Source: Alphaproteobacteria bacterium (GTDB taxonomy: Bacteria > Pseudomonadota > Alphaproteobacteria > UBA828). Taken from it: 64,000 nt of DNA. A program made the translations under genes and the position numbers. The DNA lies in contig CBDEFM010000002.1 of assembly GCA_965237415.1 (NCBI GenBank), positions 384,001 to 448,000 of the forward strand, written 5' to 3'. Under the pieces are notes generated by a model. It saw nothing but the letters and a program-made list of their open reading frames with translations, was not told the DNA's origin and ran no database searches. Position 1 is the first letter of the stretch, and every line of letters begins with the position of its first letter. Positions 1 to 64,000 of the stretch are shown here, one piece after another.

Positions 1-92
1 CATAGACTGGCCGCGAACCGCGCCTGTCCCCTGCCTTCTGCGCCGGCAGGGGATTTGCGCTTCGCAAACCGAAATGGAGGAGGTCGTAGCCC

Positions 93-1100
93 ATGTACAA
101 ATCTGCTCTCGCATTTGTGGCCGCCGCCGTGGCTTTGGCAGGGACTGCTAGCGCCCAGGAAGACATGCCATTCGCGCTTGACTGGAAGTTCGAAGGTCCC
201 TCCGCGCCGTATTTTGCGGCCATCGACAACGGCCATTTCGAAGCCGCCGGCCTCAACGTCGAGATCTCCGCCGGCCAGGGCTCTCTGGATGCCATCCCCA
301 AGGTAGCCACCGGTGCCTTCCCGATCGGCTTCGCGGACATCAACTCTCTGGTCAAGTTCCTGGACCAGAATCCCGGTGCACCGGTCATCGCCGTCATGAT
401 GGTTTATGACAAGCCGCCTTTCGCCGTCGTCGGCCGCAAGAGCCTCGGCGTCATGGTGCCGAAGGATCTCGAGGGGCGGGTGCTCGGAGCGCCTCCGCCG
501 GATGGTGCCTGGGCCCAATTCCCGGCCTTTGCCACTGCCAACGACCTCGATGTCGACAAGATCACCGTCGAGCCCGTTGGTTTCCCAACCCGCGAGCCGA
601 TGCTCGCAGAAGGCCATGTGGATGCCGTTACAGGCTTTTCCTTCTCGTCCTTCCTGAATCTCGTCCGCCTCGGCGTACCAGAGGACGACATTTCGACCAT
701 ACTGATGGCAGATTACGGTCTCGCGCTCTACGGGAACGCGATCATCGTAAACACTGATTATGCGGCAGCCAACGCCGACAAGGTTACAGGTTTCATCACT
801 GCGGTGGCGAAGGGGTGGAAGGATGCCATCGCCGATCCGGCGAAGGCCATTGAGTCGCTAGTGAAGCGGAACCCCGCCGCCGATGCGGCGCTTGAGACTC
901 GTCGGCTTCAGCTTTCCATCGACGCCAATGTGCTCACGGACTACACGAGCGCCAACGGAATCGGCGGCATCGATTCTGCGCGCTTCGAGAAGGCGCTGAT
1001 GCAGATCGCGGAGAGCTACGAGTTCCAGAACGAGCCGGACGCTTCGCTCTATTTCACGGATGCATATCTGCCTGCGGCTGAAATGAGAATGCTCCAGTAA
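93..1100 (+). CDS. ABC transporter substrate-binding protein, NMT1/THI5 (NitT/TauT) family
   Basis: Signal peptide; LDWKFEG...G.F...GL.V motif of NMT1/SsuA-like SBPs; GGAGGAGG RBS; followed by ATPase and permease. Confidence 0.9.
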   Translation: MYKSALAFVAAAVALAGTASAQEDMPFALDWKFEGPSAPYFAAIDNGHFEAAGLNVEISAGQGSLDAIPKVATGAFPIGFADINSLVKFLDQNPGAPVIAVMMVYDKPPFAVVGRKSLGVMVPKDLEGRVLGAPPPDGAWAQFPAFATANDLDVDKITVEPVGFPTREPMLAEGHVDAVTGFSFSSFLNLVRLGVPEDDISTILMADYGLALYGNAIIVNTDYAAANADKVTGFITAVAKGWKDAIADPAKAIESLVKRNPAADAALETRRLQLSIDANVLTDYTSANGIGGIDSARFEKALMQIAESYEFQNEPDASLYFTDAYLPAAEMRMLQ

Positions 1101-1127
1101 CCTGACCGCGGCAGAGTATGCTGCATG

Positions 1128-1175
1128 CGCCGGCCGGGGAGGCGGATTCGGTGGGAACAACCTCTCCGGCCGGCG
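1128..1175 (+). other. Intergenic stem-loop after SBP gene (possible mRNA stabiliser/attenuator)
   Basis: CGCCGGCCGGGGAGG (1128-1142) pairs with CCTCTCCGGCCGGCG (1161-1175) with one G-U pair; no U-tract. Confidence 0.5.
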
Positions 1176-1215
1176 GCCAAACGCAGGGTGTCGGCCTGTC
1201 AGCGGGCGGCCTCGT

Positions 1216-2010
1216 ATGGATGCCCTGATCGACATAAGGGACGTCAAGCTTAGCTATGAGACGGAGGGCGGAAGGCTGCCCGTCCTCGATGGCGTCGAGA
1301 TGCAGGTTCCCGAGGGCGGCTTTGTGGCCGTGGTCGGCCCGTCCGGTTGCGGCAAGTCAACCCTCACGCGCTTGATCGCCGGCTTGCTGAAGCCGGATGC
1401 GGGCGAAGTCTGGCTTCACGGGCAGCGGGTTACGGGCCCGAAGTCCTCGGTCGGAATGGCGTTCCAGAACCCGGTCCTGCTTGAATGGCGTTCCGTACTG
1501 CGGAACGTGACACTGCCGCTTGAGCTAGTGGCCCCGCGCATGCCAAAGCGGGAGAAAGAGGAGCGCGCGCGGCAGCTTCTGGCCCTCGTCGGCCTCGAGG
1601 GATTTGAGGACAAGCGACCGAGTGAGCTTTCGGGCGGCATGCGCCAGCGCGCTTCGCTTTGCCGTTCAATCGTGCACAAGCCGGAAGTGCTTATCCTCGA
1701 TGAGCCTTTCGGGGCGCTGGATGCGTTCACGCGCGAAGACCTCTGGCAGACGATGCACAAGGTGAAGTCGGAGGAGCCGTTCACCGGCGTAATGATCACA
1801 CACGATCTTCGGGAATCGATCTTTCTGGCGGATGCGGTGATCGTGCTTTCCGGCCGTCCGGCGGTCACGCAATACACGATGGAGGTCCCGTGGAAGGGTG
1901 AACGGGATCTCGGCCGCCTCTACACCCCGGAGGCGACAGAAATGCTGGGGGAACTTCGGCACCAGATTGAGATTGCGCAGGGCAGGTCCCCACGGGAGGC
2001 GGCCGTATGA
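1216..2010 (+). CDS. ABC transporter ATP-binding protein (NitT/TauT family)
   Basis: Walker A GPSGCGKS, signature LSGGM, Walker B LILDEPF, H-loop ITHD. Confidence 0.95.
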   Translation: MDALIDIRDVKLSYETEGGRLPVLDGVEMQVPEGGFVAVVGPSGCGKSTLTRLIAGLLKPDAGEVWLHGQRVTGPKSSVGMAFQNPVLLEWRSVLRNVTLPLELVAPRMPKREKEERARQLLALVGLEGFEDKRPSELSGGMRQRASLCRSIVHKPEVLILDEPFGALDAFTREDLWQTMHKVKSEEPFTGVMITHDLRESIFLADAVIVLSGRPAVTQYTMEVPWKGERDLGRLYTPEATEMLGELRHQIEIAQGRSPREAAV

Positions 2011-2765
2011 ACTGGCGCGTTTTTGCGCCGGTTTTCGCGCTCGTCGTGGTCGGCCTGTTGTGGGAGGCCCTGGTGTGGGTGAATGACTGGCCGAACTACA
2101 AGATGGCCTCACCCTCGGATCTTGGACCTGCCTTCTGGAAGTTCCGCTGGCTATTCCTTGAGTACGGATGGGACACGCTGTGGCGAACCGTGGCGGGGCT
2201 CGTACTGTCCGTGTTCGCCGGCGTGCTTCTCGGCATGATCATGGGACTAAACCGGACCATGCGGGATGCGCTTTACCCGCTGCTTGTTGGCTTCAACGCC
2301 ATACCCAAGGCGACCGTCGTCCCCATCATCGCGCTGCTGTTTGTCGGCCTGCACGATATGAACACGATCCTGATTGCGTTCCTCATTTCCTTCTTTCCAA
2401 TCGCCGTTTCCGTCTCGATCGGCCTGTCCACGCTCGAGCCGGAATACCGTGACATCCTCGCCGCGCTCGGCGCGTCCCGTTTCACGATCTTCTGGAAGAT
2501 CGCGCTTCCGAAGACGCTGCCGGAGTTCTTCGGGGCTCTCAAGGTCGCGGTAACGCTTGCCTTCATTGGCACGAACCTGATGGAGATCGTGGAACCACAT
2601 GGACGCGGACTTGGCCATCTATTCGACAGCGGCAAGATCAGCGCGAACTATCCCCTGATGTTTGCTGTGCTCATTGCGCTCGCGGCCCTTGGTATTGTGC
2701 TCTTCTACGTCGTCGTGGTGCTGGAGCGCATCTTCGCTGGCTGGGCTGAGCGCTCACCGACATGA
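2007..2765 (+). CDS. ABC transporter permease (NitT/TauT family)
   Basis: Multiple hydrophobic helices; EAA-like loop LGASRFTIFWKIALP; ATGA overlap with ATPase gene. Confidence 0.92.
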   Translation: MNWRVFAPVFALVVVGLLWEALVWVNDWPNYKMASPSDLGPAFWKFRWLFLEYGWDTLWRTVAGLVLSVFAGVLLGMIMGLNRTMRDALYPLLVGFNAIPKATVVPIIALLFVGLHDMNTILIAFLISFFPIAVSVSIGLSTLEPEYRDILAALGASRFTIFWKIALPKTLPEFFGALKVAVTLAFIGTNLMEIVEPHGRGLGHLFDSGKISANYPLMFAVLIALAALGIVLFYVVVVLERIFAGWAERSPT

Positions 2766-3109
2766 CTCGCTTTGAAATTCACCGGACTCACGCGGTGTTT
2801 CGCCCGTGTTCAGGCGGCCAATCGCCAGTCGCGATTCCGCTTACTGCTTGAGCGTGGCTGGCTTGACCCGGTGCTGTCGCCACCGCCATCACCCGCTGAC
2901 CGAAGCCTTACGACGGGCTCGCTAACCGTTCCGTCGAGCCGTGGAATGGTTCTGCCGGCCACTGAGTTCGGCGCGTCCAGCCGAACGACTTTCTCTCACA
3001 GCGGCCGTTCGACACCTTCGCCCATCCCAGCCATGATAGGCTGGAAGGGTGGCGAAAGGTTGACGGTCATCAAGGCTTGCCCCAATGGCTACTGCCCATG
3101 CAAAACTTG

Positions 3110-3223
3110 ATGACCGAAGCGCACGATCTTCTCGGTCTTGCTTCCCCGCAGGATGTCGATCATATGCGCAGCGCCGAAGCGCTCGCCGGAGCGCTGGACC
3201 GTCGAGAGGACCATCCGTGCCTC
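3110..3223 (-). pseudogene. Short fragment resembling the RecQ helicase RQC domain
   Basis: Reads EARMVLSTVQRSGERFGAAHMIDILRGSKTEKIVRFGH, like the RQC pattern LS..R.G.RFG...IDILRGS..EKI..FGH; stop at 3089-3091; no rest of gene. Confidence 0.6.
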
Positions 3224-3644
3224 CTCGACCCCGTGTGCCTCGCGGTGATCGTCGATGAACCCGATCATGGCTTGAACCGGCGGTCGAGCTCCGCCTGGGC
3301 AAAATAGGCGCTCGCCTTGCGCAGGATCTCGTTGACCTGCCGGAGGTCGCGGTTCTCACGCTCCAGGGCTTTCAACCGCTCGGCGACCTCGCTGGGGACG
3401 CCGGCGCGCACGCCGCTGTCGCGCTCGAACCTCTTCACCCACTCATTGAGCGTCTGCGCCGTGCAGCCGATCTTCCCAGCTATCGAGGAAACAGCCGCCT
3501 AACGCGAGGCGTGTTCGCCCTCGTGATCCACAACCATCCGCACCGCACGGGCGCGAACCTCAGAAGAAAACCTGTTCCTTGTCTTGCTCATAATGGCTCC
3601 ACTTTCTCAAGAGTTGGAGCCACCGCCAAACCCGGAGCGGTTCA
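3224..3644 (-). mobile_element. Truncated IS3-family (IS51-like) insertion sequence remnant
   Basis: Left end TGAACCGCTCCGGG at 3644; OrfA and only the first ~15 codons of OrfB ([15 protein letters not shown]); no right end. Confidence 0.85.
3265..3591 (-). pseudogene. IS3-family transposase OrfA with premature stop
   Basis: MSKTRNRFSSEVRARAVRMV...[14 protein letters not shown]...[38 protein letters not shown]; TAG at 3499-3501 where Trp is typical. Confidence 0.85.
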
Positions 3645-3754
3645 GTTGCAGCAAAAGACGGTCCCACTATGGCATTTGATTTGAGTGGTGCGGGTGGAGA
3701 GATCACGGCGTGCGAAGAAGACATCTGAATAGGTCAGGAATAGATGTAGGTGGT

Positions 3755-5860
3755 CTATTCCAGCGTCACCCGGTAGTTGCCGAGCGCGTCGATGACGGCC
3801 GTCGCGTCCTCGGGCACGAGGACGGTGGTCGTGGCTTCTTCGACGATGGCGGGGCCGGCGATCTGGGCGCCGGGTGAAAGGTCGTTGCCGCGATAGACCG
3901 AGACCGTCTCCGGGGCGTCGCGGCTGGGCAGGTGAACGAGGCGCCTGCCGTGAGGGCGTGCTTCGTGCGCGGCCGCTGCGCCTTCCGCAGGCGCGAGGTC
4001 GGCGGCAGCGGGCCCGATGGCGCGCACCTTCCAGGTGGTGAACTCGACGAGATCGTCCTCGTTCTTGATCGTGTAGATGCGCTCGTGCATCCGGTGGAAG
4101 CCGTCGGCGAGGCCCGGCACATCGGCGGCGGCAAGCGCGCCGTCACGCGCGCTATTCTCCCGCGCGCCGTCACGCGCGACGAACGGCACCTCGATCTCCC
4201 ACGACTGGTACTGGTAGCGGCCGAGATAGGCGTACTCGAAGCGCTGGTCGGGCTCGGCGATGCCCGCGCGCGCAAGGAAGGCGCGGCCCCGCTCCTCCAG
4301 TTCGGCGAGCACCCCGTTGACACCTTCGAGATCGAAGCGGGCGGCGTCGGTGACGAGCGTCGCCGTCTCCTCCCACACGATATCGGAGATGAGGCCGCCG
4401 AAGGCGCTGAGGCCCGCTGAGAACTTGGGCACCATGTAGCCCTTGATGTCGAGCACCCGCGCCATCTGCCCCATGTGCATGGCGGTGGCGCCGCCGCCGG
4501 CGACGAAGTAGCTCTCGCGCGGGTCGATCCCCTCCTGCACGGTGATGTCCTCGATGGCGGCGATCATGGTGTGATCCACCGTGCTCGCGATGACGCGGGC
4601 CGCGACAGCAAGCTCAATGCCGAGCGCATCCGCGATGGTGCCGACGGCCTTCTCCGCCGCGCCCTTGTCGAGGTGCATCCTGCCGCCGAGGAAGTAGTCG
4701 GGGTCGATGATGCCGAGCACCACATCGGCATCGGTGACGGTCGGCCGCATACCGCCGAGGCCGTAGCAGGCGGGGCCGGGGTCCGCGCCGGCGCTCTCCG
4801 GCCCCACGCGGAGCAGTCCGCCGGCGTCCACATGGGCGATGGAGCCGCCGCCGGCTCCCACTGAGCGCACGTCCACCTTGGGGATGCCCAACATGTCGAA
4901 CTCGGTCAGCATCGCCTCAGGCGAGATGACGAGCTGGCCGTCGCGCACGGCGGAGACGTCGAACGAGGTGCCGCCCATGTCGACCACCACAAGATCGGGC
5001 GCATCCGTGAGCCTTCTGGCGGCGACCGGCGCCAGCGTCGGCCCCGACATCACGCTGTAGATCGGCCGCTCGGCGATTTCGTCCGGCGGCATCATGCCGC
5101 CCAGGCAGTTCGCGATCATCAGCTCGTTGCCGTAGCCGCTCTCCCGCAGGCTCCGGTCGAGCGCGTGGACATAGGCGCTCACCACCGGCCTGAGCGCAGC
5201 GTCGATGACGGCAGAGACCGTACGGCGATATTCGCGGGCAATCGGGTTGAGCCGGTGGCTGAGCGTCACCGGAACTTCGGGCCAGGCGCCCTTGACGATC
5301 TCGCCCACGCGCCGCTCGTGGCTGCCGTTCACCACCGACCACAGCAGGCAGACCGCGACCGCCTCCACGCCCAGCTTCCGAAAATCCTCGACCGCTGCGA
5401 GAACGTCCTCCTCCTCCAGCGGCGTGTGCTCCGCGCCGGTGGCGTCGATCCGCCCGCGCACGCCACGCGTCCTGATCCGGGGCACGAAGGGCGCGGGATA
5501 GGTGAGGCGCCACTGAAACGGCGGCTTTCGGGGCGCTTCGCGCAGCGTGAGTATGTCGCGGAAGCCGTGGGTGCAGATCAGCCCGACGGTCGCGTGCTTG
5601 CCCTCCAGCAGCGCGTTGGTCGACACCGTCGTGCCGTGGACGACGCGCTCTACCCGAGCCATGAAGTCCGGGAGCGCTCGCCCGTAGCCATCGGCCGCCA
5701 GCTTCAGCGCATTCATGAAGCCAAGCTCGAACGCGGCGGGCGTGGACGGCGTCTTGAAAATGCTTAAGTGCTGGCCAGCGTCCGAGACGACGCAGTCGGT
5801 AAAGGTGCCGCCGATATCGATGCAGACCCGGTAATCCCCGGGCGGGGAAGCAGCGGCCAT
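3755..5860 (-). CDS. Hydantoinase/oxoprolinase family protein, A (ATP-binding) subunit
   Basis: DIGGTFTD, HGTTVSTN, DMGGTSFD, GAGGGSIA, GPESAGADPGPACYG motifs. Confidence 0.93.
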   Translation of the reverse strand: MAAASPPGDYRVCIDIGGTFTDCVVSDAGQHLSIFKTPSTPAAFELGFMNALKLAADGYGRALPDFMARVERVVHGTTVSTNALLEGKHATVGLICTHGFRDILTLREAPRKPPFQWRLTYPAPFVPRIRTRGVRGRIDATGAEHTPLEEEDVLAAVEDFRKLGVEAVAVCLLWSVVNGSHERRVGEIVKGAWPEVPVTLSHRLNPIAREYRRTVSAVIDAALRPVVSAYVHALDRSLRESGYGNELMIANCLGGMMPPDEIAERPIYSVMSGPTLAPVAARRLTDAPDLVVVDMGGTSFDVSAVRDGQLVISPEAMLTEFDMLGIPKVDVRSVGAGGGSIAHVDAGGLLRVGPESAGADPGPACYGLGGMRPTVTDADVVLGIIDPDYFLGGRMHLDKGAAEKAVGTIADALGIELAVAARVIASTVDHTMIAAIEDITVQEGIDPRESYFVAGGGATAMHMGQMARVLDIKGYMVPKFSAGLSAFGGLISDIVWEETATLVTDAARFDLEGVNGVLAELEERGRAFLARAGIAEPDQRFEYAYLGRYQYQSWEIEVPFVARDGARENSARDGALAAADVPGLADGFHRMHERIYTIKNEDDLVEFTTWKVRAIGPAAADLAPAEGAAAAHEARPHGRRLVHLPSRDAPETVSVYRGNDLSPGAQIAGPAIVEEATTTVLVPEDATAVIDALGNYRVTLE

Positions 5861-7708
5861 CTAGTTGCCGGCCCCGCCATTCCGGGCCTGTCTCAGCCGT
5901 GTCGTTTCTTCAGGGTCGACCTCATGCTGGATGCCGTCGGCGGCGTGGCGGAGGGCGACGGCATAAACCTCCGCGGCCTTCTCCAGGCTGAGCCAGCCGT
6001 TGTCGACCGCACGCGCGACTGCCGCCGGATCGCGCCGGGCGGGGGCGCCGTAGCCGCCGCCGGCGGTGGTGACGAAGCGGAACATTTCGCCGGGCGCGCA
6101 ACGCTCCTCGTGGAAGGAGGGGAGGGTGACGAGAGTGCCGCCGGCGGTGCGCTTCTGGTTGATCGAGGGCGCGCCGTCGCTGCCGCCGCGCACGCCCTTC
6201 GACGGATAGGTGTCGCCGTCGCTGCAATAGACCGCGGTCATCTCGCCCGCGACGGGGCCGTAGACGGCGAGCGTACCCGGCGCGCCGTCCCACTCGCCGT
6301 GGCCCAAGGTGTCGATGGCAAGCTCCCGGCACTCGAAGTGGATGGGGAACATGCTCTCGTCCACCTCGGTGGGGGAGAGGATTTGCATGCCGCCGTCCAC
6401 CGGCCCGCCGTAGGTGACCCAGCCGTCGTGCCCCGGCAGCCCCGGCCCGCCGCCGAAGCCGATGAACATCTGGTTGACGTAGGTCTGGCCGTCCCGCCTG
6501 GGGTCCTCGCCCGAGATCACGGCGAGACCCAGCGCCTGCTGATAGCCGCCTTCGGCCATGCCATGCGTCGGCCCGATCTGGGCGAAGCAGCAGGAGACCG
6601 CGTTGACGAGCCGGTCGGTGACGTTGGTCGTGGCGACCGAGGTGCCGACGGGGTAGCGCGGCCGGCCGACGATGCAGTTGTCGCGCAGCAGCACACGGAT
6701 GCGCCGTGCGCTGCCCTCGTTATGGGGGATGGTATGGTCGATGTTGTAGAAGGCGCCGGCGCGACAGGCGGCAATCGAGCAGGTCTCGCTCAGGTTCAGT
6801 CCGCTCGGGATGCAATCGATATTGTCGCGCACATCGACGGTGATCGTCGCCTCGTCGGGATCGACGGTCACGGAAGCCCGGACCGGAATCCCCTCGTCGG
6901 CGACGCCCGGCAACGGATCGTGCCGGTTCTCGTAAGACCAGGTGCCGGCCGGCAGAGTCCTGATGGCGGCGGCGGCGCGGCGCTCGCCATAGGCCATCCA
7001 GGCCTCGACGAATTCGGCGATGGTCTCCGGCCCGTATTTCTCCACCAGCTCCTTGATCCGGCGCTCCGCCGTGCGGCAGGCGCCTACCTGAGCCAGATAG
7101 TCGCCGTACCAGAGATCGGGCACCCGCACCTTGATCCTGGCCATGCGGATAATGTCGCGGAGTTCCTTGTAGCCCCGCTCCACACGGACGCAGGGGAAAT
7201 GCAGACCCTCCTCATAAATCGTCTTGGCGTAGGGCAGGTAGGTCGACGGGATCGGCGCGCCGACATCGGCATGGTGGGCGCGCGAGACGGTCCAGAAGAG
7301 CGGCTTGCCGTTGAAGTACACGGGCACGCAGAGCGTGAGGTCCGCGTGGTGCGTGACTCCCGTGTAGGGGCAGTTGTTGAGGAAGGCGTCGCCCTCTTCG
7401 ATATCGTCGAAGAGCTCGGTGAGCGGCCGGGTCGTGAGGTCGATGGCCGCCGCGTGCACCGGGATGCACTCCTCGATGCAGACCAGCCGGTGATCGTAGG
7501 TGAGGATGGCGCAGGACATGTCGCGCGCGATCTTGATAACGCCCGACTTGCTGGCGCGCAGCACGCAGTTGCTCATCTCGCGCAGGATGGCGCCGAAGCG
7601 GCTGGAGAGAACCGAGAGCAGCATCGGGTCGAAGTCCGGCGCCGCCGCCGTCATCGCGCCGCCGCCGACGGTGATCGTATCGAATTCGGAGAGGGGCTGG
7701 TCTTCCAT
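5861..7708 (-). CDS. Hydantoinase B/oxoprolinase family protein
   Basis: DP..LSVL...F..I.REM, NCPYTG.TH..D, HHADVG, IYEEG, TAGGGGYG.P..R motifs; start at 7708 or 7654. Confidence 0.92.
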   Translation of the reverse strand: MEDQPLSEFDTITVGGGAMTAAAPDFDPMLLSVLSSRFGAILREMSNCVLRASKSGVIKIARDMSCAILTYDHRLVCIEECIPVHAAAIDLTTRPLTELFDDIEEGDAFLNNCPYTGVTHHADLTLCVPVYFNGKPLFWTVSRAHHADVGAPIPSTYLPYAKTIYEEGLHFPCVRVERGYKELRDIIRMARIKVRVPDLWYGDYLAQVGACRTAERRIKELVEKYGPETIAEFVEAWMAYGERRAAAAIRTLPAGTWSYENRHDPLPGVADEGIPVRASVTVDPDEATITVDVRDNIDCIPSGLNLSETCSIAACRAGAFYNIDHTIPHNEGSARRIRVLLRDNCIVGRPRYPVGTSVATTNVTDRLVNAVSCCFAQIGPTHGMAEGGYQQALGLAVISGEDPRRDGQTYVNQMFIGFGGGPGLPGHDGWVTYGGPVDGGMQILSPTEVDESMFPIHFECRELAIDTLGHGEWDGAPGTLAVYGPVAGEMTAVYCSDGDTYPSKGVRGGSDGAPSINQKRTAGGTLVTLPSFHEERCAPGEMFRFVTTAGGGYGAPARRDPAAVARAVDNGWLSLEKAAEVYAVALRHAADGIQHEVDPEETTRLRQARNGGAGN

Positions 7709-7713
7709 AGCGG

Positions 7714-9378
7714 CTACACCAGGTTGCGAAGGCTGGCGAGGTCGAAGGCGTCGTCGACGTCGAGCCAGTGGCCGGTGACGTAGTGCACGTCGATGGCAAC
7801 GCCCTGGCGGACGATGTAAGCGAAGACGTCGGGCAGGTCGGCGCGATCGAGGGTGCCGTCCTCGGTCAAGGCGTCGAGCGCGCCTCGCACCAGCGCAGCA
7901 CCGTCTTCGCTCAGCTTGACGAGGCCGATGAACTCGCCGTGAGCGCCGTCGGCCCCGGCCGCATCGCTCCCGATCGCTTCCAGCGTCACGCGGTCGTCGT
8001 CGAGATAGCCGCCGGTGAAGGGCCGGGAGCAGCGCACCCAGTCGACCGCGCGGTCGGGGGCGCGCGAGGAGTCGGGCAGGCGTCGTGCGTCCACCACCGT
8101 AACGATGTCGCCGTCGGCGGCGAGGAGCCCCTCCAGCACATGCCGGCGGAACAGGATATCGCCGTAGGAGACCAGGCACGGCCCGTAAAGCCGATTGTAG
8201 GCGCAGGCGAGGGAAGCGGCCTCGCCAGTCTCGTCGTAGCGATCGTTGTCGACCGCCTCGATGCCGGCGAGATCGATCGCCTCCTTGCGGTAGCCGCGCA
8301 CCACCGTCACGTCGCGCAGGCCGCTCTCGTTGAGCGTTCGGACGAGGCGTTGGAGCAGGGGCTCGCCGCGCACGTCGATCATGCACTTCGGGCGCCGCTC
8401 GGTAAGCGGGCCGAGCTTCTCGCCGCGCGAGGCGGCAAGCAGGATCGCGCGCTGACCGCCGCCCGCGGCGAGATAGCGCGCCTCGGCGGCAGCAAGCTCG
8501 GCCTGGCCGGTGAGCGAAAAGACCTCCCGCACGGGCGCGATCTCCTCCTCGACGGCGACGAGGGATTCGCTCTCCCTGATCGCCTTGCTCACCTGGCGCA
8601 TCGCGGACACCGCAGCCCGCATGTTGTGGTTCGCCCAGATCACCATGGAGACCCCGGCGTCCCGGAACGTCTGTGTCGGCGTGCGGTGATACATGGTCGG
8701 CACGATTACCACCGGCGCCCGGCCGCCCCAGGACTCGCAGAAGCCGGTGATCTCGTCGGCGGTCTCCTTCTTGGAGTGGATCAGCACCGCGTCGGCGCCG
8801 GCCCGGTGATAAGCCTCGGCCCGGCGCAGCGCCTCGTCCATGCCCCAGCCGGCGATCAGCGCCTCGACGCGCGCCACGATCTGGAAGTCGTCGTCGCTTT
8901 GGCTGTCCTTGCCCGCCTTGATACGGCCGCAGAACTCGTCCACGTCCGCCAGCGGCTGGTTCTCGCCGATGAAGGAGTTGGTCTTTGGGAACAACTTGTC
9001 CTCGATGCAGACCCCTGCAATGCCGCGCTGGCAAAGCTTTCTCACCAGGCGCCGCACGTTGTTGAAGTTGCCGTAGCCGGTGTCGCCATCCACGAGGATG
9101 GGGATCGTGGTGGCGTCGGCCATGAACTCCAGCATTTCGAGGACCTGGGTCCAGGAGGCCTCGTTGTTGTCGCGCACGCCGAGTGCGGCCGACATCGAGA
9201 GGCCCGAGGCCCAGATGCCCTCGAACCCGGCCTCTTCCACGATCTTGGCGGAGAGCCCGTTGTGCGCCTCCATGATGAAGGAGAGGGCAGGGGCGTGGAG
9301 CAGGCCGCGCAGCCGCGCGGCCTTGGACATCGTGGCAGCCTGCGCGTCCGCGCTGCCGATAGGAAGCCTTGTCGCCAT
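7714..9378 (-). CDS. aepX: Phosphoenolpyruvate mutase fused to C-terminal nucleotidyltransferase domain
   Basis: [16 protein letters not shown], PepM signature [10 protein letters not shown] (EDKxxxxxNS), WANH; C-terminal AILLAASRG...RPKCM, VVRGY, VSYGD, W.DVD of NTP-transferase; alternative start 9411. Confidence 0.95.
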
Positions 9379-9587
9379 GGGGAATCGCCGGTTCGTCGCC
9401 CGTTCGTCCATGAACCTGACGTATCGCGGTGATATAAAAGGTTAACGACAAGCCGGCGCCGATGCAATGCGGCGCCCCGGATTCTTCCCCACCGGGTGCG
9501 TGAAACGTGACAGCGCCGCGCGATGACGTGACGGCGCCGGCACCGCGACGTCTCCCGGCGCGACCCAATATATGTAGTTGGAAACGC

Positions 9588-10742
9588 ATGTCACCGACCG
9601 ACCGAGACACCAACCTCGACCCCGTCGCATTCATCGACCTCGGCGCGCAGTACCGGCGCCTCAAGGCCGATATCGACGCCGCCATCGCCGGTGTCCTGGA
9701 GGATGGCCGCTTCGTCTTGGGGCCGGCGGTGGCCGAGCTTGAGGCGGCGCTCGCCGCGCGGGCCGGTGCCGCCCACGCGGTTACCTGCGCGAGCGGCACC
9801 GATGCCCTGCTGATCGCGTTGATGGCCGAGGGGATCGGGCCGGGCGATGCGGTCTTCGTGCCCGGTTTCACCTTTCCCGCGACCGCCGGCGTCGTGGCGC
9901 TGGTGGGGGCCGCGCCGGTCTTCGTCGATGTGGCGGAAGAAAGCTGCATGATGGACCCCGCCGACCTTGCGATGCGGGCAGACCGCGTGGCGGACGAGGG
10001 ACGGCTCGTGCCACGCGCGGTGATTGCGGCGGACCTCTTCGGCCAAGCGGCAGACTATGACGCGCTCGCGCCGATCGCGGCGGAGCGGGGAATGCTGCTG
10101 ATCGACGATGCGGCCCAGAGCTTCGGCGGGGCAAGCGGCGGCCGGCCGGTCGGGGCGCTCGCGCCGGTCACCTCCACCAGCTTCTACCCGGCCAAGCCGC
10201 TCGGCGGCTATGGGGACGGTGGCGCGCTCTTCACCGACGATGCGGCGCAGGCCGCGCGCTGGCGCTCGATCCGCCAGCACGGCCAGGGCGACGGCAAGTA
10301 CGACATCGTTCGGGTCGGCCTCAACAGCCGTCTCGATACCCTCCAGGCCGCGGTTCTGCTGGTCAAACTGCCCGCCTTCGATGCCGAGATCGACGCCCGT
10401 GAGCGGGTGGCGGCGCTCTACGACTCGGTGCTTGCCGGGGCCGTCGGGCTGCCGGGTCGGCTGCCCGAGCGTCGCTCCACCTGGACGCAGTACACGATCC
10501 GGCTGGATCGGCGCGACGAGGTTCAGGCGGCGCTGGCAGCGCAGGGAATCCCGACCGCGATCCACTATCCGGTGCCGATGCACCTGCAGCCGGTCTACCG
10601 CGGCTGGGGCGAGGGGTCAGGCTCGCTGCCGGTCAGCGAGCGCCTGAGCCGCCAGGTTCTTTGCCTGCCCATGCACGCCGACCTCGACGAGCCGACGGCC
10701 ATGCGAATCGCCCGCGCCGTGCGGGACGCGGTCGGCAGCTGA
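9588..10742 (+). CDS. DegT/DnrJ/EryC1/StrS family PLP-dependent sugar aminotransferase
   Basis: FIDL.AQY, ASGTDAL, DDAAQS, SFYPAKPLGGYGDGG, NSRLDTLQAA, HYPVP. Confidence 0.93.
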   Translation: MSPTDRDTNLDPVAFIDLGAQYRRLKADIDAAIAGVLEDGRFVLGPAVAELEAALAARAGAAHAVTCASGTDALLIALMAEGIGPGDAVFVPGFTFPATAGVVALVGAAPVFVDVAEESCMMDPADLAMRADRVADEGRLVPRAVIAADLFGQAADYDALAPIAAERGMLLIDDAAQSFGGASGGRPVGALAPVTSTSFYPAKPLGGYGDGGALFTDDAAQAARWRSIRQHGQGDGKYDIVRVGLNSRLDTLQAAVLLVKLPAFDAEIDARERVAALYDSVLAGAVGLPGRLPERRSTWTQYTIRLDRRDEVQAALAAQGIPTAIHYPVPMHLQPVYRGWGEGSGSLPVSERLSRQVLCLPMHADLDEPTAMRIARAVRDAVGS

Positions 10743-10752
10743 CGGCGCGCCG

Positions 10753-11616
10753 ATGGGAGGCGAAGGGCCGCACGGCGTCGTCTTCGGTGCGTCCAGCTTC
10801 GTTGGCCGGCACTTGCTCCGGCGCCTCGCGGAGCGCGGGGTCACGGGGCAGTGCCTGAGCCGGTGCTCTTCGCCTGCGCCGCATGAGGAGTCGCAGGGCT
10901 TTTCCTGGCGCGTTCTTTCGGCGGAAGGGGAGCTGCGCGTTCCCGACGCTGCGGACCTGTTCTCTCTCGTGCCCATCGCCGCGCTGCCGCCACTGATCGC
11001 ACGGATGACGGGAGGTAGAAGGCTGGTCGCGTTGAGCACGGCCAGCGTGATATACGCGACGAGCAGTTCCGACCCCGCCGAGCGGGCCGGGTCGGAAGAG
11101 GTCCGGCGAGCCGAGGAAGACGTGGGGCGGCTTTGTCGGGAGAGGGGGATCGTCTGGACGATCTTGAGGCCGACCCTGATTTACGATCCGGGGCGCGACC
11201 GCAATGTCAGCGCTATTGCCGCCGTGGCGCGGCGCTTCGGGTTCGTGCCCGTCGCATGGCCCGCCACCGGGCGCCGCCAGCCGATCCACGCCGATGACGT
11301 GGCGCAGGCCATGGTCGCCGCCCTCGACGCGCCTGGTGCCGCCGATGCGATATTGGGCCTGCCCGGCGGCGAGTCGCTGACATACCGGGACATGGTTCGC
11401 CGGATTTTCCGGTCCCTGGGGCGGCGCCCCATCCTGCTTTACCTGCCGCTCTGGCCCGCGCGGTTGGCCTTCCGCGTATGGCTGCTGCTGACGGGTGCCG
11501 GTTACAGTGCCGCGAGCCTCGAGCGGATGAATATGGACCTGACGCTCGATCCGGATTCGGCGCTGGAGGTGCTCGAACTGACCTTCCGGCCGTTCCGCCC
11601 CGAGTTTTCCGAGTGA
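10753..11616 (+). CDS. NAD-dependent epimerase/dehydratase family protein (atypical SDR)
   Basis: N-terminal VFGASSFVG, WTILRPTLIY, QPIHADDVA. Confidence 0.82.
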   Translation: MGGEGPHGVVFGASSFVGRHLLRRLAERGVTGQCLSRCSSPAPHEESQGFSWRVLSAEGELRVPDAADLFSLVPIAALPPLIARMTGGRRLVALSTASVIYATSSSDPAERAGSEEVRRAEEDVGRLCRERGIVWTILRPTLIYDPGRDRNVSAIAAVARRFGFVPVAWPATGRRQPIHADDVAQAMVAALDAPGAADAILGLPGGESLTYRDMVRRIFRSLGRRPILLYLPLWPARLAFRVWLLLTGAGYSAASLERMNMDLTLDPDSALEVLELTFRPFRPEFSE

Positions 11617-11665
11617 CCGATCGTCCCAAGCGCGAACGCCGGCGGCAACGAGGCCGACGCGCACC

Positions 11666-12877
11666 GTGAGCCGGGAACCGGCATCGGCGACGGCCACCCG
11701 CTGGGACATCGTGCTGATGGCGCTCGGCGCCGGGATCCTCGCCGGCTTTCAAGTCGGCAAGGTGCCGCCGGCACTGCCGGTGCTGCGCGAAAGCCTCGGG
11801 CTCGATTTCGTCACCGCGGGCTGGCTCACCTCGATCTACTACGCGATCGGCGCCGCCCTCGGCGTCGCCGTCGGGCTGCTTTCCGACCGCGCCGGCCCGC
11901 GCCGCCTGATGCTCTTAGGTGTGGCCTTCCTCGGCGCGGGCAGCCTGCTGGGCGGGCTGGTGAGCGGCAGCACCTGGCTGCTGATCGCGCGCTTCGTCGA
12001 AGGGTTCGGCTTCGTCGGCGTCACGGTGACGGCGCCCAAGCTGATCGCGACCGCGACGCGTCCCCGCGATTACGGCCTCGCCTTCGGCATCTGGGGCGCC
12101 TACATGCCGATCGGTATGGCAATCGCGATGCTGATGGCGCCGGCGCTGCTCGATGCCCTCGGCTGGCGCGGCTTCTGGCTCGTCAGCGCGGCATTGGTGG
12201 CCCTCTTTATGGTGGCGCTGGGCTGGAGCCTGCATCCGCGGCGCTGGCCGGCCACCTTCGACGCCGAGGCGCTCGATTGGTCCGGCGTGCGCGCGACGCT
12301 CGCTCGGGCAGCGCTCTGGCTCTTCGGACTCTCGTTCGCGCTCTACACGCTGCAGTGGTTCGCCATCATGACGTGGCTGCCGACCTTCCTGATCGAGACT
12401 CAAGGGCGCAGCGCGGCCGGCGCGGCCGTCTGGGGCGCGATGGTGGTGGCGAGCAACGCCCTCGGCAACTTTGCCGCCGCTTGGCTGATGCACCGTCACG
12501 TGCGGCGCTGGGTGCTGATCGGGATCGCCTTCTGCGCGATGGGCGGGTCCTCCGCCGGCATCTTCCTGACCGGAACGCCGGCCGACCTCAAGATCGTGCT
12601 TGCCTTCGTGTTCAGCGCTGTCGGCGGCCTGCTGCCGGCGGCGGCGATCGCCGGTGCGGCCGCTCATGCGCCACGGGCTGCCTTCGTCGCCATGGCCAGC
12701 GGCTTCGTGGTGCAGGGCGCCGCGCTCGGCAGCCTTCTCGGGCCACCGGTGATGGCCACCGCGGTCGAAGGCCTCGGCGGCTGGGCCGCGTCCTGGTGGG
12801 TGATGCTCGCGGTCTCGGGCATCGGCCTCGGTCTCGTGGCCGGCCTCATCGTGGCCGAGCGCCCCTCCCGCATCTGA
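11666..12877 (+). CDS. MFS transporter (CynX/NimT-like)
   Basis: About 12 hydrophobic segments; motif A G.LSDRAGPRR; GKVPPALP; R..EG motif. Confidence 0.88.
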   Translation: MSREPASATATRWDIVLMALGAGILAGFQVGKVPPALPVLRESLGLDFVTAGWLTSIYYAIGAALGVAVGLLSDRAGPRRLMLLGVAFLGAGSLLGGLVSGSTWLLIARFVEGFGFVGVTVTAPKLIATATRPRDYGLAFGIWGAYMPIGMAIAMLMAPALLDALGWRGFWLVSAALVALFMVALGWSLHPRRWPATFDAEALDWSGVRATLARAALWLFGLSFALYTLQWFAIMTWLPTFLIETQGRSAAGAAVWGAMVVASNALGNFAAAWLMHRHVRRWVLIGIAFCAMGGSSAGIFLTGTPADLKIVLAFVFSAVGGLLPAAAIAGAAAHAPRAAFVAMASGFVVQGAALGSLLGPPVMATAVEGLGGWAASWWVMLAVSGIGLGLVAGLIVAERPSRI

Positions 12878-13012
12878 CGCCGATCGTCCCGGCCGATGTC
12901 GACACGCTGGTGACTGTCAGCCGGTTCCGGGAGGAATGCGTGCGGCCGGCTGCCCGTGCCGATTCCGGCGTGATACCATGCCCCCGCTGCTTCCAACCGG
13001 TGCGGTTGAGTC

Positions 13013-13798
13013 ATGAACCAGAGTAAGGAATTGCTTGCCGGAAGGCGGGCCCTCGTCACGGGTGCGGCCACCGGCATCGGACGCGCCATTGCAGAGGCCT
13101 TCGCTCGCGAGGGCGCGCTGGTCGCCGTCAGCGACATCAGCCTCGACGGGGCTCGCGATGTCGCCGAACGCCTCGGCGACAGCACGCGCGCCTACAGGCT
13201 TGACGTCACCGACGCGGCGGAGACCGCGAGTGTCTTCCGCAGCGCTGCCGACTGGATGGGAGGTCTCGATCTGCTTGCCGCCAACGCGGGCATTTCGACG
13301 ATGAACCCCGTGGCCGACCTCACCGAGGAGGAATGGGACTCCAACATGGCGGTGAATGCCAAGGGCGTTTTCCTCTCCAACCGGGAGGCCGTGCGTCACT
13401 TTCTCGCCGCCGGTGAGAAGGGCGCGATCGTCAACACGGCCTCGCTTGCCGGCAAGATCGGCGCGCCCTACCTCGCGCACTACGCGGCCAGCAAGTTTGC
13501 CGTGATCGGGTTCACGCAATCGCTGGCGCGGGAGGTCGGCGAACACGGCATTCGCGTCAATGCGGTCTGTCCCGGCTATGTGCGCACGTCCATGCAGGAC
13601 CGCGAAGTCGTGTGGGAGGGCAAGCTGCGCAGCATGACTGCGGAGGCCGTCCGCGAAGAGTATGTGGCCGCAACACCCTTGGCCCGGCTCGAGGAGCCCG
13701 AGGACGTTGCTGCGATCGTCGTCTTTCTGGCGAGCGATCTTTCCGGTTTTCTGACTGGCGAGGCGATCAATGCCAGCGGCGGCGTGCTGATGGACTGA
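13013..13798 (+). CDS. SDR family NAD(P)-dependent oxidoreductase (polyol/sugar dehydrogenase-like)
   Basis: TGAATGIG, NAG, catalytic YAASK, NAVCPG. Confidence 0.92.
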   Translation: MNQSKELLAGRRALVTGAATGIGRAIAEAFAREGALVAVSDISLDGARDVAERLGDSTRAYRLDVTDAAETASVFRSAADWMGGLDLLAANAGISTMNPVADLTEEEWDSNMAVNAKGVFLSNREAVRHFLAAGEKGAIVNTASLAGKIGAPYLAHYAASKFAVIGFTQSLAREVGEHGIRVNAVCPGYVRTSMQDREVVWEGKLRSMTAEAVREEYVAATPLARLEEPEDVAAIVVFLASDLSGFLTGEAINASGGVLMD

Positions 13799-13816
13799 GC
13801 CCGGAGCAGGGACGTC

Positions 13817-14623
13817 ATGGCTTGGTTGAAGGATTGTACGGGCACGGGCAAGCCCGTCATCGCGATGGCCCATTTGTTGCCGCTGCCTGGGGCTCCGCTC
13901 TACGACGCCGGTGGCGGCATGCAGGCCATCGTCGACCATGTCGCACGTGATCTCGAAGCTCTCCAGGCCGGCGGCGTCGATGCCGTCATGTTCGGCAACG
14001 AAGGCGACCGGCCTTACCTGCTGGAGGCCTCGCCGGAAAGCCTCGCGGCCATGGCGGCCGTCATCGCGGCGGTCAAGGGGGCGCTGCACGTTCCGTTCGG
14101 TGTCAACTATCTCTGGGATCCGGTGGCGACCGTGGCGCTGGCTGTCGCGACGGATGCCGTCTTCGCGCGCGAAATCTTCACCGGGGTCTACGATTCCGAC
14201 ATGGGTCTGTGGCAGCCCTCCGCCGCCCGGGCGCTCCGCTTGCGCCACGACCTCGGCCGCGACGATCTCAAGCTCATGTTCAACATCAATGCCGAGTTTG
14301 CCGCGCCGCTGGGAGCCCGTTCCGTTGAGGCGCGGGCCGCAAGCGCCGTCTTTTCGTCGCTCGCCGACGCCGTTCTCGTCTCGGGTCCGATGACCGGCCA
14401 GGCGGTGGACCAGGCAAGCCTCGAGCGTGTTGCGAGCGCCGTCCCCGGCACGCCGGTCCTCGCCAACACCGGCTGCACCGTCGACAACATCGCCGATATT
14501 CTGAAGGTGGCCGATGGCTGCATCGTCGGTACCCATTTCAAGATCGATGGCGATACCTGGAACGCCGTCGACCGGGACCGCGTCGCGCGCTTCATGGAGG
14601 TCGTCTCGAAGGTTCGCGGGTGA
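13817..14623 (+). CDS. BtpA/SgcQ family TIM-barrel protein
   Basis: KPVIAM.HL.PLPG.P, GNEGDRPY, PFGVN.LWD, SGPMTG, ADG.IVGT.FK. Confidence 0.9.
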   Translation: MAWLKDCTGTGKPVIAMAHLLPLPGAPLYDAGGGMQAIVDHVARDLEALQAGGVDAVMFGNEGDRPYLLEASPESLAAMAAVIAAVKGALHVPFGVNYLWDPVATVALAVATDAVFAREIFTGVYDSDMGLWQPSAARALRLRHDLGRDDLKLMFNINAEFAAPLGARSVEARAASAVFSSLADAVLVSGPMTGQAVDQASLERVASAVPGTPVLANTGCTVDNIADILKVADGCIVGTHFKIDGDTWNAVDRDRVARFMEVVSKVRG

Positions 14624-16146
14624 TGAGCTGTCTGCTCGGCCTCGATATCGGGACGACATCGACAATCGGTATTCTGATCGATACCGAGGGTGGCGTCCTC
14701 GCCACCGCGTCGCGGCCGAACGCGCTCGTCTCCCGCCACGCCAACTGGGCCGAAGAGGATACCGAGCTCTGGTGGTCCAACGTCTGCGACCTGGTGCCGG
14801 ACCTACTGCGGACCGCTAGGCTCGACGCAGGCGCGATCGCGGCGGTCGGTGTGACCGGGATGGTGCCCACGGTGATCCTTCTCGATGCATCGGGCCGGCC
14901 GCTGCGCCCGTCGATCCAGCAGAACGATGCCCGCGCAGTCGATGAAATCGAGGAGCTGAAGCGGCTCGTCGACGGCGACGACTGGTTCCGGCGCACCGGG
15001 GGCAGCATCAATCAGCAGGTCGTGGCGCCCAAGCTTCTCTGGCTCGCGCGTCACGAGCCCGAATGCTTCCGCCAGGCGAAGACCGTGATGGGGTCCTACG
15101 ACTACATCACGTTCCGGCTGACCGAAGCCGTCTCTATCGAAGGGAACTGGGCGCTCGAGGCGGGGTTCTACAATCTCGCGCGAGGCGGCCTCGACGAGGA
15201 TCTGGTTCGCCTCGGCGGAATATCGCTCGACCGGTTGCCGCCGTTGCGGGCCTCTGGCGAACCCGCAGGCGCGGTCACGCGGCAGGCAGCGGAGGAGACC
15301 GGCCTCGTCCCTGGGACGCCGGTGGTGACCGGTTGCGCCGACCATATCGCGTCGGCGTTCGTCGCCGGTGCCTGCGATCAGGGCGATCTGGTGGTCAAGT
15401 TCGGGGGTGCCGGGGACATCATGCTCACATGTCAGCGTCCGGTGACCGACCCGCGCATGTTCATCGACTTTCACATCGTGCCGGACCTCTACGTCAGCAA
15501 TGGCTGCATGGCCGCGAGCGGAAGTGTGCTGAATTGGGTTGTGGCGCAGCTCGGGCAGGCGGACGCCGAAGCTGCGCGGGCCGCCGGGCAGACGCCTCAC
15601 GCCTGGCTGGATGACCAGGCACATGACCTGCCGCCGGGAGCCGGCGGCCTCGTGCTGCTGCCGTACTTCCTCGGGGAGAAGACGCCCCTGCACGATCCCC
15701 GTGCGAAGGGCACGCTGGTCGGCCTCGGGCTCCACCACGAGTTGCGCCATATCTGGCGTGCCGCGCTCGAATCGGTGGCGTTCGGCTTCCGTCACCACAT
15801 GGATGTGTTCGAGGAGATGGACTGCGGCGTCGGCCGGGTTCTGGCGTGCGACGGCGGTGCAGCCAGCGATCTCTGGATGCAGATTACGGCCGATATCCTC
15901 GAAAGACCGGTGGAACGGCTGCTCGAACATCCCGGCTCCAGCCTCGGTGCGGCCTTCGTGGCGGGCATGGGCACGGGCGCGCTCGACGATTGGTCGGCGA
16001 TCGGTCGCTACGCCCGGTGCGATCGCATCTTCGAACCCGACGACAGCCGGACCGACGCCTACCGCAACGCCTACGGCATCTATCGCGATCTCTACCGCCG
16101 GCTGGAAACGCTCTATCCATCGCTTGCCGACCTGCCCGCCGCCTGA
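14620..16146 (+). CDS. FGGY-family carbohydrate kinase (xylulokinase-like)
   Basis: GLDIGTTS, PKLLW, G.ADH, LPYFLGEKTP, GGAAS.LW.QI.AD. Confidence 0.92.
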   Translation: MMSCLLGLDIGTTSTIGILIDTEGGVLATASRPNALVSRHANWAEEDTELWWSNVCDLVPDLLRTARLDAGAIAAVGVTGMVPTVILLDASGRPLRPSIQQNDARAVDEIEELKRLVDGDDWFRRTGGSINQQVVAPKLLWLARHEPECFRQAKTVMGSYDYITFRLTEAVSIEGNWALEAGFYNLARGGLDEDLVRLGGISLDRLPPLRASGEPAGAVTRQAAEETGLVPGTPVVTGCADHIASAFVAGACDQGDLVVKFGGAGDIMLTCQRPVTDPRMFIDFHIVPDLYVSNGCMAASGSVLNWVVAQLGQADAEAARAAGQTPHAWLDDQAHDLPPGAGGLVLLPYFLGEKTPLHDPRAKGTLVGLGLHHELRHIWRAALESVAFGFRHHMDVFEEMDCGVGRVLACDGGAASDLWMQITADILERPVERLLEHPGSSLGAAFVAGMGTGALDDWSAIGRYARCDRIFEPDDSRTDAYRNAYGIYRDLYRRLETLYPSLADLPAA

Positions 16147-16164
16147 CCGTGTGGAGAATCCGGG

Positions 16165-17262
16165 TTACGTCACGGCGCGTCCCGTGTCGGCGTCGAAGAA
16201 ATGCAGGCGTTCGAGATCGACGTGGAGCTCGACTTCGGAGCCTGCCGGCGCTGCGAAGTCGCTCTCGAGCCGGGCCGAGACTTCCTGGCCGCCCGGCAGG
16301 GCTGCCACCAGGATCACTTCTGGCCCGAGCGCCTCCACTGCCACCACAGTGACGATTATCGCGCCATGCTGAGCGGCGGAGGGATGGACGTCGAGATCCT
16401 CGGGCCGGATGCCCAGCGTGATCGTCCTCCCGGCCCGGTCGCGTAGCGCCTCCTTATGGTCCGCAAGCAAGGGCAGGCTGATCGGTGGCAGTTCGACGGC
16501 ATCCAGGCCCGTCGGGCCGCCGAACCGGGCATCGAGCAGGTTCATCGGCGGGCTGGCGAGAAAGCCTGCAACGAAGGTGTCGGCCGGGTTGCGGTAGACC
16601 TCCAGCGGGGGTCCGACCTGGACAATCCGGCCATCGCGCATGATGCAGATCCTCTCGCCCATCGTCATCGCCTCGACCTGGTCGTGCGTGACATGCACGA
16701 TGGTCCTGCCCAGCATGCGGTGAAGCTTGATCAGTTCCGTGCGCATCGCGGCGCGTAGCTTGGCATCCAGATTGGAGAGCGGCTCGTCGAACAGGAACGC
16801 CGCAGGATCGCGGACCAGGGCGCGGCCAAGTGCCACCCTCTGCTGCTGACCGCCGCTCAGTTGCCGCGGGCGGCGTTTCAGCAAGTCCCCGATCCCGAGC
16901 ATGTTTGCCGTCGCGGCAATACGCCGATCGATTTCGTCGCGCGGGAGCTTGCGCAGCTTGAGGCCGAAAGAGAGGTTTCCCGCGACGCTCATATGCGGGT
17001 AAAGCGCATAGTTCTGGAAGACGACGGCGAGGTCGCGCTCCGCGGGATCGACATCGTTGACGACGGCGCCGTCGATCGTGATCTCGCCCGAGGTGATCGC
17101 CTCGAGGCCAGCGATCATTCTCAGGGTTGTGGACTTTCCACACCCCGACGGCCCCAGCAGAACCATGAACTCGCCGTCCCGGACATCGAGGTCGATCCTG
17201 TCGACGGCGGTGACATCCTGTCCGTAAACCTTGGTGAGGTTCCGCAGCCCGATCTCGGCCAC
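16165..17262 (-). CDS. Carbohydrate ABC transporter ATP-binding protein (MalK/UgpC-like)
   Basis: GPSGCGKS, VFQNYALYPHM, LSGGQ, FDEPLSNLD, VTHDQ, C-terminal TOBE. Confidence 0.95.
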   Translation of the reverse strand: MAEIGLRNLTKVYGQDVTAVDRIDLDVRDGEFMVLLGPSGCGKSTTLRMIAGLEAITSGEITIDGAVVNDVDPAERDLAVVFQNYALYPHMSVAGNLSFGLKLRKLPRDEIDRRIAATANMLGIGDLLKRRPRQLSGGQQQRVALGRALVRDPAAFLFDEPLSNLDAKLRAAMRTELIKLHRMLGRTIVHVTHDQVEAMTMGERICIMRDGRIVQVGPPLEVYRNPADTFVAGFLASPPMNLLDARFGGPTGLDAVELPPISLPLLADHKEALRDRAGRTITLGIRPEDLDVHPSAAQHGAIIVTVVAVEALGPEVILVAALPGGQEVSARLESDFAAPAGSEVELHVDLERLHFFDADTGRAVT

Positions 17263-17274
17263 CTCGCATCCCTC

Positions 17275-18171
17275 CTACGTCAGCGACCGCATGTAGCGAT
17301 ACAGAAAGACCGTCAGCACGATGATGATGATGAGCAATCCCACCGCCATCGCCGATGCGCGTCCGATATCGAGACCGAAAAAGGCTGCGCGATAAATGAA
17401 ATAGCTGATGAAATCGGTGGCGGTGCCGGGGCCGCCCTTGGTCATGATGAAGACGATATCGAACGTCTTGATCGCGAAAATCATGCGCAGAAGGAGCGCA
17501 ACGGCAATGACCGGCCGCATCAGCGGCAAGGTGATGTAGACGAAGCAGCGCAACGCCGAAGCTCCGTCCATGCGCGCTGCTTCATAGGGCTCGCGGGGCA
17601 GGGCAGAGAGGCCGGCCAGAAGCAGGATCGCCATGAACGATACCTGGTGCCATATGTCGGTCAGCACCACGGTCCAAAATGCCGTCGTGGGATCGCCGAG
17701 CCAGCTCACCGGCCTGATTCCGACGAGGCCGATGGCGTAGTTGACGATACCGAGTTCGGAATGGAGCAGCATGCGCCACAACAGCCCGACCACCACGGGG
17801 TTGATGAGCAGCGGCGCAAGCAGGATCAGGTAGTAGACCGTCTTGAACCGGTCGATGGCGTTGAGCGAGAGCGCCACGACGAAGCCCATGATGAATTCGA
17901 TAACGACCGAGGCCAGAACGAACTTCGTCGTCACCCACAGCGAGCCCGGAAGGTACTCCTCGTCGGCTGCCTCCTGATACTTTTCTCCGCCGACGAACGT
18001 GTCGTGATTGGGGGTGAGCAGGGTGTAGTCGTAAAAGCTCGTGAAGATGGTGAAAATCAGCGGGAAGGTGATGACGACCAGCAACACAGCGAGACCCGGC
18101 GCAGTGAGAAGATACCCAAAGCGCCGGTCCCGCTGTGTCAGCGTCAAATTGCCACCCGTTACAGGTGACAT
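17275..18171 (-). CDS. Carbohydrate ABC transporter permease (MalF-like)
   Basis: EAARMDGAS loop; MTKGGPG motif; TM helices. Confidence 0.93.
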   Translation of the reverse strand: MSPVTGGNLTLTQRDRRFGYLLTAPGLAVLLVVITFPLIFTIFTSFYDYTLLTPNHDTFVGGEKYQEAADEEYLPGSLWVTTKFVLASVVIEFIMGFVVALSLNAIDRFKTVYYLILLAPLLINPVVVGLLWRMLLHSELGIVNYAIGLVGIRPVSWLGDPTTAFWTVVLTDIWHQVSFMAILLLAGLSALPREPYEAARMDGASALRCFVYITLPLMRPVIAVALLLRMIFAIKTFDIVFIMTKGGPGTATDFISYFIYRAAFFGLDIGRASAMAVGLLIIIIVLTVFLYRYMRSLT

Positions 18172-18189
18172 ATGCGTGCGGCTGGCCCG

Positions 18190-19470
18190 CTATTCGGCGA
18201 TCTTGCCGTCCTTGATGAGCAGCTCGCGAAGCTCCCTCTGGGCATCGGCCATGGCCTCGGGAATCGGCTTCTCGCCGATCGCGGCCAGGTTCAGCTCGCG
18301 GCCCACTTCTTCGACAAACTCGGTCGTGTAGGTGAAGACCGGGAAGTCCTGTGTGCCGGCAAGGATCTCGCCGAGGATCGGGTAGTAGGGACGCGCCGCC
18401 ACCACATCGGGATCCGTGAAGATCGGCGCCTGTGTCGGAGCCCCGCCGAGCAGAGCGCGCCGCTTGGCGATCTCAGCCGATTCGGCCCACTTGATGAAGG
18501 TCCATGCGGCTTCCACGTTCGGGCTCGAATTGGGAATGGCCCAGCCCCAGCCGCCGTTCAGGCCACCGCCCGGATTGGGCGCGATGCCGACCTTTCCGGC
18601 CACCGTCGAGGATTCGGGATCCTCGAAACCGGCATAGAGAATATTGAAGGTGACGAAGCTGTAGGCCCTGCCCTGCGCCATGACATTGAAGGCCTCGTCG
18701 AAGCAGTAGGCTTCCGAACCGGCCGGGCTGTAGTTCACCACGGCGTCGCGGTAGTACTCCATGGCCCGAATGGCCTCGGGGCTGTCCAGCAGGGGATTCC
18801 AGTTCTCATCGTGATAGCGGCCTCCCTGGGAATAGAGATAGTTCGCCCACTGCATCGAGATGCAGTCGCCGCGCTGGCCCTGAATGACGGTTCCGTAGAA
18901 GTCGCGCTGGCCGTCGCCGTCGTTGTCGCGCGTGAAGAATTGGACCTGCTTCCAGTATTCGTCCCAGGTCTCGGGGACCCTGAGATCGATTCCGTATTTC
19001 TCCTTGAAGGCCGCCTGTTCCGCGGGATCGTCGATCAGGTCCTGGCGATAGATCACGGCCATCGAATAGTTGTAGAACGGCAGCATGTAGAGCACGCCGT
19101 CGACACGCCCGACCAGATCCATGAGCTTGGGGACGTACACGTCGACATCGACACTGTCGCGGGTGGCGAGATCATCCAGCGGCATCAGCCAGCCCGCCTT
19201 GGTGAATTCACCGACCCAGTAGAAGTCGACGACGATCAGGTCGTAGCTTCCCTGGGGTGAGATAAGCTGCGGCACCAGCTTCGAGTGCATGTCGATATAG
19301 CTGATAGCCTCGATCTCCACATCGATGCCCGATGCTTCCTCGAATTCCGGCAGCAGTTCCTGGATGTAACGCGTGTCCGGCACCGTTTCCATCAGAATGC
19401 GAATGGTTTCCGCCTTTGCCACGCTCGCAAAGAGCATGGTTGCGGCAGCAAACGCGATCAGCAACCTCAT
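18190..19470 (-). CDS. Carbohydrate ABC transporter substrate-binding protein
   Basis: Signal peptide MRLLIAFAAA...AKA; GGAGGA RBS; PETWDE, GGWGWAI, AWTFIKW. Confidence 0.9.
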   Translation of the reverse strand: MRLLIAFAAATMLFASVAKAETIRILMETVPDTRYIQELLPEFEEASGIDVEIEAISYIDMHSKLVPQLISPQGSYDLIVVDFYWVGEFTKAGWLMPLDDLATRDSVDVDVYVPKLMDLVGRVDGVLYMLPFYNYSMAVIYRQDLIDDPAEQAAFKEKYGIDLRVPETWDEYWKQVQFFTRDNDGDGQRDFYGTVIQGQRGDCISMQWANYLYSQGGRYHDENWNPLLDSPEAIRAMEYYRDAVVNYSPAGSEAYCFDEAFNVMAQGRAYSFVTFNILYAGFEDPESSTVAGKVGIAPNPGGGLNGGWGWAIPNSSPNVEAAWTFIKWAESAEIAKRRALLGGAPTQAPIFTDPDVVAARPYYPILGEILAGTQDFPVFTYTTEFVEEVGRELNLAAIGEKPIPEAMADAQRELRELLIKDGKIAE

Positions 19471-19549
19471 GTTGATCCTCCCTTGATGTGGAGCCGTGCT
19501 CCTCCGGTTGTTGCTCCGGGCCAGCGGCTCCGGAGCGCGGGGTGCCGTG

Positions 19550-20464
19550 TTATTTGAGTGCACCCAGTGAAAGTCCCTTGATCAGATACCGCTTCATGAA
19601 GGGCAGTAGAACGAAGACCGGCAGGATCGCGCAAATTGTCGCCGCCGACAAAAGAGAGATGTCGACGCCGCGGTGAGTCTGGAAGGACGACAGCCCGACA
19701 GGAAGGGTATTGGTCTGCGGACCGCTGAGGATCAGCGCGAACAGGAATTCGTTCCAGCTCAGGATGAAGGAGAGAAGGCCGGCGGCCAGAATCCCGGGTG
19801 CCGCCACGGGCAGCGTGATGCGCAAGAAAGTTTGAAGGCGCGTCGCGCCGTCGACACGTGCCGCCTGCTCCACGAGGGCGATGTTCGTGTCGAAGAACGC
19901 CACCAGTAGCCAAGCCAAGAACGGCAGGCTGATGGTCAGGTGCGCGACGATGAGGCCGGGCAAGCTGTTGAGCAGCGAGGCCTTGAGAAACAGCGTGAAC
20001 AGCGGCAGGACCAGAATGACCGGAGGCAGCATCTGGCTCGAAAGCACAACTAGGCGCAGGGTCATGCCGCCGGTATTGTAGCGGGCGAAGGCATAGGCGA
20101 TGGCAGCGGCGAGCGGCAGAGCGACGACGGTCGTGCCGAAGGCCACTGTCACACTGTTGAGGAAATAGTTGAAGAAGGGATATCCGGTAAAGATCTCGAC
20201 AAAGTTTCCGATACTTGCCTGGCCCCATTCCGGTGGAATCTTGTACGCCGTCATCTTGTCGGTGAGCGCCACGCGGAGCAGCCACAGCAGCGGCAGAAGT
20301 ATGGCTGCGCTGAACGTGATGAGAACGGCATGCGGCAGGAACCGGGCGACCAAGCGTTTGACTCGCCGCGACGCCGCGGGCCGACGACGCATCAACGGCA
20401 CCGTCCTTTCGCGGCCTTCGGGCGAGAGCTGTCCGGCGGTCCCTTCATCCTCCCTTACGACCAT
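19550..20464 (-). CDS. Carbohydrate ABC transporter permease (MalG-like)
   Basis: EQAARVDGAT loop; SWNEFLFALIL; start uncertain. Confidence 0.9.
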   Translation of the reverse strand: MVVREDEGTAGQLSPEGRERTVPLMRRRPAASRRVKRLVARFLPHAVLITFSAAILLPLLWLLRVALTDKMTAYKIPPEWGQASIGNFVEIFTGYPFFNYFLNSVTVAFGTTVVALPLAAAIAYAFARYNTGGMTLRLVVLSSQMLPPVILVLPLFTLFLKASLLNSLPGLIVAHLTISLPFLAWLLVAFFDTNIALVEQAARVDGATRLQTFLRITLPVAAPGILAAGLLSFILSWNEFLFALILSGPQTNTLPVGLSSFQTHRGVDISLLSAATICAILPVFVLLPFMKRYLIKGLSLGALK

Positions 20465-20743
20465 CGCCTATTAGCGGCCTGGAATTCCGCCGACGGGGCA
20501 ACCGCGCCTGTCGCGTCAGTTAACAGAATTCGCAATGCCATATCCAGCGGCAATCAACGGCCTGGTGCCCTTGTTGACGGTGGAGCGATCGCGCGCCGCG
20601 CGCGTCGGTCGGGTGATCCGGTCGCGGCGGCGCGCTGAACCCGGTCGACCGCGTTCGCAGGGGACCCTAGAGCGACGCAGGCCGTGACCCAGATCAGAAT
20701 TCCGGGCTAGGCTGTCGGTCACAATTTTGCAGGATCGCGGCCC

Positions 20744-21400
20744 ATGCTGACCTTCACCGAGGAAATTCTTCTCCTGTTGCTGGACGACAAGGACGGCTCG
20801 TTCGTGCCGATCCCGAAGGTCAATCTGGGGTGTGCCATCGGCGGCGCCGTGTTGATGGATCTGGCCTTCGCCTATCGGATCGACACCGACCCTGAATCGC
20901 TTGTGGTCAACGACCGGACACCCACCGGGAATCCCATACTCGACCCCACCCTGGCGAAAATCGCGGCGCAAGAGCAGCCGACGAACACAAGGACCTGGAT
21001 CAGGGAGCTCTCCGTTGAAGATGCGCCCGCCATTCGCGAGCAAGCGCTGCAAAGCCTTGTGGCGCGCGGCATTGTCGTGCAGCGCGAAGCGAGGGTGATG
21101 TGGGCCTTCCGCGCCCGCCGCTATCCCACCATCGACGGCAACGCGGAGCAGGAGGTCAAGCTGCGGATCGGGGACGTCCTGCTCTCGGACGATATTCCCG
21201 ACCCCCGCGATGTCGCCCTGATCGGCCTGGTAGATGCGTGCGACATTCTCCGCGAAATCTTCCCCGACAGGGACATGGAACAGTGCCGCCCGCGCATCGA
21301 CCAGCTGCGCAAGATGGATCTGATCGGCCGCGAGCTGGCCCAGGCGATCGCCGATATCGAGCGCACCGTCATGATGTCCCTCTCGGGAGCACCTTACTGA
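20744..21400 (+). CDS. GPP34 (GOLPH3/VPS74) family protein
   Basis: LTFTEEILLLLLDD..G, GAVLMDLA...RI, PTG.PILD, LV.RG, RRYP, PRDVALIGL. Confidence 0.85.
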   Translation: MLTFTEEILLLLLDDKDGSFVPIPKVNLGCAIGGAVLMDLAFAYRIDTDPESLVVNDRTPTGNPILDPTLAKIAAQEQPTNTRTWIRELSVEDAPAIREQALQSLVARGIVVQREARVMWAFRARRYPTIDGNAEQEVKLRIGDVLLSDDIPDPRDVALIGLVDACDILREIFPDRDMEQCRPRIDQLRKMDLIGRELAQAIADIERTVMMSLSGAPY

Positions 21401-21412
21401 GGAAGATCGGCC

Positions 21413-22267
21413 ATGATCCTGTTGACCGGAGCGACCGGGACGACCGGGACCCCCACCGTCGCCCAGCTGCGCGCGATGAACCGGCCCTTCCGCATCATGA
21501 GCCGCGACGTGGCGCGCGCCAGGCGGCAATGCGGCGAGGACCTCGACTATGTCGAGGGCGACTTCGCCGAGCCCCGGAGCCTCGACGCCGCGTTCGAGGG
21601 GATCACCTGCCTCTCGCTGCTCTGTGCCTTCTCCGAATCGATGGTCGAACTCGAGCTCAACGCGGTCGAGGCGGCCAAGCGGGCAGGCGTCCGCCGCATT
21701 GTCAAAATGTCGGCGATCAAGGCCGCGCCCGACGCGCCGACTACGATCCGCCGCTGGCACGGGGAGATCGAGCAGCGCATCAACCGATCGGGCATCGCCT
21801 ACACCCACCTCTGGCCCAACGCCTTCATGCAGAATTTCAGGCGCTTCGCGCCCCTCATCAAGGAGCGGGGAGAGTTCTACGCGCCGGTGGGCGACGCCAG
21901 GATATCGCTGGTGGAGATCGAGGACGTGGCCGCGGTGACGGTCGCGGCGCTGGTCGAGGACGGGCACGAGGGCGAGACCTACGAGATCACGGGGCCGGAG
22001 GCGATCTCCTACGCCGAGTGCGCGGCCATCCTCTCCGACGTCCTGGGCAAGCCCGTGCGCTACGTCTCCGTCAGCGATGACGAGGCTCGGCGCGCGCTAG
22101 GCGCGGCCGGCATCGTGCCCAAGGCGGCGCATGCGCTGGTCGAAATCGACGGCCTGTTCCGCGAGGGCTTCGGCGCGCCGGTGACCGACGTGGTCGAGCG
22201 GCTGACGGGGCGGGCACCCCGCGATTTCCGCACCTTCGCCCGCGAGAATGCGGCACTCTTCGGTTGA
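21413..22267 (+). CDS. NmrA-like/atypical SDR NAD(P)H-binding protein
   Basis: MILLTGATGTTG, AGVRRIVKMS, PNAFMQN, YEITGPEA. Confidence 0.88.
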   Translation: MILLTGATGTTGTPTVAQLRAMNRPFRIMSRDVARARRQCGEDLDYVEGDFAEPRSLDAAFEGITCLSLLCAFSESMVELELNAVEAAKRAGVRRIVKMSAIKAAPDAPTTIRRWHGEIEQRINRSGIAYTHLWPNAFMQNFRRFAPLIKERGEFYAPVGDARISLVEIEDVAAVTVAALVEDGHEGETYEITGPEAISYAECAAILSDVLGKPVRYVSVSDDEARRALGAAGIVPKAAHALVEIDGLFREGFGAPVTDVVERLTGRAPRDFRTFARENAALFG

Positions 22268-22315
22268 GACGGCGGACCCGGCGGCGGGCTTTCTGAGAAC
22301 GGGGCCTATCAGGCA

Positions 22316-23197
22316 ATGGTGATAGCGACGGAGAGGCGGCACGCCGGAGCGCGAAGGGCAACGATGAAGCGACTGGTCCGAAGGGTCTTGCCCACAAGGG
22401 TAGAAAACGCAGCTCGTATCGGACGAGACCGCATGGTTCTGCGCAGAGTGCCGATCGCCGACGCGATTGAAACGACCGCGCTTCCGGAGGCGGCCACCCT
22501 GTCAATTCCGGCGCTGTTGAGCGGCGACGATATCGATCGCGAATGGGACGGAGCGCGGAGGGAGATCGGAGAGGTCTTCGGATACGTGAACAGGGACGGT
22601 GCCTTGAGTCCATTGGGCTGTCGGGCGGTGTGGTATCTGATCCGCCGGCTGGAACCGCGATCGGTTATGGAAATAGGCACCCATGTCGGCGGATCGACGT
22701 TGCATGTCGCGATGGCGCTGAGGGCGCGTTCAACGACGGCTCGCCTGGTCACCGTCGACCGCTACGATGTCAATGACGACGCCGGCCCCTGGAAAGATTG
22801 CGGCCTTGCCAATTCCCCCAAGGATATGATCGCGCGGCTCGGCTGCGCCGATGTGGTCGAGTTCGCTTCCGCGATGTCGCTCGATTATCTCTCCGGCCGC
22901 GAAGCGGAGTTCGACTTCATCTTCCTGGACGGTAGCCACAGGGCGGACATCGTGTATCGCGAGATTCCGCTCGCTCTCCAGGCGCTGCGTCCGGGCGGAC
23001 ATGTGCTGTTGCACGATTACTTCCCCTGCCTAAAGCCGCTCTGGACCAACGGCAGGGTCATCCCCGGACCTTGCCTCGCCGTTGAGCGCCTGCGCCGTGA
23101 GGGCGTCGGCTTGACCGTAGTGCCCTTTGGGGCGTTGCCCTGGCCGACAAAGTCGGGATCGACCGTCACCTCCTTGGCGCTTCTGGCGCGGGAGTAG
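22316..23197 (+). CDS. Class I SAM-dependent methyltransferase
   Basis: VMEIGTHVGGST, FDFIFLDGSH, LRPGG.VLLHD; true start may be at MKRLVRR (22363). Confidence 0.83.
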   Translation: MVIATERRHAGARRATMKRLVRRVLPTRVENAARIGRDRMVLRRVPIADAIETTALPEAATLSIPALLSGDDIDREWDGARREIGEVFGYVNRDGALSPLGCRAVWYLIRRLEPRSVMEIGTHVGGSTLHVAMALRARSTTARLVTVDRYDVNDDAGPWKDCGLANSPKDMIARLGCADVVEFASAMSLDYLSGREAEFDFIFLDGSHRADIVYREIPLALQALRPGGHVLLHDYFPCLKPLWTNGRVIPGPCLAVERLRREGVGLTVVPFGALPWPTKSGSTVTSLALLARE

Positions 23198-23267
23198 GGC
23201 CGATGGCTCGGGCTCGCGCGGAGAGGGCACAGAGCGGATCAGCAGCAGGAGAACGGCGGGACGTGCA

Positions 23268-24177
23268 ATGACCGACACCCCCTATCCCCGCGACATGGTG
23301 GGCTATGGCCGCAACCGACCCCATCCCCGCTGGCCGGGCGAGGCGCGCATCGCCGTCCAGTTCGTCATCAATTACGAGGAGGGCGCCGAGAACAGCGTGC
23401 TCCACGGCGATGCGGGCTCGGAGACGCTGCTCACGGAGTTCGGCTTCGTCGAGCCCCGCATCGGCGAGCGCGCTGCCCATCGAATCGATGTACGAGTTCG
23501 GCAGCCGCGTCGGCTTCTGGCGCCTCCATCGCCTGTTCACCGAGCGCGCGGTGCCGGTCACGGTCTTCGGTGTCGCCATGGCGCTCCAACGCAATCCCGA
23601 CGCGGTCGCTGCGATGGTGGAGGCGGAGTGGGAGATCGCGAGCCACGGCTATCGCTGGATCGACTATCACGCCGTGCCCGAGGCCGAGGAGCGCGCCCAT
23701 ATCGAGAAGGTGATCGCGATCCAGACCGCGCTCACGGGCACGCGCCCGCTCGGCTACTTCCTCGGCCGGCGCAGCCCACGCACTGTACGCCTCGTGGCGG
23801 AGGAGGGCGGCTTCCTCTACAGCCAGGATTCCTACGCCGACGAGCTGCCCTACTGGGTCGAGGAGGCCGGCCGGCGCCTGCTGATGATCCCCTACACGGC
23901 GGACCACAACGACCACCGCTTCGCGACCGCGCCGGGCTTCGACTGGGGCGAGCCCTTCTTCGCCTACCTGCGCGATGCCTTCGATGTGCTCTACGAGGAG
24001 GGCGCTTCGCTGCCCGGCATGATGAGCATCGGCCTGCACAGCCGCCTTGTCGGCCGGCCCGGCCGCTTCGCCGCGCTCCGCCGCTTCGTCGACCACGTGC
24101 TCGCCCACGACCGGGTCTGGCTCTGCCGCGGCATCGACATCGCCCGCCACTGGCGGAGCCGGGAGGACGCCCCTTAG
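23268..24177 (+). pseudogene. puuE: PuuE-type allantoinase (polysaccharide deacetylase family), frameshifted near 23470
   Basis: YPRDMVGYG..P.P.WP..ARIAVQFVINYEEG in one frame; ESMYEFGSRVGFWRL, SHGYRW, DELPYW, MMSIGLH.RLVGRPGR in another. Confidence 0.8.
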
Positions 24178-24187
24178 GGCACTCGCT

Positions 24188-24745
24188 CCGGACCATGGTG
24201 TGGTGCACGGCGCGCGGCGGCTGCGTCAGCATCGCGCCATGCGGTGCATCGGATTTCGGACCGCAGCTGGAGGGGGGCCGGAGAGCCCGATGCCTCCATT
24301 GCGTCATGGCCGGACTTGTTCCGGCCATCCACGTCGCGCACGCCCGAAGGGTCGCGCGCGTGGAATGTAGCCAGCCACCTACAGGCGGAGCCTGATGAGA
24401 AAGATGCCCGGAACAAGTCCGGGCATGACGGCGTGAGAGAATGACTGGCGCAGAAGGAGCGTGGACCGACCCTATTCGCGCAGCCACGATTTTGTACCGC
24501 CCGCGAGATCGCTCATGCGCCCACGACCTTGTCTACCGCCCGCAGAACCTTATTGCCGCGCCCGCGACCTTTCAGGCGCGGGCGACACGCGCGTGCGGGA
24601 CATCCCACTTATCCCACTTAATCCCACTTTGTCCCGCTTTATCCCGCCGAATCCCAGAAGACATTGAGGCCACCGGTCCCACCGCGCCCGCGCGCGTCGG
24701 CGGAAGGCGCGCAGGCCGTGGTCGCCGCGAGAGTTCCGGGCTAGG
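24188..24745. repeat. Composite intergenic repeat sharing modules with the 52752-53124 element
   Basis: CCGGACCATGGTG...ATCGCGCCATG (24188-24241), ~20-bp units ending GACC (24511-24587), TCCCACTTA tandem (24602-24655), end GAGTTCCGGGCTAGG (24731-24745). Confidence 0.7.
24302..24430. repeat. Palindromic repeat element (alphaproteobacterial RPE/REP-like)
   Basis: CGTCATGGCCGGACTTGTTCCGGCCATC ... GATGCCCGGAACAAGTCCGGGCATGACG inverted arms; second copy at 57529-57622. Confidence 0.85.
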
Positions 24746-24788
24746 ATCGCGCGCTTCGGCGATAACCACGATCTCAGGTGCGCGCTCC

Positions 24789-26126
24789 ATGACCCTCGAC
24801 GACATCAACTATCCCGAGAAGCCCAACGATCTGGAAGCCTTCTGGATGCCGTTCACGGCAAACAAGGGCTTCAAGCAGAAGCCGCGCCTGCTGACGCGCG
24901 CCAAGGGCATGCACTACATGACGCCGGACGGCCGCGAGATCCTGGACGGGACCGCGGGGCTCTGGTGCTGCAACGCAGGCCACGGGCACGAGAAGATCGT
25001 GGCAGCGATCAAGGCGCAGGCCGAGCGCATGGACTTCGCGCCCACCTTCCAGCTGGGCCATCCGGCCGCCTTCGAGCTCGCCAACCGGCTGGTCGATCTT
25101 GCGCCCGGCGATCTCGACCACGTGTTCTTCACCAACTCGGGCTCGGAATCGGCCGACACCGCGCTCAAGATCGCGCTCGGCTATCACTATGTGCGGGGCA
25201 AGGGCTCGAAGACCCGGCTGATCGGGCGCGAGCGCGGCTATCACGGCACCAATTTCGGCGGCACCTCCGTGGGCGGGATCGTCAAGAACCGCATGTTCTA
25301 CGGCGGCCTGCTCTCCGGCGTGGATCATATCCGCCACACCCATGACCTGGAGCACCAGGCCTTCAGCCGCGGCGAGCCGGAGTGGGGCGCGCATCTGGCG
25401 GACGACCTGGAGCGGCTGGCGGCGCTGCACGACCCCTCCACCATCGCCGCGGTGATCGTGGAACCCGTGGCGGGCTCCACCGGCGTCCTCGTGCCGCCCA
25501 AGGGCTACCTGCGTCGGCTCCGCGAGATCTGCGACAAGCACGACATCCTGCTCATCTTCGATGAGGTGATCACCGGCTTCGGGCGTCTCGGTGCGAACTT
25601 TGCGGCCGACTACTTCGACGTGCAGCCGGACATCCTCACCACCGCCAAGGCGCTCACCAACGCGACCGTCCCCATGGGCGCGGTGTTCTGCCGGGGCAAG
25701 ATCTACGACGCCTTCCTCGAGAACACGGCGCAGGGGATCGAGCTCTTCCACGGCTATACCTATTCCGGCCATCCGCTGGCGTCGGCGGCCGGGATCGCGA
25801 CGCTCGATGTCTACCGCGAGGAGGGGCTGTTCGAGCGCGCGGCGGAACTCGCGCCCTATTGGGAGAATGCGCTCTGGTCGCTTAGGGGTGGCCACCACGT
25901 GATCGACCTGCGCAATCTCGGGATCGTCGCCGGTATCGAGCTGGAGCCCCGCCCCGGCGCGCCCACCGCGCGCGCCACCGAGACTTTCCACAAGTGTTTC
26001 GACGAGGGCGTGCTCATCAGGGTCACGGCCGACACGATCGCGCTTTCGCCGCCGCTCATCGTGGAGAAGAACCAGATCGACCGGATCTTCGACACCATCG
26101 GCGGTGTGCTGAAGACGGTGGACTGA
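24789..26126 (+). CDS. Omega-amino acid/beta-alanine--pyruvate aminotransferase (class III PLP)
   Basis: [49 protein letters not shown]. Confidence 0.93.
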
Positions 26127-26157
26127 GCGCACAGGCGGAACACGCGGGGGAAGCAGA

Positions 26158-27363
26158 ATGGCGCAGGCGAAGGCCTATATCGTCGGTACGCTGGACACCA
26201 AGGGCGAGGAGCTTCTCTACATCCGCGATCTGCTGGCGGCGGACGGAGTGCAGTCTTGCGTCGTGGATGTCGGAACCGGCAGCGCCGCCCGGCCGCCCGG
26301 CGTGGACGTGAGCGCGGCCGAGGTCGCCGCCCGCCATCCAGATGGCGCCGATGCGGTGCTCACCCTCGAGGATCGCGGCCAGGCGGTCGCTGCCATGGGC
26401 GAGGCGTTGGCACGCTTCCTGCCGACGTGCGCGGACATCGGCGGCGTGATCGGGGCAGGGGGGTCCGGCAACACCGCGCTCGTCGCCCAGGGGATGCGGT
26501 CGCTCCCCATCGGCGTGCCGAGGGTGCTGGTCTCCACCGTCGCCTCGGGCGACGTCGCCCCCTATGTCGGGCCCAACGACATCACGATGATGTACTCGGT
26601 GGTGGACGTCGCCGGCCTCAATCGCATCTCCCGCGTCGTGCTCGCCAATGCGGCCCATGCGCTCGCCGGCATGATGCAGGGCGCGACACCGGCGGGAGAA
26701 GACAAGCCCGCCATCGGCTTGACCATGTTCGGCGTCACCACGCCCTGCGTCGATCAGGTCCGCGCCGGGCTTGAGGCGCGCTACGACTGCCTGGTGTTCC
26801 ACGCGACCGGCACCGGCGGCCGCTCGATGGAGAAGCTGGTGGATTCCGGCATGGTGCTGGGCTGCATCGACAGCACCACCACCGAGGTGTGCGACCACCT
26901 CATGGGCGGCGTCTTCAGCGCCGGCGAAGACCGGCTCGGCGCCTTCGCGCGCACGGGTCTGCCCTATGTCGGCTCCTGCGGCGCGCTCGACATGGTGAAC
27001 TTTGGCGCGGTCGAGACTGTGCCAGCGCAATACAGCGACCGGACCTTCCATGTGCACAATCCCAATGTCACGCTCATGCGCACGAGCGCGGAAGAGAACG
27101 CGGCGATGGGCGAGTGGATCGGCGGCAAGCTCAACGCCTGCCAGGGGCCGGTGCGCTTCCTGATCCCGGAGAAGGGGGTCTCGCTCATCGACGCGCCGGG
27201 CATGCCGTTCCACGACCCGGACGCCGACGCGGCCCTCTTCGAGGCGCTGGAGCGGACGGTCGAGCAGACCGAGCGCCGCCGCCTGATCCGGCTGCCGCTC
27301 CACATCAACGACGCCGATTTCGCCCAGGCTCTCGTGGAGAGCTGGAACGAGATCGCCGCCTGA
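26158..27363 (+). CDS. Tm-1-like ATP-binding domain protein (UPF0261)
   Basis: [54 protein letters not shown]. Confidence 0.92.
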
Positions 27364-27385
27364 TCCAAACCGAGGGAGACCGCCG

Positions 27386-28216
27386 GTGCCAGGCATCGAC
27401 CGCCGAGCGCTATTGGATAAGTTTCACGGCATGGTCGCCCGCCGCCAGCCGATCATCGGCGGTGGCGCGGGCACCGGGCTCTCGGCCAAGTGCGAGGAAG
27501 CCGGCGGCATCGACCTCATCGTGATCTACAACTCGGGCCGCTACCGCATGGCCGGCCGGGGCTCGCTCGCCGGCCTGCTGGCCTACGGCAACGCCAACGA
27601 GATCGTGAAGGAGATGGCGCACGAGGTGATCCCCGTGGTCAGCCACACGCCGGTGCTCGCCGGCGTCAACGGGACTGACCCCTTCATGGTGCTCGACCGC
27701 TTCTTGGGCGAGCTCAAGTCGCTGGGCTTCTCAGGCGTGCAGAACTTCCCGACCGTCGGGCTGATAGACGGCGTCTTCCGCGCCAACCTCGAAGAGACGG
27801 GCATGGGCTACGGCCTAGAGGTCGACATGATCCGGGCGGCGCACGAGGCCGACCTGCTCACCACGCCCTATGTCTTCTCCGAGGCCGACGCGGTCGCCAT
27901 GGCACACGCCGGCGCCGACATCATCGTCTGCCACATGGGGCTCACGACCAGCGGCACCATCGGCGCGCAGACCGCGAAGTCGCTGGAGGAGTGTGTGCCG
28001 CTCATCGACGCGTGGGCGATGGCGGCCAAGTGGGTGCGCGAGGACGTGATCGTGCTCTGCCACGGCGGGCCCATCGCCTCGCCAGAAGACGCGACCTATG
28101 TCCTGAAGAACGCAAAGCATGTGCACGGCTTCTACGGCGCGAGCAGCATGGAGCGCCTGCCCACCGAGTTCGCCATGACCGCGCAGACAAAGGCCTTCAA
28201 GGCGGTCAGCTTCTGA
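27386..28216 (+). CDS. PEP hydrolase-like TIM-barrel protein (partner of UPF0261)
   Basis: [52 protein letters not shown]; GTG start with GAGGGAG RBS. Confidence 0.92.
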
Positions 28217-28237
28217 CGCGTCTGTGGGGTAGGGGCC

Positions 28238-28927
28238 TCACACCCCCAGGTATCGGTCCGTGAGTGCCGGCGTGAGGTCCGCGCTCGCGCCGGACCAGCA
28301 GGTCGCCCCTTTCTCCAGAATGACGCAGCGCTCGGCGACGGCCGTGAGTTCCTTGAGCGACTTGTCGACGACGAGGATGGAGAGGCCGGCATCCTTGAGC
28401 CTGGCAATCACCGACCAGATTTCCCGCCGCACGAGGGGGCCGAGCCCCTCCGTCGCCTCGTCCAGGATGAGCAGCCGGGGATTGGTCATCAGCGCCCTGC
28501 CGATGGCGAGCATCTGCTGCTCGCCGCCTGACAGCGTGTTGGCCTTCTGATTGCGGCGCCCCGCGAGCTGCGGGAAGAGCGCCGCTACGCGGTCCGCGTT
28601 CCAGTGGCCGGCGCGGGCGGCGGCGATGAGGTTCTCGCGTACCGTCAGCGTCGGGAAGCAGCGCCGGCCTTCGGGCACCAGCCCGAGGCCGAGCCACGCC
28701 GCCTTGTGGGAGGGCAGTCGCGCGAGGTCGTGGCCGGCGAAGGCGATGCGGCCGTCGCGGTGGGGCATCATGCGGCAGATCGTCCTGATGGTGGTCGTCT
28801 TGCCCATGCCGTTCCGGCCCATCAGCGCTACCGCCTCGCCTTCGCCGACGGCGAGATCGACGCCGAAGAGCGCCTGCGACGCGCCGTAGAAGGCGGTGAC
28901 GCCGGCGACCTCAAGCAGCGCCGTCAT
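28238..28927 (-). CDS. Branched-chain amino acid-type ABC ATP-binding protein (LivF-like)
   Basis: GRNGMGKT, VPEGRR, LSGGEQQMLAIGRALM, ILDE. Confidence 0.92.
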   Translation of the reverse strand: MTALLEVAGVTAFYGASQALFGVDLAVGEGEAVALMGRNGMGKTTTIRTICRMMPHRDGRIAFAGHDLARLPSHKAAWLGLGLVPEGRRCFPTLTVRENLIAAARAGHWNADRVAALFPQLAGRRNQKANTLSGGEQQMLAIGRALMTNPRLLILDEATEGLGPLVRREIWSVIARLKDAGLSILVVDKSLKELTAVAERCVILEKGATCWSGASADLTPALTDRYLGV

Positions 28928-29687
28928 GCCCCCCTCCATGCGCTTCATCCCCGAGGTAGGCTCGCCGCACCTCCTCGTTGGCGCGAATGTCGTTCGGGGT
29001 GCCGCTCGCGATGATGCGACCGTAGACGATGACGGAAATGCGGTCCGCGAGCGCGAAGACCGCATCCATGTCGTGCTCGACGAGCAGGATCGGGGCTTCG
29101 GCGCGCAGCCCGTCTAGAATTTCAACCAGCTTCTCCGTGTTCTCCGGCCCCATGCCCGCCATGGGTTCGTCGAGCAGAAAGGCCTTGGGCCTGAGCGCAA
29201 GCGCTATGGCGATTTCGAGCGCCCGCCGCTCGCCGTGCGAAAGATTGGCTGCCGGAACATCGGCCCTGTCGTCCAGCACGAGGCGCTCGAGATAGGACAT
29301 CGCCGCCTCGACCAGCGAGGCGTCGCGCAGCGCCGGCTTGAAGAATCGGAAGGTCTTACGCTCGACCGATTGGACCGCCAGCATGACATTCTGCAGGGTG
29401 GAGAACTCGGGCGCGACGGACGACACCTGAAACGTTCGCGCCAGCCCCAGCTGCGCCCGTGCCACCACATCGAGGCGGCCGATGTCGCGGCCGGCGAAGC
29501 GGATCGATCCCTTGTCTTGCCGGACTTCGCCTGCGATCTGCTTGATGACCGTGGACTTGCCGGCGCCGTTGGGCCCGATCAGCGCATGGATCTCGCCGGG
29601 CACGAGGTCGAGCGTGACCTCGTCGCTCGCGACCACCGCGCCGAAGCGCTTGGAGAGGCCCTCAAGCTCCAGGATCGGCTCAGGCAT
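28911..29687 (-). CDS. Branched-chain amino acid-type ABC ATP-binding protein (LivG-like)
   Basis: GPNGAGKS, ARTFQ, LSHGE, LLDEP, VEHDM, AYLG. Confidence 0.93.
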   Translation of the reverse strand: MPEPILELEGLSKRFGAVVASDEVTLDLVPGEIHALIGPNGAGKSTVIKQIAGEVRQDKGSIRFAGRDIGRLDVVARAQLGLARTFQVSSVAPEFSTLQNVMLAVQSVERKTFRFFKPALRDASLVEAAMSYLERLVLDDRADVPAANLSHGERRALEIAIALALRPKAFLLDEPMAGMGPENTEKLVEILDGLRAEAPILLVEHDMDAVFALADRISVIVYGRIIASGTPNDIRANEEVRRAYLGDEAHGGGHDGAA

Positions 29688-30660
29688 GACGGGGCTCCCC
29701 CGCCAGAATGCCGATGACCCCGCCGCGCGCGAACAGCACCAGCCCGACCAGGAGCGCGCCCAGCAGCAGCAACCAGTGCTCGCTCACGTCGCCGAGCGTG
29801 TGCTCCAGCACGATGTAGAGCGCGGCCCCCGCGGCGGGGCCGAACAGCCGTCTCGTGCCGCCCAGGATCACGAACACCATGATCTCGCCCGAGGTGTGCC
29901 AGGAGAGCATCGAGGGGCTGACGAAGCGGTTGAGGTCGGCGTAGAGCGCGCCGGCGAGCCCTGCCATCATGCCCGAGATCACGAAGGCGGTGAGCTTCAC
30001 GCGGAAGGGGCTGATGCCGACGGTGGCGAGCCGCTGCGTGTTCTGCCGCGCGCCGCTGAGCGCGAGCCCGAAGCGCGAGTGCGAAAGCAGGAACGAGAAG
30101 GCGATCGCAAGGCCGAGCAGCACGTAGCAGATGGCGAAGAAGCTCAAGGGATCGAGCGTGTTGAGCCCCGGAAACTCGTTCCTGATGTAGATCGAGAGTC
30201 CGTCCTCGCCGCCGTAGGCCGGCCACGAGATGGCGAAGTAGTAGACCATCTGGGCGAAGGCCAACGTGATCATGATGAAGAAGACGCCTGTGGTGCGCAG
30301 GCTGAGCGCGCCGATCACCAGCGCCGCGAGCCCGCTGACGGCGATGGCGACCGGCCAGATGATCAGCATCTGCGTCGTGCCGTTTATCAGCAGCGGCGCG
30401 GTGAAGAGCGGCTCGTAGTTGAGCGCGTGGCTTGCGAGGATGCCGGCCGCGTAGCCGCCCAGGCCGAAGAACGCCGCGTGGCCGAGCGAGACCATCCCGC
30501 CGAAGCCGAGCGCGATGTTGAGCCCGGTTCCGGCGAGCCCCAGGATCGCCACCTTCGTCGCCAGCGTGATGACGAAGGGCTCGTCGAAGGCGTTGCCGAG
30601 CAGCGGCGCGGCAAGCAGCCCCGCCGCGATCAGAAGACTGATGGCCGCTTCGCGGGTCAT
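29680..30660 (-). CDS. Branched-chain amino acid-type ABC permease (LivM-like)
   Basis: G.VSLGHAAFFG.G.Y, MITLAFAQ, GGEDG, ILGG. Confidence 0.92.
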   Translation of the reverse strand: MTREAAISLLIAAGLLAAPLLGNAFDEPFVITLATKVAILGLAGTGLNIALGFGGMVSLGHAAFFGLGGYAAGILASHALNYEPLFTAPLLINGTTQMLIIWPVAIAVSGLAALVIGALSLRTTGVFFIMITLAFAQMVYYFAISWPAYGGEDGLSIYIRNEFPGLNTLDPLSFFAICYVLLGLAIAFSFLLSHSRFGLALSGARQNTQRLATVGISPFRVKLTAFVISGMMAGLAGALYADLNRFVSPSMLSWHTSGEIMVFVILGGTRRLFGPAAGAALYIVLEHTLGDVSEHWLLLLGALLVGLVLFARGGVIGILAGEPRHA

Positions 30661-31583
30661 CAGTGTGTCCTCGTGCCGAACAGGCCGGTCGGGCGCAGGA
30701 ACAGCACGAGCGCCATCAGGATATAGATGAGCATGGACGCGAGCGCCGAGCCGACGTTGTTGGCGCTCGACGAGTCCATGAACGTGTCGAAGAGGGCCGG
30801 CAGCAGGAAGCGCCCGAGCGTGTCGGCGAGTCCCACCAGAAGCGCGCCCACCAGCGCGCCGCCGATGGAGCCGAGCCCGCCGATGATGATGACGACGAAG
30901 GCGAGGATCAGCACCGGCTCGCCCATGCCCACCTGCACCGACTGGATCGTGCCCACCAGCGCTCCTGCGAAACCGGCCAGCGCCGCGCCGAGCGCGAACA
31001 CCGTGGTGTAGAGCTTCCTGATGTCGACGCCGAGGGCGGCGATCATCTCCCGGTCGGATTCGCCGGCCCGGATGCGGATGCCGAGGCGGGTCCGCGCGAT
31101 CAGGAGAAAGAGCCCGGCGGCGATCAGCAGCCCGATCAGGATGATCGCAAAGCGGAAGAGGGGGTAGTCGATGCCGCCGGGGAGCGCGACCGGGCCTGAG
31201 AAAACTTCGGGCACGGTGAGATAGAGCGGGAAGGAGCCGAACACCCAGCGGGTGCCCTCCGAGAACACCAGGATCAGCGCGAATGTCGCGAGCACCTGAT
31301 CGAGATGATCGCGGCGGTAGAGGCGGCGGATGACGGCGATCTCCACGATGGCGCCCGCTGCGGCGGCGGCGGCGAGGCTCGCCACGAGCCCCACCCAGTA
31401 GGAGCCGGTCGCGGCGGCGACGACGGCGCAGACGAAGGCGCCGATCATGTAGAACGAGCCGTGGGCGAGGTTGATAAGGCCCATGACGCCGAAGATCAGC
31501 GTCAACCCGGCCGCCATCAGAAAAAGCATGACGCCGAACTGCAGGCCGTTCAGCAGCTGCTCGACGATGAGCGAGACCGTCAA
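30660..31583 (-). CDS. Branched-chain amino acid-type ABC permease (LivH-like)
   Basis: GLTLIFG...INLAHG, TRLG..IRA, IIGGLGS, RPTGLFG; TTG start. Confidence 0.92.
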   Translation of the reverse strand: MTVSLIVEQLLNGLQFGVMLFLMAAGLTLIFGVMGLINLAHGSFYMIGAFVCAVVAAATGSYWVGLVASLAAAAAAGAIVEIAVIRRLYRRDHLDQVLATFALILVFSEGTRWVFGSFPLYLTVPEVFSGPVALPGGIDYPLFRFAIILIGLLIAAGLFLLIARTRLGIRIRAGESDREMIAALGVDIRKLYTTVFALGAALAGFAGALVGTIQSVQVGMGEPVLILAFVVIIIGGLGSIGGALVGALLVGLADTLGRFLLPALFDTFMDSSSANNVGSALASMLIYILMALVLFLRPTGLFGTRTH

Positions 31584-31623
31584 ATCGGCGACCCGGTCAC
31601 ACTAAGGGCCCGGTAGGAAAGGA

Positions 31624-31644
31624 CGGGCCGCGCCAAACGGCCCG
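31624..31644 (-). other. Small stem-loop between SBP and permease genes
   Basis: CGGGCCG / CGGCCCG 7-bp inverted repeat with 7-nt loop. Confidence 0.35.
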
Positions 31645-31663
31645 CTTCTCGTGTCGATGCAGG

Positions 31664-32803
31664 CTACATCTGGCAGTCGTCGATGTAGGCGTTGGCGTGG
31701 TCGGTCATGGCCACGCCGACGATCTTGTTGGTGAAGATATCGCCTTCCTTGATCACCTCGCGGACGTAGATGTCCTGCACCGGGTGATGGTTAGGCGCGA
31801 ACTTGAAGGCGCCGCGGGTGGACTTGAAGTCAGCCGCCTCCAGCGCCGCGCGGAAGGCATCGGCATCCGACACGCTCGCCTTGCCCATGGCCGAAATCAG
31901 CAGGTTCGCCGTGTCGAAGCCCTGGCTCGCATAGAGTGAGGGCAGGCGGCCGTATTCGGCCTGGAAGCTCTCGACGAAGGCCTTGTTGGTCGGATTGTCG
32001 ATGTCCTTGGACCACTGCGAGGTGTTCTTTACACCCAGCGCCGCCTCGCCGACCGCTTGCAGAATCCCCTGATCGAAGGAGAAGGCCGGCCCGATGAGCG
32101 GAATGTCGAGGCCGGATTGGGCATACTGCTTGAGGAAGGCGATGCCCATGCCGCCGGGCAGGAAGAAGTACACGCTGTCGGCACCCGAGGCCCGAATCTG
32201 CGCGATCTCAGCCGCGTATTCGTTTGCGCCCAGCTTGGTGTAGACCTCGTCGGTGATGTCGCCCTGATAAAAGCGCTTGTAGCCGGTGAGCATGTCTCGG
32301 CCGGCGGGATAGTTGGGCGCGAGGATGAAGCTGTTGGTGTAGCCGGCGTCATTCGCGTAGCCGCCGGCGGCCTCAGCAAGATTGTCGTTCTGCCAGGCGA
32401 CGTTGAAGTAGTTCTTGTGACAGCGTTTGCCGGCGAGAAGCGATGGCCCCGCGTTGGGCGAGAGGTAGAACTTGCCCTGCTGCACCGCCGCGGGCACGAC
32501 CGCGATGGCGAGGTTCGACCAGATGATGCCGGTCAGCACGTCGACCTTGTCGCTCTGAATCAGCTTGTCGGCAAGCTGCACAGCGATGTCCGGCTTGCGC
32601 TGGTCGTCGTCCACAACCACCTCGATATCGGCGCCCGCCTGCTTGATGGCGAGCATGAAGCCGTCGCGCACGTCGATGCCGAGGGCGGCGCCGCCGCCGG
32701 AAAGGGTGGTGATCATGCCGACCTTGAGCGTTTCGGCATGGGCGGCCGTTGCCAGCGCCATCGCCGCGACCGCGGCAGTCAAAAGGCTGAGTGACTTTCT
32801 CAT
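31664..32803 (-). CDS. ABC transporter substrate-binding protein (Liv-type fold, resembles benzoate/aromatic acid-binding subfamily)
   Basis: Signal peptide; AGGAGG RBS; KVG.ITTLSG, NAGPS, WQND, APNYPAG, YASQGFD. Confidence 0.88.
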   Translation of the reverse strand: MRKSLSLLTAAVAAMALATAAHAETLKVGMITTLSGGGAALGIDVRDGFMLAIKQAGADIEVVVDDDQRKPDIAVQLADKLIQSDKVDVLTGIIWSNLAIAVVPAAVQQGKFYLSPNAGPSLLAGKRCHKNYFNVAWQNDNLAEAAGGYANDAGYTNSFILAPNYPAGRDMLTGYKRFYQGDITDEVYTKLGANEYAAEIAQIRASGADSVYFFLPGGMGIAFLKQYAQSGLDIPLIGPAFSFDQGILQAVGEAALGVKNTSQWSKDIDNPTNKAFVESFQAEYGRLPSLYASQGFDTANLLISAMGKASVSDADAFRAALEAADFKSTRGAFKFAPNHHPVQDIYVREVIKEGDIFTNKIVGVAMTDHANAYIDDCQM

Positions 32804-32854
32804 GGGTCTTGGCCTCCTATGGTGTCTCTTCGTCCTGTGGGTCAAAGGAAGCAA

Positions 32855-34303
32855 TCACGCACCCGCGTTGACCGGCGGGATGCGGTCCGCCCAGGGCTGC
32901 GCCTGCTCCAGCTGCCCGGCGAGGCGGAACAGCAGCGCCTCGTCGAGGTCGCGCCCGACCAGCTGCGAGCCCACCGGCACGCCGTCCGACGTCCAGTGCA
33001 GCGGCAGCGAGATGCCGGGAAGCCCCGTCGCGTTGAAGGGCTGGGTGAAGGCGCAATCCGGCCCCATGATGTTCGCGTTGTAGTCGTCGCAATCGCGCGA
33101 CATGTCGTAGTAGCCGATCTTGCGCGCCACCATCGGCACCACCGGCATCAGCCACGCATCGTAGGCGGCCATGCGGCCCACGATGTCGCGGCACGTGGCG
33201 CGGAGTTGCGCGATGTCGTTGTGATGATCGACGGCCGATATGCCGCGGCCGCGCTGGATCGTCGTCCAATAGAGGTTCTCGGTCTCGTCCTGCCTGAGGG
33301 CGTGACCGACGAGCCCGGCAGAGCCGTCGAACCAGGCCGCTGTGACCACGGCGCCGATCCGCATATAGGTGTCGTAGAGCGGCCAGAAGTCGTAGGGCGC
33401 GACCTCGGGTGTGATGCGGTGGCCGAGGCTCTCCAGCAGCTTGCCGGTGTTCTCGATCCCCTCTCGCACCTCCGCATCCACCGGGGTGCAGCCATCGGGA
33501 GACGCCGTGACCATGGCGATCGAGAGGCTGCCCGGATCCTTGCCGATCTCATCGAGGTAGGGGGTGTCCGGCATGACGGCGTAGTAGGGATCGCCGGGCA
33601 TGGGGCCGCCGACGGCATCGAAGAAGGCGGCCGTGTCGCGGACTGAGCGCGAGACGCAGAGGAAGGTCACGCCGCCGTACCAGAAGTCGGCACCCGGCGC
33701 CATCGTGATGCGCCCGCGCGCGGGCTTGAGGCCGACGAGGCCGGAATGGCACGCCGGCGTGCGGATGGAGCCGCCGCCGTCGCTCGCTTCGCCCAGCGGC
33801 AGCACGCGGGCCGCGACCGCCGCCGCAGAGCCGCCGGATGAGCCGCCGGGAGTCCGCGTCGTATCCCAGGGATTGACGGTCGGGCCATACATCTTGGGCT
33901 CGGTGGAGAGCGCCCAGCCGGCCTCCGGCGAGTTCGACTTGCCGAGCAGCACGAAGCCCGCCTTCTTGACGCGCTTCACCTGCTCGTTGTCGCTCGTCGA
34001 GACGACGTCCTTGAAGTAGGGGCAGGCGTTGGTGTTCTGCAGCCCCTCCCAATCGGTCGCGATCTCCTTCACCAGCCAGGGCACGCCGCGGAAGGGGCCG
34101 TCGGGCAGCGCAGGGTCGGCCGCCATCTTGCGGCCTTCCTCGTAGGCCTTGTAGGTGAGGAAGTTGAGCGTCCCGTTGACCGCCTCGGCGCGGCGGATCG
34201 CCTCCTCCAGCACCTCGCTCGGCGAGACTTCCCCCTTCTTGACGAGGGCGGCCAGCCCCATTCCGTCAAGTTTGCCGTAAACCTCGGAAATCCCGCCCGT
34301 CAT
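32855..34303 (-). CDS. Amidase (amidase signature family)
   Basis: GPFRGVPWLVK, PGGSSGGS, SDGGGSIR catalytic Lys-Ser-Ser triad motifs; FNATGLPGISLP. Confidence 0.93.
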   Translation of the reverse strand: MTGGISEVYGKLDGMGLAALVKKGEVSPSEVLEEAIRRAEAVNGTLNFLTYKAYEEGRKMAADPALPDGPFRGVPWLVKEIATDWEGLQNTNACPYFKDVVSTSDNEQVKRVKKAGFVLLGKSNSPEAGWALSTEPKMYGPTVNPWDTTRTPGGSSGGSAAAVAARVLPLGEASDGGGSIRTPACHSGLVGLKPARGRITMAPGADFWYGGVTFLCVSRSVRDTAAFFDAVGGPMPGDPYYAVMPDTPYLDEIGKDPGSLSIAMVTASPDGCTPVDAEVREGIENTGKLLESLGHRITPEVAPYDFWPLYDTYMRIGAVVTAAWFDGSAGLVGHALRQDETENLYWTTIQRGRGISAVDHHNDIAQLRATCRDIVGRMAAYDAWLMPVVPMVARKIGYYDMSRDCDDYNANIMGPDCAFTQPFNATGLPGISLPLHWTSDGVPVGSQLVGRDLDEALLFRLAGQLEQAQPWADRIPPVNAGA

Positions 34304-34440
34304 GCGTCCTCTCCCTGCGTCATGTGATGGCGTGAAGGTTTCGACCCGTTATCGCACGCCGGGCCCAGGCGGGATAGCCTCCGCCCGCCTCCGGCGGGAC
34401 ACCCTCGGCCTGCCAAGGGGAGCCGCAACGCGCCGCGGGT

Positions 34441-37400
34441 TTAGGCTGGCGCCGGTTGGCGCGCCGCGCCGGAGCGCGCCGCCCTCAGCCGGCGGGTCGC
34501 GTCCTCATCGAGGCGCATTGGCTCCGGCTCGATCACGACGCCGTAGTCGTCGCGGGCACGCTCGATCGTGGTGAAGCCGTCGAACACGTCGGAGAGAACG
34601 AGCACCGGATCGCGCTCCAGCGGGTCGCCGTAGCCACCCGAATTGGGAACCGTGATCTCGATGCTGTCGCCGGCGGCGAGCCGGAAGCCCGTGAACTTCG
34701 ACGGCCACGCCTCTTCGTCCGCGCCGCCGCGGTTGCGGACCACGGAGGCATTCAGCCCCGCCATGCCGCCGAAGATCCCCCAGGGCTCGTCGGATTCGTG
34801 CCGCTCCCCCTCGCAGCTGACGATGGTATCCTCCAGCATCTTGTTGACCCGCACCATGCCGATGCCGCCCCGCCACTTGCCGGCGGCACAGGAATCGTCG
34901 CGCAGCTCATAACGCTCGGTGCGGATCGGGAAGCGCCACTCCAGCTCCTCGATCGGATTGTTGCGTGTATTCGCGATGAGGCAATCCACGGCATCGAGGC
35001 CGTCCCGGTCCGGGCGCCCGCCGTAGGAGCCCTCGTCGACCTCGAGATAGAGCCAGTACTCACCCTGCTCGGTGTCGAAGCCTGAGTAGGAGATGAAGTG
35101 CAGATGCGCCGAGTTGCCGGCGGTCACCCGCTCCGGCACCACCGGAGCAAGCGCGCGCAACACCAGGTCGACGGCGCGTTGCACCTGGCAGAAGCGGGCG
35201 AAGCAAGAGCGCGGGAAGTTGGGATTGAAGATCGAGCCCTTGGGCGCGATGACATTGATCGGCCGCGTCATACCCTCGTTCTGCGGCACGTAGACCGGGT
35301 GGGTCACGGTATCGAGGAAGATCATTCGCGTGATGAACGACATGGCGGAGCAGGTCGTCCCTTCGAAGGGCACGTTGTAGCCGGTCGGCACCTCGTCGCT
35401 GGAGCCGGTGAGGTCGTAGGTGATCTCGTCGCCCTCGATGATCACCTTGACCTTGACCGGCAGTTTGCGGCCTCGGTTGACCCCGTCGTCGTCGAGATAG
35501 CCGAGCCCCGTCTCGTATTCGCCGTCGGGGATCTTGGCGATTTCCCGCCGGAGCATCTGCTCGGAATAGGTCATCCAGTGCTGGCCGGTCTCCTCGACGA
35601 CGCCCAGCCCATAGCGCTCGATCAGGTCGAGGTAGCGCCGCTTGGCGAGCTCGCAGGCCGCGATCATCGCCTGGATGTCGCCCTCGTTGGGCGTCGGCGT
35701 GCGCATGTTCTCCAGGATGTGGCGCCAGAGCCCGTCTTGCCGCACGCCTTTCACCGCGAGCTTCACGGCACGGTAGATGTTGCCTTCGGCGTAGATATCG
35801 ACCGCGTCGATGTTGATCCCCGGATAGGCGCCGCCGATATCGAGCAGGTGGGCGGACGCGCCCGCGAACCCCACAATTTCGTCCCGGTGGTAGATCGGCA
35901 TGACGATCGCGCAGTCGGGCGAGTGGGTGGCGCCATAATAAGGGTCGTTGTGGAAGATGATGTCGCCTTCGTCGATGTCCCCGTCGAGCAGCTTGATGAC
36001 GTTCTGCACGATGCGCGGCATCGCGCCCATGAACATCGGCGTCGATTCCGATTCCGCCAGCATGAGGCCGTCGCGATCGAAGATGCCAGCGCCGAGGTCC
36101 TCGGATTCGCGGATGATCGACGAATAGGACATGCGGTAGAGCACGCCCGCCATCTCCTGAGCGATGGCGGTAAACGCGCCGCCGATGACGCGCTGCATGA
36201 TCGGCGTCGCGAGGTCGTGCCCGTGCTGCGCCACTGCGTCCGCGCAGTCGATCACGATATTGCCGCGGCGGTCGATGGCCGCCTCGCAGCGGGGCGGGAT
36301 CACCACGGTCGTATCGTACTGCTCGACGACGGCGGGGCCCGCGATCCGGTCGCCCGCGCGGAGCGCAGTGCGGTCGTAGAACGGAGTCTCGTGAGTCTCG
36401 CCCTTGCCCTCGACCTCGAAGACGACCGGCTGGCGCAGCAACGGCGTCGCCTCGCCGCCGCCGCCTTCGATCTCCGGCCAGTCGAGGTCCGGGATGCGGC
36501 CGATGCCCACCGCCCGGATGTTGATGATCTCGATCGGTGCATCGAAGCGGTGGCCGTATTCGGCTTCGTGCGCGCGGTGGAAGCGGTCGGCCAGTTCTTC
36601 GATCCAGGTGTCGTCGATCTCTCCCGCCGGCGCGTCGAAGCGGACCTCGTAGCCCTGGCCGGCGTAGCGGCAGTCGGCAAGGCGGCGGATCAGGCGGTCG
36701 CCCTCGGGCACGCCGTCGGCCTCCAGCCGTGCGAGCGCCTGCGACGTCAGCTGTTCGAAGCGCGCCGCGAGATGGGCACGTTCGAGGGTCGCGAGCGGCT
36801 GGCGCTCGGTAGTCACGAACTCGTGCTGCATGTCGGTCGCCAGCAGCCCGGTGGCCGAGAGAATGCCGGGATGCGGCGGCACCAGGACCCGCGGGATTTC
36901 CAACTCCACCGCGATGTCGCAGGCGAAGAGCGGGCCGGCGCCGCCGGCGGCGACGAGCGTGAAGTCGCGCGGGTCGTAGCCGCGCCGCACGCTGTTGAGC
37001 TCGATGGCCTGCACCATGCTGAACTTCTGGATCTGCAGCGCGCCGAGCGCGGTCTCCTCAAGCGACATGTCGAGCGTGCCGGCGAGGCTCTGGACGGCCC
37101 CTAGGGCGAGGTCCGCGTGCAGCGTCATCTGCCCGCCGACGAGGCCGCGTTCGGTGCGGAGCCGGCCGAGCACCACCTGAGCGTCGGTCGAGGTGGGCTC
37201 GCTGCCGCCGCGCCCGTAACAGGCGGGGCCCGGTTCGGCGCCGGCCGATTGCGGTCCGACGCGGTAAATGCCGCCGTCGTCGACATAGGCGATGGAGCCG
37301 CCGCCCGCGCCGATGGTGTCGATATCCACCATCGGGATCATGGCCTGATAGTCGCCGATCTTGGTGTCGAGCAGATGGCGCATCCTGAGCGCACCGCCGG

Positions 37401-38304
37401 CGGCCACGCCAATATCGGCGGACGTACCGCCGATATCCAGTGTGAACACATTGTCGTAGCCGGCCATCTTGCCGGCCCAGATGCCGCCGATCAGCCCCGC
37501 GACCGGCCCCGACATCATGAGGTTGACCGGGCCGCCGGTCGCGCTATCCGCGGTCGTCATGCCGCCCGAGGACTGCATGAGACGAACGCCGCGCGGAAGA
37601 CCGGCATCGCGTAAGCCCGACTGCAGCCGGCCGACATAGCTCGCGACCCGTGGGCCCACATAGGCGTTGAGACAGGTTGTCGAGAAGCGCTCGAATTCCC
37701 GGTAGAGGGGCAGCACCTCGCTGGAGACCGAGCGGTACGCGTCGGGACATTCCTCCTGAAGGATCTGCTTGATGCGCTGCTCATGAGCCGGGTTGAGGTA
37801 GGCATGCAGCAGGCAGACGGCGATGGCGTCGACTCCCGCTTCCCGCAGCGCCCGTGCGCGCTCCCGCACCTCCGCCTCGTCCAGGGGCACGATGATCTCG
37901 CCCTTGGGCGCGGTGACCCGTTCGCGCACCGTCAGCCGGTGGCGCCGCCTTACCAACGGGCGCGACTGCCACGGCAGCTCCTGCTGGAGCGAGAAGTTGT
38001 GCGGCTTCTTGTGGCGCGCGATGTGCAGGATGTCGCGAAAGCCCTCGGTCGTGATCAGGCCGACCTCGGCGCCCTTGTGTTCGAGCGCGATGTTGGTCGC
38101 CACGGTGGTGCCGTGCAGCAGCAGGTCGACTGCCTCCAAGCTCACGCCGGCCTTGCCGCAGAGGGCGTCGACGCCCGTCATCACCGCCCGTGCCGGGTCG
38201 TCCGGCGTGGACGGCACCTTGTCGATCGTGATCGCGCCGGCCGCCTCGTCGACCAGAATCAAGTCCGTGAACGTGCCGCCGACATCTACGCCGATGCGCC
38301 GCAT
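34441..38304 (-). CDS. Fused hydantoinase A+B / oxoprolinase family protein
   Basis: N-half DVGGTFTD, HGTTVATN, DIGGTS, GAGGGSIA; C-half EM...L.R.SYS.IIRES.D, NDPY.G.TH.PD, HLLDIGG, GGYGDP.ER; single ORF; AGGAGGAG RBS. Confidence 0.93.
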   Translation of the reverse strand: MRRIGVDVGGTFTDLILVDEAAGAITIDKVPSTPDDPARAVMTGVDALCGKAGVSLEAVDLLLHGTTVATNIALEHKGAEVGLITTEGFRDILHIARHKKPHNFSLQQELPWQSRPLVRRRHRLTVRERVTAPKGEIIVPLDEAEVRERARALREAGVDAIAVCLLHAYLNPAHEQRIKQILQEECPDAYRSVSSEVLPLYREFERFSTTCLNAYVGPRVASYVGRLQSGLRDAGLPRGVRLMQSSGGMTTADSATGGPVNLMMSGPVAGLIGGIWAGKMAGYDNVFTLDIGGTSADIGVAAGGALRMRHLLDTKIGDYQAMIPMVDIDTIGAGGGSIAYVDDGGIYRVGPQSAGAEPGPACYGRGGSEPTSTDAQVVLGRLRTERGLVGGQMTLHADLALGAVQSLAGTLDMSLEETALGALQIQKFSMVQAIELNSVRRGYDPRDFTLVAAGGAGPLFACDIAVELEIPRVLVPPHPGILSATGLLATDMQHEFVTTERQPLATLERAHLAARFEQLTSQALARLEADGVPEGDRLIRRLADCRYAGQGYEVRFDAPAGEIDDTWIEELADRFHRAHEAEYGHRFDAPIEIINIRAVGIGRIPDLDWPEIEGGGGEATPLLRQPVVFEVEGKGETHETPFYDRTALRAGDRIAGPAVVEQYDTTVVIPPRCEAAIDRRGNIVIDCADAVAQHGHDLATPIMQRVIGGAFTAIAQEMAGVLYRMSYSSIIRESEDLGAGIFDRDGLMLAESESTPMFMGAMPRIVQNVIKLLDGDIDEGDIIFHNDPYYGATHSPDCAIVMPIYHRDEIVGFAGASAHLLDIGGAYPGINIDAVDIYAEGNIYRAVKLAVKGVRQDGLWRHILENMRTPTPNEGDIQAMIAACELAKRRYLDLIERYGLGVVEETGQHWMTYSEQMLRREIAKIPDGEYETGLGYLDDDGVNRGRKLPVKVKVIIEGDEITYDLTGSSDEVPTGYNVPFEGTTCSAMSFITRMIFLDTVTHPVYVPQNEGMTRPINVIAPKGSIFNPNFPRSCFARFCQVQRAVDLVLRALAPVVPERVTAGNSAHLHFISYSGFDTEQGEYWLYLEVDEGSYGGRPDRDGLDAVDCLIANTRNNPIEELEWRFPIRTERYELRDDSCAAGKWRGGIGMVRVNKMLEDTIVSCEGERHESDEPWGIFGGMAGLNASVVRNRGGADEEAWPSKFTGFRLAAGDSIEITVPNSGGYGDPLERDPVLVLSDVFDGFTTIERARDDYGVVIEPEPMRLDEDATRRLRAARSGAARQPAPA

Positions 38305-38602
38305 GGCTCTCCTCCTGCGTCCGCCCACGCGCCGCATGACCGTGGCGAGACGCTCACTCTGCGCCGACGCGCCTGCGAGGGGCCGGTCTCGGCTCCCTCA
38401 GGCGCCGGCATCGCCCCATCTTCGCCGACACCCGGCCGCGCGACAATTGCTATGCGAGCCCATCGACGCAGGGAAGAGCAGGGCGATGTATGCGCCTCCG
38501 GCATGAATCGGTGTCTTGTAACGGGCCGCTGCGGTCGCTACCTGACTGTTGTGGGTCGCCTTCAAGCCAGCGGGGCCCCAACAATTGGCGAGCATCGTCA
38601 CG

Positions 38603-40003
38603 ATGTTCCTGAGCGTCTTCGATATCTTCAAGGTCGGCATCGGCCCGTCCTCGTCCCACACCATGGGGCCGATGGCGGCGGCCAGGGCCTTTCTCGGCCT
38701 GCTTGTGGAGAAGGCCGACGCTGACCCACCGCCTGACGCATGGCTGCGGCTCCGCGTCTCGCTCCACGGCTCTTTGGCATTCACCGGCAAGGGCCATGCG
38801 ACGGACCGGGCGATCATGCTGGGCCTGCTCGGCCACCGCGCAGCCGATCTCGATGTGGAGAGCGCCGAGGCCGACCTGGCAGACCTCAGGCGGAGCCGGC
38901 ACTTGCCTGCACTTAACGGCATCACGCTCGTGTTCGATCCGCATCATAACATCATCTTCGACTACGGCCCGCCGCTCCCGGGCCATCCCAACGGCATGGA
39001 ATTCCAGGCAATCGACGCCGAGGGGGTGTGCTACCTGAGCCAGATCTACTTTTCGGTCGGCGGCGGCTTCATCGTGACCGAGGAACAACTCGCCGACGAC
39101 GCGGAGGAGGCGCCCGATCGGGAAGAGTCGCGCGTGCCGTATCCGTTCGAGAACGCGGCTGCCATGCTGCAGATGGCGGACGAGAGCGGCGCCTCCATCG
39201 CCGCAATGATGCTGGCGAACGAGCGCACTCTCCGCTCCGAGTCCGAGGTCGATGCCGGTATCGCGGCGCTCTGGGGCGCGATGGGCGCCTGCATCGATCA
39301 CGGACTCAAGCGGCAGGGCGAGCTCCCCGGCGGGCTCCGCGTGAAGCGGCGCGCCAGCGCGCTCTTCGAGCAGCTCTGCGACGAGCAGGGCTCCAACAGC
39401 GCGCAGCCCCACGTCTTTGCCGACTGGCTGACCGTCTATGCCATGGCGGTCAACGAAGAGAACGCCGGCGGCGGCAAGGTGGTCACGGCGCCCACCAACG
39501 GGGCCGCCGGCGTGATCCCGGCGGTGCTGCGCTACTACCTGGAGCACTGCATTGGCGCGGAGAAGGACCGGGTGGGGGAGTTTCTGCTCACCGCTGCGGC
39601 GATCGGCGGCCTCATCAAGTCAAATGCGTCGATCTCCGGTGCCGACGCCGGCTGCCAGGCGGAGGTCGGCTCGGCCGCCGCCATGGCTGCGGCCGGCCTC
39701 TGCGCGGTCCTCGACGGCACGCCGGCGCAAGTGGAGAACGCGGCCGAGATCGCGCTCGAGCACCATCTCGGCATGACCTGCGACCCGGTGGCCGGCCTCG
39801 TCCAGGTGCCCTGCATCGAGCGCAACGGCATCGGCGCCACCAAGGCCGTAGCCGCCGCTTCGCTCGCCTTGCGGGGCGACGGCACCCATTTCATGCCACT
39901 CGACAACTGCATCGAGGCGATGCGGGAGACCGGGCGGGAAATGAGCGCCAAGTTCAAGGAAACTAGTTTAGGCGGCCTCGCGGTAAACATGCCGGAGTGC
40001 TGA
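38603..40003 (+). CDS. sdaA: L-serine ammonia-lyase (Fe-S dependent)
   Basis: [56 protein letters not shown]. Confidence 0.96.
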
Positions 40004-40043
40004 GGCTGTTCGCGCCGTCGGCCAAACGATCGCTCGCCCGGCG

Positions 40044-41450
40044 TTACTCGGCCGCTTCCTCGGTTCGGCGCTCGATTAATTCCTCGGCCTGAGGCTTGCG
40101 GGGATCGAGCTCGACCGGCTCCAGCGGCGGAATCGTCGATCCGGCGGGAGCGACGCCGAGCGATTCGAATTTGCGAGCCGCCGGGAGCACACGCCGCTCC
40201 AGCGAGCCGATCCCCCTGTTGTAGCGCTCGACCGTCTGCTGCAACGCCCGGCCGAGATCGCCCATGTGCCCGCCGAAGGTCTTGATGCGCTCGTAGAGGT
40301 CGCGACCCTGCGCCGCCACCGCCTGCGCGTTCTCGGCCAGCTTCTCCTGCTGCCAGCCGTAGGCAATCGTCTTCACCAGAGCGATGAGTGTGGTCGGCGT
40401 GCTGATGAGGACGCGCTGGCGCGCGGCGCTCTCGAACAGCGCGGGATCGCTCTCGACGGCCGCTGCGAAGAAGGATTCGCCGGGGACGAACATCACGACG
40501 AACTCGGGCGTCTCGGGCAGGGCCTTCCAGTAGTCTCGCGAGGACAGCGCCCGCACATGGTCGCGAACCTGGCGCGCATGGTCGGCAATGAAGCGCTCGC
40601 GCGCTTCATCGTCGGGCGCCTCCACGGCGTTGAGGTAGGCGTCGAGCGGAGTCTTGGCATCGACGATGATCGACTTGCCGCCGGGGACGCGGATGATCAC
40701 GTCGGGCCGCAGCCGGCCTTCGTCGCCCTCGATGGTCGACTGCTCGACAAAATCAACGTGCTCGGTCATGCCGGCCATCTCGAGCACGTTCTTGAGCTGA
40801 TACTCGCCCCAGCGGCCGCGGGTCTGGGGCCGCCGCAGCGCCTGCACGAGGCGGCTGGTCTCCGAACGAAGGCCGGTCTGCCCCTCCGCCAGGCTCTTCA
40901 CCTGCTCGGTGATCGCCCGGTAGGCGCCCTCGCGGGCCTTCTCGATCGCGTCCACCTTGCTCTCGAACTTGGTGAGGCTCTCGCCGAGCGGCTTGACCAG
41001 CGTCTCGATCGCCGTGCGGCGCTTCTCCAGGTCTTCGGTCGCCGTCTGCCGGTGCTTGTCGAAGCGCTCGCTCACGAGTTTGAGAAAACTCTCGCTGTTC
41101 TTTCCGAGCGCCTCCGATGCGAGGCCCACGAACTTGCGCTCCAGCTCGGCCCCCATGCGTGTGAGCTCCTGGACGCGGGCCTCGTGGTTCTTGCGCTCGG
41201 ATTCTCGAGACGCTTCGAGCGCCGCGTTTGTCTTCTCCGCCGCCTCGAGCCGGTCTCGGAGCGCGGCGTTCTCCTCTTCGAGCCGAGGCACGCGGTCGGC
41301 TGCGACGGCAAGCCGGGCGTTCTCGGCCGCGCGTTCCTCGCGTTCCCCAGCGGCCTTCCGCGCCGCCCGGAGCGCAAGGACGGCGTAAGAGACCGCCGCG
41401 CCCGCGAGCGCTCCCAGCACGATGACGATGATCGTCAGCCCGAGGCCCAT
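40044..41450 (-). CDS. rmuC: DNA recombination protein RmuC
   Basis: N-terminal TM helix and coiled coil; RGRWGE, RPD, IVDAKTP, FVVMFVPGE, TPTTL. Confidence 0.93.
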   Translation of the reverse strand: MGLGLTIIVIVLGALAGAAVSYAVLALRAARKAAGEREERAAENARLAVAADRVPRLEEENAALRDRLEAAEKTNAALEASRESERKNHEARVQELTRMGAELERKFVGLASEALGKNSESFLKLVSERFDKHRQTATEDLEKRRTAIETLVKPLGESLTKFESKVDAIEKAREGAYRAITEQVKSLAEGQTGLRSETSRLVQALRRPQTRGRWGEYQLKNVLEMAGMTEHVDFVEQSTIEGDEGRLRPDVIIRVPGGKSIIVDAKTPLDAYLNAVEAPDDEARERFIADHARQVRDHVRALSSRDYWKALPETPEFVVMFVPGESFFAAAVESDPALFESAARQRVLISTPTTLIALVKTIAYGWQQEKLAENAQAVAAQGRDLYERIKTFGGHMGDLGRALQQTVERYNRGIGSLERRVLPAARKFESLGVAPAGSTIPPLEPVELDPRKPQAEELIERRTEEAAE

Positions 41451-41510
41451 GTCGTCGATCCGCCGTCCTCTCGTCGCCGGCCAGGGTACGCCGCCGAAGG
41501 CGCGCTGTCG

Positions 41511-43088
41511 TCAGAAGCTCAGGCGCTTGAGGTCGATGAGCGGCGCACGCGCACGGAGCTTGGCGAGCACATCGTCCGGAACCGCCGAATCGACGCCGAC
41601 AAGGCCGACGGCGGCGCCGCCCGGTTCCCTGCGCCCCAGACTGAACGTGGCGATGTTGACCCCGGCTTCGCCGAGGATCGTGGCAACCGCGCCGATCAGG
41701 CCCGGCTTGTCTTCGTTGGTGAAGTAAAGCATGTGCGGGCCGAGCTCGGCCTCGACCTCGATCCCCTCGACTTCCACGATCCGCCGCCCGCCGCGGCCGA
41801 TGAGCGTGCCCGCCACGGCTTGCGCGTGATCCTGCGACAGCACTTCGACGCGCATGAGAGTTTGATAGTCGGCCGTCGTCGCGCTCTTGATCTCGCGCAC
41901 GGCGATGCCGCGCTCGCGGGCGATGAAGGGGGCGTTGACGATGTTGATGTCGTCGAGGCGCGGGCCGAGCAGACCTTGCAGAGCCGCCGCCGTGAGAAGC
42001 CGCGTATCGAGCGCGCTGGCCTGGCCTTCGTAGGCGATCGTCACGCCGCGGATGCGGCCTTCCGCAATCTGGCCGGCAAAGCTCCCGATCTGCTGGGCGA
42101 GGGTCAGGTAAGGGCCGAGCTTCGCCATGTCCTCCGGCGCCACCGAGGGCGTGTTGACCGCGTTGAGCACCGTGCCGGTCAGTAGGTACTCGGCCATCTG
42201 TTGCGCGATCTGGTGCGCCACGTTCTCCTGCGCCTCGACCGTGGAGGCCCCGAGGTGGGGCGTCGCAATGACCTCGTCCAACGCGAAGAGCGGATTGTTT
42301 CGCGCCGGCTCCTCCTCGAACACGTCGAGCGCGGCACCGGCCACGTGGCCGCTCTCGATGGCGACCTTGAGGTCCGCCTCCACGACCAGCCCGCCGCGCG
42401 CGCAGTTCACGATGCGCACGCCCGGCTTGGTCTTGGCGAGCGCATCGGCGTCGACGGTCCCCCGCGTCTCGTCCGTGAGCGGCACGTGCAAGGTGATGAC
42501 GTCGGCATCGTCGAGCAGCTCGTCCATCGTCACCAGCGTCACGCCGAGGGCGGACGCACGCTGCGGCGCCAGATAGGGATCGCAGGCGATGACCCGCATT
42601 CTGAGTCCCTGGGCGAGGGCGGCGACGATGGCGCCGATGGTGCCGCAGCCGATGATGCCGAGGGTCTTGTCGCGGAGCTCGACGCCCATGAAGCGGCCGC
42701 GCTCCCACTCGCCCTTGCGCGTGGATCGATCGGCCTGCGGGATGCGCCGCGCGAGCGAGCACATCATCGCGATGGTGTGCTCGGCTGCGGTCACGGAGTT
42801 TCCGTGGGGCGTGTTCATGACCACGATGCCGCGCTTTGTCGCCGCATCCATATCGACGTTGTCGACTCCGGTGCCGGCGCGGCCGACGACCTTGAGCCGG
42901 GTCGCCCGTTCCAGCAGGTCCGGGGTCACTCTCGTCGCAGAGCGGACGACAAGGCCCTCATAGCCGGCGATGATCTCGGCCAACGCTTCGGGCGCGAGAC
43001 CCGGATGAACGCCGACCTCGATGCCGCGCTCTGCGAACGCCTTGGCGGCCACGTCGCTCATCTCGTCTGCAATCAGAACTTTCGGCAT
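41511..43088 (-). CDS. serA: D-3-phosphoglycerate dehydrogenase
   Basis: VRSATRV, GRAGTGVDN, GCGTIG, NCARGG, TPHLGASTVEAQ, C-terminal ACT (DKPG). Confidence 0.96.
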   Translation of the reverse strand: MPKVLIADEMSDVAAKAFAERGIEVGVHPGLAPEALAEIIAGYEGLVVRSATRVTPDLLERATRLKVVGRAGTGVDNVDMDAATKRGIVVMNTPHGNSVTAAEHTIAMMCSLARRIPQADRSTRKGEWERGRFMGVELRDKTLGIIGCGTIGAIVAALAQGLRMRVIACDPYLAPQRASALGVTLVTMDELLDDADVITLHVPLTDETRGTVDADALAKTKPGVRIVNCARGGLVVEADLKVAIESGHVAGAALDVFEEEPARNNPLFALDEVIATPHLGASTVEAQENVAHQIAQQMAEYLLTGTVLNAVNTPSVAPEDMAKLGPYLTLAQQIGSFAGQIAEGRIRGVTIAYEGQASALDTRLLTAAALQGLLGPRLDDINIVNAPFIARERGIAVREIKSATTADYQTLMRVEVLSQDHAQAVAGTLIGRGGRRIVEVEGIEVEAELGPHMLYFTNEDKPGLIGAVATILGEAGVNIATFSLGRREPGGAAVGLVGVDSAVPDDVLAKLRARAPLIDLKRLSF

Positions 43089-43118
43089 CGCTCCCCGCAT
43101 CGGCGGCCTGGCGGCCTA

Positions 43119-43931
43119 GGCCTGTTCACACTAACGCAGTGCATCGCATATGAGCGCGAAGAGGATGAACCCGAGGAAGATCACGTCGAGCTTCTCGAAT
43201 CGAGAGAAGATTCGGCGGAAGCCCTTGAGGCGTCGGAACAGGCGCTCGATTTCGTTGCGCCGCCTGTACATCTCCCGGTTGTATACCCAGGGGTCGCGCC
43301 GGGTCTTGAGCGGCGGAACCACGGGTGTGAAGCCGAGGTCGAGCGCCAGTTGGCGTGTCTCGTTGCCTTCGTACGCGCGGTCCATGATCAGACAGGGCTG
43401 GTGCGGTTGCGCGCCGAGGCGCTGGAGCAGCTTGCGCCCTTCGGGAGCATCGTGGGCCTGTCCGGGCGACAGCGAGAACGTTATGGCCGTCCGGGCATCC
43501 GCGGCAACCATATGAAGCTTGGTGGTCCAGCCGCCTCGGGATCTGCCGATCGACTGCGGTCCGTTTTTTTTAGCGCCCCAGTCCCGTCGGGATGCACCTT
43601 GACGATGGTGCTGTCCAGCGACAGCGCTTCGAGCTTGATGCGCACGATCTGTTCTCGTTGCAGCTGTTCGAAGACCCGGTCGAGGACGCCGTTCTTCGAC
43701 CAGCGGTTCATGCGCATGTAAATGGTGTGCCAATTGCCGAAGTGACTGGGCAAGCCGCGCCATTTGCAGCCATGCTCCGCCACGTACAGGATGGCGTTGA
43801 GCACCTGCAGGTTCGACAGGCTGACGTTGCCGCGTTGCACCGGAAGGTACGGGGCAATGCGAGCGTATTGGGCTTCCGTGATCTCCATCCGAGAATGATA
43901 ACACGATTCGCATAATTAGCGTGAACAGGCC
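43119..43931 (-). mobile_element. IS5-family (IS427-group-like) insertion sequence, apparently intact
   Basis: 16-bp inverted repeats GGCCTGTTCACACTAA / TTAGCGTGAACAGGCC (1 mismatch); CTA direct repeats at 43116-43118 and 43932-43934. Confidence 0.93.
43131..43888 (-). CDS. IS5-family transposase, two ORFs joined by probable -1 programmed frameshift
   Basis: OrfA GCKWRGLP..FG.W.TIY.R..RW, LDST.VKVH; A8 run at 43564-43571; OrfB GRSRGG.TTKLH, DRAY, Y.RRNEIERLF..LK.FRRI. Confidence 0.92.
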
Positions 43932-45092
43932 CTAGTCCGCCCCCTGCCGGCGCACCTCATCCCAGGCCCAGTCGAGCCACGGGGTCAGTGCTTCGAGATC
44001 GTCGCTCTGCACCGTGCCGCCGCACCAGATACGAAGCCCCGGCGGGGCGGCCCGGTGGGTCTTGATATCATATGCGGCGTCTTCCGCCTCCAGCATGGCG
44101 GTCATCCGCTTGATCACGGTCCATTGATCGTCCGCCCCGAGCCCGCTGAACCAGGGATCGACGATACTGAGGCATACCGATGTGTGGGAGCGCGTCTCCG
44201 GCACCTGGGCGAGGAAGTCGATCCAATCGCGCGCCGCCACCCACGACTCGATGACGCCGAAATTGGCGCGTGCCCGGGCGATCATGCCGGTCTGGCCGCC
44301 GATCGATTCGATCCAGCGGAGCGCGTCGAGCGTGTCTTCGACCGCCATCATCGAGACCGTGTTGATGGTCTCGCCGCGGAAGATGCCCTCGTTGAGCCTG
44401 CCGTCCCCGGTGGTGAGGCGGAAGACTCTGGGTACCGGCCAGGGCGGCGATTCGCTCTCCAGCCGCGCCACCGCGCGCGGGCCGAGGATCAGCATGCCGA
44501 ACCCGGCCTCGCCGCCCAAGGCCTTCTGCCAGGAGTAGCTGGTCGCATCGAGCCTGGTCCAGTCCATCGGATAGGCGAGGACGGCGGAGGTGGCGTCGCA
44601 GAGCGTGAGCCCTGCGCGATCGGCGGCGATCCACTCCGCATCGGGGACCCGCACGCCCGAGGTGGTGCCGTTCCAGACGAATACCGTGTCGCGGTCGGGA
44701 TCGACCTGCGCGAGATCGGGCAGGCGGCCGTATGGCGCGTCGAGCACGCGCGAGTCCAGAGGGCGCAGCTCGCGCCCGCCGTCGTGCGCCCATAGCGCGC
44801 CGAAATTGTCCCAGCTCAGGAAGTCCACCCCGCGCGGGCCGAGCAGCGACCACATGGCCATCTCGATGGCGCCGGTGTCGGAGCCCGGAACGATTCCGAT
44901 CCGCCACTCGTCCGGCAGCCCGAGGAGCGCGCGCGATCGCTCCAGCAGCTCCTGGATGCGCGCCAGCGGCTCGCGCGCCCGATGGGACCTGCCGAGCAGC
45001 GCGCCCGAGAGGACGTCGACCGACCATCCGGGCCGCTTGGGGCACGGCCCGGAGGAGAAGAGGGGGGTGTCGGGACGGACGGCGGGCTTCAT
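43932..45092 (-). CDS. serC: Phosphoserine aminotransferase (alphaproteobacterial type)
   Basis: KP..RP..P.FSSGP..KRPGW, GRSHR, SDTGA.EMA, WNGTTSG, CDATS, SWQK, PPGLRIWCG; upstream of serA. Confidence 0.94.
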   Translation of the reverse strand: MKPAVRPDTPLFSSGPCPKRPGWSVDVLSGALLGRSHRAREPLARIQELLERSRALLGLPDEWRIGIVPGSDTGAIEMAMWSLLGPRGVDFLSWDNFGALWAHDGGRELRPLDSRVLDAPYGRLPDLAQVDPDRDTVFVWNGTTSGVRVPDAEWIAADRAGLTLCDATSAVLAYPMDWTRLDATSYSWQKALGGEAGFGMLILGPRAVARLESESPPWPVPRVFRLTTGDGRLNEGIFRGETINTVSMMAVEDTLDALRWIESIGGQTGMIARARANFGVIESWVAARDWIDFLAQVPETRSHTSVCLSIVDPWFSGLGADDQWTVIKRMTAMLEAEDAAYDIKTHRAAPPGLRIWCGGTVQSDDLEALTPWLDWAWDEVRRQGAD

Positions 45093-45123
45093 GCGCGGTA
45101 CAGCCGGTGCGGGCCTCTCGGGC

Positions 45124-45906
45124 TCAGACCGTGATCGTCCCTGCGAGGTACTGAACGGCACGTCCGGCAAGCCGCACACGCTCGCCGGCGACCGTGCAGT
45201 GCACGACCCCGCCGCGTGCTGAAACCTGGTGGGCGTGCAGGGTGGTCTTGCCCAGGCGCTCGGCCCAGAAGGGAGCGAGCATGCAATGAGCTGACCCGGT
45301 GACCGGGTCTTCCGGCACCCCTAGTCGGGGGCAGAAGAACCGCGAGACGAAGTCCGCGCTCTCACCCGGCGCGGTCACGATGACCCCGCGCCGCGCGTCG
45401 AGCCGCGTCAGCGCCGTCATGTCGGGCGCGATCGCCCTGATCTGGGCTTCGGTCTCGAAAAGCGCGAGGTAGTCCATGTCGGCGAAGACGGCCACGGGTG
45501 TCGTGCCCAGGCCTGCGGAGAGATCGGCCGGCGTCTCCACAGGGTCCGCCGCAAGCGCCGGAAAATCCATTGTCAGGCCGTCGTCGCCGCGGGCCACATC
45601 GAGACGCCCGCTCCTGGTATCGAAAGCGACCGCATCGGCGTCCGGCCGCAAATGATGAAACACGACGTGGGCGCTGGCGAGGGTCGCATGGCCGCACAGA
45701 TCGACCTCGGCCAGCGGCGTGAACCAACGCAAGGCGTAGGCGCCGTTGGCGGGCACGAAGAACGCGGTCTCCGACAGGTTGTTCTCGTACGCGATGGCCT
45801 GCAGCGTGGGGTCGTCGAGCCAGGAATCCAACGGGCAGACGGCAGCGGGATTGCCGCCGAACACCGTATCGGTGAACGCATCGATCTGGAATATTTGCAG
45901 CCGCAT
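45124..45906 (-). CDS. PhzF family isomerase/epimerase
   Basis: QIDAFT...GGNPAAV, NLSETAF, EVDLCGHAT, EDPVTGSAHC. Confidence 0.92.
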   Translation of the reverse strand: MRLQIFQIDAFTDTVFGGNPAAVCPLDSWLDDPTLQAIAYENNLSETAFFVPANGAYALRWFTPLAEVDLCGHATLASAHVVFHHLRPDADAVAFDTRSGRLDVARGDDGLTMDFPALAADPVETPADLSAGLGTTPVAVFADMDYLALFETEAQIRAIAPDMTALTRLDARRGVIVTAPGESADFVSRFFCPRLGVPEDPVTGSAHCMLAPFWAERLGKTTLHAHQVSARGGVVHCTVAGERVRLAGRAVQYLAGTITV

Positions 45907-46002
45907 GCAACAGTTTATTGACGATCGCGTACAGGCATGCAAGGTGAGGCACGGGCTGCGGCGCCGCGCGCCGCGCCGCAACGATCGGGTTCCGCCGACG
46001 GC

Positions 46003-47439
46003 ATGAACCGCGTCTCCTTGCGAGAGTTCCGGGTGACCGCGTTTGCTGCCACAGTGGGTGCGGCGGCGCTTTGCATGGCCGCGCTCGCCGCGCCGCAGGC
46101 AAAGGGCGCCGACTTCTTCGAGGCCTACGAGGCGTTTCAACGCGGCGACTACGACGAGGCGCGCGCGGCTTGGTCCAAGCTCGCCCACGCCGGCGATGTC
46201 GACGCGCAGTTCAATCTCGGCACACTCTACGAGAACGGATTAGGCGTGTCGGAAGACGCCGAGAAGGCGGCGCGCTGGTACCGGGCTGCGGCGGCCCGCC
46301 GCCTCGACCTCGCCCGCCTCGCATTGGCGCGGCTGCAGCGCGTCGGTGTGCTCGAGCCCGACCCGGACGAGGACCAGATCAAGCTCCTGGAAACCGCCGC
46401 CCGCCGCGGCCTGGCCGAGGCCCAGTTCGAGCTCGGCGTGGCCTATGACCTCGGGCTCGGCGTTACCCAGAATCACGCGACCGCGGCGGGCTGGTATCAG
46501 CGCGCGGCCGAGCAGGGCCTGACCGACGCCCAGTACAACCTGGCGACGCTCTACGACGAAGGGCTGGGGACGCCGCGCGATATCGAGCGGGCGCAAGACT
46601 GGTACATGCGTGCTGCCGACGCCGGCGAGGCCCGGGCCATGAACAATCTCGGGTATATCTACGAGAAGGGCCTGACGGGGGTGAGGGACTACGGCAAGGC
46701 GGTCGTCTGGTATCGCCGCGCCGCACGCAAGGGCCTCGCAATCGCGCAGAGCAATCTGGCGGCGCTTCACTATCTCGGCCGCGGCGTAACGCGCGACTTC
46801 GAGCAATCCTATCGCTGGTACAAGGCGGCTGCCGAACAGGGCGACGCAGTGGGTCGGAACGGCCTCGGCTTGCTCTATGCGAACGGCCTCGGCGTCGAGC
46901 GCGACCTCGTCCAGGCAATGGCCTGGTTCAACCTCGCTGCCCATGCGAAAGGCTCGGCCGGTGCAGATGCGATGACCTACCGCGATCGTCTCTCGCGCCT
47001 CATGTCGCCGGCTGAGAGCGCCGAGGCGGAAGCATTGAGCATCGAGATCGCGGCCCGGGCCGATGCCGAAAACGTGCCCAATATACCTGCTTTCGGCGTC
47101 GCTATGCCGAGGCCGGCGAACGGCTTCGGGGATTCCGCCATTTACGCGCAGAGGCTTCTCAAGTCGCTGGGATACTATGATGCGGCGGTCGATGGAGTTG
47201 CCGGCGAGCTCACCATCAAGGCGACACGGCAGTTCTTGCGGGAGAATGAGCTGTCCATGGCCCCGCAGATCACGCGGGATCTGGTGGCAGCGCTGGAGGA
47301 GGAACGGGTGGAGCGGATCGCGGCTGCCGCCGCCGCTGCTGCCGCCGCCGCTGCTGCCGCCGAGGAGGCCGCGGGGCAGGAACGCATAGATGAGCTTCCC
47401 GAACAGGCGGCTGAGCTTAACGGGCAGGACCGGTTATGA
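46003..47439 (+). CDS. Secreted Sel1-like repeat protein with C-terminal peptidoglycan-binding domain
   Basis: Signal peptide; about seven AQ.NLG..Y..G.GV..D...A..WY..AA..G repeats; Q.LL..LGYY...VDG..G..T..A...F; poly-Ala tract. Confidence 0.88.
   Translation: MNRVSLREFRVTAFAATVGAAALCMAALAAPQAKGADFFEAYEAFQRGDYDEARAAWSKLAHAGDVDAQFNLGTLYENGLGVSEDAEKAARWYRAAAARRLDLARLALARLQRVGVLEPDPDEDQIKLLETAARRGLAEAQFELGVAYDLGLGVTQNHATAAGWYQRAAEQGLTDAQYNLATLYDEGLGTPRDIERAQDWYMRAADAGEARAMNNLGYIYEKGLTGVRDYGKAVVWYRRAARKGLAIAQSNLAALHYLGRGVTRDFEQSYRWYKAAAEQGDAVGRNGLGLLYANGLGVERDLVQAMAWFNLAAHAKGSAGADAMTYRDRLSRLMSPAESAEAEALSIEIAARADAENVPNIPAFGVAMPRPANGFGDSAIYAQRLLKSLGYYDAAVDGVAGELTIKATRQFLRENELSMAPQITRDLVAALEEERVERIAAAAAAAAAAAAAAEEAAGQERIDELPEQAAELNGQDRL
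47320..47361 (+). repeat. GCN trinucleotide tract encoding poly-alanine
   Basis: GCG GCT GCC GCC GCC GCT GCT GCC GCC GCC GCT GCT GCC GCC = 14 Ala, with 15-bp periodicity. Confidence 0.85.
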
Positions 47440-48269
47440 AGCGTACGCTTTCCACAATTCCTACCGCGCCGGTGGCGCTGGCCGCAACAGTTGGGCTGGT
47501 GTTGGCGCTGCTCGTCGGATGCGCGCCGGGCGAAGAGCCCTATGTCGAGCGTCCGGTCGAGGAGCTCTACAACGAGGCGATGGACAGCCTGTTGGATGAA
47601 GACTTCGAGGCTGCGGTGGCCGGCTTCGCCGAGGTGGAGCGCCAGCACCCCTATTCGGTGTGGGCGACGCGGGCGCAGATCATGTCGGCGTTTGTCTACT
47701 ATCAGAGCAACCGCTACGACGACGCCATCGCCGCGGCGGGCCGGTTCATCGAGCTGCATCCCGGAAATCGCGACGCCGCCTACGGCTACTACCTGATCGC
47801 CATGTCCCATTACGAGCAGATCACCGACGTGAACCGCGATCAGAGGACGACGGCGCTTGCGCTGCAGGCGCTTGAGGAGGTGGTGCGCCGCTTCCCCGGC
47901 AGCACCTATGCGCGCGATGCCCGCCTCAAGATCGATCTGGCGCGCGATCATCTCGCCGGAAAGGAGATGACTGTCGGACGCTACTACCTCAGGCGCGGAA
48001 ACGCCGTCGCGGCGATCGGGCGCTTTCGCAAGGTCGTCGAGCTCTACCAGACCACGAGCCACGCGGCGGAGGCGCTGCATCGCCTGACCGAAGCGTACCT
48101 GGCGCTCGGGGTCTCGGGCGAGGCGCAGACTGCGGCCGCGGTTCTCGGCCACAATTACCCGGGCAGCCGCTGGTACGAGCACAGTTACGCCCTGCTCGTC
48201 GACTCCGACCTGACGCCCGAGGCGGACGAAGAATCCTGGATAAGCCGCGTCTTCGGCGATCTGCTCTGA
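47436..48269 (+). CDS. bamD: Outer membrane protein assembly factor BamD
   Basis: Lipobox LVGC; F.EVERQHPYS.WA, DV.RDQ, LAGKEM.VGRYY, EALHRL.E.Y, LGHNYP.S.WY. Confidence 0.95.
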   Translation: MKRTLSTIPTAPVALAATVGLVLALLVGCAPGEEPYVERPVEELYNEAMDSLLDEDFEAAVAGFAEVERQHPYSVWATRAQIMSAFVYYQSNRYDDAIAAAGRFIELHPGNRDAAYGYYLIAMSHYEQITDVNRDQRTTALALQALEEVVRRFPGSTYARDARLKIDLARDHLAGKEMTVGRYYLRRGNAVAAIGRFRKVVELYQTTSHAAEALHRLTEAYLALGVSGEAQTAAAVLGHNYPGSRWYEHSYALLVDSDLTPEADEESWISRVFGDLL

Positions 48270-48279
48270 CGCGGGGCAG

Positions 48280-52751
<4,472 letters not shown>

Positions 52752-52755
<4 letters not shown>

Positions 52756-53124
52756 CCTGCTTTTCTCGCCGAGGTCCGGGGCTCTCTGTACCGCACACAC
52801 GACCCTGCTGGCCTGCGCGACCCTATGTGCCGCGCGCACGACCTTTCAGGCGTGCGCGACTCTGTTTGGAGCGCTCGGGACCTTTCGGGCCCGCGCGACC
52901 CCGGACCATGGTGCGATGCAGGGTGCGCCGCCTCTGCGTCAGGATCGCGCCATGAAAGGCGAGAGTGAGCGGATCACCACAGGCGGGGAGCGCGGGCGTG
53001 CGCGGCTCTGTCCTGCGGAATCCCACTTATCCCACTTAATCCCGCCGAATCCCGCTTCAAGATTAAGTTCTGCCCTAGGCGGTCGGCGGAACCGAGCCGC
53101 GACCGTGGCGAGAAATCCGGGCTA
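52752..53124. mobile_element. Putative MITE (~370 bp) with imperfect terminal inverted repeats
   Basis: Left CTAACCTGCTTTTCTCGCCGAGGTCCGGGGCTC versus right GAGCCGCGACCGTGGCGAGAAATCCGGGCTA; fills the whole intergenic gap; internal modules recur at 24188-24745. Confidence 0.7.
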
Positions 53125-53445
53125 CTGGACGCCGCGCGATACGTTGAGCCCGACCACCCCAATGATAATGAGGACGATGGAGCCGATCCTGAGCGGCCCC
53201 ATCGGCTCCTTGAACCAGATGTAGCCGATCATGGCGATCGCCGCGGTCCCGATGCCGGCCCAAATCGCGTACGACAGGCCGAGATCGATCTTCTTGAGCG
53301 CGAGCGCGAACAACACGAAGCTGACCCCGTACAGAACGAAGATCAGCGCCGCGAAGATCGGCTTGGTCAGGCCCTCGCTCAGCTTCATGCAGGTCGTGCC
53401 GCCCACCTCGAACACGATGGCGAGAGCGAGATAAAACCAATGCAT
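53122..53445 (-). CDS. Small multidrug resistance (SMR/DMT) efflux transporter
   Basis: 107 aa, 4 TM; W.YL.LAI.FEV (conserved Glu), MKLSEG, YAIWAGIG, GVVGLN. Confidence 0.93.
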   Translation of the reverse strand: MHWFYLALAIVFEVGGTTCMKLSEGLTKPIFAALIFVLYGVSFVLFALALKKIDLGLSYAIWAGIGTAAIAMIGYIWFKEPMGPLRIGSIVLIIIGVVGLNVSRGVQ

Positions 53446-53732
53446 GGGGCGACTCCCTGCGCTTGCCGACCGAGGCTCGTCCTTCTGTGATGAGCCCCCA
53501 TAAGTCAAGGCATAGGGCGACGGAATGGAGGAGCCGTAGATCGGCTGGGGGGCCGGGGAGAGCGGGAGAGTGAACCCGATCGCGGTGCGGGCGGAGCCGA
53601 GGACTCGCGGTTGCCTCAGGGCCGGTCTCCCAATAACATCCTGCCGCCCGGAGTCATCGGGAGGCCGGGCCACAATCGAATGGGCGAGCCGCCGGGTCCG
53701 CGAGGCTGGCGCTCATCCTAACGTGCGGGAGA

Positions 53733-55781
53733 GTGGTGTTGGCAGATTATCTGGTCGGTATCGACGTTGGCGGCACGTTCACGGATTTCGTGAGCTACAA
53801 TTCGGAGACCAGGGCGATCGACGTGTGGAAGATTCTGTCCACGCCGCACGACCCCAACGAAGGCGTCCTCGGCGGTCTCGGGCACTTCGAGGCACCGTCG
53901 GACATCCGCAACATCAGGCTCGGGACCACGGTGGCGACCAACGCGATCCTGGAGCGCAAGGGCGCCACGGTGGCCTACGTGACGACCGAGGGTTTTCGCG
54001 ACATCCCCTTCATCCAGCGGGGCAACCGGCGCAGCCACTACGACATCACCTGGATCAAGCCGAAGCCGCTGGTCAAGCGGCGGCATTGCTACGAGGTCAA
54101 CGAGCGGATCATGGCCGACGGCACGGTCCACGTGCCGCTCGACGAGGACGGGGTCCGCGCCATCGCGCAGCAGATCAGGGAGGACGGCTCCATCGAGGCG
54201 GTGGCCCTCAACTTCCTGTTCTCATACGTAACCCCGGACCACGAACGGCGCGCCAAGGAGATCCTGGAGGAAGAGCTGCCGGATATTCCGATCTCCATCT
54301 CCTACGATGTGCTGCCCAAGTGGAAGGAGTACGAGCGCGCGTCGACCACCATCGCGGACGCCTATGTGAAGCCCGTGGTGAACAGCCAGATCGCAAACCT
54401 GCGCGAGCGCTTCAAGGAGAGCGGGATTACCGATCAGGCCGTCGTCATCAAGTCCAACGGCGGCGAGATGACGCTCGAGGCGGCGCAGAGAACGCCGATC
54501 CAGATGACCGTCTCCGGCCCCACGGGCGGGGTGATCGCGGGCAAGCACGTCGCCAAGCTGAGCGACATCAGCCATCTTGTCACCCTCGACATGGGCGGCA
54601 CGTCGACCGACACGTCAACGATCGTGGGCGGGAAAGAGAACTTCACCACCGACTACGAGGTGGAGTTCGGCGTCCCCATCCAGATCCCGATGATCGATAT
54701 CCGCACCATCGGCGCGGGCGGCGGCTCCATCGCCTGGATCGACAAGGGCGGCATGCTGCGCGTGGGACCAGAGAGCGCGGGCGCGAACCCCGGCCCCGCC
54801 TGCTACGGCACCGGCGGCGAGCGCCCGGCGGTCACCGACGCCAACCTGTTGCTCGGCCGGATCAACCCCGAGAACTTCCTCGGCGGTGAAATGGCCCTCG
54901 ATATGCAGGCGGCGGAGAAAGCGCTCGCCAGCGTCGCCGGGCCGCTCGGGCGCACCGCGGAGGAGACCGCACTCGCCATCGTGCAGATCGCCAACAACAA
55001 CATGGTGGGCGCGCTGCGCTCGGTGCTGATCGAGCGCGGTCTCGACCCGCGCGATTTCGCATTGCTCGCCTTCGGCGGCGCCGGCCCGCTGCATGCGGCC
55101 GACCTGATGAACGATGCCGGCATCCCGTCGGGCGTCATTCCCAACTACCCCGGCCACTTCTCGGCCTTTGGCTTCATCCTCACCGACGCGCGCGTCGATG
55201 TGCAGCGCACGGTGCAGATGACGTCGAAGCGCTTCGATCAGGCCCGGGCGTCCGAGGTGATGGCAGCGCTGATCGAGACCGGCATCGCCGAGCTGAAGGC
55301 GCAGGGCTACGTCAAGAACATCGAGATCCATCGCTCGCTGGAGATGCGCTATCTGGGCCAGAACTACGAGCTGGAGATCCCGGTCGCCTTCGATTCCTTC
55401 ACCGACGAGACGACGCCCAAGGTCTGGCAGGCGTTCCATGACATGCACTTGGCGCGGTTCGGCTTCAACATCCCGCGCGAGGTGATCGAGGTCATCACCG
55501 TCAAGGCGACCGTCGTCTCGCTCACCGAGAAGCCGGATCTCGCCACCATCGGCAAGGCGGACGGCGGGCTTGAGGCCGTGGCCACACGCTCGGTCGTGTT
55601 CGACGACGGCCGCCACGAGACGCCGATTTACGACCGCGCCCAGCTGCGCGACGGCCACACGATCACCGGCCCCGCGGTCATCGAGGAGCCGGTCTCGGTG
55701 ACCGTGCTGCGCCCCGGCCAACCCATGAAGGTGGATCAGTACGGCAATCTTCTGATCGGCCGCATCGCCGAGGAGGCCTGA
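53733..55781 (+). CDS. Hydantoinase/oxoprolinase family protein, A subunit
   Basis: DVGGTFTD, GTTVATN, EYERASTT, DMGGTSTD, GAGGGSIA, GPESAGANPGPACYG; start codon uncertain (GTG/TTG). Confidence 0.93.
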   Translation: MVLADYLVGIDVGGTFTDFVSYNSETRAIDVWKILSTPHDPNEGVLGGLGHFEAPSDIRNIRLGTTVATNAILERKGATVAYVTTEGFRDIPFIQRGNRRSHYDITWIKPKPLVKRRHCYEVNERIMADGTVHVPLDEDGVRAIAQQIREDGSIEAVALNFLFSYVTPDHERRAKEILEEELPDIPISISYDVLPKWKEYERASTTIADAYVKPVVNSQIANLRERFKESGITDQAVVIKSNGGEMTLEAAQRTPIQMTVSGPTGGVIAGKHVAKLSDISHLVTLDMGGTSTDTSTIVGGKENFTTDYEVEFGVPIQIPMIDIRTIGAGGGSIAWIDKGGMLRVGPESAGANPGPACYGTGGERPAVTDANLLLGRINPENFLGGEMALDMQAAEKALASVAGPLGRTAEETALAIVQIANNNMVGALRSVLIERGLDPRDFALLAFGGAGPLHAADLMNDAGIPSGVIPNYPGHFSAFGFILTDARVDVQRTVQMTSKRFDQARASEVMAALIETGIAELKAQGYVKNIEIHRSLEMRYLGQNYELEIPVAFDSFTDETTPKVWQAFHDMHLARFGFNIPREVIEVITVKATVVSLTEKPDLATIGKADGGLEAVATRSVVFDDGRHETPIYDRAQLRDGHTITGPAVIEEPVSVTVLRPGQPMKVDQYGNLLIGRIAEEA

Positions 55782-55783
55782 CC

Positions 55784-57511
55784 ATGACCCAGAAGCCCGA
55801 CGTCGACATGGTCACCATGTCGATCATCGATTCCACCATGACCGCGGTCTGCCGCGAGATGGGTATCGTGCTGATGAAGACGTCGTATTCGACGATCTTC
55901 AACGAGGCGCTGGACTTCACCTGCGCGCTCGCGAGCCCCGAGGGCGAGATGATCGCGCAGGCGGAATATTGCCCCTCGATGATCGGCGGCGTGCCTCTGC
56001 TGGTGCGAAGCTGCGTCAAGGAGATTCCGCTGGAGACCCTCGAGCCCGGCGACGTAATCTGCCACAACGACCCCTACCGCGGTGGCCTGCATTGCCCCGA
56101 GCACACGCTGATCAAGCCGGTCTTCGTCGATGACGAAATCATGGGCTTCGCCATGACCATCGGCCATCTGCAGGAGATCGGCGGCATGGTGCCGGGCGCC
56201 TTCGCGGGTGAGGCGACCGAGATTTTCCAGGAAGGAATGCGTGTACCCCCGGTCAAGATCATGAGCCGCGGCGAAGACGTGGAGGAGGTGTGGAAGCTGC
56301 TCCTCGCGAACGTCCGCACCCCCCGCTACAACTACGGCGACCTGCGGGCGCTGATCGCGGGCGTGGACGTGGGCGAGCGCGGCCTCGCGAAGATGATCCG
56401 CAAGTATGGCAAGGAGCAGTTCCGCCGCAACGTGCACGACCTGATGGACTACTCCGAGAGCCGCATGCGCGCGGAAATCGGCGCCATCACGGACGGTGTC
56501 TACCGCTTCCAGGACGAGGTCGAGGACGACGGTATCGAGAACAAGCCCTATACGATCAAGGTGGCCGTCCACGTTCAGGGCGACGAGGTGGTCATCGATT
56601 ATTCGGGCACCTCGCCGCAGGCGCGGGGCCCGATCAACGCGACCCTCGGCGTCTCTTACTCCGCTGCCTACAACGGCATCCTGCAGGTCACCGACGAGAC
56701 CATCCCGAAGAACTCGGGCTGTTTCCGCCCGATCCGCGTGGTCTCGCCGCCCGGCACCTTGCTCAACGTCGACTATCCGGGGCCCGAGGTCGGCGGCAAC
56801 ACCGAGACCCACTGCAAGATCGCGGGCGCCGTGATCGGCGCGCTCTCGCCAGTGTTGCCGGATCGCACGATGGCGGCCGAGGGCGCGACGCACACCAACT
56901 TCGTCTTCGGCGGCACCGATCCCGATTCCGGCGAGCAATTCGTCTGCTACGCCATCGAGCTTTCGGGCTGGGGCGGGCGCAACTTCGCCGACGGTAACGA
57001 CGCCACCGATTCGATCAACGGCAACTGCCGCGTCGTGCCGGTCGAGGTGTTCGAGACCCGCTTCCCGTTCCGCACCGAATCCTACATCCTGGTTCAGGAT
57101 TCCGGCGGCGCCGGCGAGAATCGCGGCGGGCTCAGCACGCAGCGCACGCTCAAGAGCCTGGACCTCGAGATCACGGGCAGCCAGATGTCGGACCGCCACC
57201 GCAACCGGCCGTGGGGGCTTTATGGTGGCCAGCCCGGCGGCCTCGCCGGCACCTGGCACCAGTCCGCCAACACCACCACCTGGCTCATGATGGACGAAGC
57301 TTTCGGCAAGGCCAGTCCCAGCAAGTGGAGCAATGTCCGCATCCGCCCGGGCGATTCGATCCGCTTCCAGACTCCCGGCGGCGGCGGCTGGGGCGACCCC
57401 CGCAAGCGCACGCGGGAGCAGGTGATCGAAGACCTCGCCGAGGGCTATATCTCCCCCGCCTCGGCGCGGGAGCATTACGGCCTCGACGGCGCCGCCGAAG
57501 CGGCGGAGTAG
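55784..57511 (+). CDS. Hydantoinase B/oxoprolinase family protein
   Basis: REMG..L.KTSYS.IFNE..D, NDPY.GGLH, H..EIGG, EIFQEG, TPGGGGWGDP. Confidence 0.93.
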   Translation: MTQKPDVDMVTMSIIDSTMTAVCREMGIVLMKTSYSTIFNEALDFTCALASPEGEMIAQAEYCPSMIGGVPLLVRSCVKEIPLETLEPGDVICHNDPYRGGLHCPEHTLIKPVFVDDEIMGFAMTIGHLQEIGGMVPGAFAGEATEIFQEGMRVPPVKIMSRGEDVEEVWKLLLANVRTPRYNYGDLRALIAGVDVGERGLAKMIRKYGKEQFRRNVHDLMDYSESRMRAEIGAITDGVYRFQDEVEDDGIENKPYTIKVAVHVQGDEVVIDYSGTSPQARGPINATLGVSYSAAYNGILQVTDETIPKNSGCFRPIRVVSPPGTLLNVDYPGPEVGGNTETHCKIAGAVIGALSPVLPDRTMAAEGATHTNFVFGGTDPDSGEQFVCYAIELSGWGGRNFADGNDATDSINGNCRVVPVEVFETRFPFRTESYILVQDSGGAGENRGGLSTQRTLKSLDLEITGSQMSDRHRNRPWGLYGGQPGGLAGTWHQSANTTTWLMMDEAFGKASPSKWSNVRIRPGDSIRFQTPGGGGWGDPRKRTREQVIEDLAEGYISPASAREHYGLDGAAEAAE

Positions 57512-57528
57512 GGCGCTGCCCTAAGTAC

Positions 57529-57622
57529 CGTCATGCCCGGACTTGTTCCGGGCATGACGTCGGACTGCTCCGTCGGTGGGTGAGCGGTTGCATGGATGGC
57601 CGGAACAAGTCCGGCCATGACG
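57529..57622. repeat. Palindromic repeat element, inverted copy of 24302-24430 arms
   Basis: 57593-57622 is the exact reverse complement of 24302-24331; 57529-57559 is itself a hairpin; lies between convergent genes. Confidence 0.85.
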
Positions 57623-57683
57623 AGTTGGGAGCAGGGTACGAGCGGATAGAAGCGTCTCGATCGTGATGCCAGGAGGCGGGCGG

Positions 57684-58928
57684 TCACTTCCTGCGACGTT
57701 CGGCGACGAGGGCGTCGAGCCGGTCGAGTAGTGCTTCGCGGTCGGGCGCGAAGTCGTTCTCGATCCACCAGTCTTCGACGGTGCGCAGCAGATCGCCGAC
57801 CTCCGGCCCCTCCGGGATGCCACGCGCCATCACGTCGGCACCAGTGACGGGGAACGGCGGCGCTTGCCACGTCTCCGCGGTCTCAAGCATCGTTCGCCAG
57901 GCCGCTTCGTTCTCGTCCTTCGTCTCCGTGGCCCACGCCAAAAGTACGAGATCGCGGAAGCGCTCAGGGCCGAGCCGGTAAATCAGGCGTCGTTGGGCGT
58001 GGCCGTCGAGGTCGGGCACAAGCGCGAACTCTAGCGTGGTGAGCGCCGTGAGGCGCGCTGCGTCTGCGCCGGCGAGCCGCCAGCGGGCGGCGACATCGTG
58101 TGCGGCTTCGGCGTCAGCGATGAGAGCGCCGAGCCTCCGTATCGGATCGCCGTCGCCGACACTGCCCTCGATCGCGACGAGGCGGGCAAGGTGATTGGTC
58201 CCCTGCGCCTCTCCGAACAGTTGGGATAGCGCGCCGGCCTCCTGCATGGCGGCCAGCGCCGGTATGGGATCGGGAGCCGCTAGCAGCTTCAGCATCTCAC
58301 CCTGTACCCGCTCGCCCGAGAGTGATGGGATCGTGTGCGCCGCTTCTGCGCACGCGGCGAGCGCCGCCTCGTCAGGCGCGCCGTGCCCGTACCAGGCGTG
58401 GAAGCGGAAGAAGCGGAGCAGGCGCAGGTGGTCCTCGGCGATGCGCGTGGCAGGGTCGCCGACGAAGCGCACGCGCCCGGCTTTCAGGTCCTCTTGCCCG
58501 CCGAAATAGTCATGCAACACGCCATCCGGCGCGGCGCTCATGGCGTTGATGGTGAAATCACGGCGTGCCGCGTCCTCACGCCAGTCGTCGGTAAACGCGA
58601 CCTCGGCATGGCGGCCGTCGGTCCGCTCGTCGCGTCGGAGGGTGGTGATCTCGTAGCGGTTGCCGCCGACAACAGCGGTGACGGTGCCGTGCTCGATTGC
58701 GCGTGGAACGGTGCGGGTTTCGATGTCTGCGCGCCCGAGCAGTGCCATCACCCGCTCGGGCGGGTCGGGAGTGCCGATGTCGATATCGGCGCTCTCGCGC
58801 CCGAGCAACGCATCGCGCACGCATCCGCCCACGAAGCGGACGTCGGCGCCGTCGGCTGTGAGTGCCTTCACCACCGCGCGGGTGGCCGGCGCCGTCATCC
58901 AGGGTGCGCGTACGGTTCCTTCCCCCAA
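57684..58928 (-). CDS. cca: CCA tRNA nucleotidyltransferase / poly(A) polymerase family
   Basis: VGGCVRD, DIDIGT, HGT, EITTLR, RRDFTINA, ED.LR.LRFFRF; start uncertain (TTG 58928 assumed). Confidence 0.9.
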   Translation of the reverse strand: MGEGTVRAPWMTAPATRAVVKALTADGADVRFVGGCVRDALLGRESADIDIGTPDPPERVMALLGRADIETRTVPRAIEHGTVTAVVGGNRYEITTLRRDERTDGRHAEVAFTDDWREDAARRDFTINAMSAAPDGVLHDYFGGQEDLKAGRVRFVGDPATRIAEDHLRLLRFFRFHAWYGHGAPDEAALAACAEAAHTIPSLSGERVQGEMLKLLAAPDPIPALAAMQEAGALSQLFGEAQGTNHLARLVAIEGSVGDGDPIRRLGALIADAEAAHDVAARWRLAGADAARLTALTTLEFALVPDLDGHAQRRLIYRLGPERFRDLVLLAWATETKDENEAAWRTMLETAETWQAPPFPVTGADVMARGIPEGPEVGDLLRTVEDWWIENDFAPDREALLDRLDALVAERRRK

Positions 58929-58935
58929 CGGGTGC

Positions 58936-59214
58936 TCAGTCGACGACCTCACCGGGCACGATCTCGCCGTCCACGATGCTTGCCGGCACATAAGTGCCCT
59001 CGGGGTCGCCGCCGCTGATCATCGAAAGCGCCACCAGGCTCGCCGCCCCCAGCACGAGGCCGCTGCCGAGCAGCTTGACCCACGGCATCTTGCGTAACTG
59101 TGCCGCCGCACTGCTGCGGCTCAGCTGAAGCCGCCGCGTCAGGATGAGAAAGGCGAAGTAGAGGATCGTCGGCGCGAGCAGGATCAGGATGTGGACCAGG
59201 GTGGTTCTCAACAT
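58936..59214 (-). CDS. Small membrane protein (DUF6111-like)
   Basis: Two TM helices, PW..L...GL, C-terminal G.YVPA...DG.IVPG; typical position between Nudix and cca. Confidence 0.75.
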   Translation of the reverse strand: MLRTTLVHILILLAPTILYFAFLILTRRLQLSRSSAAAQLRKMPWVKLLGSGLVLGAASLVALSMISGGDPEGTYVPASIVDGEIVPGEVVD

Positions 59215-59870
59215 GATGCGCGCACCACATCCCTGAAGTTGACGAGGATCGCCGCCGTAGCGCCCCAGATATGATACGCGCCATAGGGCAGGACGTAAAA
59301 ACGGCGCTCGACGCCGCCAATCGTCACCTTGTCGCGCCGATAGTTGGCCGGCTCCAGGACAAAGGTCAGCGGCACTTCGAAGACCTCGGCGACCTCGCGG
59401 GAATCCGCCTCGAAGTCGGGCGGCGCCGCGACGAATCCGACCACCGGCGTGATGCGGTAGCCGGTGCCCACCAGATAATCGTCCAGGCGGCCGACAATCC
59501 GGACGCTGGCTTGGGGCAGGCCGATTTCCTCTTCGGCTTCTCGGAGCGCCGTCTTCCGCGGGGTCGCGTCGCCGGGGTCGGCGCGGCCGCCGGGAAAGCT
59601 GATCTGGCCTGCGTGGCGCGCGAGCCGCTCGGCCCGTCTGGTGAGGAGAATCGAGAACGAGCCCTCCCGCTCGATGACGGCGACGAGCACGGCGGCGGGC
59701 GTAATGGGTTCCGAAGGCGGAAGGGTGCGGGCGGCTTCGCGAATATGCCGGAGCGAGCCCGGCACGCGAGCCGCGGGCGCCCGCTCCGCCGCCGCGATGA
59801 CCGCGTCCCATGGCTGATCCGGTGCGCCCGGCGCCTGCTGCGCCACGCCGCGCAGAATATCGGTATGCAT
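59208..59870 (-). CDS. Nudix family CoA pyrophosphatase
   Basis: AAVL, LLTRR...L..HAGQISFPGG, ALREAEEEIG, IWGATA. Confidence 0.92.
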   Translation of the reverse strand: MHTDILRGVAQQAPGAPDQPWDAVIAAAERAPAARVPGSLRHIREAARTLPPSEPITPAAVLVAVIEREGSFSILLTRRAERLARHAGQISFPGGRADPGDATPRKTALREAEEEIGLPQASVRIVGRLDDYLVGTGYRITPVVGFVAAPPDFEADSREVAEVFEVPLTFVLEPANYRRDKVTIGGVERRFYVLPYGAYHIWGATAAILVNFRDVVRASC

Positions 59871-59880
59871 CGGTCGTTAC

Positions 59881-60399
59881 TTATGCCGCGTCGTCGAAGG
59901 GGAAGAACACGCCGTCGCTCCAGACGCCGAGCACCGGCCGGCCCTCGAGCTCCCGCTCGACGCAGAGCTCAACCAGCGGATAGAAGGCCGCGCGTGCCAC
60001 CCGTGCCTCCAGGCCGTCGCGAACGGTGAGATAGGGCGCCTTCTCGTCGGATTCCGGCAAGGAGCGAAAGGCGAGGGGGTGCGCGGCGCCCGCGCTCACC
60101 CACTCGTCCAGGTTGGTGCGGAAGCGCACGCATTGCGCCTGGCCTTCGCCTTCGGCCTCCATCTCTACGGCGATGAAGGGGACATCGTCCACAGTGATGC
60201 GTGCCTTCTCCACTGGCGTGACGAGCCAATAGTCGTCGTCCTCGCGCCTGAGCACGCTCGCGAAGAGTTTGACCAGGGGCAGGCGGCCGATGGGGCAGCC
60301 TTCATGGAACCAGGTGCCGTCGCCCGCGATGCGGATGTCGATGTCGCCGCAGAAGAGCTGCGGCGGACGTCCGGCGGCCGGTGCCTGCGATTCGCCCAT
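59881..60399 (-). CDS. DUF1285 domain protein
   Basis: CGDIDIRI..DGTWFHEG.PI.R..LVKLFASVL, LVTPVEK, V.DVPFIAV, PYL.VR.GLEA. Confidence 0.88.
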   Translation of the reverse strand: MGESQAPAAGRPPQLFCGDIDIRIAGDGTWFHEGCPIGRLPLVKLFASVLRREDDDYWLVTPVEKARITVDDVPFIAVEMEAEGEGQAQCVRFRTNLDEWVSAGAAHPLAFRSLPESDEKAPYLTVRDGLEARVARAAFYPLVELCVERELEGRPVLGVWSDGVFFPFDDAA

Positions 60400-60514
60400 G
60401 GGCGCAGTATAGCCAAGCGGTTGTACGAGGGCGTCATGGTGAATGCCGATAGAGAACGGGCCGCGCCCGCAAATACGGACGCGGCCCACGAACCGAACAG
60501 GACGCCGCGAATCG

Positions 60515-61624
60515 TCAGCCGACGTGTTCGTCGATCAGGCGGTTCACCTCGGTGGCGGCTTCCATCTGTACCATGTGGCCCTGGCCGTCCAGCACCGTGC
60601 AGTCGACGCCGTCCGGCAGGCCCTCGGCGTGGGAGGCAGGAATGATCTGGTCCCCGGCACCCCAGAGGACGAGCGTCGGCACGCTGCCGGCCACATCGCG
60701 CATTACTTCGGCTTGCGTACCGCCGGGCGCGAAGGCATCCCGGATGGTGCCGAGCGCGGCGGTGACGCCATCGATCCGCTTGAAGGCGAGCAGGTCGTTG
60801 ATCAACTGGCGGGTGACGAGTGCCGGATCGCTGAACAGCTTCTCGACGTGGGGCTTGAGGCCCTTCCGCCGCTCGGCCGAGATGAATCCCTCCAGATAAT
60901 CCCCGTCGATTTCGCTGCCGAGACCGGCGCTGCCGATCAAGGTGATGGAGGCAACGCGCGCCGGCGCCGACTTCGCCACGGCAAGGGCGATGGCGCCGCC
61001 CATGGAGTGGCCCACGAGATGAGCCTTCTCGATCCCCAGGGCATCGGCGAAGCCGGTGACGATGCCAGTGAAGAAGCCGATCGAGCCGTCGCCCGCATCC
61101 TTGCTGGAGCTGCCGTGCCCCGGCAGGTCGAGGGCGTGAACCGTCCGCGTCGCGGCAAGCGCCTCGTGGTTGAACAGCCAGTTGTTGAGGTCGCCGCCGA
61201 AGCCGTGGATCAGGATGACCGGCGTGCCGCCTTCGCCCCGCGTGAGGTAGCGGATCTGCCGCCCGTCGATTTCCACCGTCTCGGTGGCGGGGCCGCTGTC
61301 CTCGTCATCGTCCTCGGGCGGCACGAAGTTGGCCAGAAAGTCGGTGACGAAGGCGTCGATGTCGGCGTCGGCGATGCTCTCATCGGCGACGATGCCGAGC
61401 AGGCCGCCGACCGGCAGCACGTCGCCCTCCTGAGCGACGCAGCGCCGGAGCACGCAGGCGTCCGCCGCTTCGACCGCGCTGGATATCTTCTCGGTCTCGA
61501 TATCGACGATCTCATCGCCCTGCGCGAGCGAATCGCCTTCGCCCACAAGCCATCCGGCGACCTTCCCCTCCTTCATGGAGAGGCCCCATTTGGGCATGCA
61601 AATGGGGCGGATGCCTTCGCTCAT
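60515..61624 (-). CDS. acoC: Acetoin dehydrogenase lipoyl-domain/alpha-beta hydrolase subunit
   Basis: MPKWGLSM.EG, lipoyl-Lys motif IETEK, IHGFGGD, GHSMGG, GHMVQME. Confidence 0.9.
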   Translation of the reverse strand: MSEGIRPICMPKWGLSMKEGKVAGWLVGEGDSLAQGDEIVDIETEKISSAVEAADACVLRRCVAQEGDVLPVGGLLGIVADESIADADIDAFVTDFLANFVPPEDDDEDSGPATETVEIDGRQIRYLTRGEGGTPVILIHGFGGDLNNWLFNHEALAATRTVHALDLPGHGSSSKDAGDGSIGFFTGIVTGFADALGIEKAHLVGHSMGGAIALAVAKSAPARVASITLIGSAGLGSEIDGDYLEGFISAERRKGLKPHVEKLFSDPALVTRQLINDLLAFKRIDGVTAALGTIRDAFAPGGTQAEVMRDVAGSVPTLVLWGAGDQIIPASHAEGLPDGVDCTVLDGQGHMVQMEAATEVNRLIDEHVG

Positions 61625-62634
61625 TTGCTGGACTCCATGACCGCCTTCACGGCCTTCTGCACCGCCGCTGCGTCGGGGATGTAGAGATCCTCGAGCGTGT
61701 CCGCGAAGGGCACCGGCGTATGCGGGGCGGTCACCTGCTTGATCGGTCCCTTGAGGGAATGGAAGGCCTTCTCGCAGATCATCGCCGCGATATCGGTGGC
61801 CATGTTGCAGCGCGGGTGGGCCTCGTCGAGCACCACCAGGCGGCCGGTGTTCTCCACCGACTCGATCACGGTGTCCTCGTCGAGCGGCGAGGTCGTGCGC
61901 AGGTCGACGACCTCGCACTCGATCCCGTCGTTGGCGAGCGCGTTCGCCGCCTCGATCGCGACGTGGACCATGCGGCCGAGGGTCACGATGGAGACATCGT
62001 CGCCTTCGCGCACGATGTTGGCCTCACCGAAGGGGAGCGCGTAGGGCTCCTCCGGCACGTCGCCTTCGAGAGTGTAAAGCGCCTTGTGCTCGCAGAAGAT
62101 CACCGGGTCGTTGTCGCGGATTGCCTGGATCAGCAGCCCCTTGGCGTCATAAGGCGTCGCCGGGGTCACGACCTTGAGCCCGGGGATGTGGGTGAAGACC
62201 GGATAGAGGCACTGCGAATGCTGGGCGGCTGCACGCAGCCCGGCACCGTACATGGTGCGGATCACCACCGGCGTCTCCGCCTTGCCGCCGAACATGTAAC
62301 GGAACTTCGCCGCCTGGTTGAAGATTTGGTCGAAGCAGACGCCCATGAAATCGATGAACATCAGCTCCGCGACCGGGCGGAGACCTGCGGTTGCTGCGCC
62401 GACCGCGGCGCCGATGAATGCGGACTCGCTGATCGGGGTGTCCATGACCCGATCGCCGAACTTGCCGTAAAGCCCCTTGGTGATGCCGAGCGGTCCGCCC
62501 CAGGCGTCGCGCTCGCCATCCGTGCCGAGGCCGCCGGCCACGTCTTCGCCCATGATGATGACGGTCTCGTCACGCTCCATCTCCTGGGCGAGGGCCTCGT
62601 TGATTGCCTGTTGATATGTCGCTGTGCGTGCCAT
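61621..62634 (-). CDS. acoB: Acetoin dehydrogenase E1 beta subunit
   Basis: GEDV, DTPISE, ELMFIDF, NQAAKFRYMFGG, AAQHSQ, DLRT.SPLD. Confidence 0.92.
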   Translation of the reverse strand: MARTATYQQAINEALAQEMERDETVIIMGEDVAGGLGTDGERDAWGGPLGITKGLYGKFGDRVMDTPISESAFIGAAVGAATAGLRPVAELMFIDFMGVCFDQIFNQAAKFRYMFGGKAETPVVIRTMYGAGLRAAAQHSQCLYPVFTHIPGLKVVTPATPYDAKGLLIQAIRDNDPVIFCEHKALYTLEGDVPEEPYALPFGEANIVREGDDVSIVTLGRMVHVAIEAANALANDGIECEVVDLRTTSPLDEDTVIESVENTGRLVVLDEAHPRCNMATDIAAMICEKAFHSLKGPIKQVTAPHTPVPFADTLEDLYIPDAAAVQKAVKAVMESSK

Positions 62635-62649
62635 GAGTGCCTCCCGCGC

Positions 62650-63618
62650 TCAGTAGGAAACGTAGACGTCGGTAAGAAGATCGGCGGCGTTCGGCGGCGG
62701 CGCCACCTTGGCCTTGGCGACCGCGCCGTCGACCTGGGCCTCGGCCTCGCTGTCGATCGCGTCGAGCGCCGCGTCATCGAGCAGGCCGGCCCCCGTCACC
62801 TTCTCGCGGAACATCGCCAGGCAGTCCCGCGTCTCGCGCAGCTTCTTCACCTCGTCCGGGCCGCGATAGGTCTGCGCATCGCCCTCGAAGTGTCCGTAGT
62901 AGCGGTTGAGCTTGCATTCCAGCAGGCTCGGACCGCCGCCCTCGCGGGCCCGCTTGATGGCTTCGCCGGCGGCTTCGTGGACCGCAAAGAAGTCGTGCCC
63001 GTCGACCACAACACCCGGCATGTTGAAGCCACTGGCCCGGTCGGCGGCGTCGTCGCAGGCGATCGACCACTTCGACCCGGTGGATTCCGCATAGCCGTTG
63101 TTCTCGACCACGAAGACGCAGGGCAGGTTCCAGACCGAGGCGAGATTGAGGCTCTCGAAGGTGGTGCCCTGATTGAAGCCGCCGTCGCCGACGAAGGCGA
63201 TGGCGACGCCGCCGGTGCGGAGCTGCTTGGCGGCGAGGCCTGCACCGCAGATCAGCGGCGGGCCGCCGCCCACGATGCCGTTCGCGCCCATCATCCCCTT
63301 GTCGAGATCGGCGATGTGCATGGAGCCGCCCTTGCCGCCGCAGAGGCCGTCCCTGCGGCCGTAAATCTCCGCCATCATGCCGTCTATGTCGCAACCCTTG
63401 GCGATGCAGTGGCCGTGGCCGCGATGGGTGCTGGCGATGCGGTCGCGATCGTCGAGGTGCAGGCAGACGCCGACGCCGCTCGCCTCTTCACCGGCGTAGA
63501 GGTGCACGAAACCCGGGATGTCGCCGGTCGCGAACTCGATGTGGAGGCGCTCCTCGAATTCCCGAATCGTGCGCATGGTTCGATAGGCCGTCAACAATTT
63601 GTCTCTGCTGAGCTGCAT
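62650..63618 (-). CDS. acoA: Acetoin dehydrogenase E1 alpha subunit (TPP-dependent)
   Basis: IPGFVHLYAGEEA, STHRGHGH, GKGGSMH, TPP motif GDG...ENN, GHFEGDAQTYR. Confidence 0.93.
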   Translation of the reverse strand: MQLSRDKLLTAYRTMRTIREFEERLHIEFATGDIPGFVHLYAGEEASGVGVCLHLDDRDRIASTHRGHGHCIAKGCDIDGMMAEIYGRRDGLCGGKGGSMHIADLDKGMMGANGIVGGGPPLICGAGLAAKQLRTGGVAIAFVGDGGFNQGTTFESLNLASVWNLPCVFVVENNGYAESTGSKWSIACDDAADRASGFNMPGVVVDGHDFFAVHEAAGEAIKRAREGGGPSLLECKLNRYYGHFEGDAQTYRGPDEVKKLRETRDCLAMFREKVTGAGLLDDAALDAIDSEAEAQVDGAVAKAKVAPPPNAADLLTDVYVSY

Positions 63619-63657
63619 GCGAGTGGCTCCTCTTTGCCTGCGTGGTGGCGCTCGGTC

Positions 63658-64000
63658 CTAAAAGTAGGCGACGCCGGTGTTTATGTCGAAGACGTGCAAC
63701 TTGTCCACATCGAAGCCGATGCGGCAGGGATCGCCGGGCCCGCCCATGGGCCCGATCTTGGTTTTGACCATGACCCGGTCGCCGCCGATAGTGACTTCGA
63801 CGATCATGTCGCCGCCGAGCGGCTCGGTCACGAAGATCTCCCCCGGCACGTCCAGCGTGCCGTCGGCGCCCGCTTCGATCGCCAGATTGTCGGGGCGGAT
63901 GCCGATGCGCACATCCGCCTCCGCTCCGCCTGCCGCAAGCAGGCTGGCCTGGTGGTCGGAGAGCGCCAGCCGAAAGCCCGAGTGCACGACGGTGAGCCCG
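63658..64000 (-). CDS. Sugar-type ABC ATP-binding protein, C-terminal TOBE part (gene starts beyond window)
   Basis: GIRP, EPLG, LHVFD..TG motifs. Confidence 0.8.
   Translation of the reverse strand, partial: GLTVVHSGFRLALSDHQASLLAAGGAEADVRIGIRPDNLAIEAGADGTLDVPGEIFVTEPLGGDMIVEVTIGGDRVMVKTKIGPMGGPGDPCRIGFDVDKLHVFDINTGVAYF

Follow-up and report, generated by a model that had tools for sequence, protein, structure and literature searches.

The PEP mutase (PepM, or Ppm) reaction is unfavourable. In the main text of Rice et al. (2019, PMC6697681), an EDKXXXXXNS motif separates Ppm from the rest of the isocitrate lyase family, and the most common Ppm fusion is with a MobA-like PF12804 domain, found in about 33% of 1485 Ppm proteins. 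The class comprising PepM, Ppd and an AEP transaminase forms the majority (56%) of ppm neighbourhoods in Li and Horsman (2022, PMC8942020). Here a pepM fusion gene was analysed that lies directly upstream of a hydantoinase gene pair in a window of 64 kb (the whole stretch of DNA analysed). An earlier note on this DNA had proposed that the pair may act in a phosphonate pathway of an unknown kind and thereby drive PepM, which, if true, would amount to a new ATP-driven pull on the PEP mutase reaction; its fallback was an accidental adjacency with ppd located elsewhere. The sequence comparisons favour the fallback, the locus very probably belonging to a standard AEP/CMP-AEP pathway in which ppd was relocated in one subclade and hydBA is a bystander.

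Pfam and NCBIfam searches confirmed the three genes that had been described, namely pepM with its motif and fused nucleotidyltransferase, followed on the same (minus) strand by hydB and hydA. The pepM product (7714..9411, minus strand, 565 aa) carries a PEP_mutase domain (221.6 bits) and, in the same chain (residues 322-442), a PntC-type (MobA-like, PF12804) NTP_transf_3 domain (54.3 bits), in keeping with the definition of PntC-type proteins by a PF12804 domain fused to or near Ppm. It scored 402.3-404.9 bits against the TIGR02320 PEP_mutase equivalog (cut-off 319.55) and was the only one of four genome-wide matches above that cut-off. Its translation contains [13 protein letters not shown], and the EDKXXXXXNS motif is present as [10 protein letters not shown]; among four aligned sequences the motif region was invariant and the catalytic domain nearly so. 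Downstream, hydB (5861..7708, minus strand; Hydantoinase_B/oxoprolinase family, 404.9 bits) abuts hydA (3755..5860, minus strand, 701 aa; Hydantoinase_A 248.4, Hydant_A_N 165.4 and Hydant_A_C 33.6 bits) with a gap of 0. The pepM stop codon (TAG, 7716-7714) is separated by 5 nt from an ATG at 7708 and by 59 nt from a second ATG at 7654, the latter being the more likely hydB start: residue 4 of 6yra_B aligns to HydB residue 26 counted from ATG 7708, residue 19 being the Met at 7654, and DNA homology of hydB to its orthologues in sister genomes stops at 7642-7647. A 1362-aa ORF at 5861-9949, of which only residues 774-1303 match Hydantoinase_B, was rejected as a high-GC artefact.

Divergently from pepM, the plus strand encodes a DegT/DnrJ/EryC1-family aminotransferase (9507..10742, 312.1 bits in Pfam) whose actual start codon may be some 30-40 codons further in, the Pfam match beginning at residue 53 and the orthologous ORF in relative L027 being 380 aa long. 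It is followed by a short NAD-binding epimerase/SDR-like ORF (10753..11616, plus strand, Pfam), a variable member of the locus found only in the window and in L020 (the homology of L021, L023 and L058 skips 10753-11663), and by an MFS transporter gene (11666..12877, plus strand; MFS_1 138.6 bits) which shares synteny with DegT and pepM in subclade genomes as well as in L027. The Pfam scan also revealed that the window has another two hydantoinase sets, at 34441-38337 and 53733-57511, which, like the DegT-family aminotransferase, were absent from the earlier note. In line with that note, the 64 kb hold no recognizable ppd, class-V AEP transaminase or HMGL-type synthase gene: none appeared in the Pfam scans of 27 ORFs at 1-22 kb and 52 ORFs of at least 180 aa at 21-64 kb, where the only TPP enzymes were dehydrogenase E1 subunits (61621-63618), and whole-genome searches with TIGR03297 and TIGR03301 gave no match inside the window.

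A neighbour missing from the window is not an enzyme missing from the genome. Specifically, an intact ppd, with a frame free of stops, lies at C2:1009435-1010523, on the same contig as pepM and about 618 kb from it. Its product scored 415.7-415.9 bits against TIGR03297 (cut-off 312.5), clearly better than the 134.3 bits against the sulfopyruvate decarboxylase model sulfopy_beta (cut-off 221.5). An aepZ gene is present at C2:1235584-1236648 (TIGR03301 454.2 bits, cut-off 360.8), in an uninformative context of MocA-like, XdhC and CoxG genes followed by pyruvate carboxylase; aepY (ppd) and aepZ, which the earlier note had listed among the genes to search for, were thus both found, at separate loci and not as a pair; pepM, ppd and aepZ all lie on one 4.04-Mb contig, spread over about 845 kb. 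An NTP_transf_3 protein encoded upstream of aepZ was considered as a second PntC and dropped, since its neighbours (XdhC, MobB, CoxG and an AAA ATPase) suggest an accessory cluster with a molybdenum-cofactor cytidylyltransferase. The three genes form a near-universal set in the family, with PepM present in 42/44 genomes, Ppd above cut-off in 39/44 (23/23 of high quality) and AepZ above cut-off in 39/44, or at E ≤ 1e-90 in 40/44 and in 22/23 of high quality. In all five subclade genomes tested, Ppd was single, intact (84-96% identity) and unlinked to pepM; the upstream flank of the relocated gene was common to 5/5 and the downstream flank to 4/5 of them, and argS adjoins ppd in genomes G034 and G044. 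Where both genes lie on one contig (six genomes), they are 185-730 kb apart.

Gene order was counted in the best 80 pepM-fusion loci of public genomes. Downstream of pepM, a same-strand ppd was found in 61/80 (within 300 bp in 56), a hydB orthologue in 9/80 and neither in 8/80, with two loci too short to tell; in all nine pepM-hydB loci, PepM was at least 88% identical to that of the window. By comparison, ppd is directly downstream of pepM in three genomes of the same genus (L162-L164; PepM 80-81% identity) and within 3 kb of it in 10/10 loci belonging to the family's other genera (seven seen directly, three from coordinates). On these comparisons pepM-ppd is the ancestral order, and pepM is linked to hydantoinase genes only within a single subclade of one genus. 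Between pepM and an ABC1-pntA block, L027 and L028 carry ppd and a radical-SAM gene, and L021 and L026 carry (PhyH)-hydBA-methyltransferase-hydrolase-PALP. The pepM/hydB junction is itself unstable within the subclade. In the window, L025, L026 and four others the two genes adjoin directly; elsewhere the junction is interrupted by a PhyH dioxygenase gene in L021, L022, L024, L058 and others, by ERG4/ERG24 and PhyH in L023, and, in the 99%-identical L020, by a 4.2-kb insert containing an opposite-strand Zn-ADH gene, an IS1595 transposase fragment and a DDE transposase gene, with hydBA left intact. In L070 a PhyH gene lies directly upstream of pepM.

The hydBA pair, for its part, is independent of pepM as judged from its distribution. 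Orthologues with 83-88% aa identity occur in the sister genomes G001, G002 and G003 at a great distance from pepM or on a different contig, DNA homology to the window being limited to hydB and hydA themselves; their neighbours are metK and trmB upstream and DEAD_assoc and DAO downstream in G001, and a Rieske oxygenase, an OpuAC ABC transporter and a CoA-transferase upstream and DAO downstream in G002. A HydB relative with at least 2.7 kb of upstream sequence was present on 11 metagenome contigs; pepM lay in that sequence only in the three with a 95%-identical HydB and in 0/8 at 53-81% identity. The linkage across taxa that would have spoken for a dedicated pathway was therefore not borne out (9/80 loci, 0/8 distant HydB contigs, 0/3 sister genomes). 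Moreover, Hydantoinase_B (PF02538) has 44 matches in the window genome and 24-56 per genome in five relatives, so that the adjacency of one such gene to pepM is not a rare event; with 44 hydantoinase pairs in a genome, one can easily come to lie beside almost any gene.

These observations bear on the possibility that phosphonate metabolism recruited hydBA once the rearrangement had taken place, for an ATP-driven trapping or modification of phosphonopyruvate or a later phosphonate, modelled either on enol phosphorylation or carboxylation as in acetone and acetophenone carboxylases or on the ring opening or closure of a cyclic phosphonate amide. This is very unlikely, as is its most specific form, in which a co-transcribed HydBA would trap phosphonopyruvate or its enol with ATP, as an acetone carboxylase might, and so provide a Ppd-independent pull on the PEP mutase equilibrium. 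The tight same-strand spacing does argue for recruitment. A weak-consensus scan of 3400-9700 gave one promoter-like site (0.6 expected; minus strand, 9594-9567, upstream of pepM) and four terminator-like sites (2.4 expected), all weak matches, and neither kind at the pepM/hydB junction, which together with the operon-like gap of 5 or 59 nt makes co-transcription of pepM and hydBA likely in the window genome. RNA-library contigs from four runs (X15-X18) were compared with 5500-9600 using 90% likeness; of the 32 matches listed, none bridges 7714 in the window arrangement. Such contigs show neither strand nor a single transcript, and the libraries may include DNA. In contigs of two studies, matches end at 7714 with unlike sequence beyond, which fits relatives having another gene there. 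Recruitment would also accord with the finding that pepM and hydB have stayed neighbours on one strand throughout the subclade (some dozen species-level genomes and three metagenome contigs), although the close kinship of these genomes means that descent alone may account for it, and with the PhyH gene found between pepM and hydB in relatives and beside pepM in L070. Against it stand the orthologues in unrelated contexts away from pepM, the intact Ppd kept in 5/5 subclade genomes, the IS-bearing insert that splits pepM from hydBA in L020 without loss of hydBA, and the plausibility of chance adjacency given 44 paralogues. In the literature, the word "hydantoin" is absent from the main text of PMC8942020 and PMC6697681, and "oxoprolinase" from that of PMC8942020, whose supplementary gene-neighbourhood tables could list such neighbourhoods; a search combining pepM and hydantoinase returned neither term in any title or abstract among the matches listed.

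Recruitment is also favoured by subclade genome G032, which would be a natural test case of the trapping reading. It has an intact pepM-hydB arrangement and, in an assembly 98% complete, no Ppd or AepZ above cut-off. Its pepM shows no relaxed selection, with a mean pairwise dN/dS of 0.209 compared with 0.164-0.263 for the other 15 subclade sequences. The gene argS is essential. It was found in 3/3 control genomes but not in the G032 assembly, and at the syntenic TAXI-TRAP site the contig continues into sequence with homology to a different genome region. Because argS, the neighbour of ppd in relatives, is missing as well, an assembly gap is the simpler reading, and G032 was not counted as a natural ppd- and aepZ-free genome.

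Very unlikely, too, is a role for the divergent DegT protein as the local coupling enzyme, converting phosphonopyruvate to phosphonoalanine or phosphonoacetaldehyde to AEP and making the locus self-sufficient. The gene adjoins pepM throughout the subclade and, at 72-74% identity, also in L027 and L163, which belong to the same genus and have ppd, and in L166, a member of another genus; phosphonopyruvate aminotransfer is a known branch point, phosphonoalanine accounting for 9.2% of neighbourhoods in PMC8942020. The closest solved chains are nonetheless nucleotide-sugar aminotransferases (4qgr_A, 373.6 bits; WbpE, 327.5 bits), the best NCBIfam match, PseC, lies below its cut-off (215.5 against 423.5 bits), the family retains a canonical AepZ in 39/44 genomes, and DegT is not beside pepM in L162, L164 or most other relatives. 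A literature search for "phosphoenolpyruvate mutase" and "DegT" found nothing related. That pepM is instead a decaying relic of a broken operon, with no phosphonate made, is an extremely improbable reading; the distance of 185-730 kb from ppd would suit it, but the frame is full-length and preserves the catalytic motif, the catalytic domain is nearly invariant (four sequences), the mean pairwise dN/dS of 16 subclade sequences is 0.16-0.26, and Ppd and AepZ are retained.

Under the preferred reading of a standard pathway with a relocated ppd, and going by family membership, the PepM domain would convert PEP to phosphonopyruvate, Ppd would pull that reaction by decarboxylation to phosphonoacetaldehyde, AepZ would make AEP and the fused PntC-type domain would make CMP-AEP for cell-surface decoration. 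pepM would adjoin hydBA because a recent change in gene order moved its usual partner elsewhere: in one subclade the segment 3' of pepM, ancestrally ppd, was probably replaced, ppd being relocated once, then kept, and now lying beside argS and a TAXI-TRAP transporter, while a block starting with hydB-hydA, and headed by the PhyH dioxygenase gene in many relatives, arrived behind pepM. In the window genome hydBA is probably read through from pepM, yet would stand outside phosphonate synthesis. The locus would then represent no new pathway but an ordinary one whose genes are scattered. Phosphonate genome mining based on neighbourhoods would misfile this lineage as "pre-Ppd other", and its very large hydantoinase/oxoprolinase expansion may merit study in its own right.

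Compared with described systems, HydBA qualifies as a hydantoinase/oxoprolinase A/B pair, having a Hydantoinase_A protein with N and C domains and an adjacent Hydantoinase_B. It shares the two-subunit A/B architecture, with full-length matches, of caprolactamase (PDB 6YRA) and N-methylhydantoinase (PDB 7HK5), the closest solved chain to HydA being 6yra_A (423.2 bits; 7hk5_A 342.1 bits) and HydB scoring 194.2 bits against 6yra_B. Unlike caprolactamase, it falls far below the CapA and CapB equivalog cut-offs (NF050156 and NF050157; HydA 563.2 and HydB 240.8 bits against cut-offs of 1000) and is one of 44 paralogues in its genome. HydA belongs to the same superfamily as the acetone and acetophenone carboxylases (PDB 5SVB, 5M45, 5L9W; 281.2 bits to acetophenone carboxylase gamma), from which HydBA differs in having two subunits only, with no further carboxylase subunit at the window locus, and in scoring 296.4 and 124.6 bits against the acetophenone carboxylase models (NF042975, NF042976; cut-offs 1500). 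The pair is most likely a putative ATP-dependent cyclic-amide (lactam or hydantoin) hydrolase. The PepM protein resembles the PntC fusions in the main text of PMC6697681 in joining a PEP_mutase domain with the EDKXXXXXNS motif to a C-terminal PF12804 domain, and differs from them in a window neighbourhood without ppd or AEP transaminase. In the ten loci from other genera and the three other genomes of the same genus, ppd adjoins pepM, aepZ being the only one of the three genes that is unlinked; unlike such canonical neighbourhoods, the window genome has pepM, ppd and aepZ dispersed, and, like the canonical aepX/aepY/aepZ route, it encodes PepM, Ppd and AepZ that all score above the NCBIfam equivalog cut-offs.

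The G+C content of the region is about 68–71%, and long spurious ORFs are common in it because of this high value; real genes were picked out by Pfam and NCBIfam scans. These scans, together with the junction sequence, bore out the arrangement described in the earlier note, a pepM fusion followed by hydB and hydA. The fusion gene (7714–9411, minus strand) encodes a 565 aa protein with a PEP mutase domain (PF13714, 221.6 bits; TIGR02320, 402.3 bits against a cut-off of 319.55), whose translation contains [10 protein letters not shown], and an NTP transferase domain of MobA-like type (PF12804) at residues 322–442. On the same strand, hydB (5861 to 7654 or 7708; Hydantoinase_B, 404.9 bits) abuts hydA (3755–5860; Hydantoinase_A with its N and C domains). 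The pepM stop codon (TAG, 7716–7714) is separated by five bases from an ATG at 7708, with a second ATG at 7654. The alignment with the caprolactamase beta chain, for which a structure is solved, begins at HydB residue 26 (numbered from 7708) and the hydB DNA homology to orthologues in sister genomes, i.e. those of the same genus with pepM-ppd intact, ends at 7642–7647, both favoring the later start and hence a 59-nt spacer. Divergent from pepM, on the plus strand, are genes for a DegT-family aminotransferase (9507–10742), a short NAD-binding epimerase-like ORF (10753–11616) and an MFS transporter (11666–12877). Elsewhere in the window, a same-strand trio encodes a class-III aminotransferase (24441–26126), a UPF0261 protein (26158–27363) and a PEP_hydrolase-like protein (27386–28216, 433 bits), none a PepM relative by Pfam, and a DDE_Tnp_1 transposase ORF (43131–43913, minus strand) lies between serA (41511–43100) and an ORF that matches no family.

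Profile scans also agreed with the earlier note that the 64 kb hold no phosphonopyruvate decarboxylase (Ppd), class-V 2-aminoethylphosphonate (AEP) transaminase or HMGL-type synthase. The genome does have a driving enzyme: whole-genome searches placed both Ppd and the AEP transaminase AepZ, each as the sole match above cut-off, on the contig of the window (C2; window at C2:384001–448000). Ppd is encoded without stops at C2:1009435–1010523 (415.7 bits against a cut-off of 312.5), about 618 kb from pepM; the genes after it encode a TAXI-TRAP binding protein and a fused permease. AepZ is encoded at C2:1235584–1236648 (454.2 bits against 360.8 for PhnW/AepZ), flanked by molybdenum-cofactor and CoxG-type accessory genes and by pyruvate carboxylase. 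The window gene was the only true pepM (1 of 4 PEP_mutase matches above cut-off). In the subclade of the genus with PepM at least 87% identical to that of the window, the relocated ppd was single, intact and unlinked to pepM in all five genomes tested, with an upstream flank common to the five and a downstream flank common to four; a single relocation long ago, after which ppd was retained, explains this pattern. In two relatives (G034 and G044) ppd adjoins argS. A split alpha/beta pair similar to sulfopyruvate decarboxylase (C2:1840348–1841327) reached 59.9 and 123.1 bits with the Ppd model, short of its cut-off, and a similar pair was found in G032, another genome of the genus; it is conceivable that the former is a promiscuous phosphonopyruvate decarboxylase.

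Across the family, the pepM fusion was present in 42 of 44 genomes, and Ppd and AepZ each scored above cut-off in 39 of 44, with matches in 23/23 and 22/23 (E ≤ 1e-90) high-quality genomes, respectively; where coordinates allowed a comparison, AepZ was never linked to pepM. The phosphonate pathway is thus a family trait, and subclade pepM is under purifying selection (mean pairwise dN/dS 0.16–0.26; 16 sequences, 552 codons). Judging by family membership, the PepM domain would convert PEP to phosphonopyruvate, the distant Ppd would decarboxylate it, the distant AepZ would transaminate the product and the fused PF12804 domain would activate AEP to CMP-AEP. The DegT neighbor resembles nucleotide-sugar aminotransferases (4qgr_A, 373.6 bits; WbpE, 327.5 bits) and, with the MFS transporter, may serve a glycan or lipid receiving the phosphonate.

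Conservation of the pepM neighbors was assessed at one genome per species among the best 80 of 560 relatives of the fusion protein, typed by tblastn, with proteins of the window and the Ppd of its genome as queries. Downstream of pepM on the same strand, ppd was found in 61 of these 80 loci (56 of them within 300 bp), a hydB orthologue in nine and neither in eight, with two loci too short to judge. All nine with hydB had PepM 88–99% identical to that of the window. Three loci (L030, L082 and L087) carried distant hydantoinase paralogues (25–35% identity) 5–8 kb upstream of pepM in A-then-B order. Within the family, the neighborhood check covered the 30 loci returned by the search of the 44 genomes. 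In the subclade (17 loci, own genome included), pepM was followed directly by hydB in six, by a PhyH-family dioxygenase gene and then hydB in six, by a hydB 5′ fragment and an insert in one and by no recognized gene within the 1.5 kb covered in four, two of which (L023 and L029) have hydB further on in longer loci. Three genomes of the genus with PepM at 80–81% identity have ppd directly downstream, and ppd lay within 3 kb of pepM in 10/10 loci from other genera (seven by locus check, three from coordinates). A reverse search with HydB against metagenome contigs gave 25 loci, 11 of them with at least 2.7 kb upstream; pepM was present there in only three, those with HydB 95% identical, and in none of the eight with HydB at 53–81% identity. 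Linkage of pepM to a hydantoinase across taxa is therefore confined to close kin.

Comparison of the junction among these kin suggests that it is a rearrangement scar. The DNA between the pepM stop and hydB is collinear with the window in L025 and L026; in L021 (11752–12636), L022, L024 and L058 a PhyH gene is inserted, and in L023 an ERG4/ERG24-family membrane protein gene plus PhyH (11838–13193 and 13231–14151). In the closest relative (L020, PepM 99% identical), a 4.2-kb insert (11887–16080), bordered by a duplicated 192 bp from the hydB 5′ end, contains a Zn-dependent dehydrogenase gene on the opposite strand, an IS1595-type transposase fragment and a DDE_Tnp_1 transposase; hydBA remains intact (98% and 97% identity) though cut off from pepM. 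Past hydA, L021 and L026 continue with genes encoding a methyltransferase, an alpha/beta hydrolase and a PALP enzyme (other strand), followed by ABC1 kinase or pntA, whereas the sister-genome loci L027 and L028 run pepM, ppd, radical SAM (opposite strand), ABC1, pntA, pntB, indicating an exchange of the stretch that separates pepM from the ABC1-pnt block. The window's homology to every relative stops exactly at the hydA stop (3755), which marks a further breakpoint.

The hydBA pair also occurs on its own. In three genomes with pepM-ppd intact (G001, G002 and G003), HydB orthologues 83–88% identical are located a long way from pepM or on a different contig, and the DNA homology to the window spans the two genes only. 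Their neighbors in G001 (metK and trmB upstream; DEAD_assoc and a DAO oxidoreductase downstream) and G002 (Rieske oxygenase, OpuAC-type ABC transporter and CoA-transferase upstream; DAO downstream) are unrelated to phosphonates. Between these genomes the conservation of HydB equals or exceeds that of PepM (88% against 80–81%), consistent with vertical descent of orthologues whose function has not changed. The hydantoinase/oxoprolinase family is very strongly expanded in this 4.75-Mb genome, with 44 Hydantoinase_B matches that all exceed the Pfam cut-off (five relatives have 24–56 HydB matches each), and three sets in the window alone (3755–7708; 34441–38337, fused; 53733–57511). At roughly one pair per 108 kb and assuming about one gene per kb, we calculate a chance of about 1% that a given gene has a hydantoinase pair as its immediate same-strand downstream neighbor, which is small, yet not remarkable genome-wide. 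Two Hydantoinase_B matches (C2:5200–6789 and C2:1151018–1152607) with identical scores (486.6 bits) and open-frame lengths (593 aa) may stem from duplication in the recent past or from a repeat in the assembly. A second PEP_mutase/isocitrate-lyase-family protein (PF13714, 156.6 bits; ORF 1429–2322, plus strand, of the segment C2:1060412–1064167) adjoins another Hydantoinase_B gene (C2:1063221–1064768), a second such adjacency in the genome; its motif, EDQEMPKKCG, ruled it out as a PepM.

Some observations count against hydBA being a bystander. The genes pepM and hydB are spaced as in an operon, and neither a terminator-like nor a promoter-like site was found at the junction, so that hydBA is probably read through from pepM in this genome. 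PhyH lies between the two genes in several relatives and directly upstream of pepM in L070 (9021–9878). The PhyH superfamily includes AEP hydroxylases, and this putative dioxygenase may hydroxylate AEP; the own genome has no close copy (best match 47% identical). In G032 (98% complete, 7% contamination), pepM-hydB is intact, with PepM 87% identical, its motif intact and its dN/dS (0.209) not raised, and neither Ppd nor AepZ scored above cut-off (best 118.7 and 114.5 bits). At the TAXI-TRAP site its contig runs into sequence homologous to C2:318184–319536 of the own genome, not ppd. However, argS, the essential gene neighboring ppd in relatives, was also not found in the G032 assembly, while present in 3/3 control genomes, so that the ppd region is most simply unassembled or misjoined, the alternative being a real rearrangement with loss. 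Recruitment of HydBA to phosphonate chemistry in this subclade is considered very improbable. A role for HydBA in a new phosphonate pathway, as the earlier note proposed, is not supported given Ppd and AepZ elsewhere, linkage confined to close kin and orthologues independent of pepM; its fallback of accidental adjacency with ppd at a distance (C2:1009435–1010523) is, with hydBA orthologues standing apart from pepM.

Caprolactamase (6YRA) and N-methylhydantoinase (7HK5) are the closest to HydBA, but it scores far below their equivalog cut-offs; we take it to be a putative ATP-dependent cyclic-amide hydrolase. A full-text literature search linking pepM with hydantoinase gave only papers unrelated by title, and the word "hydantoin" is absent from the main text of Li and Horsman 2022 (PMC8942020) and Rice et al. 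2019 (PMC6697681). The former sorts ppm neighborhoods by branch point and leaves about 13% without assignment, a few of them classed as "pre-Ppd other", the group in which the window locus would land by neighborhood alone. The proposed pathway is of the kind described by Rice et al. 2019, who give Ppm fused to a PF12804 domain as the commonest Ppm form, and the locus is a Ppm-PntC fusion of this known kind, PntC being a type of cytidylyltransferase, with scattered pathway genes.
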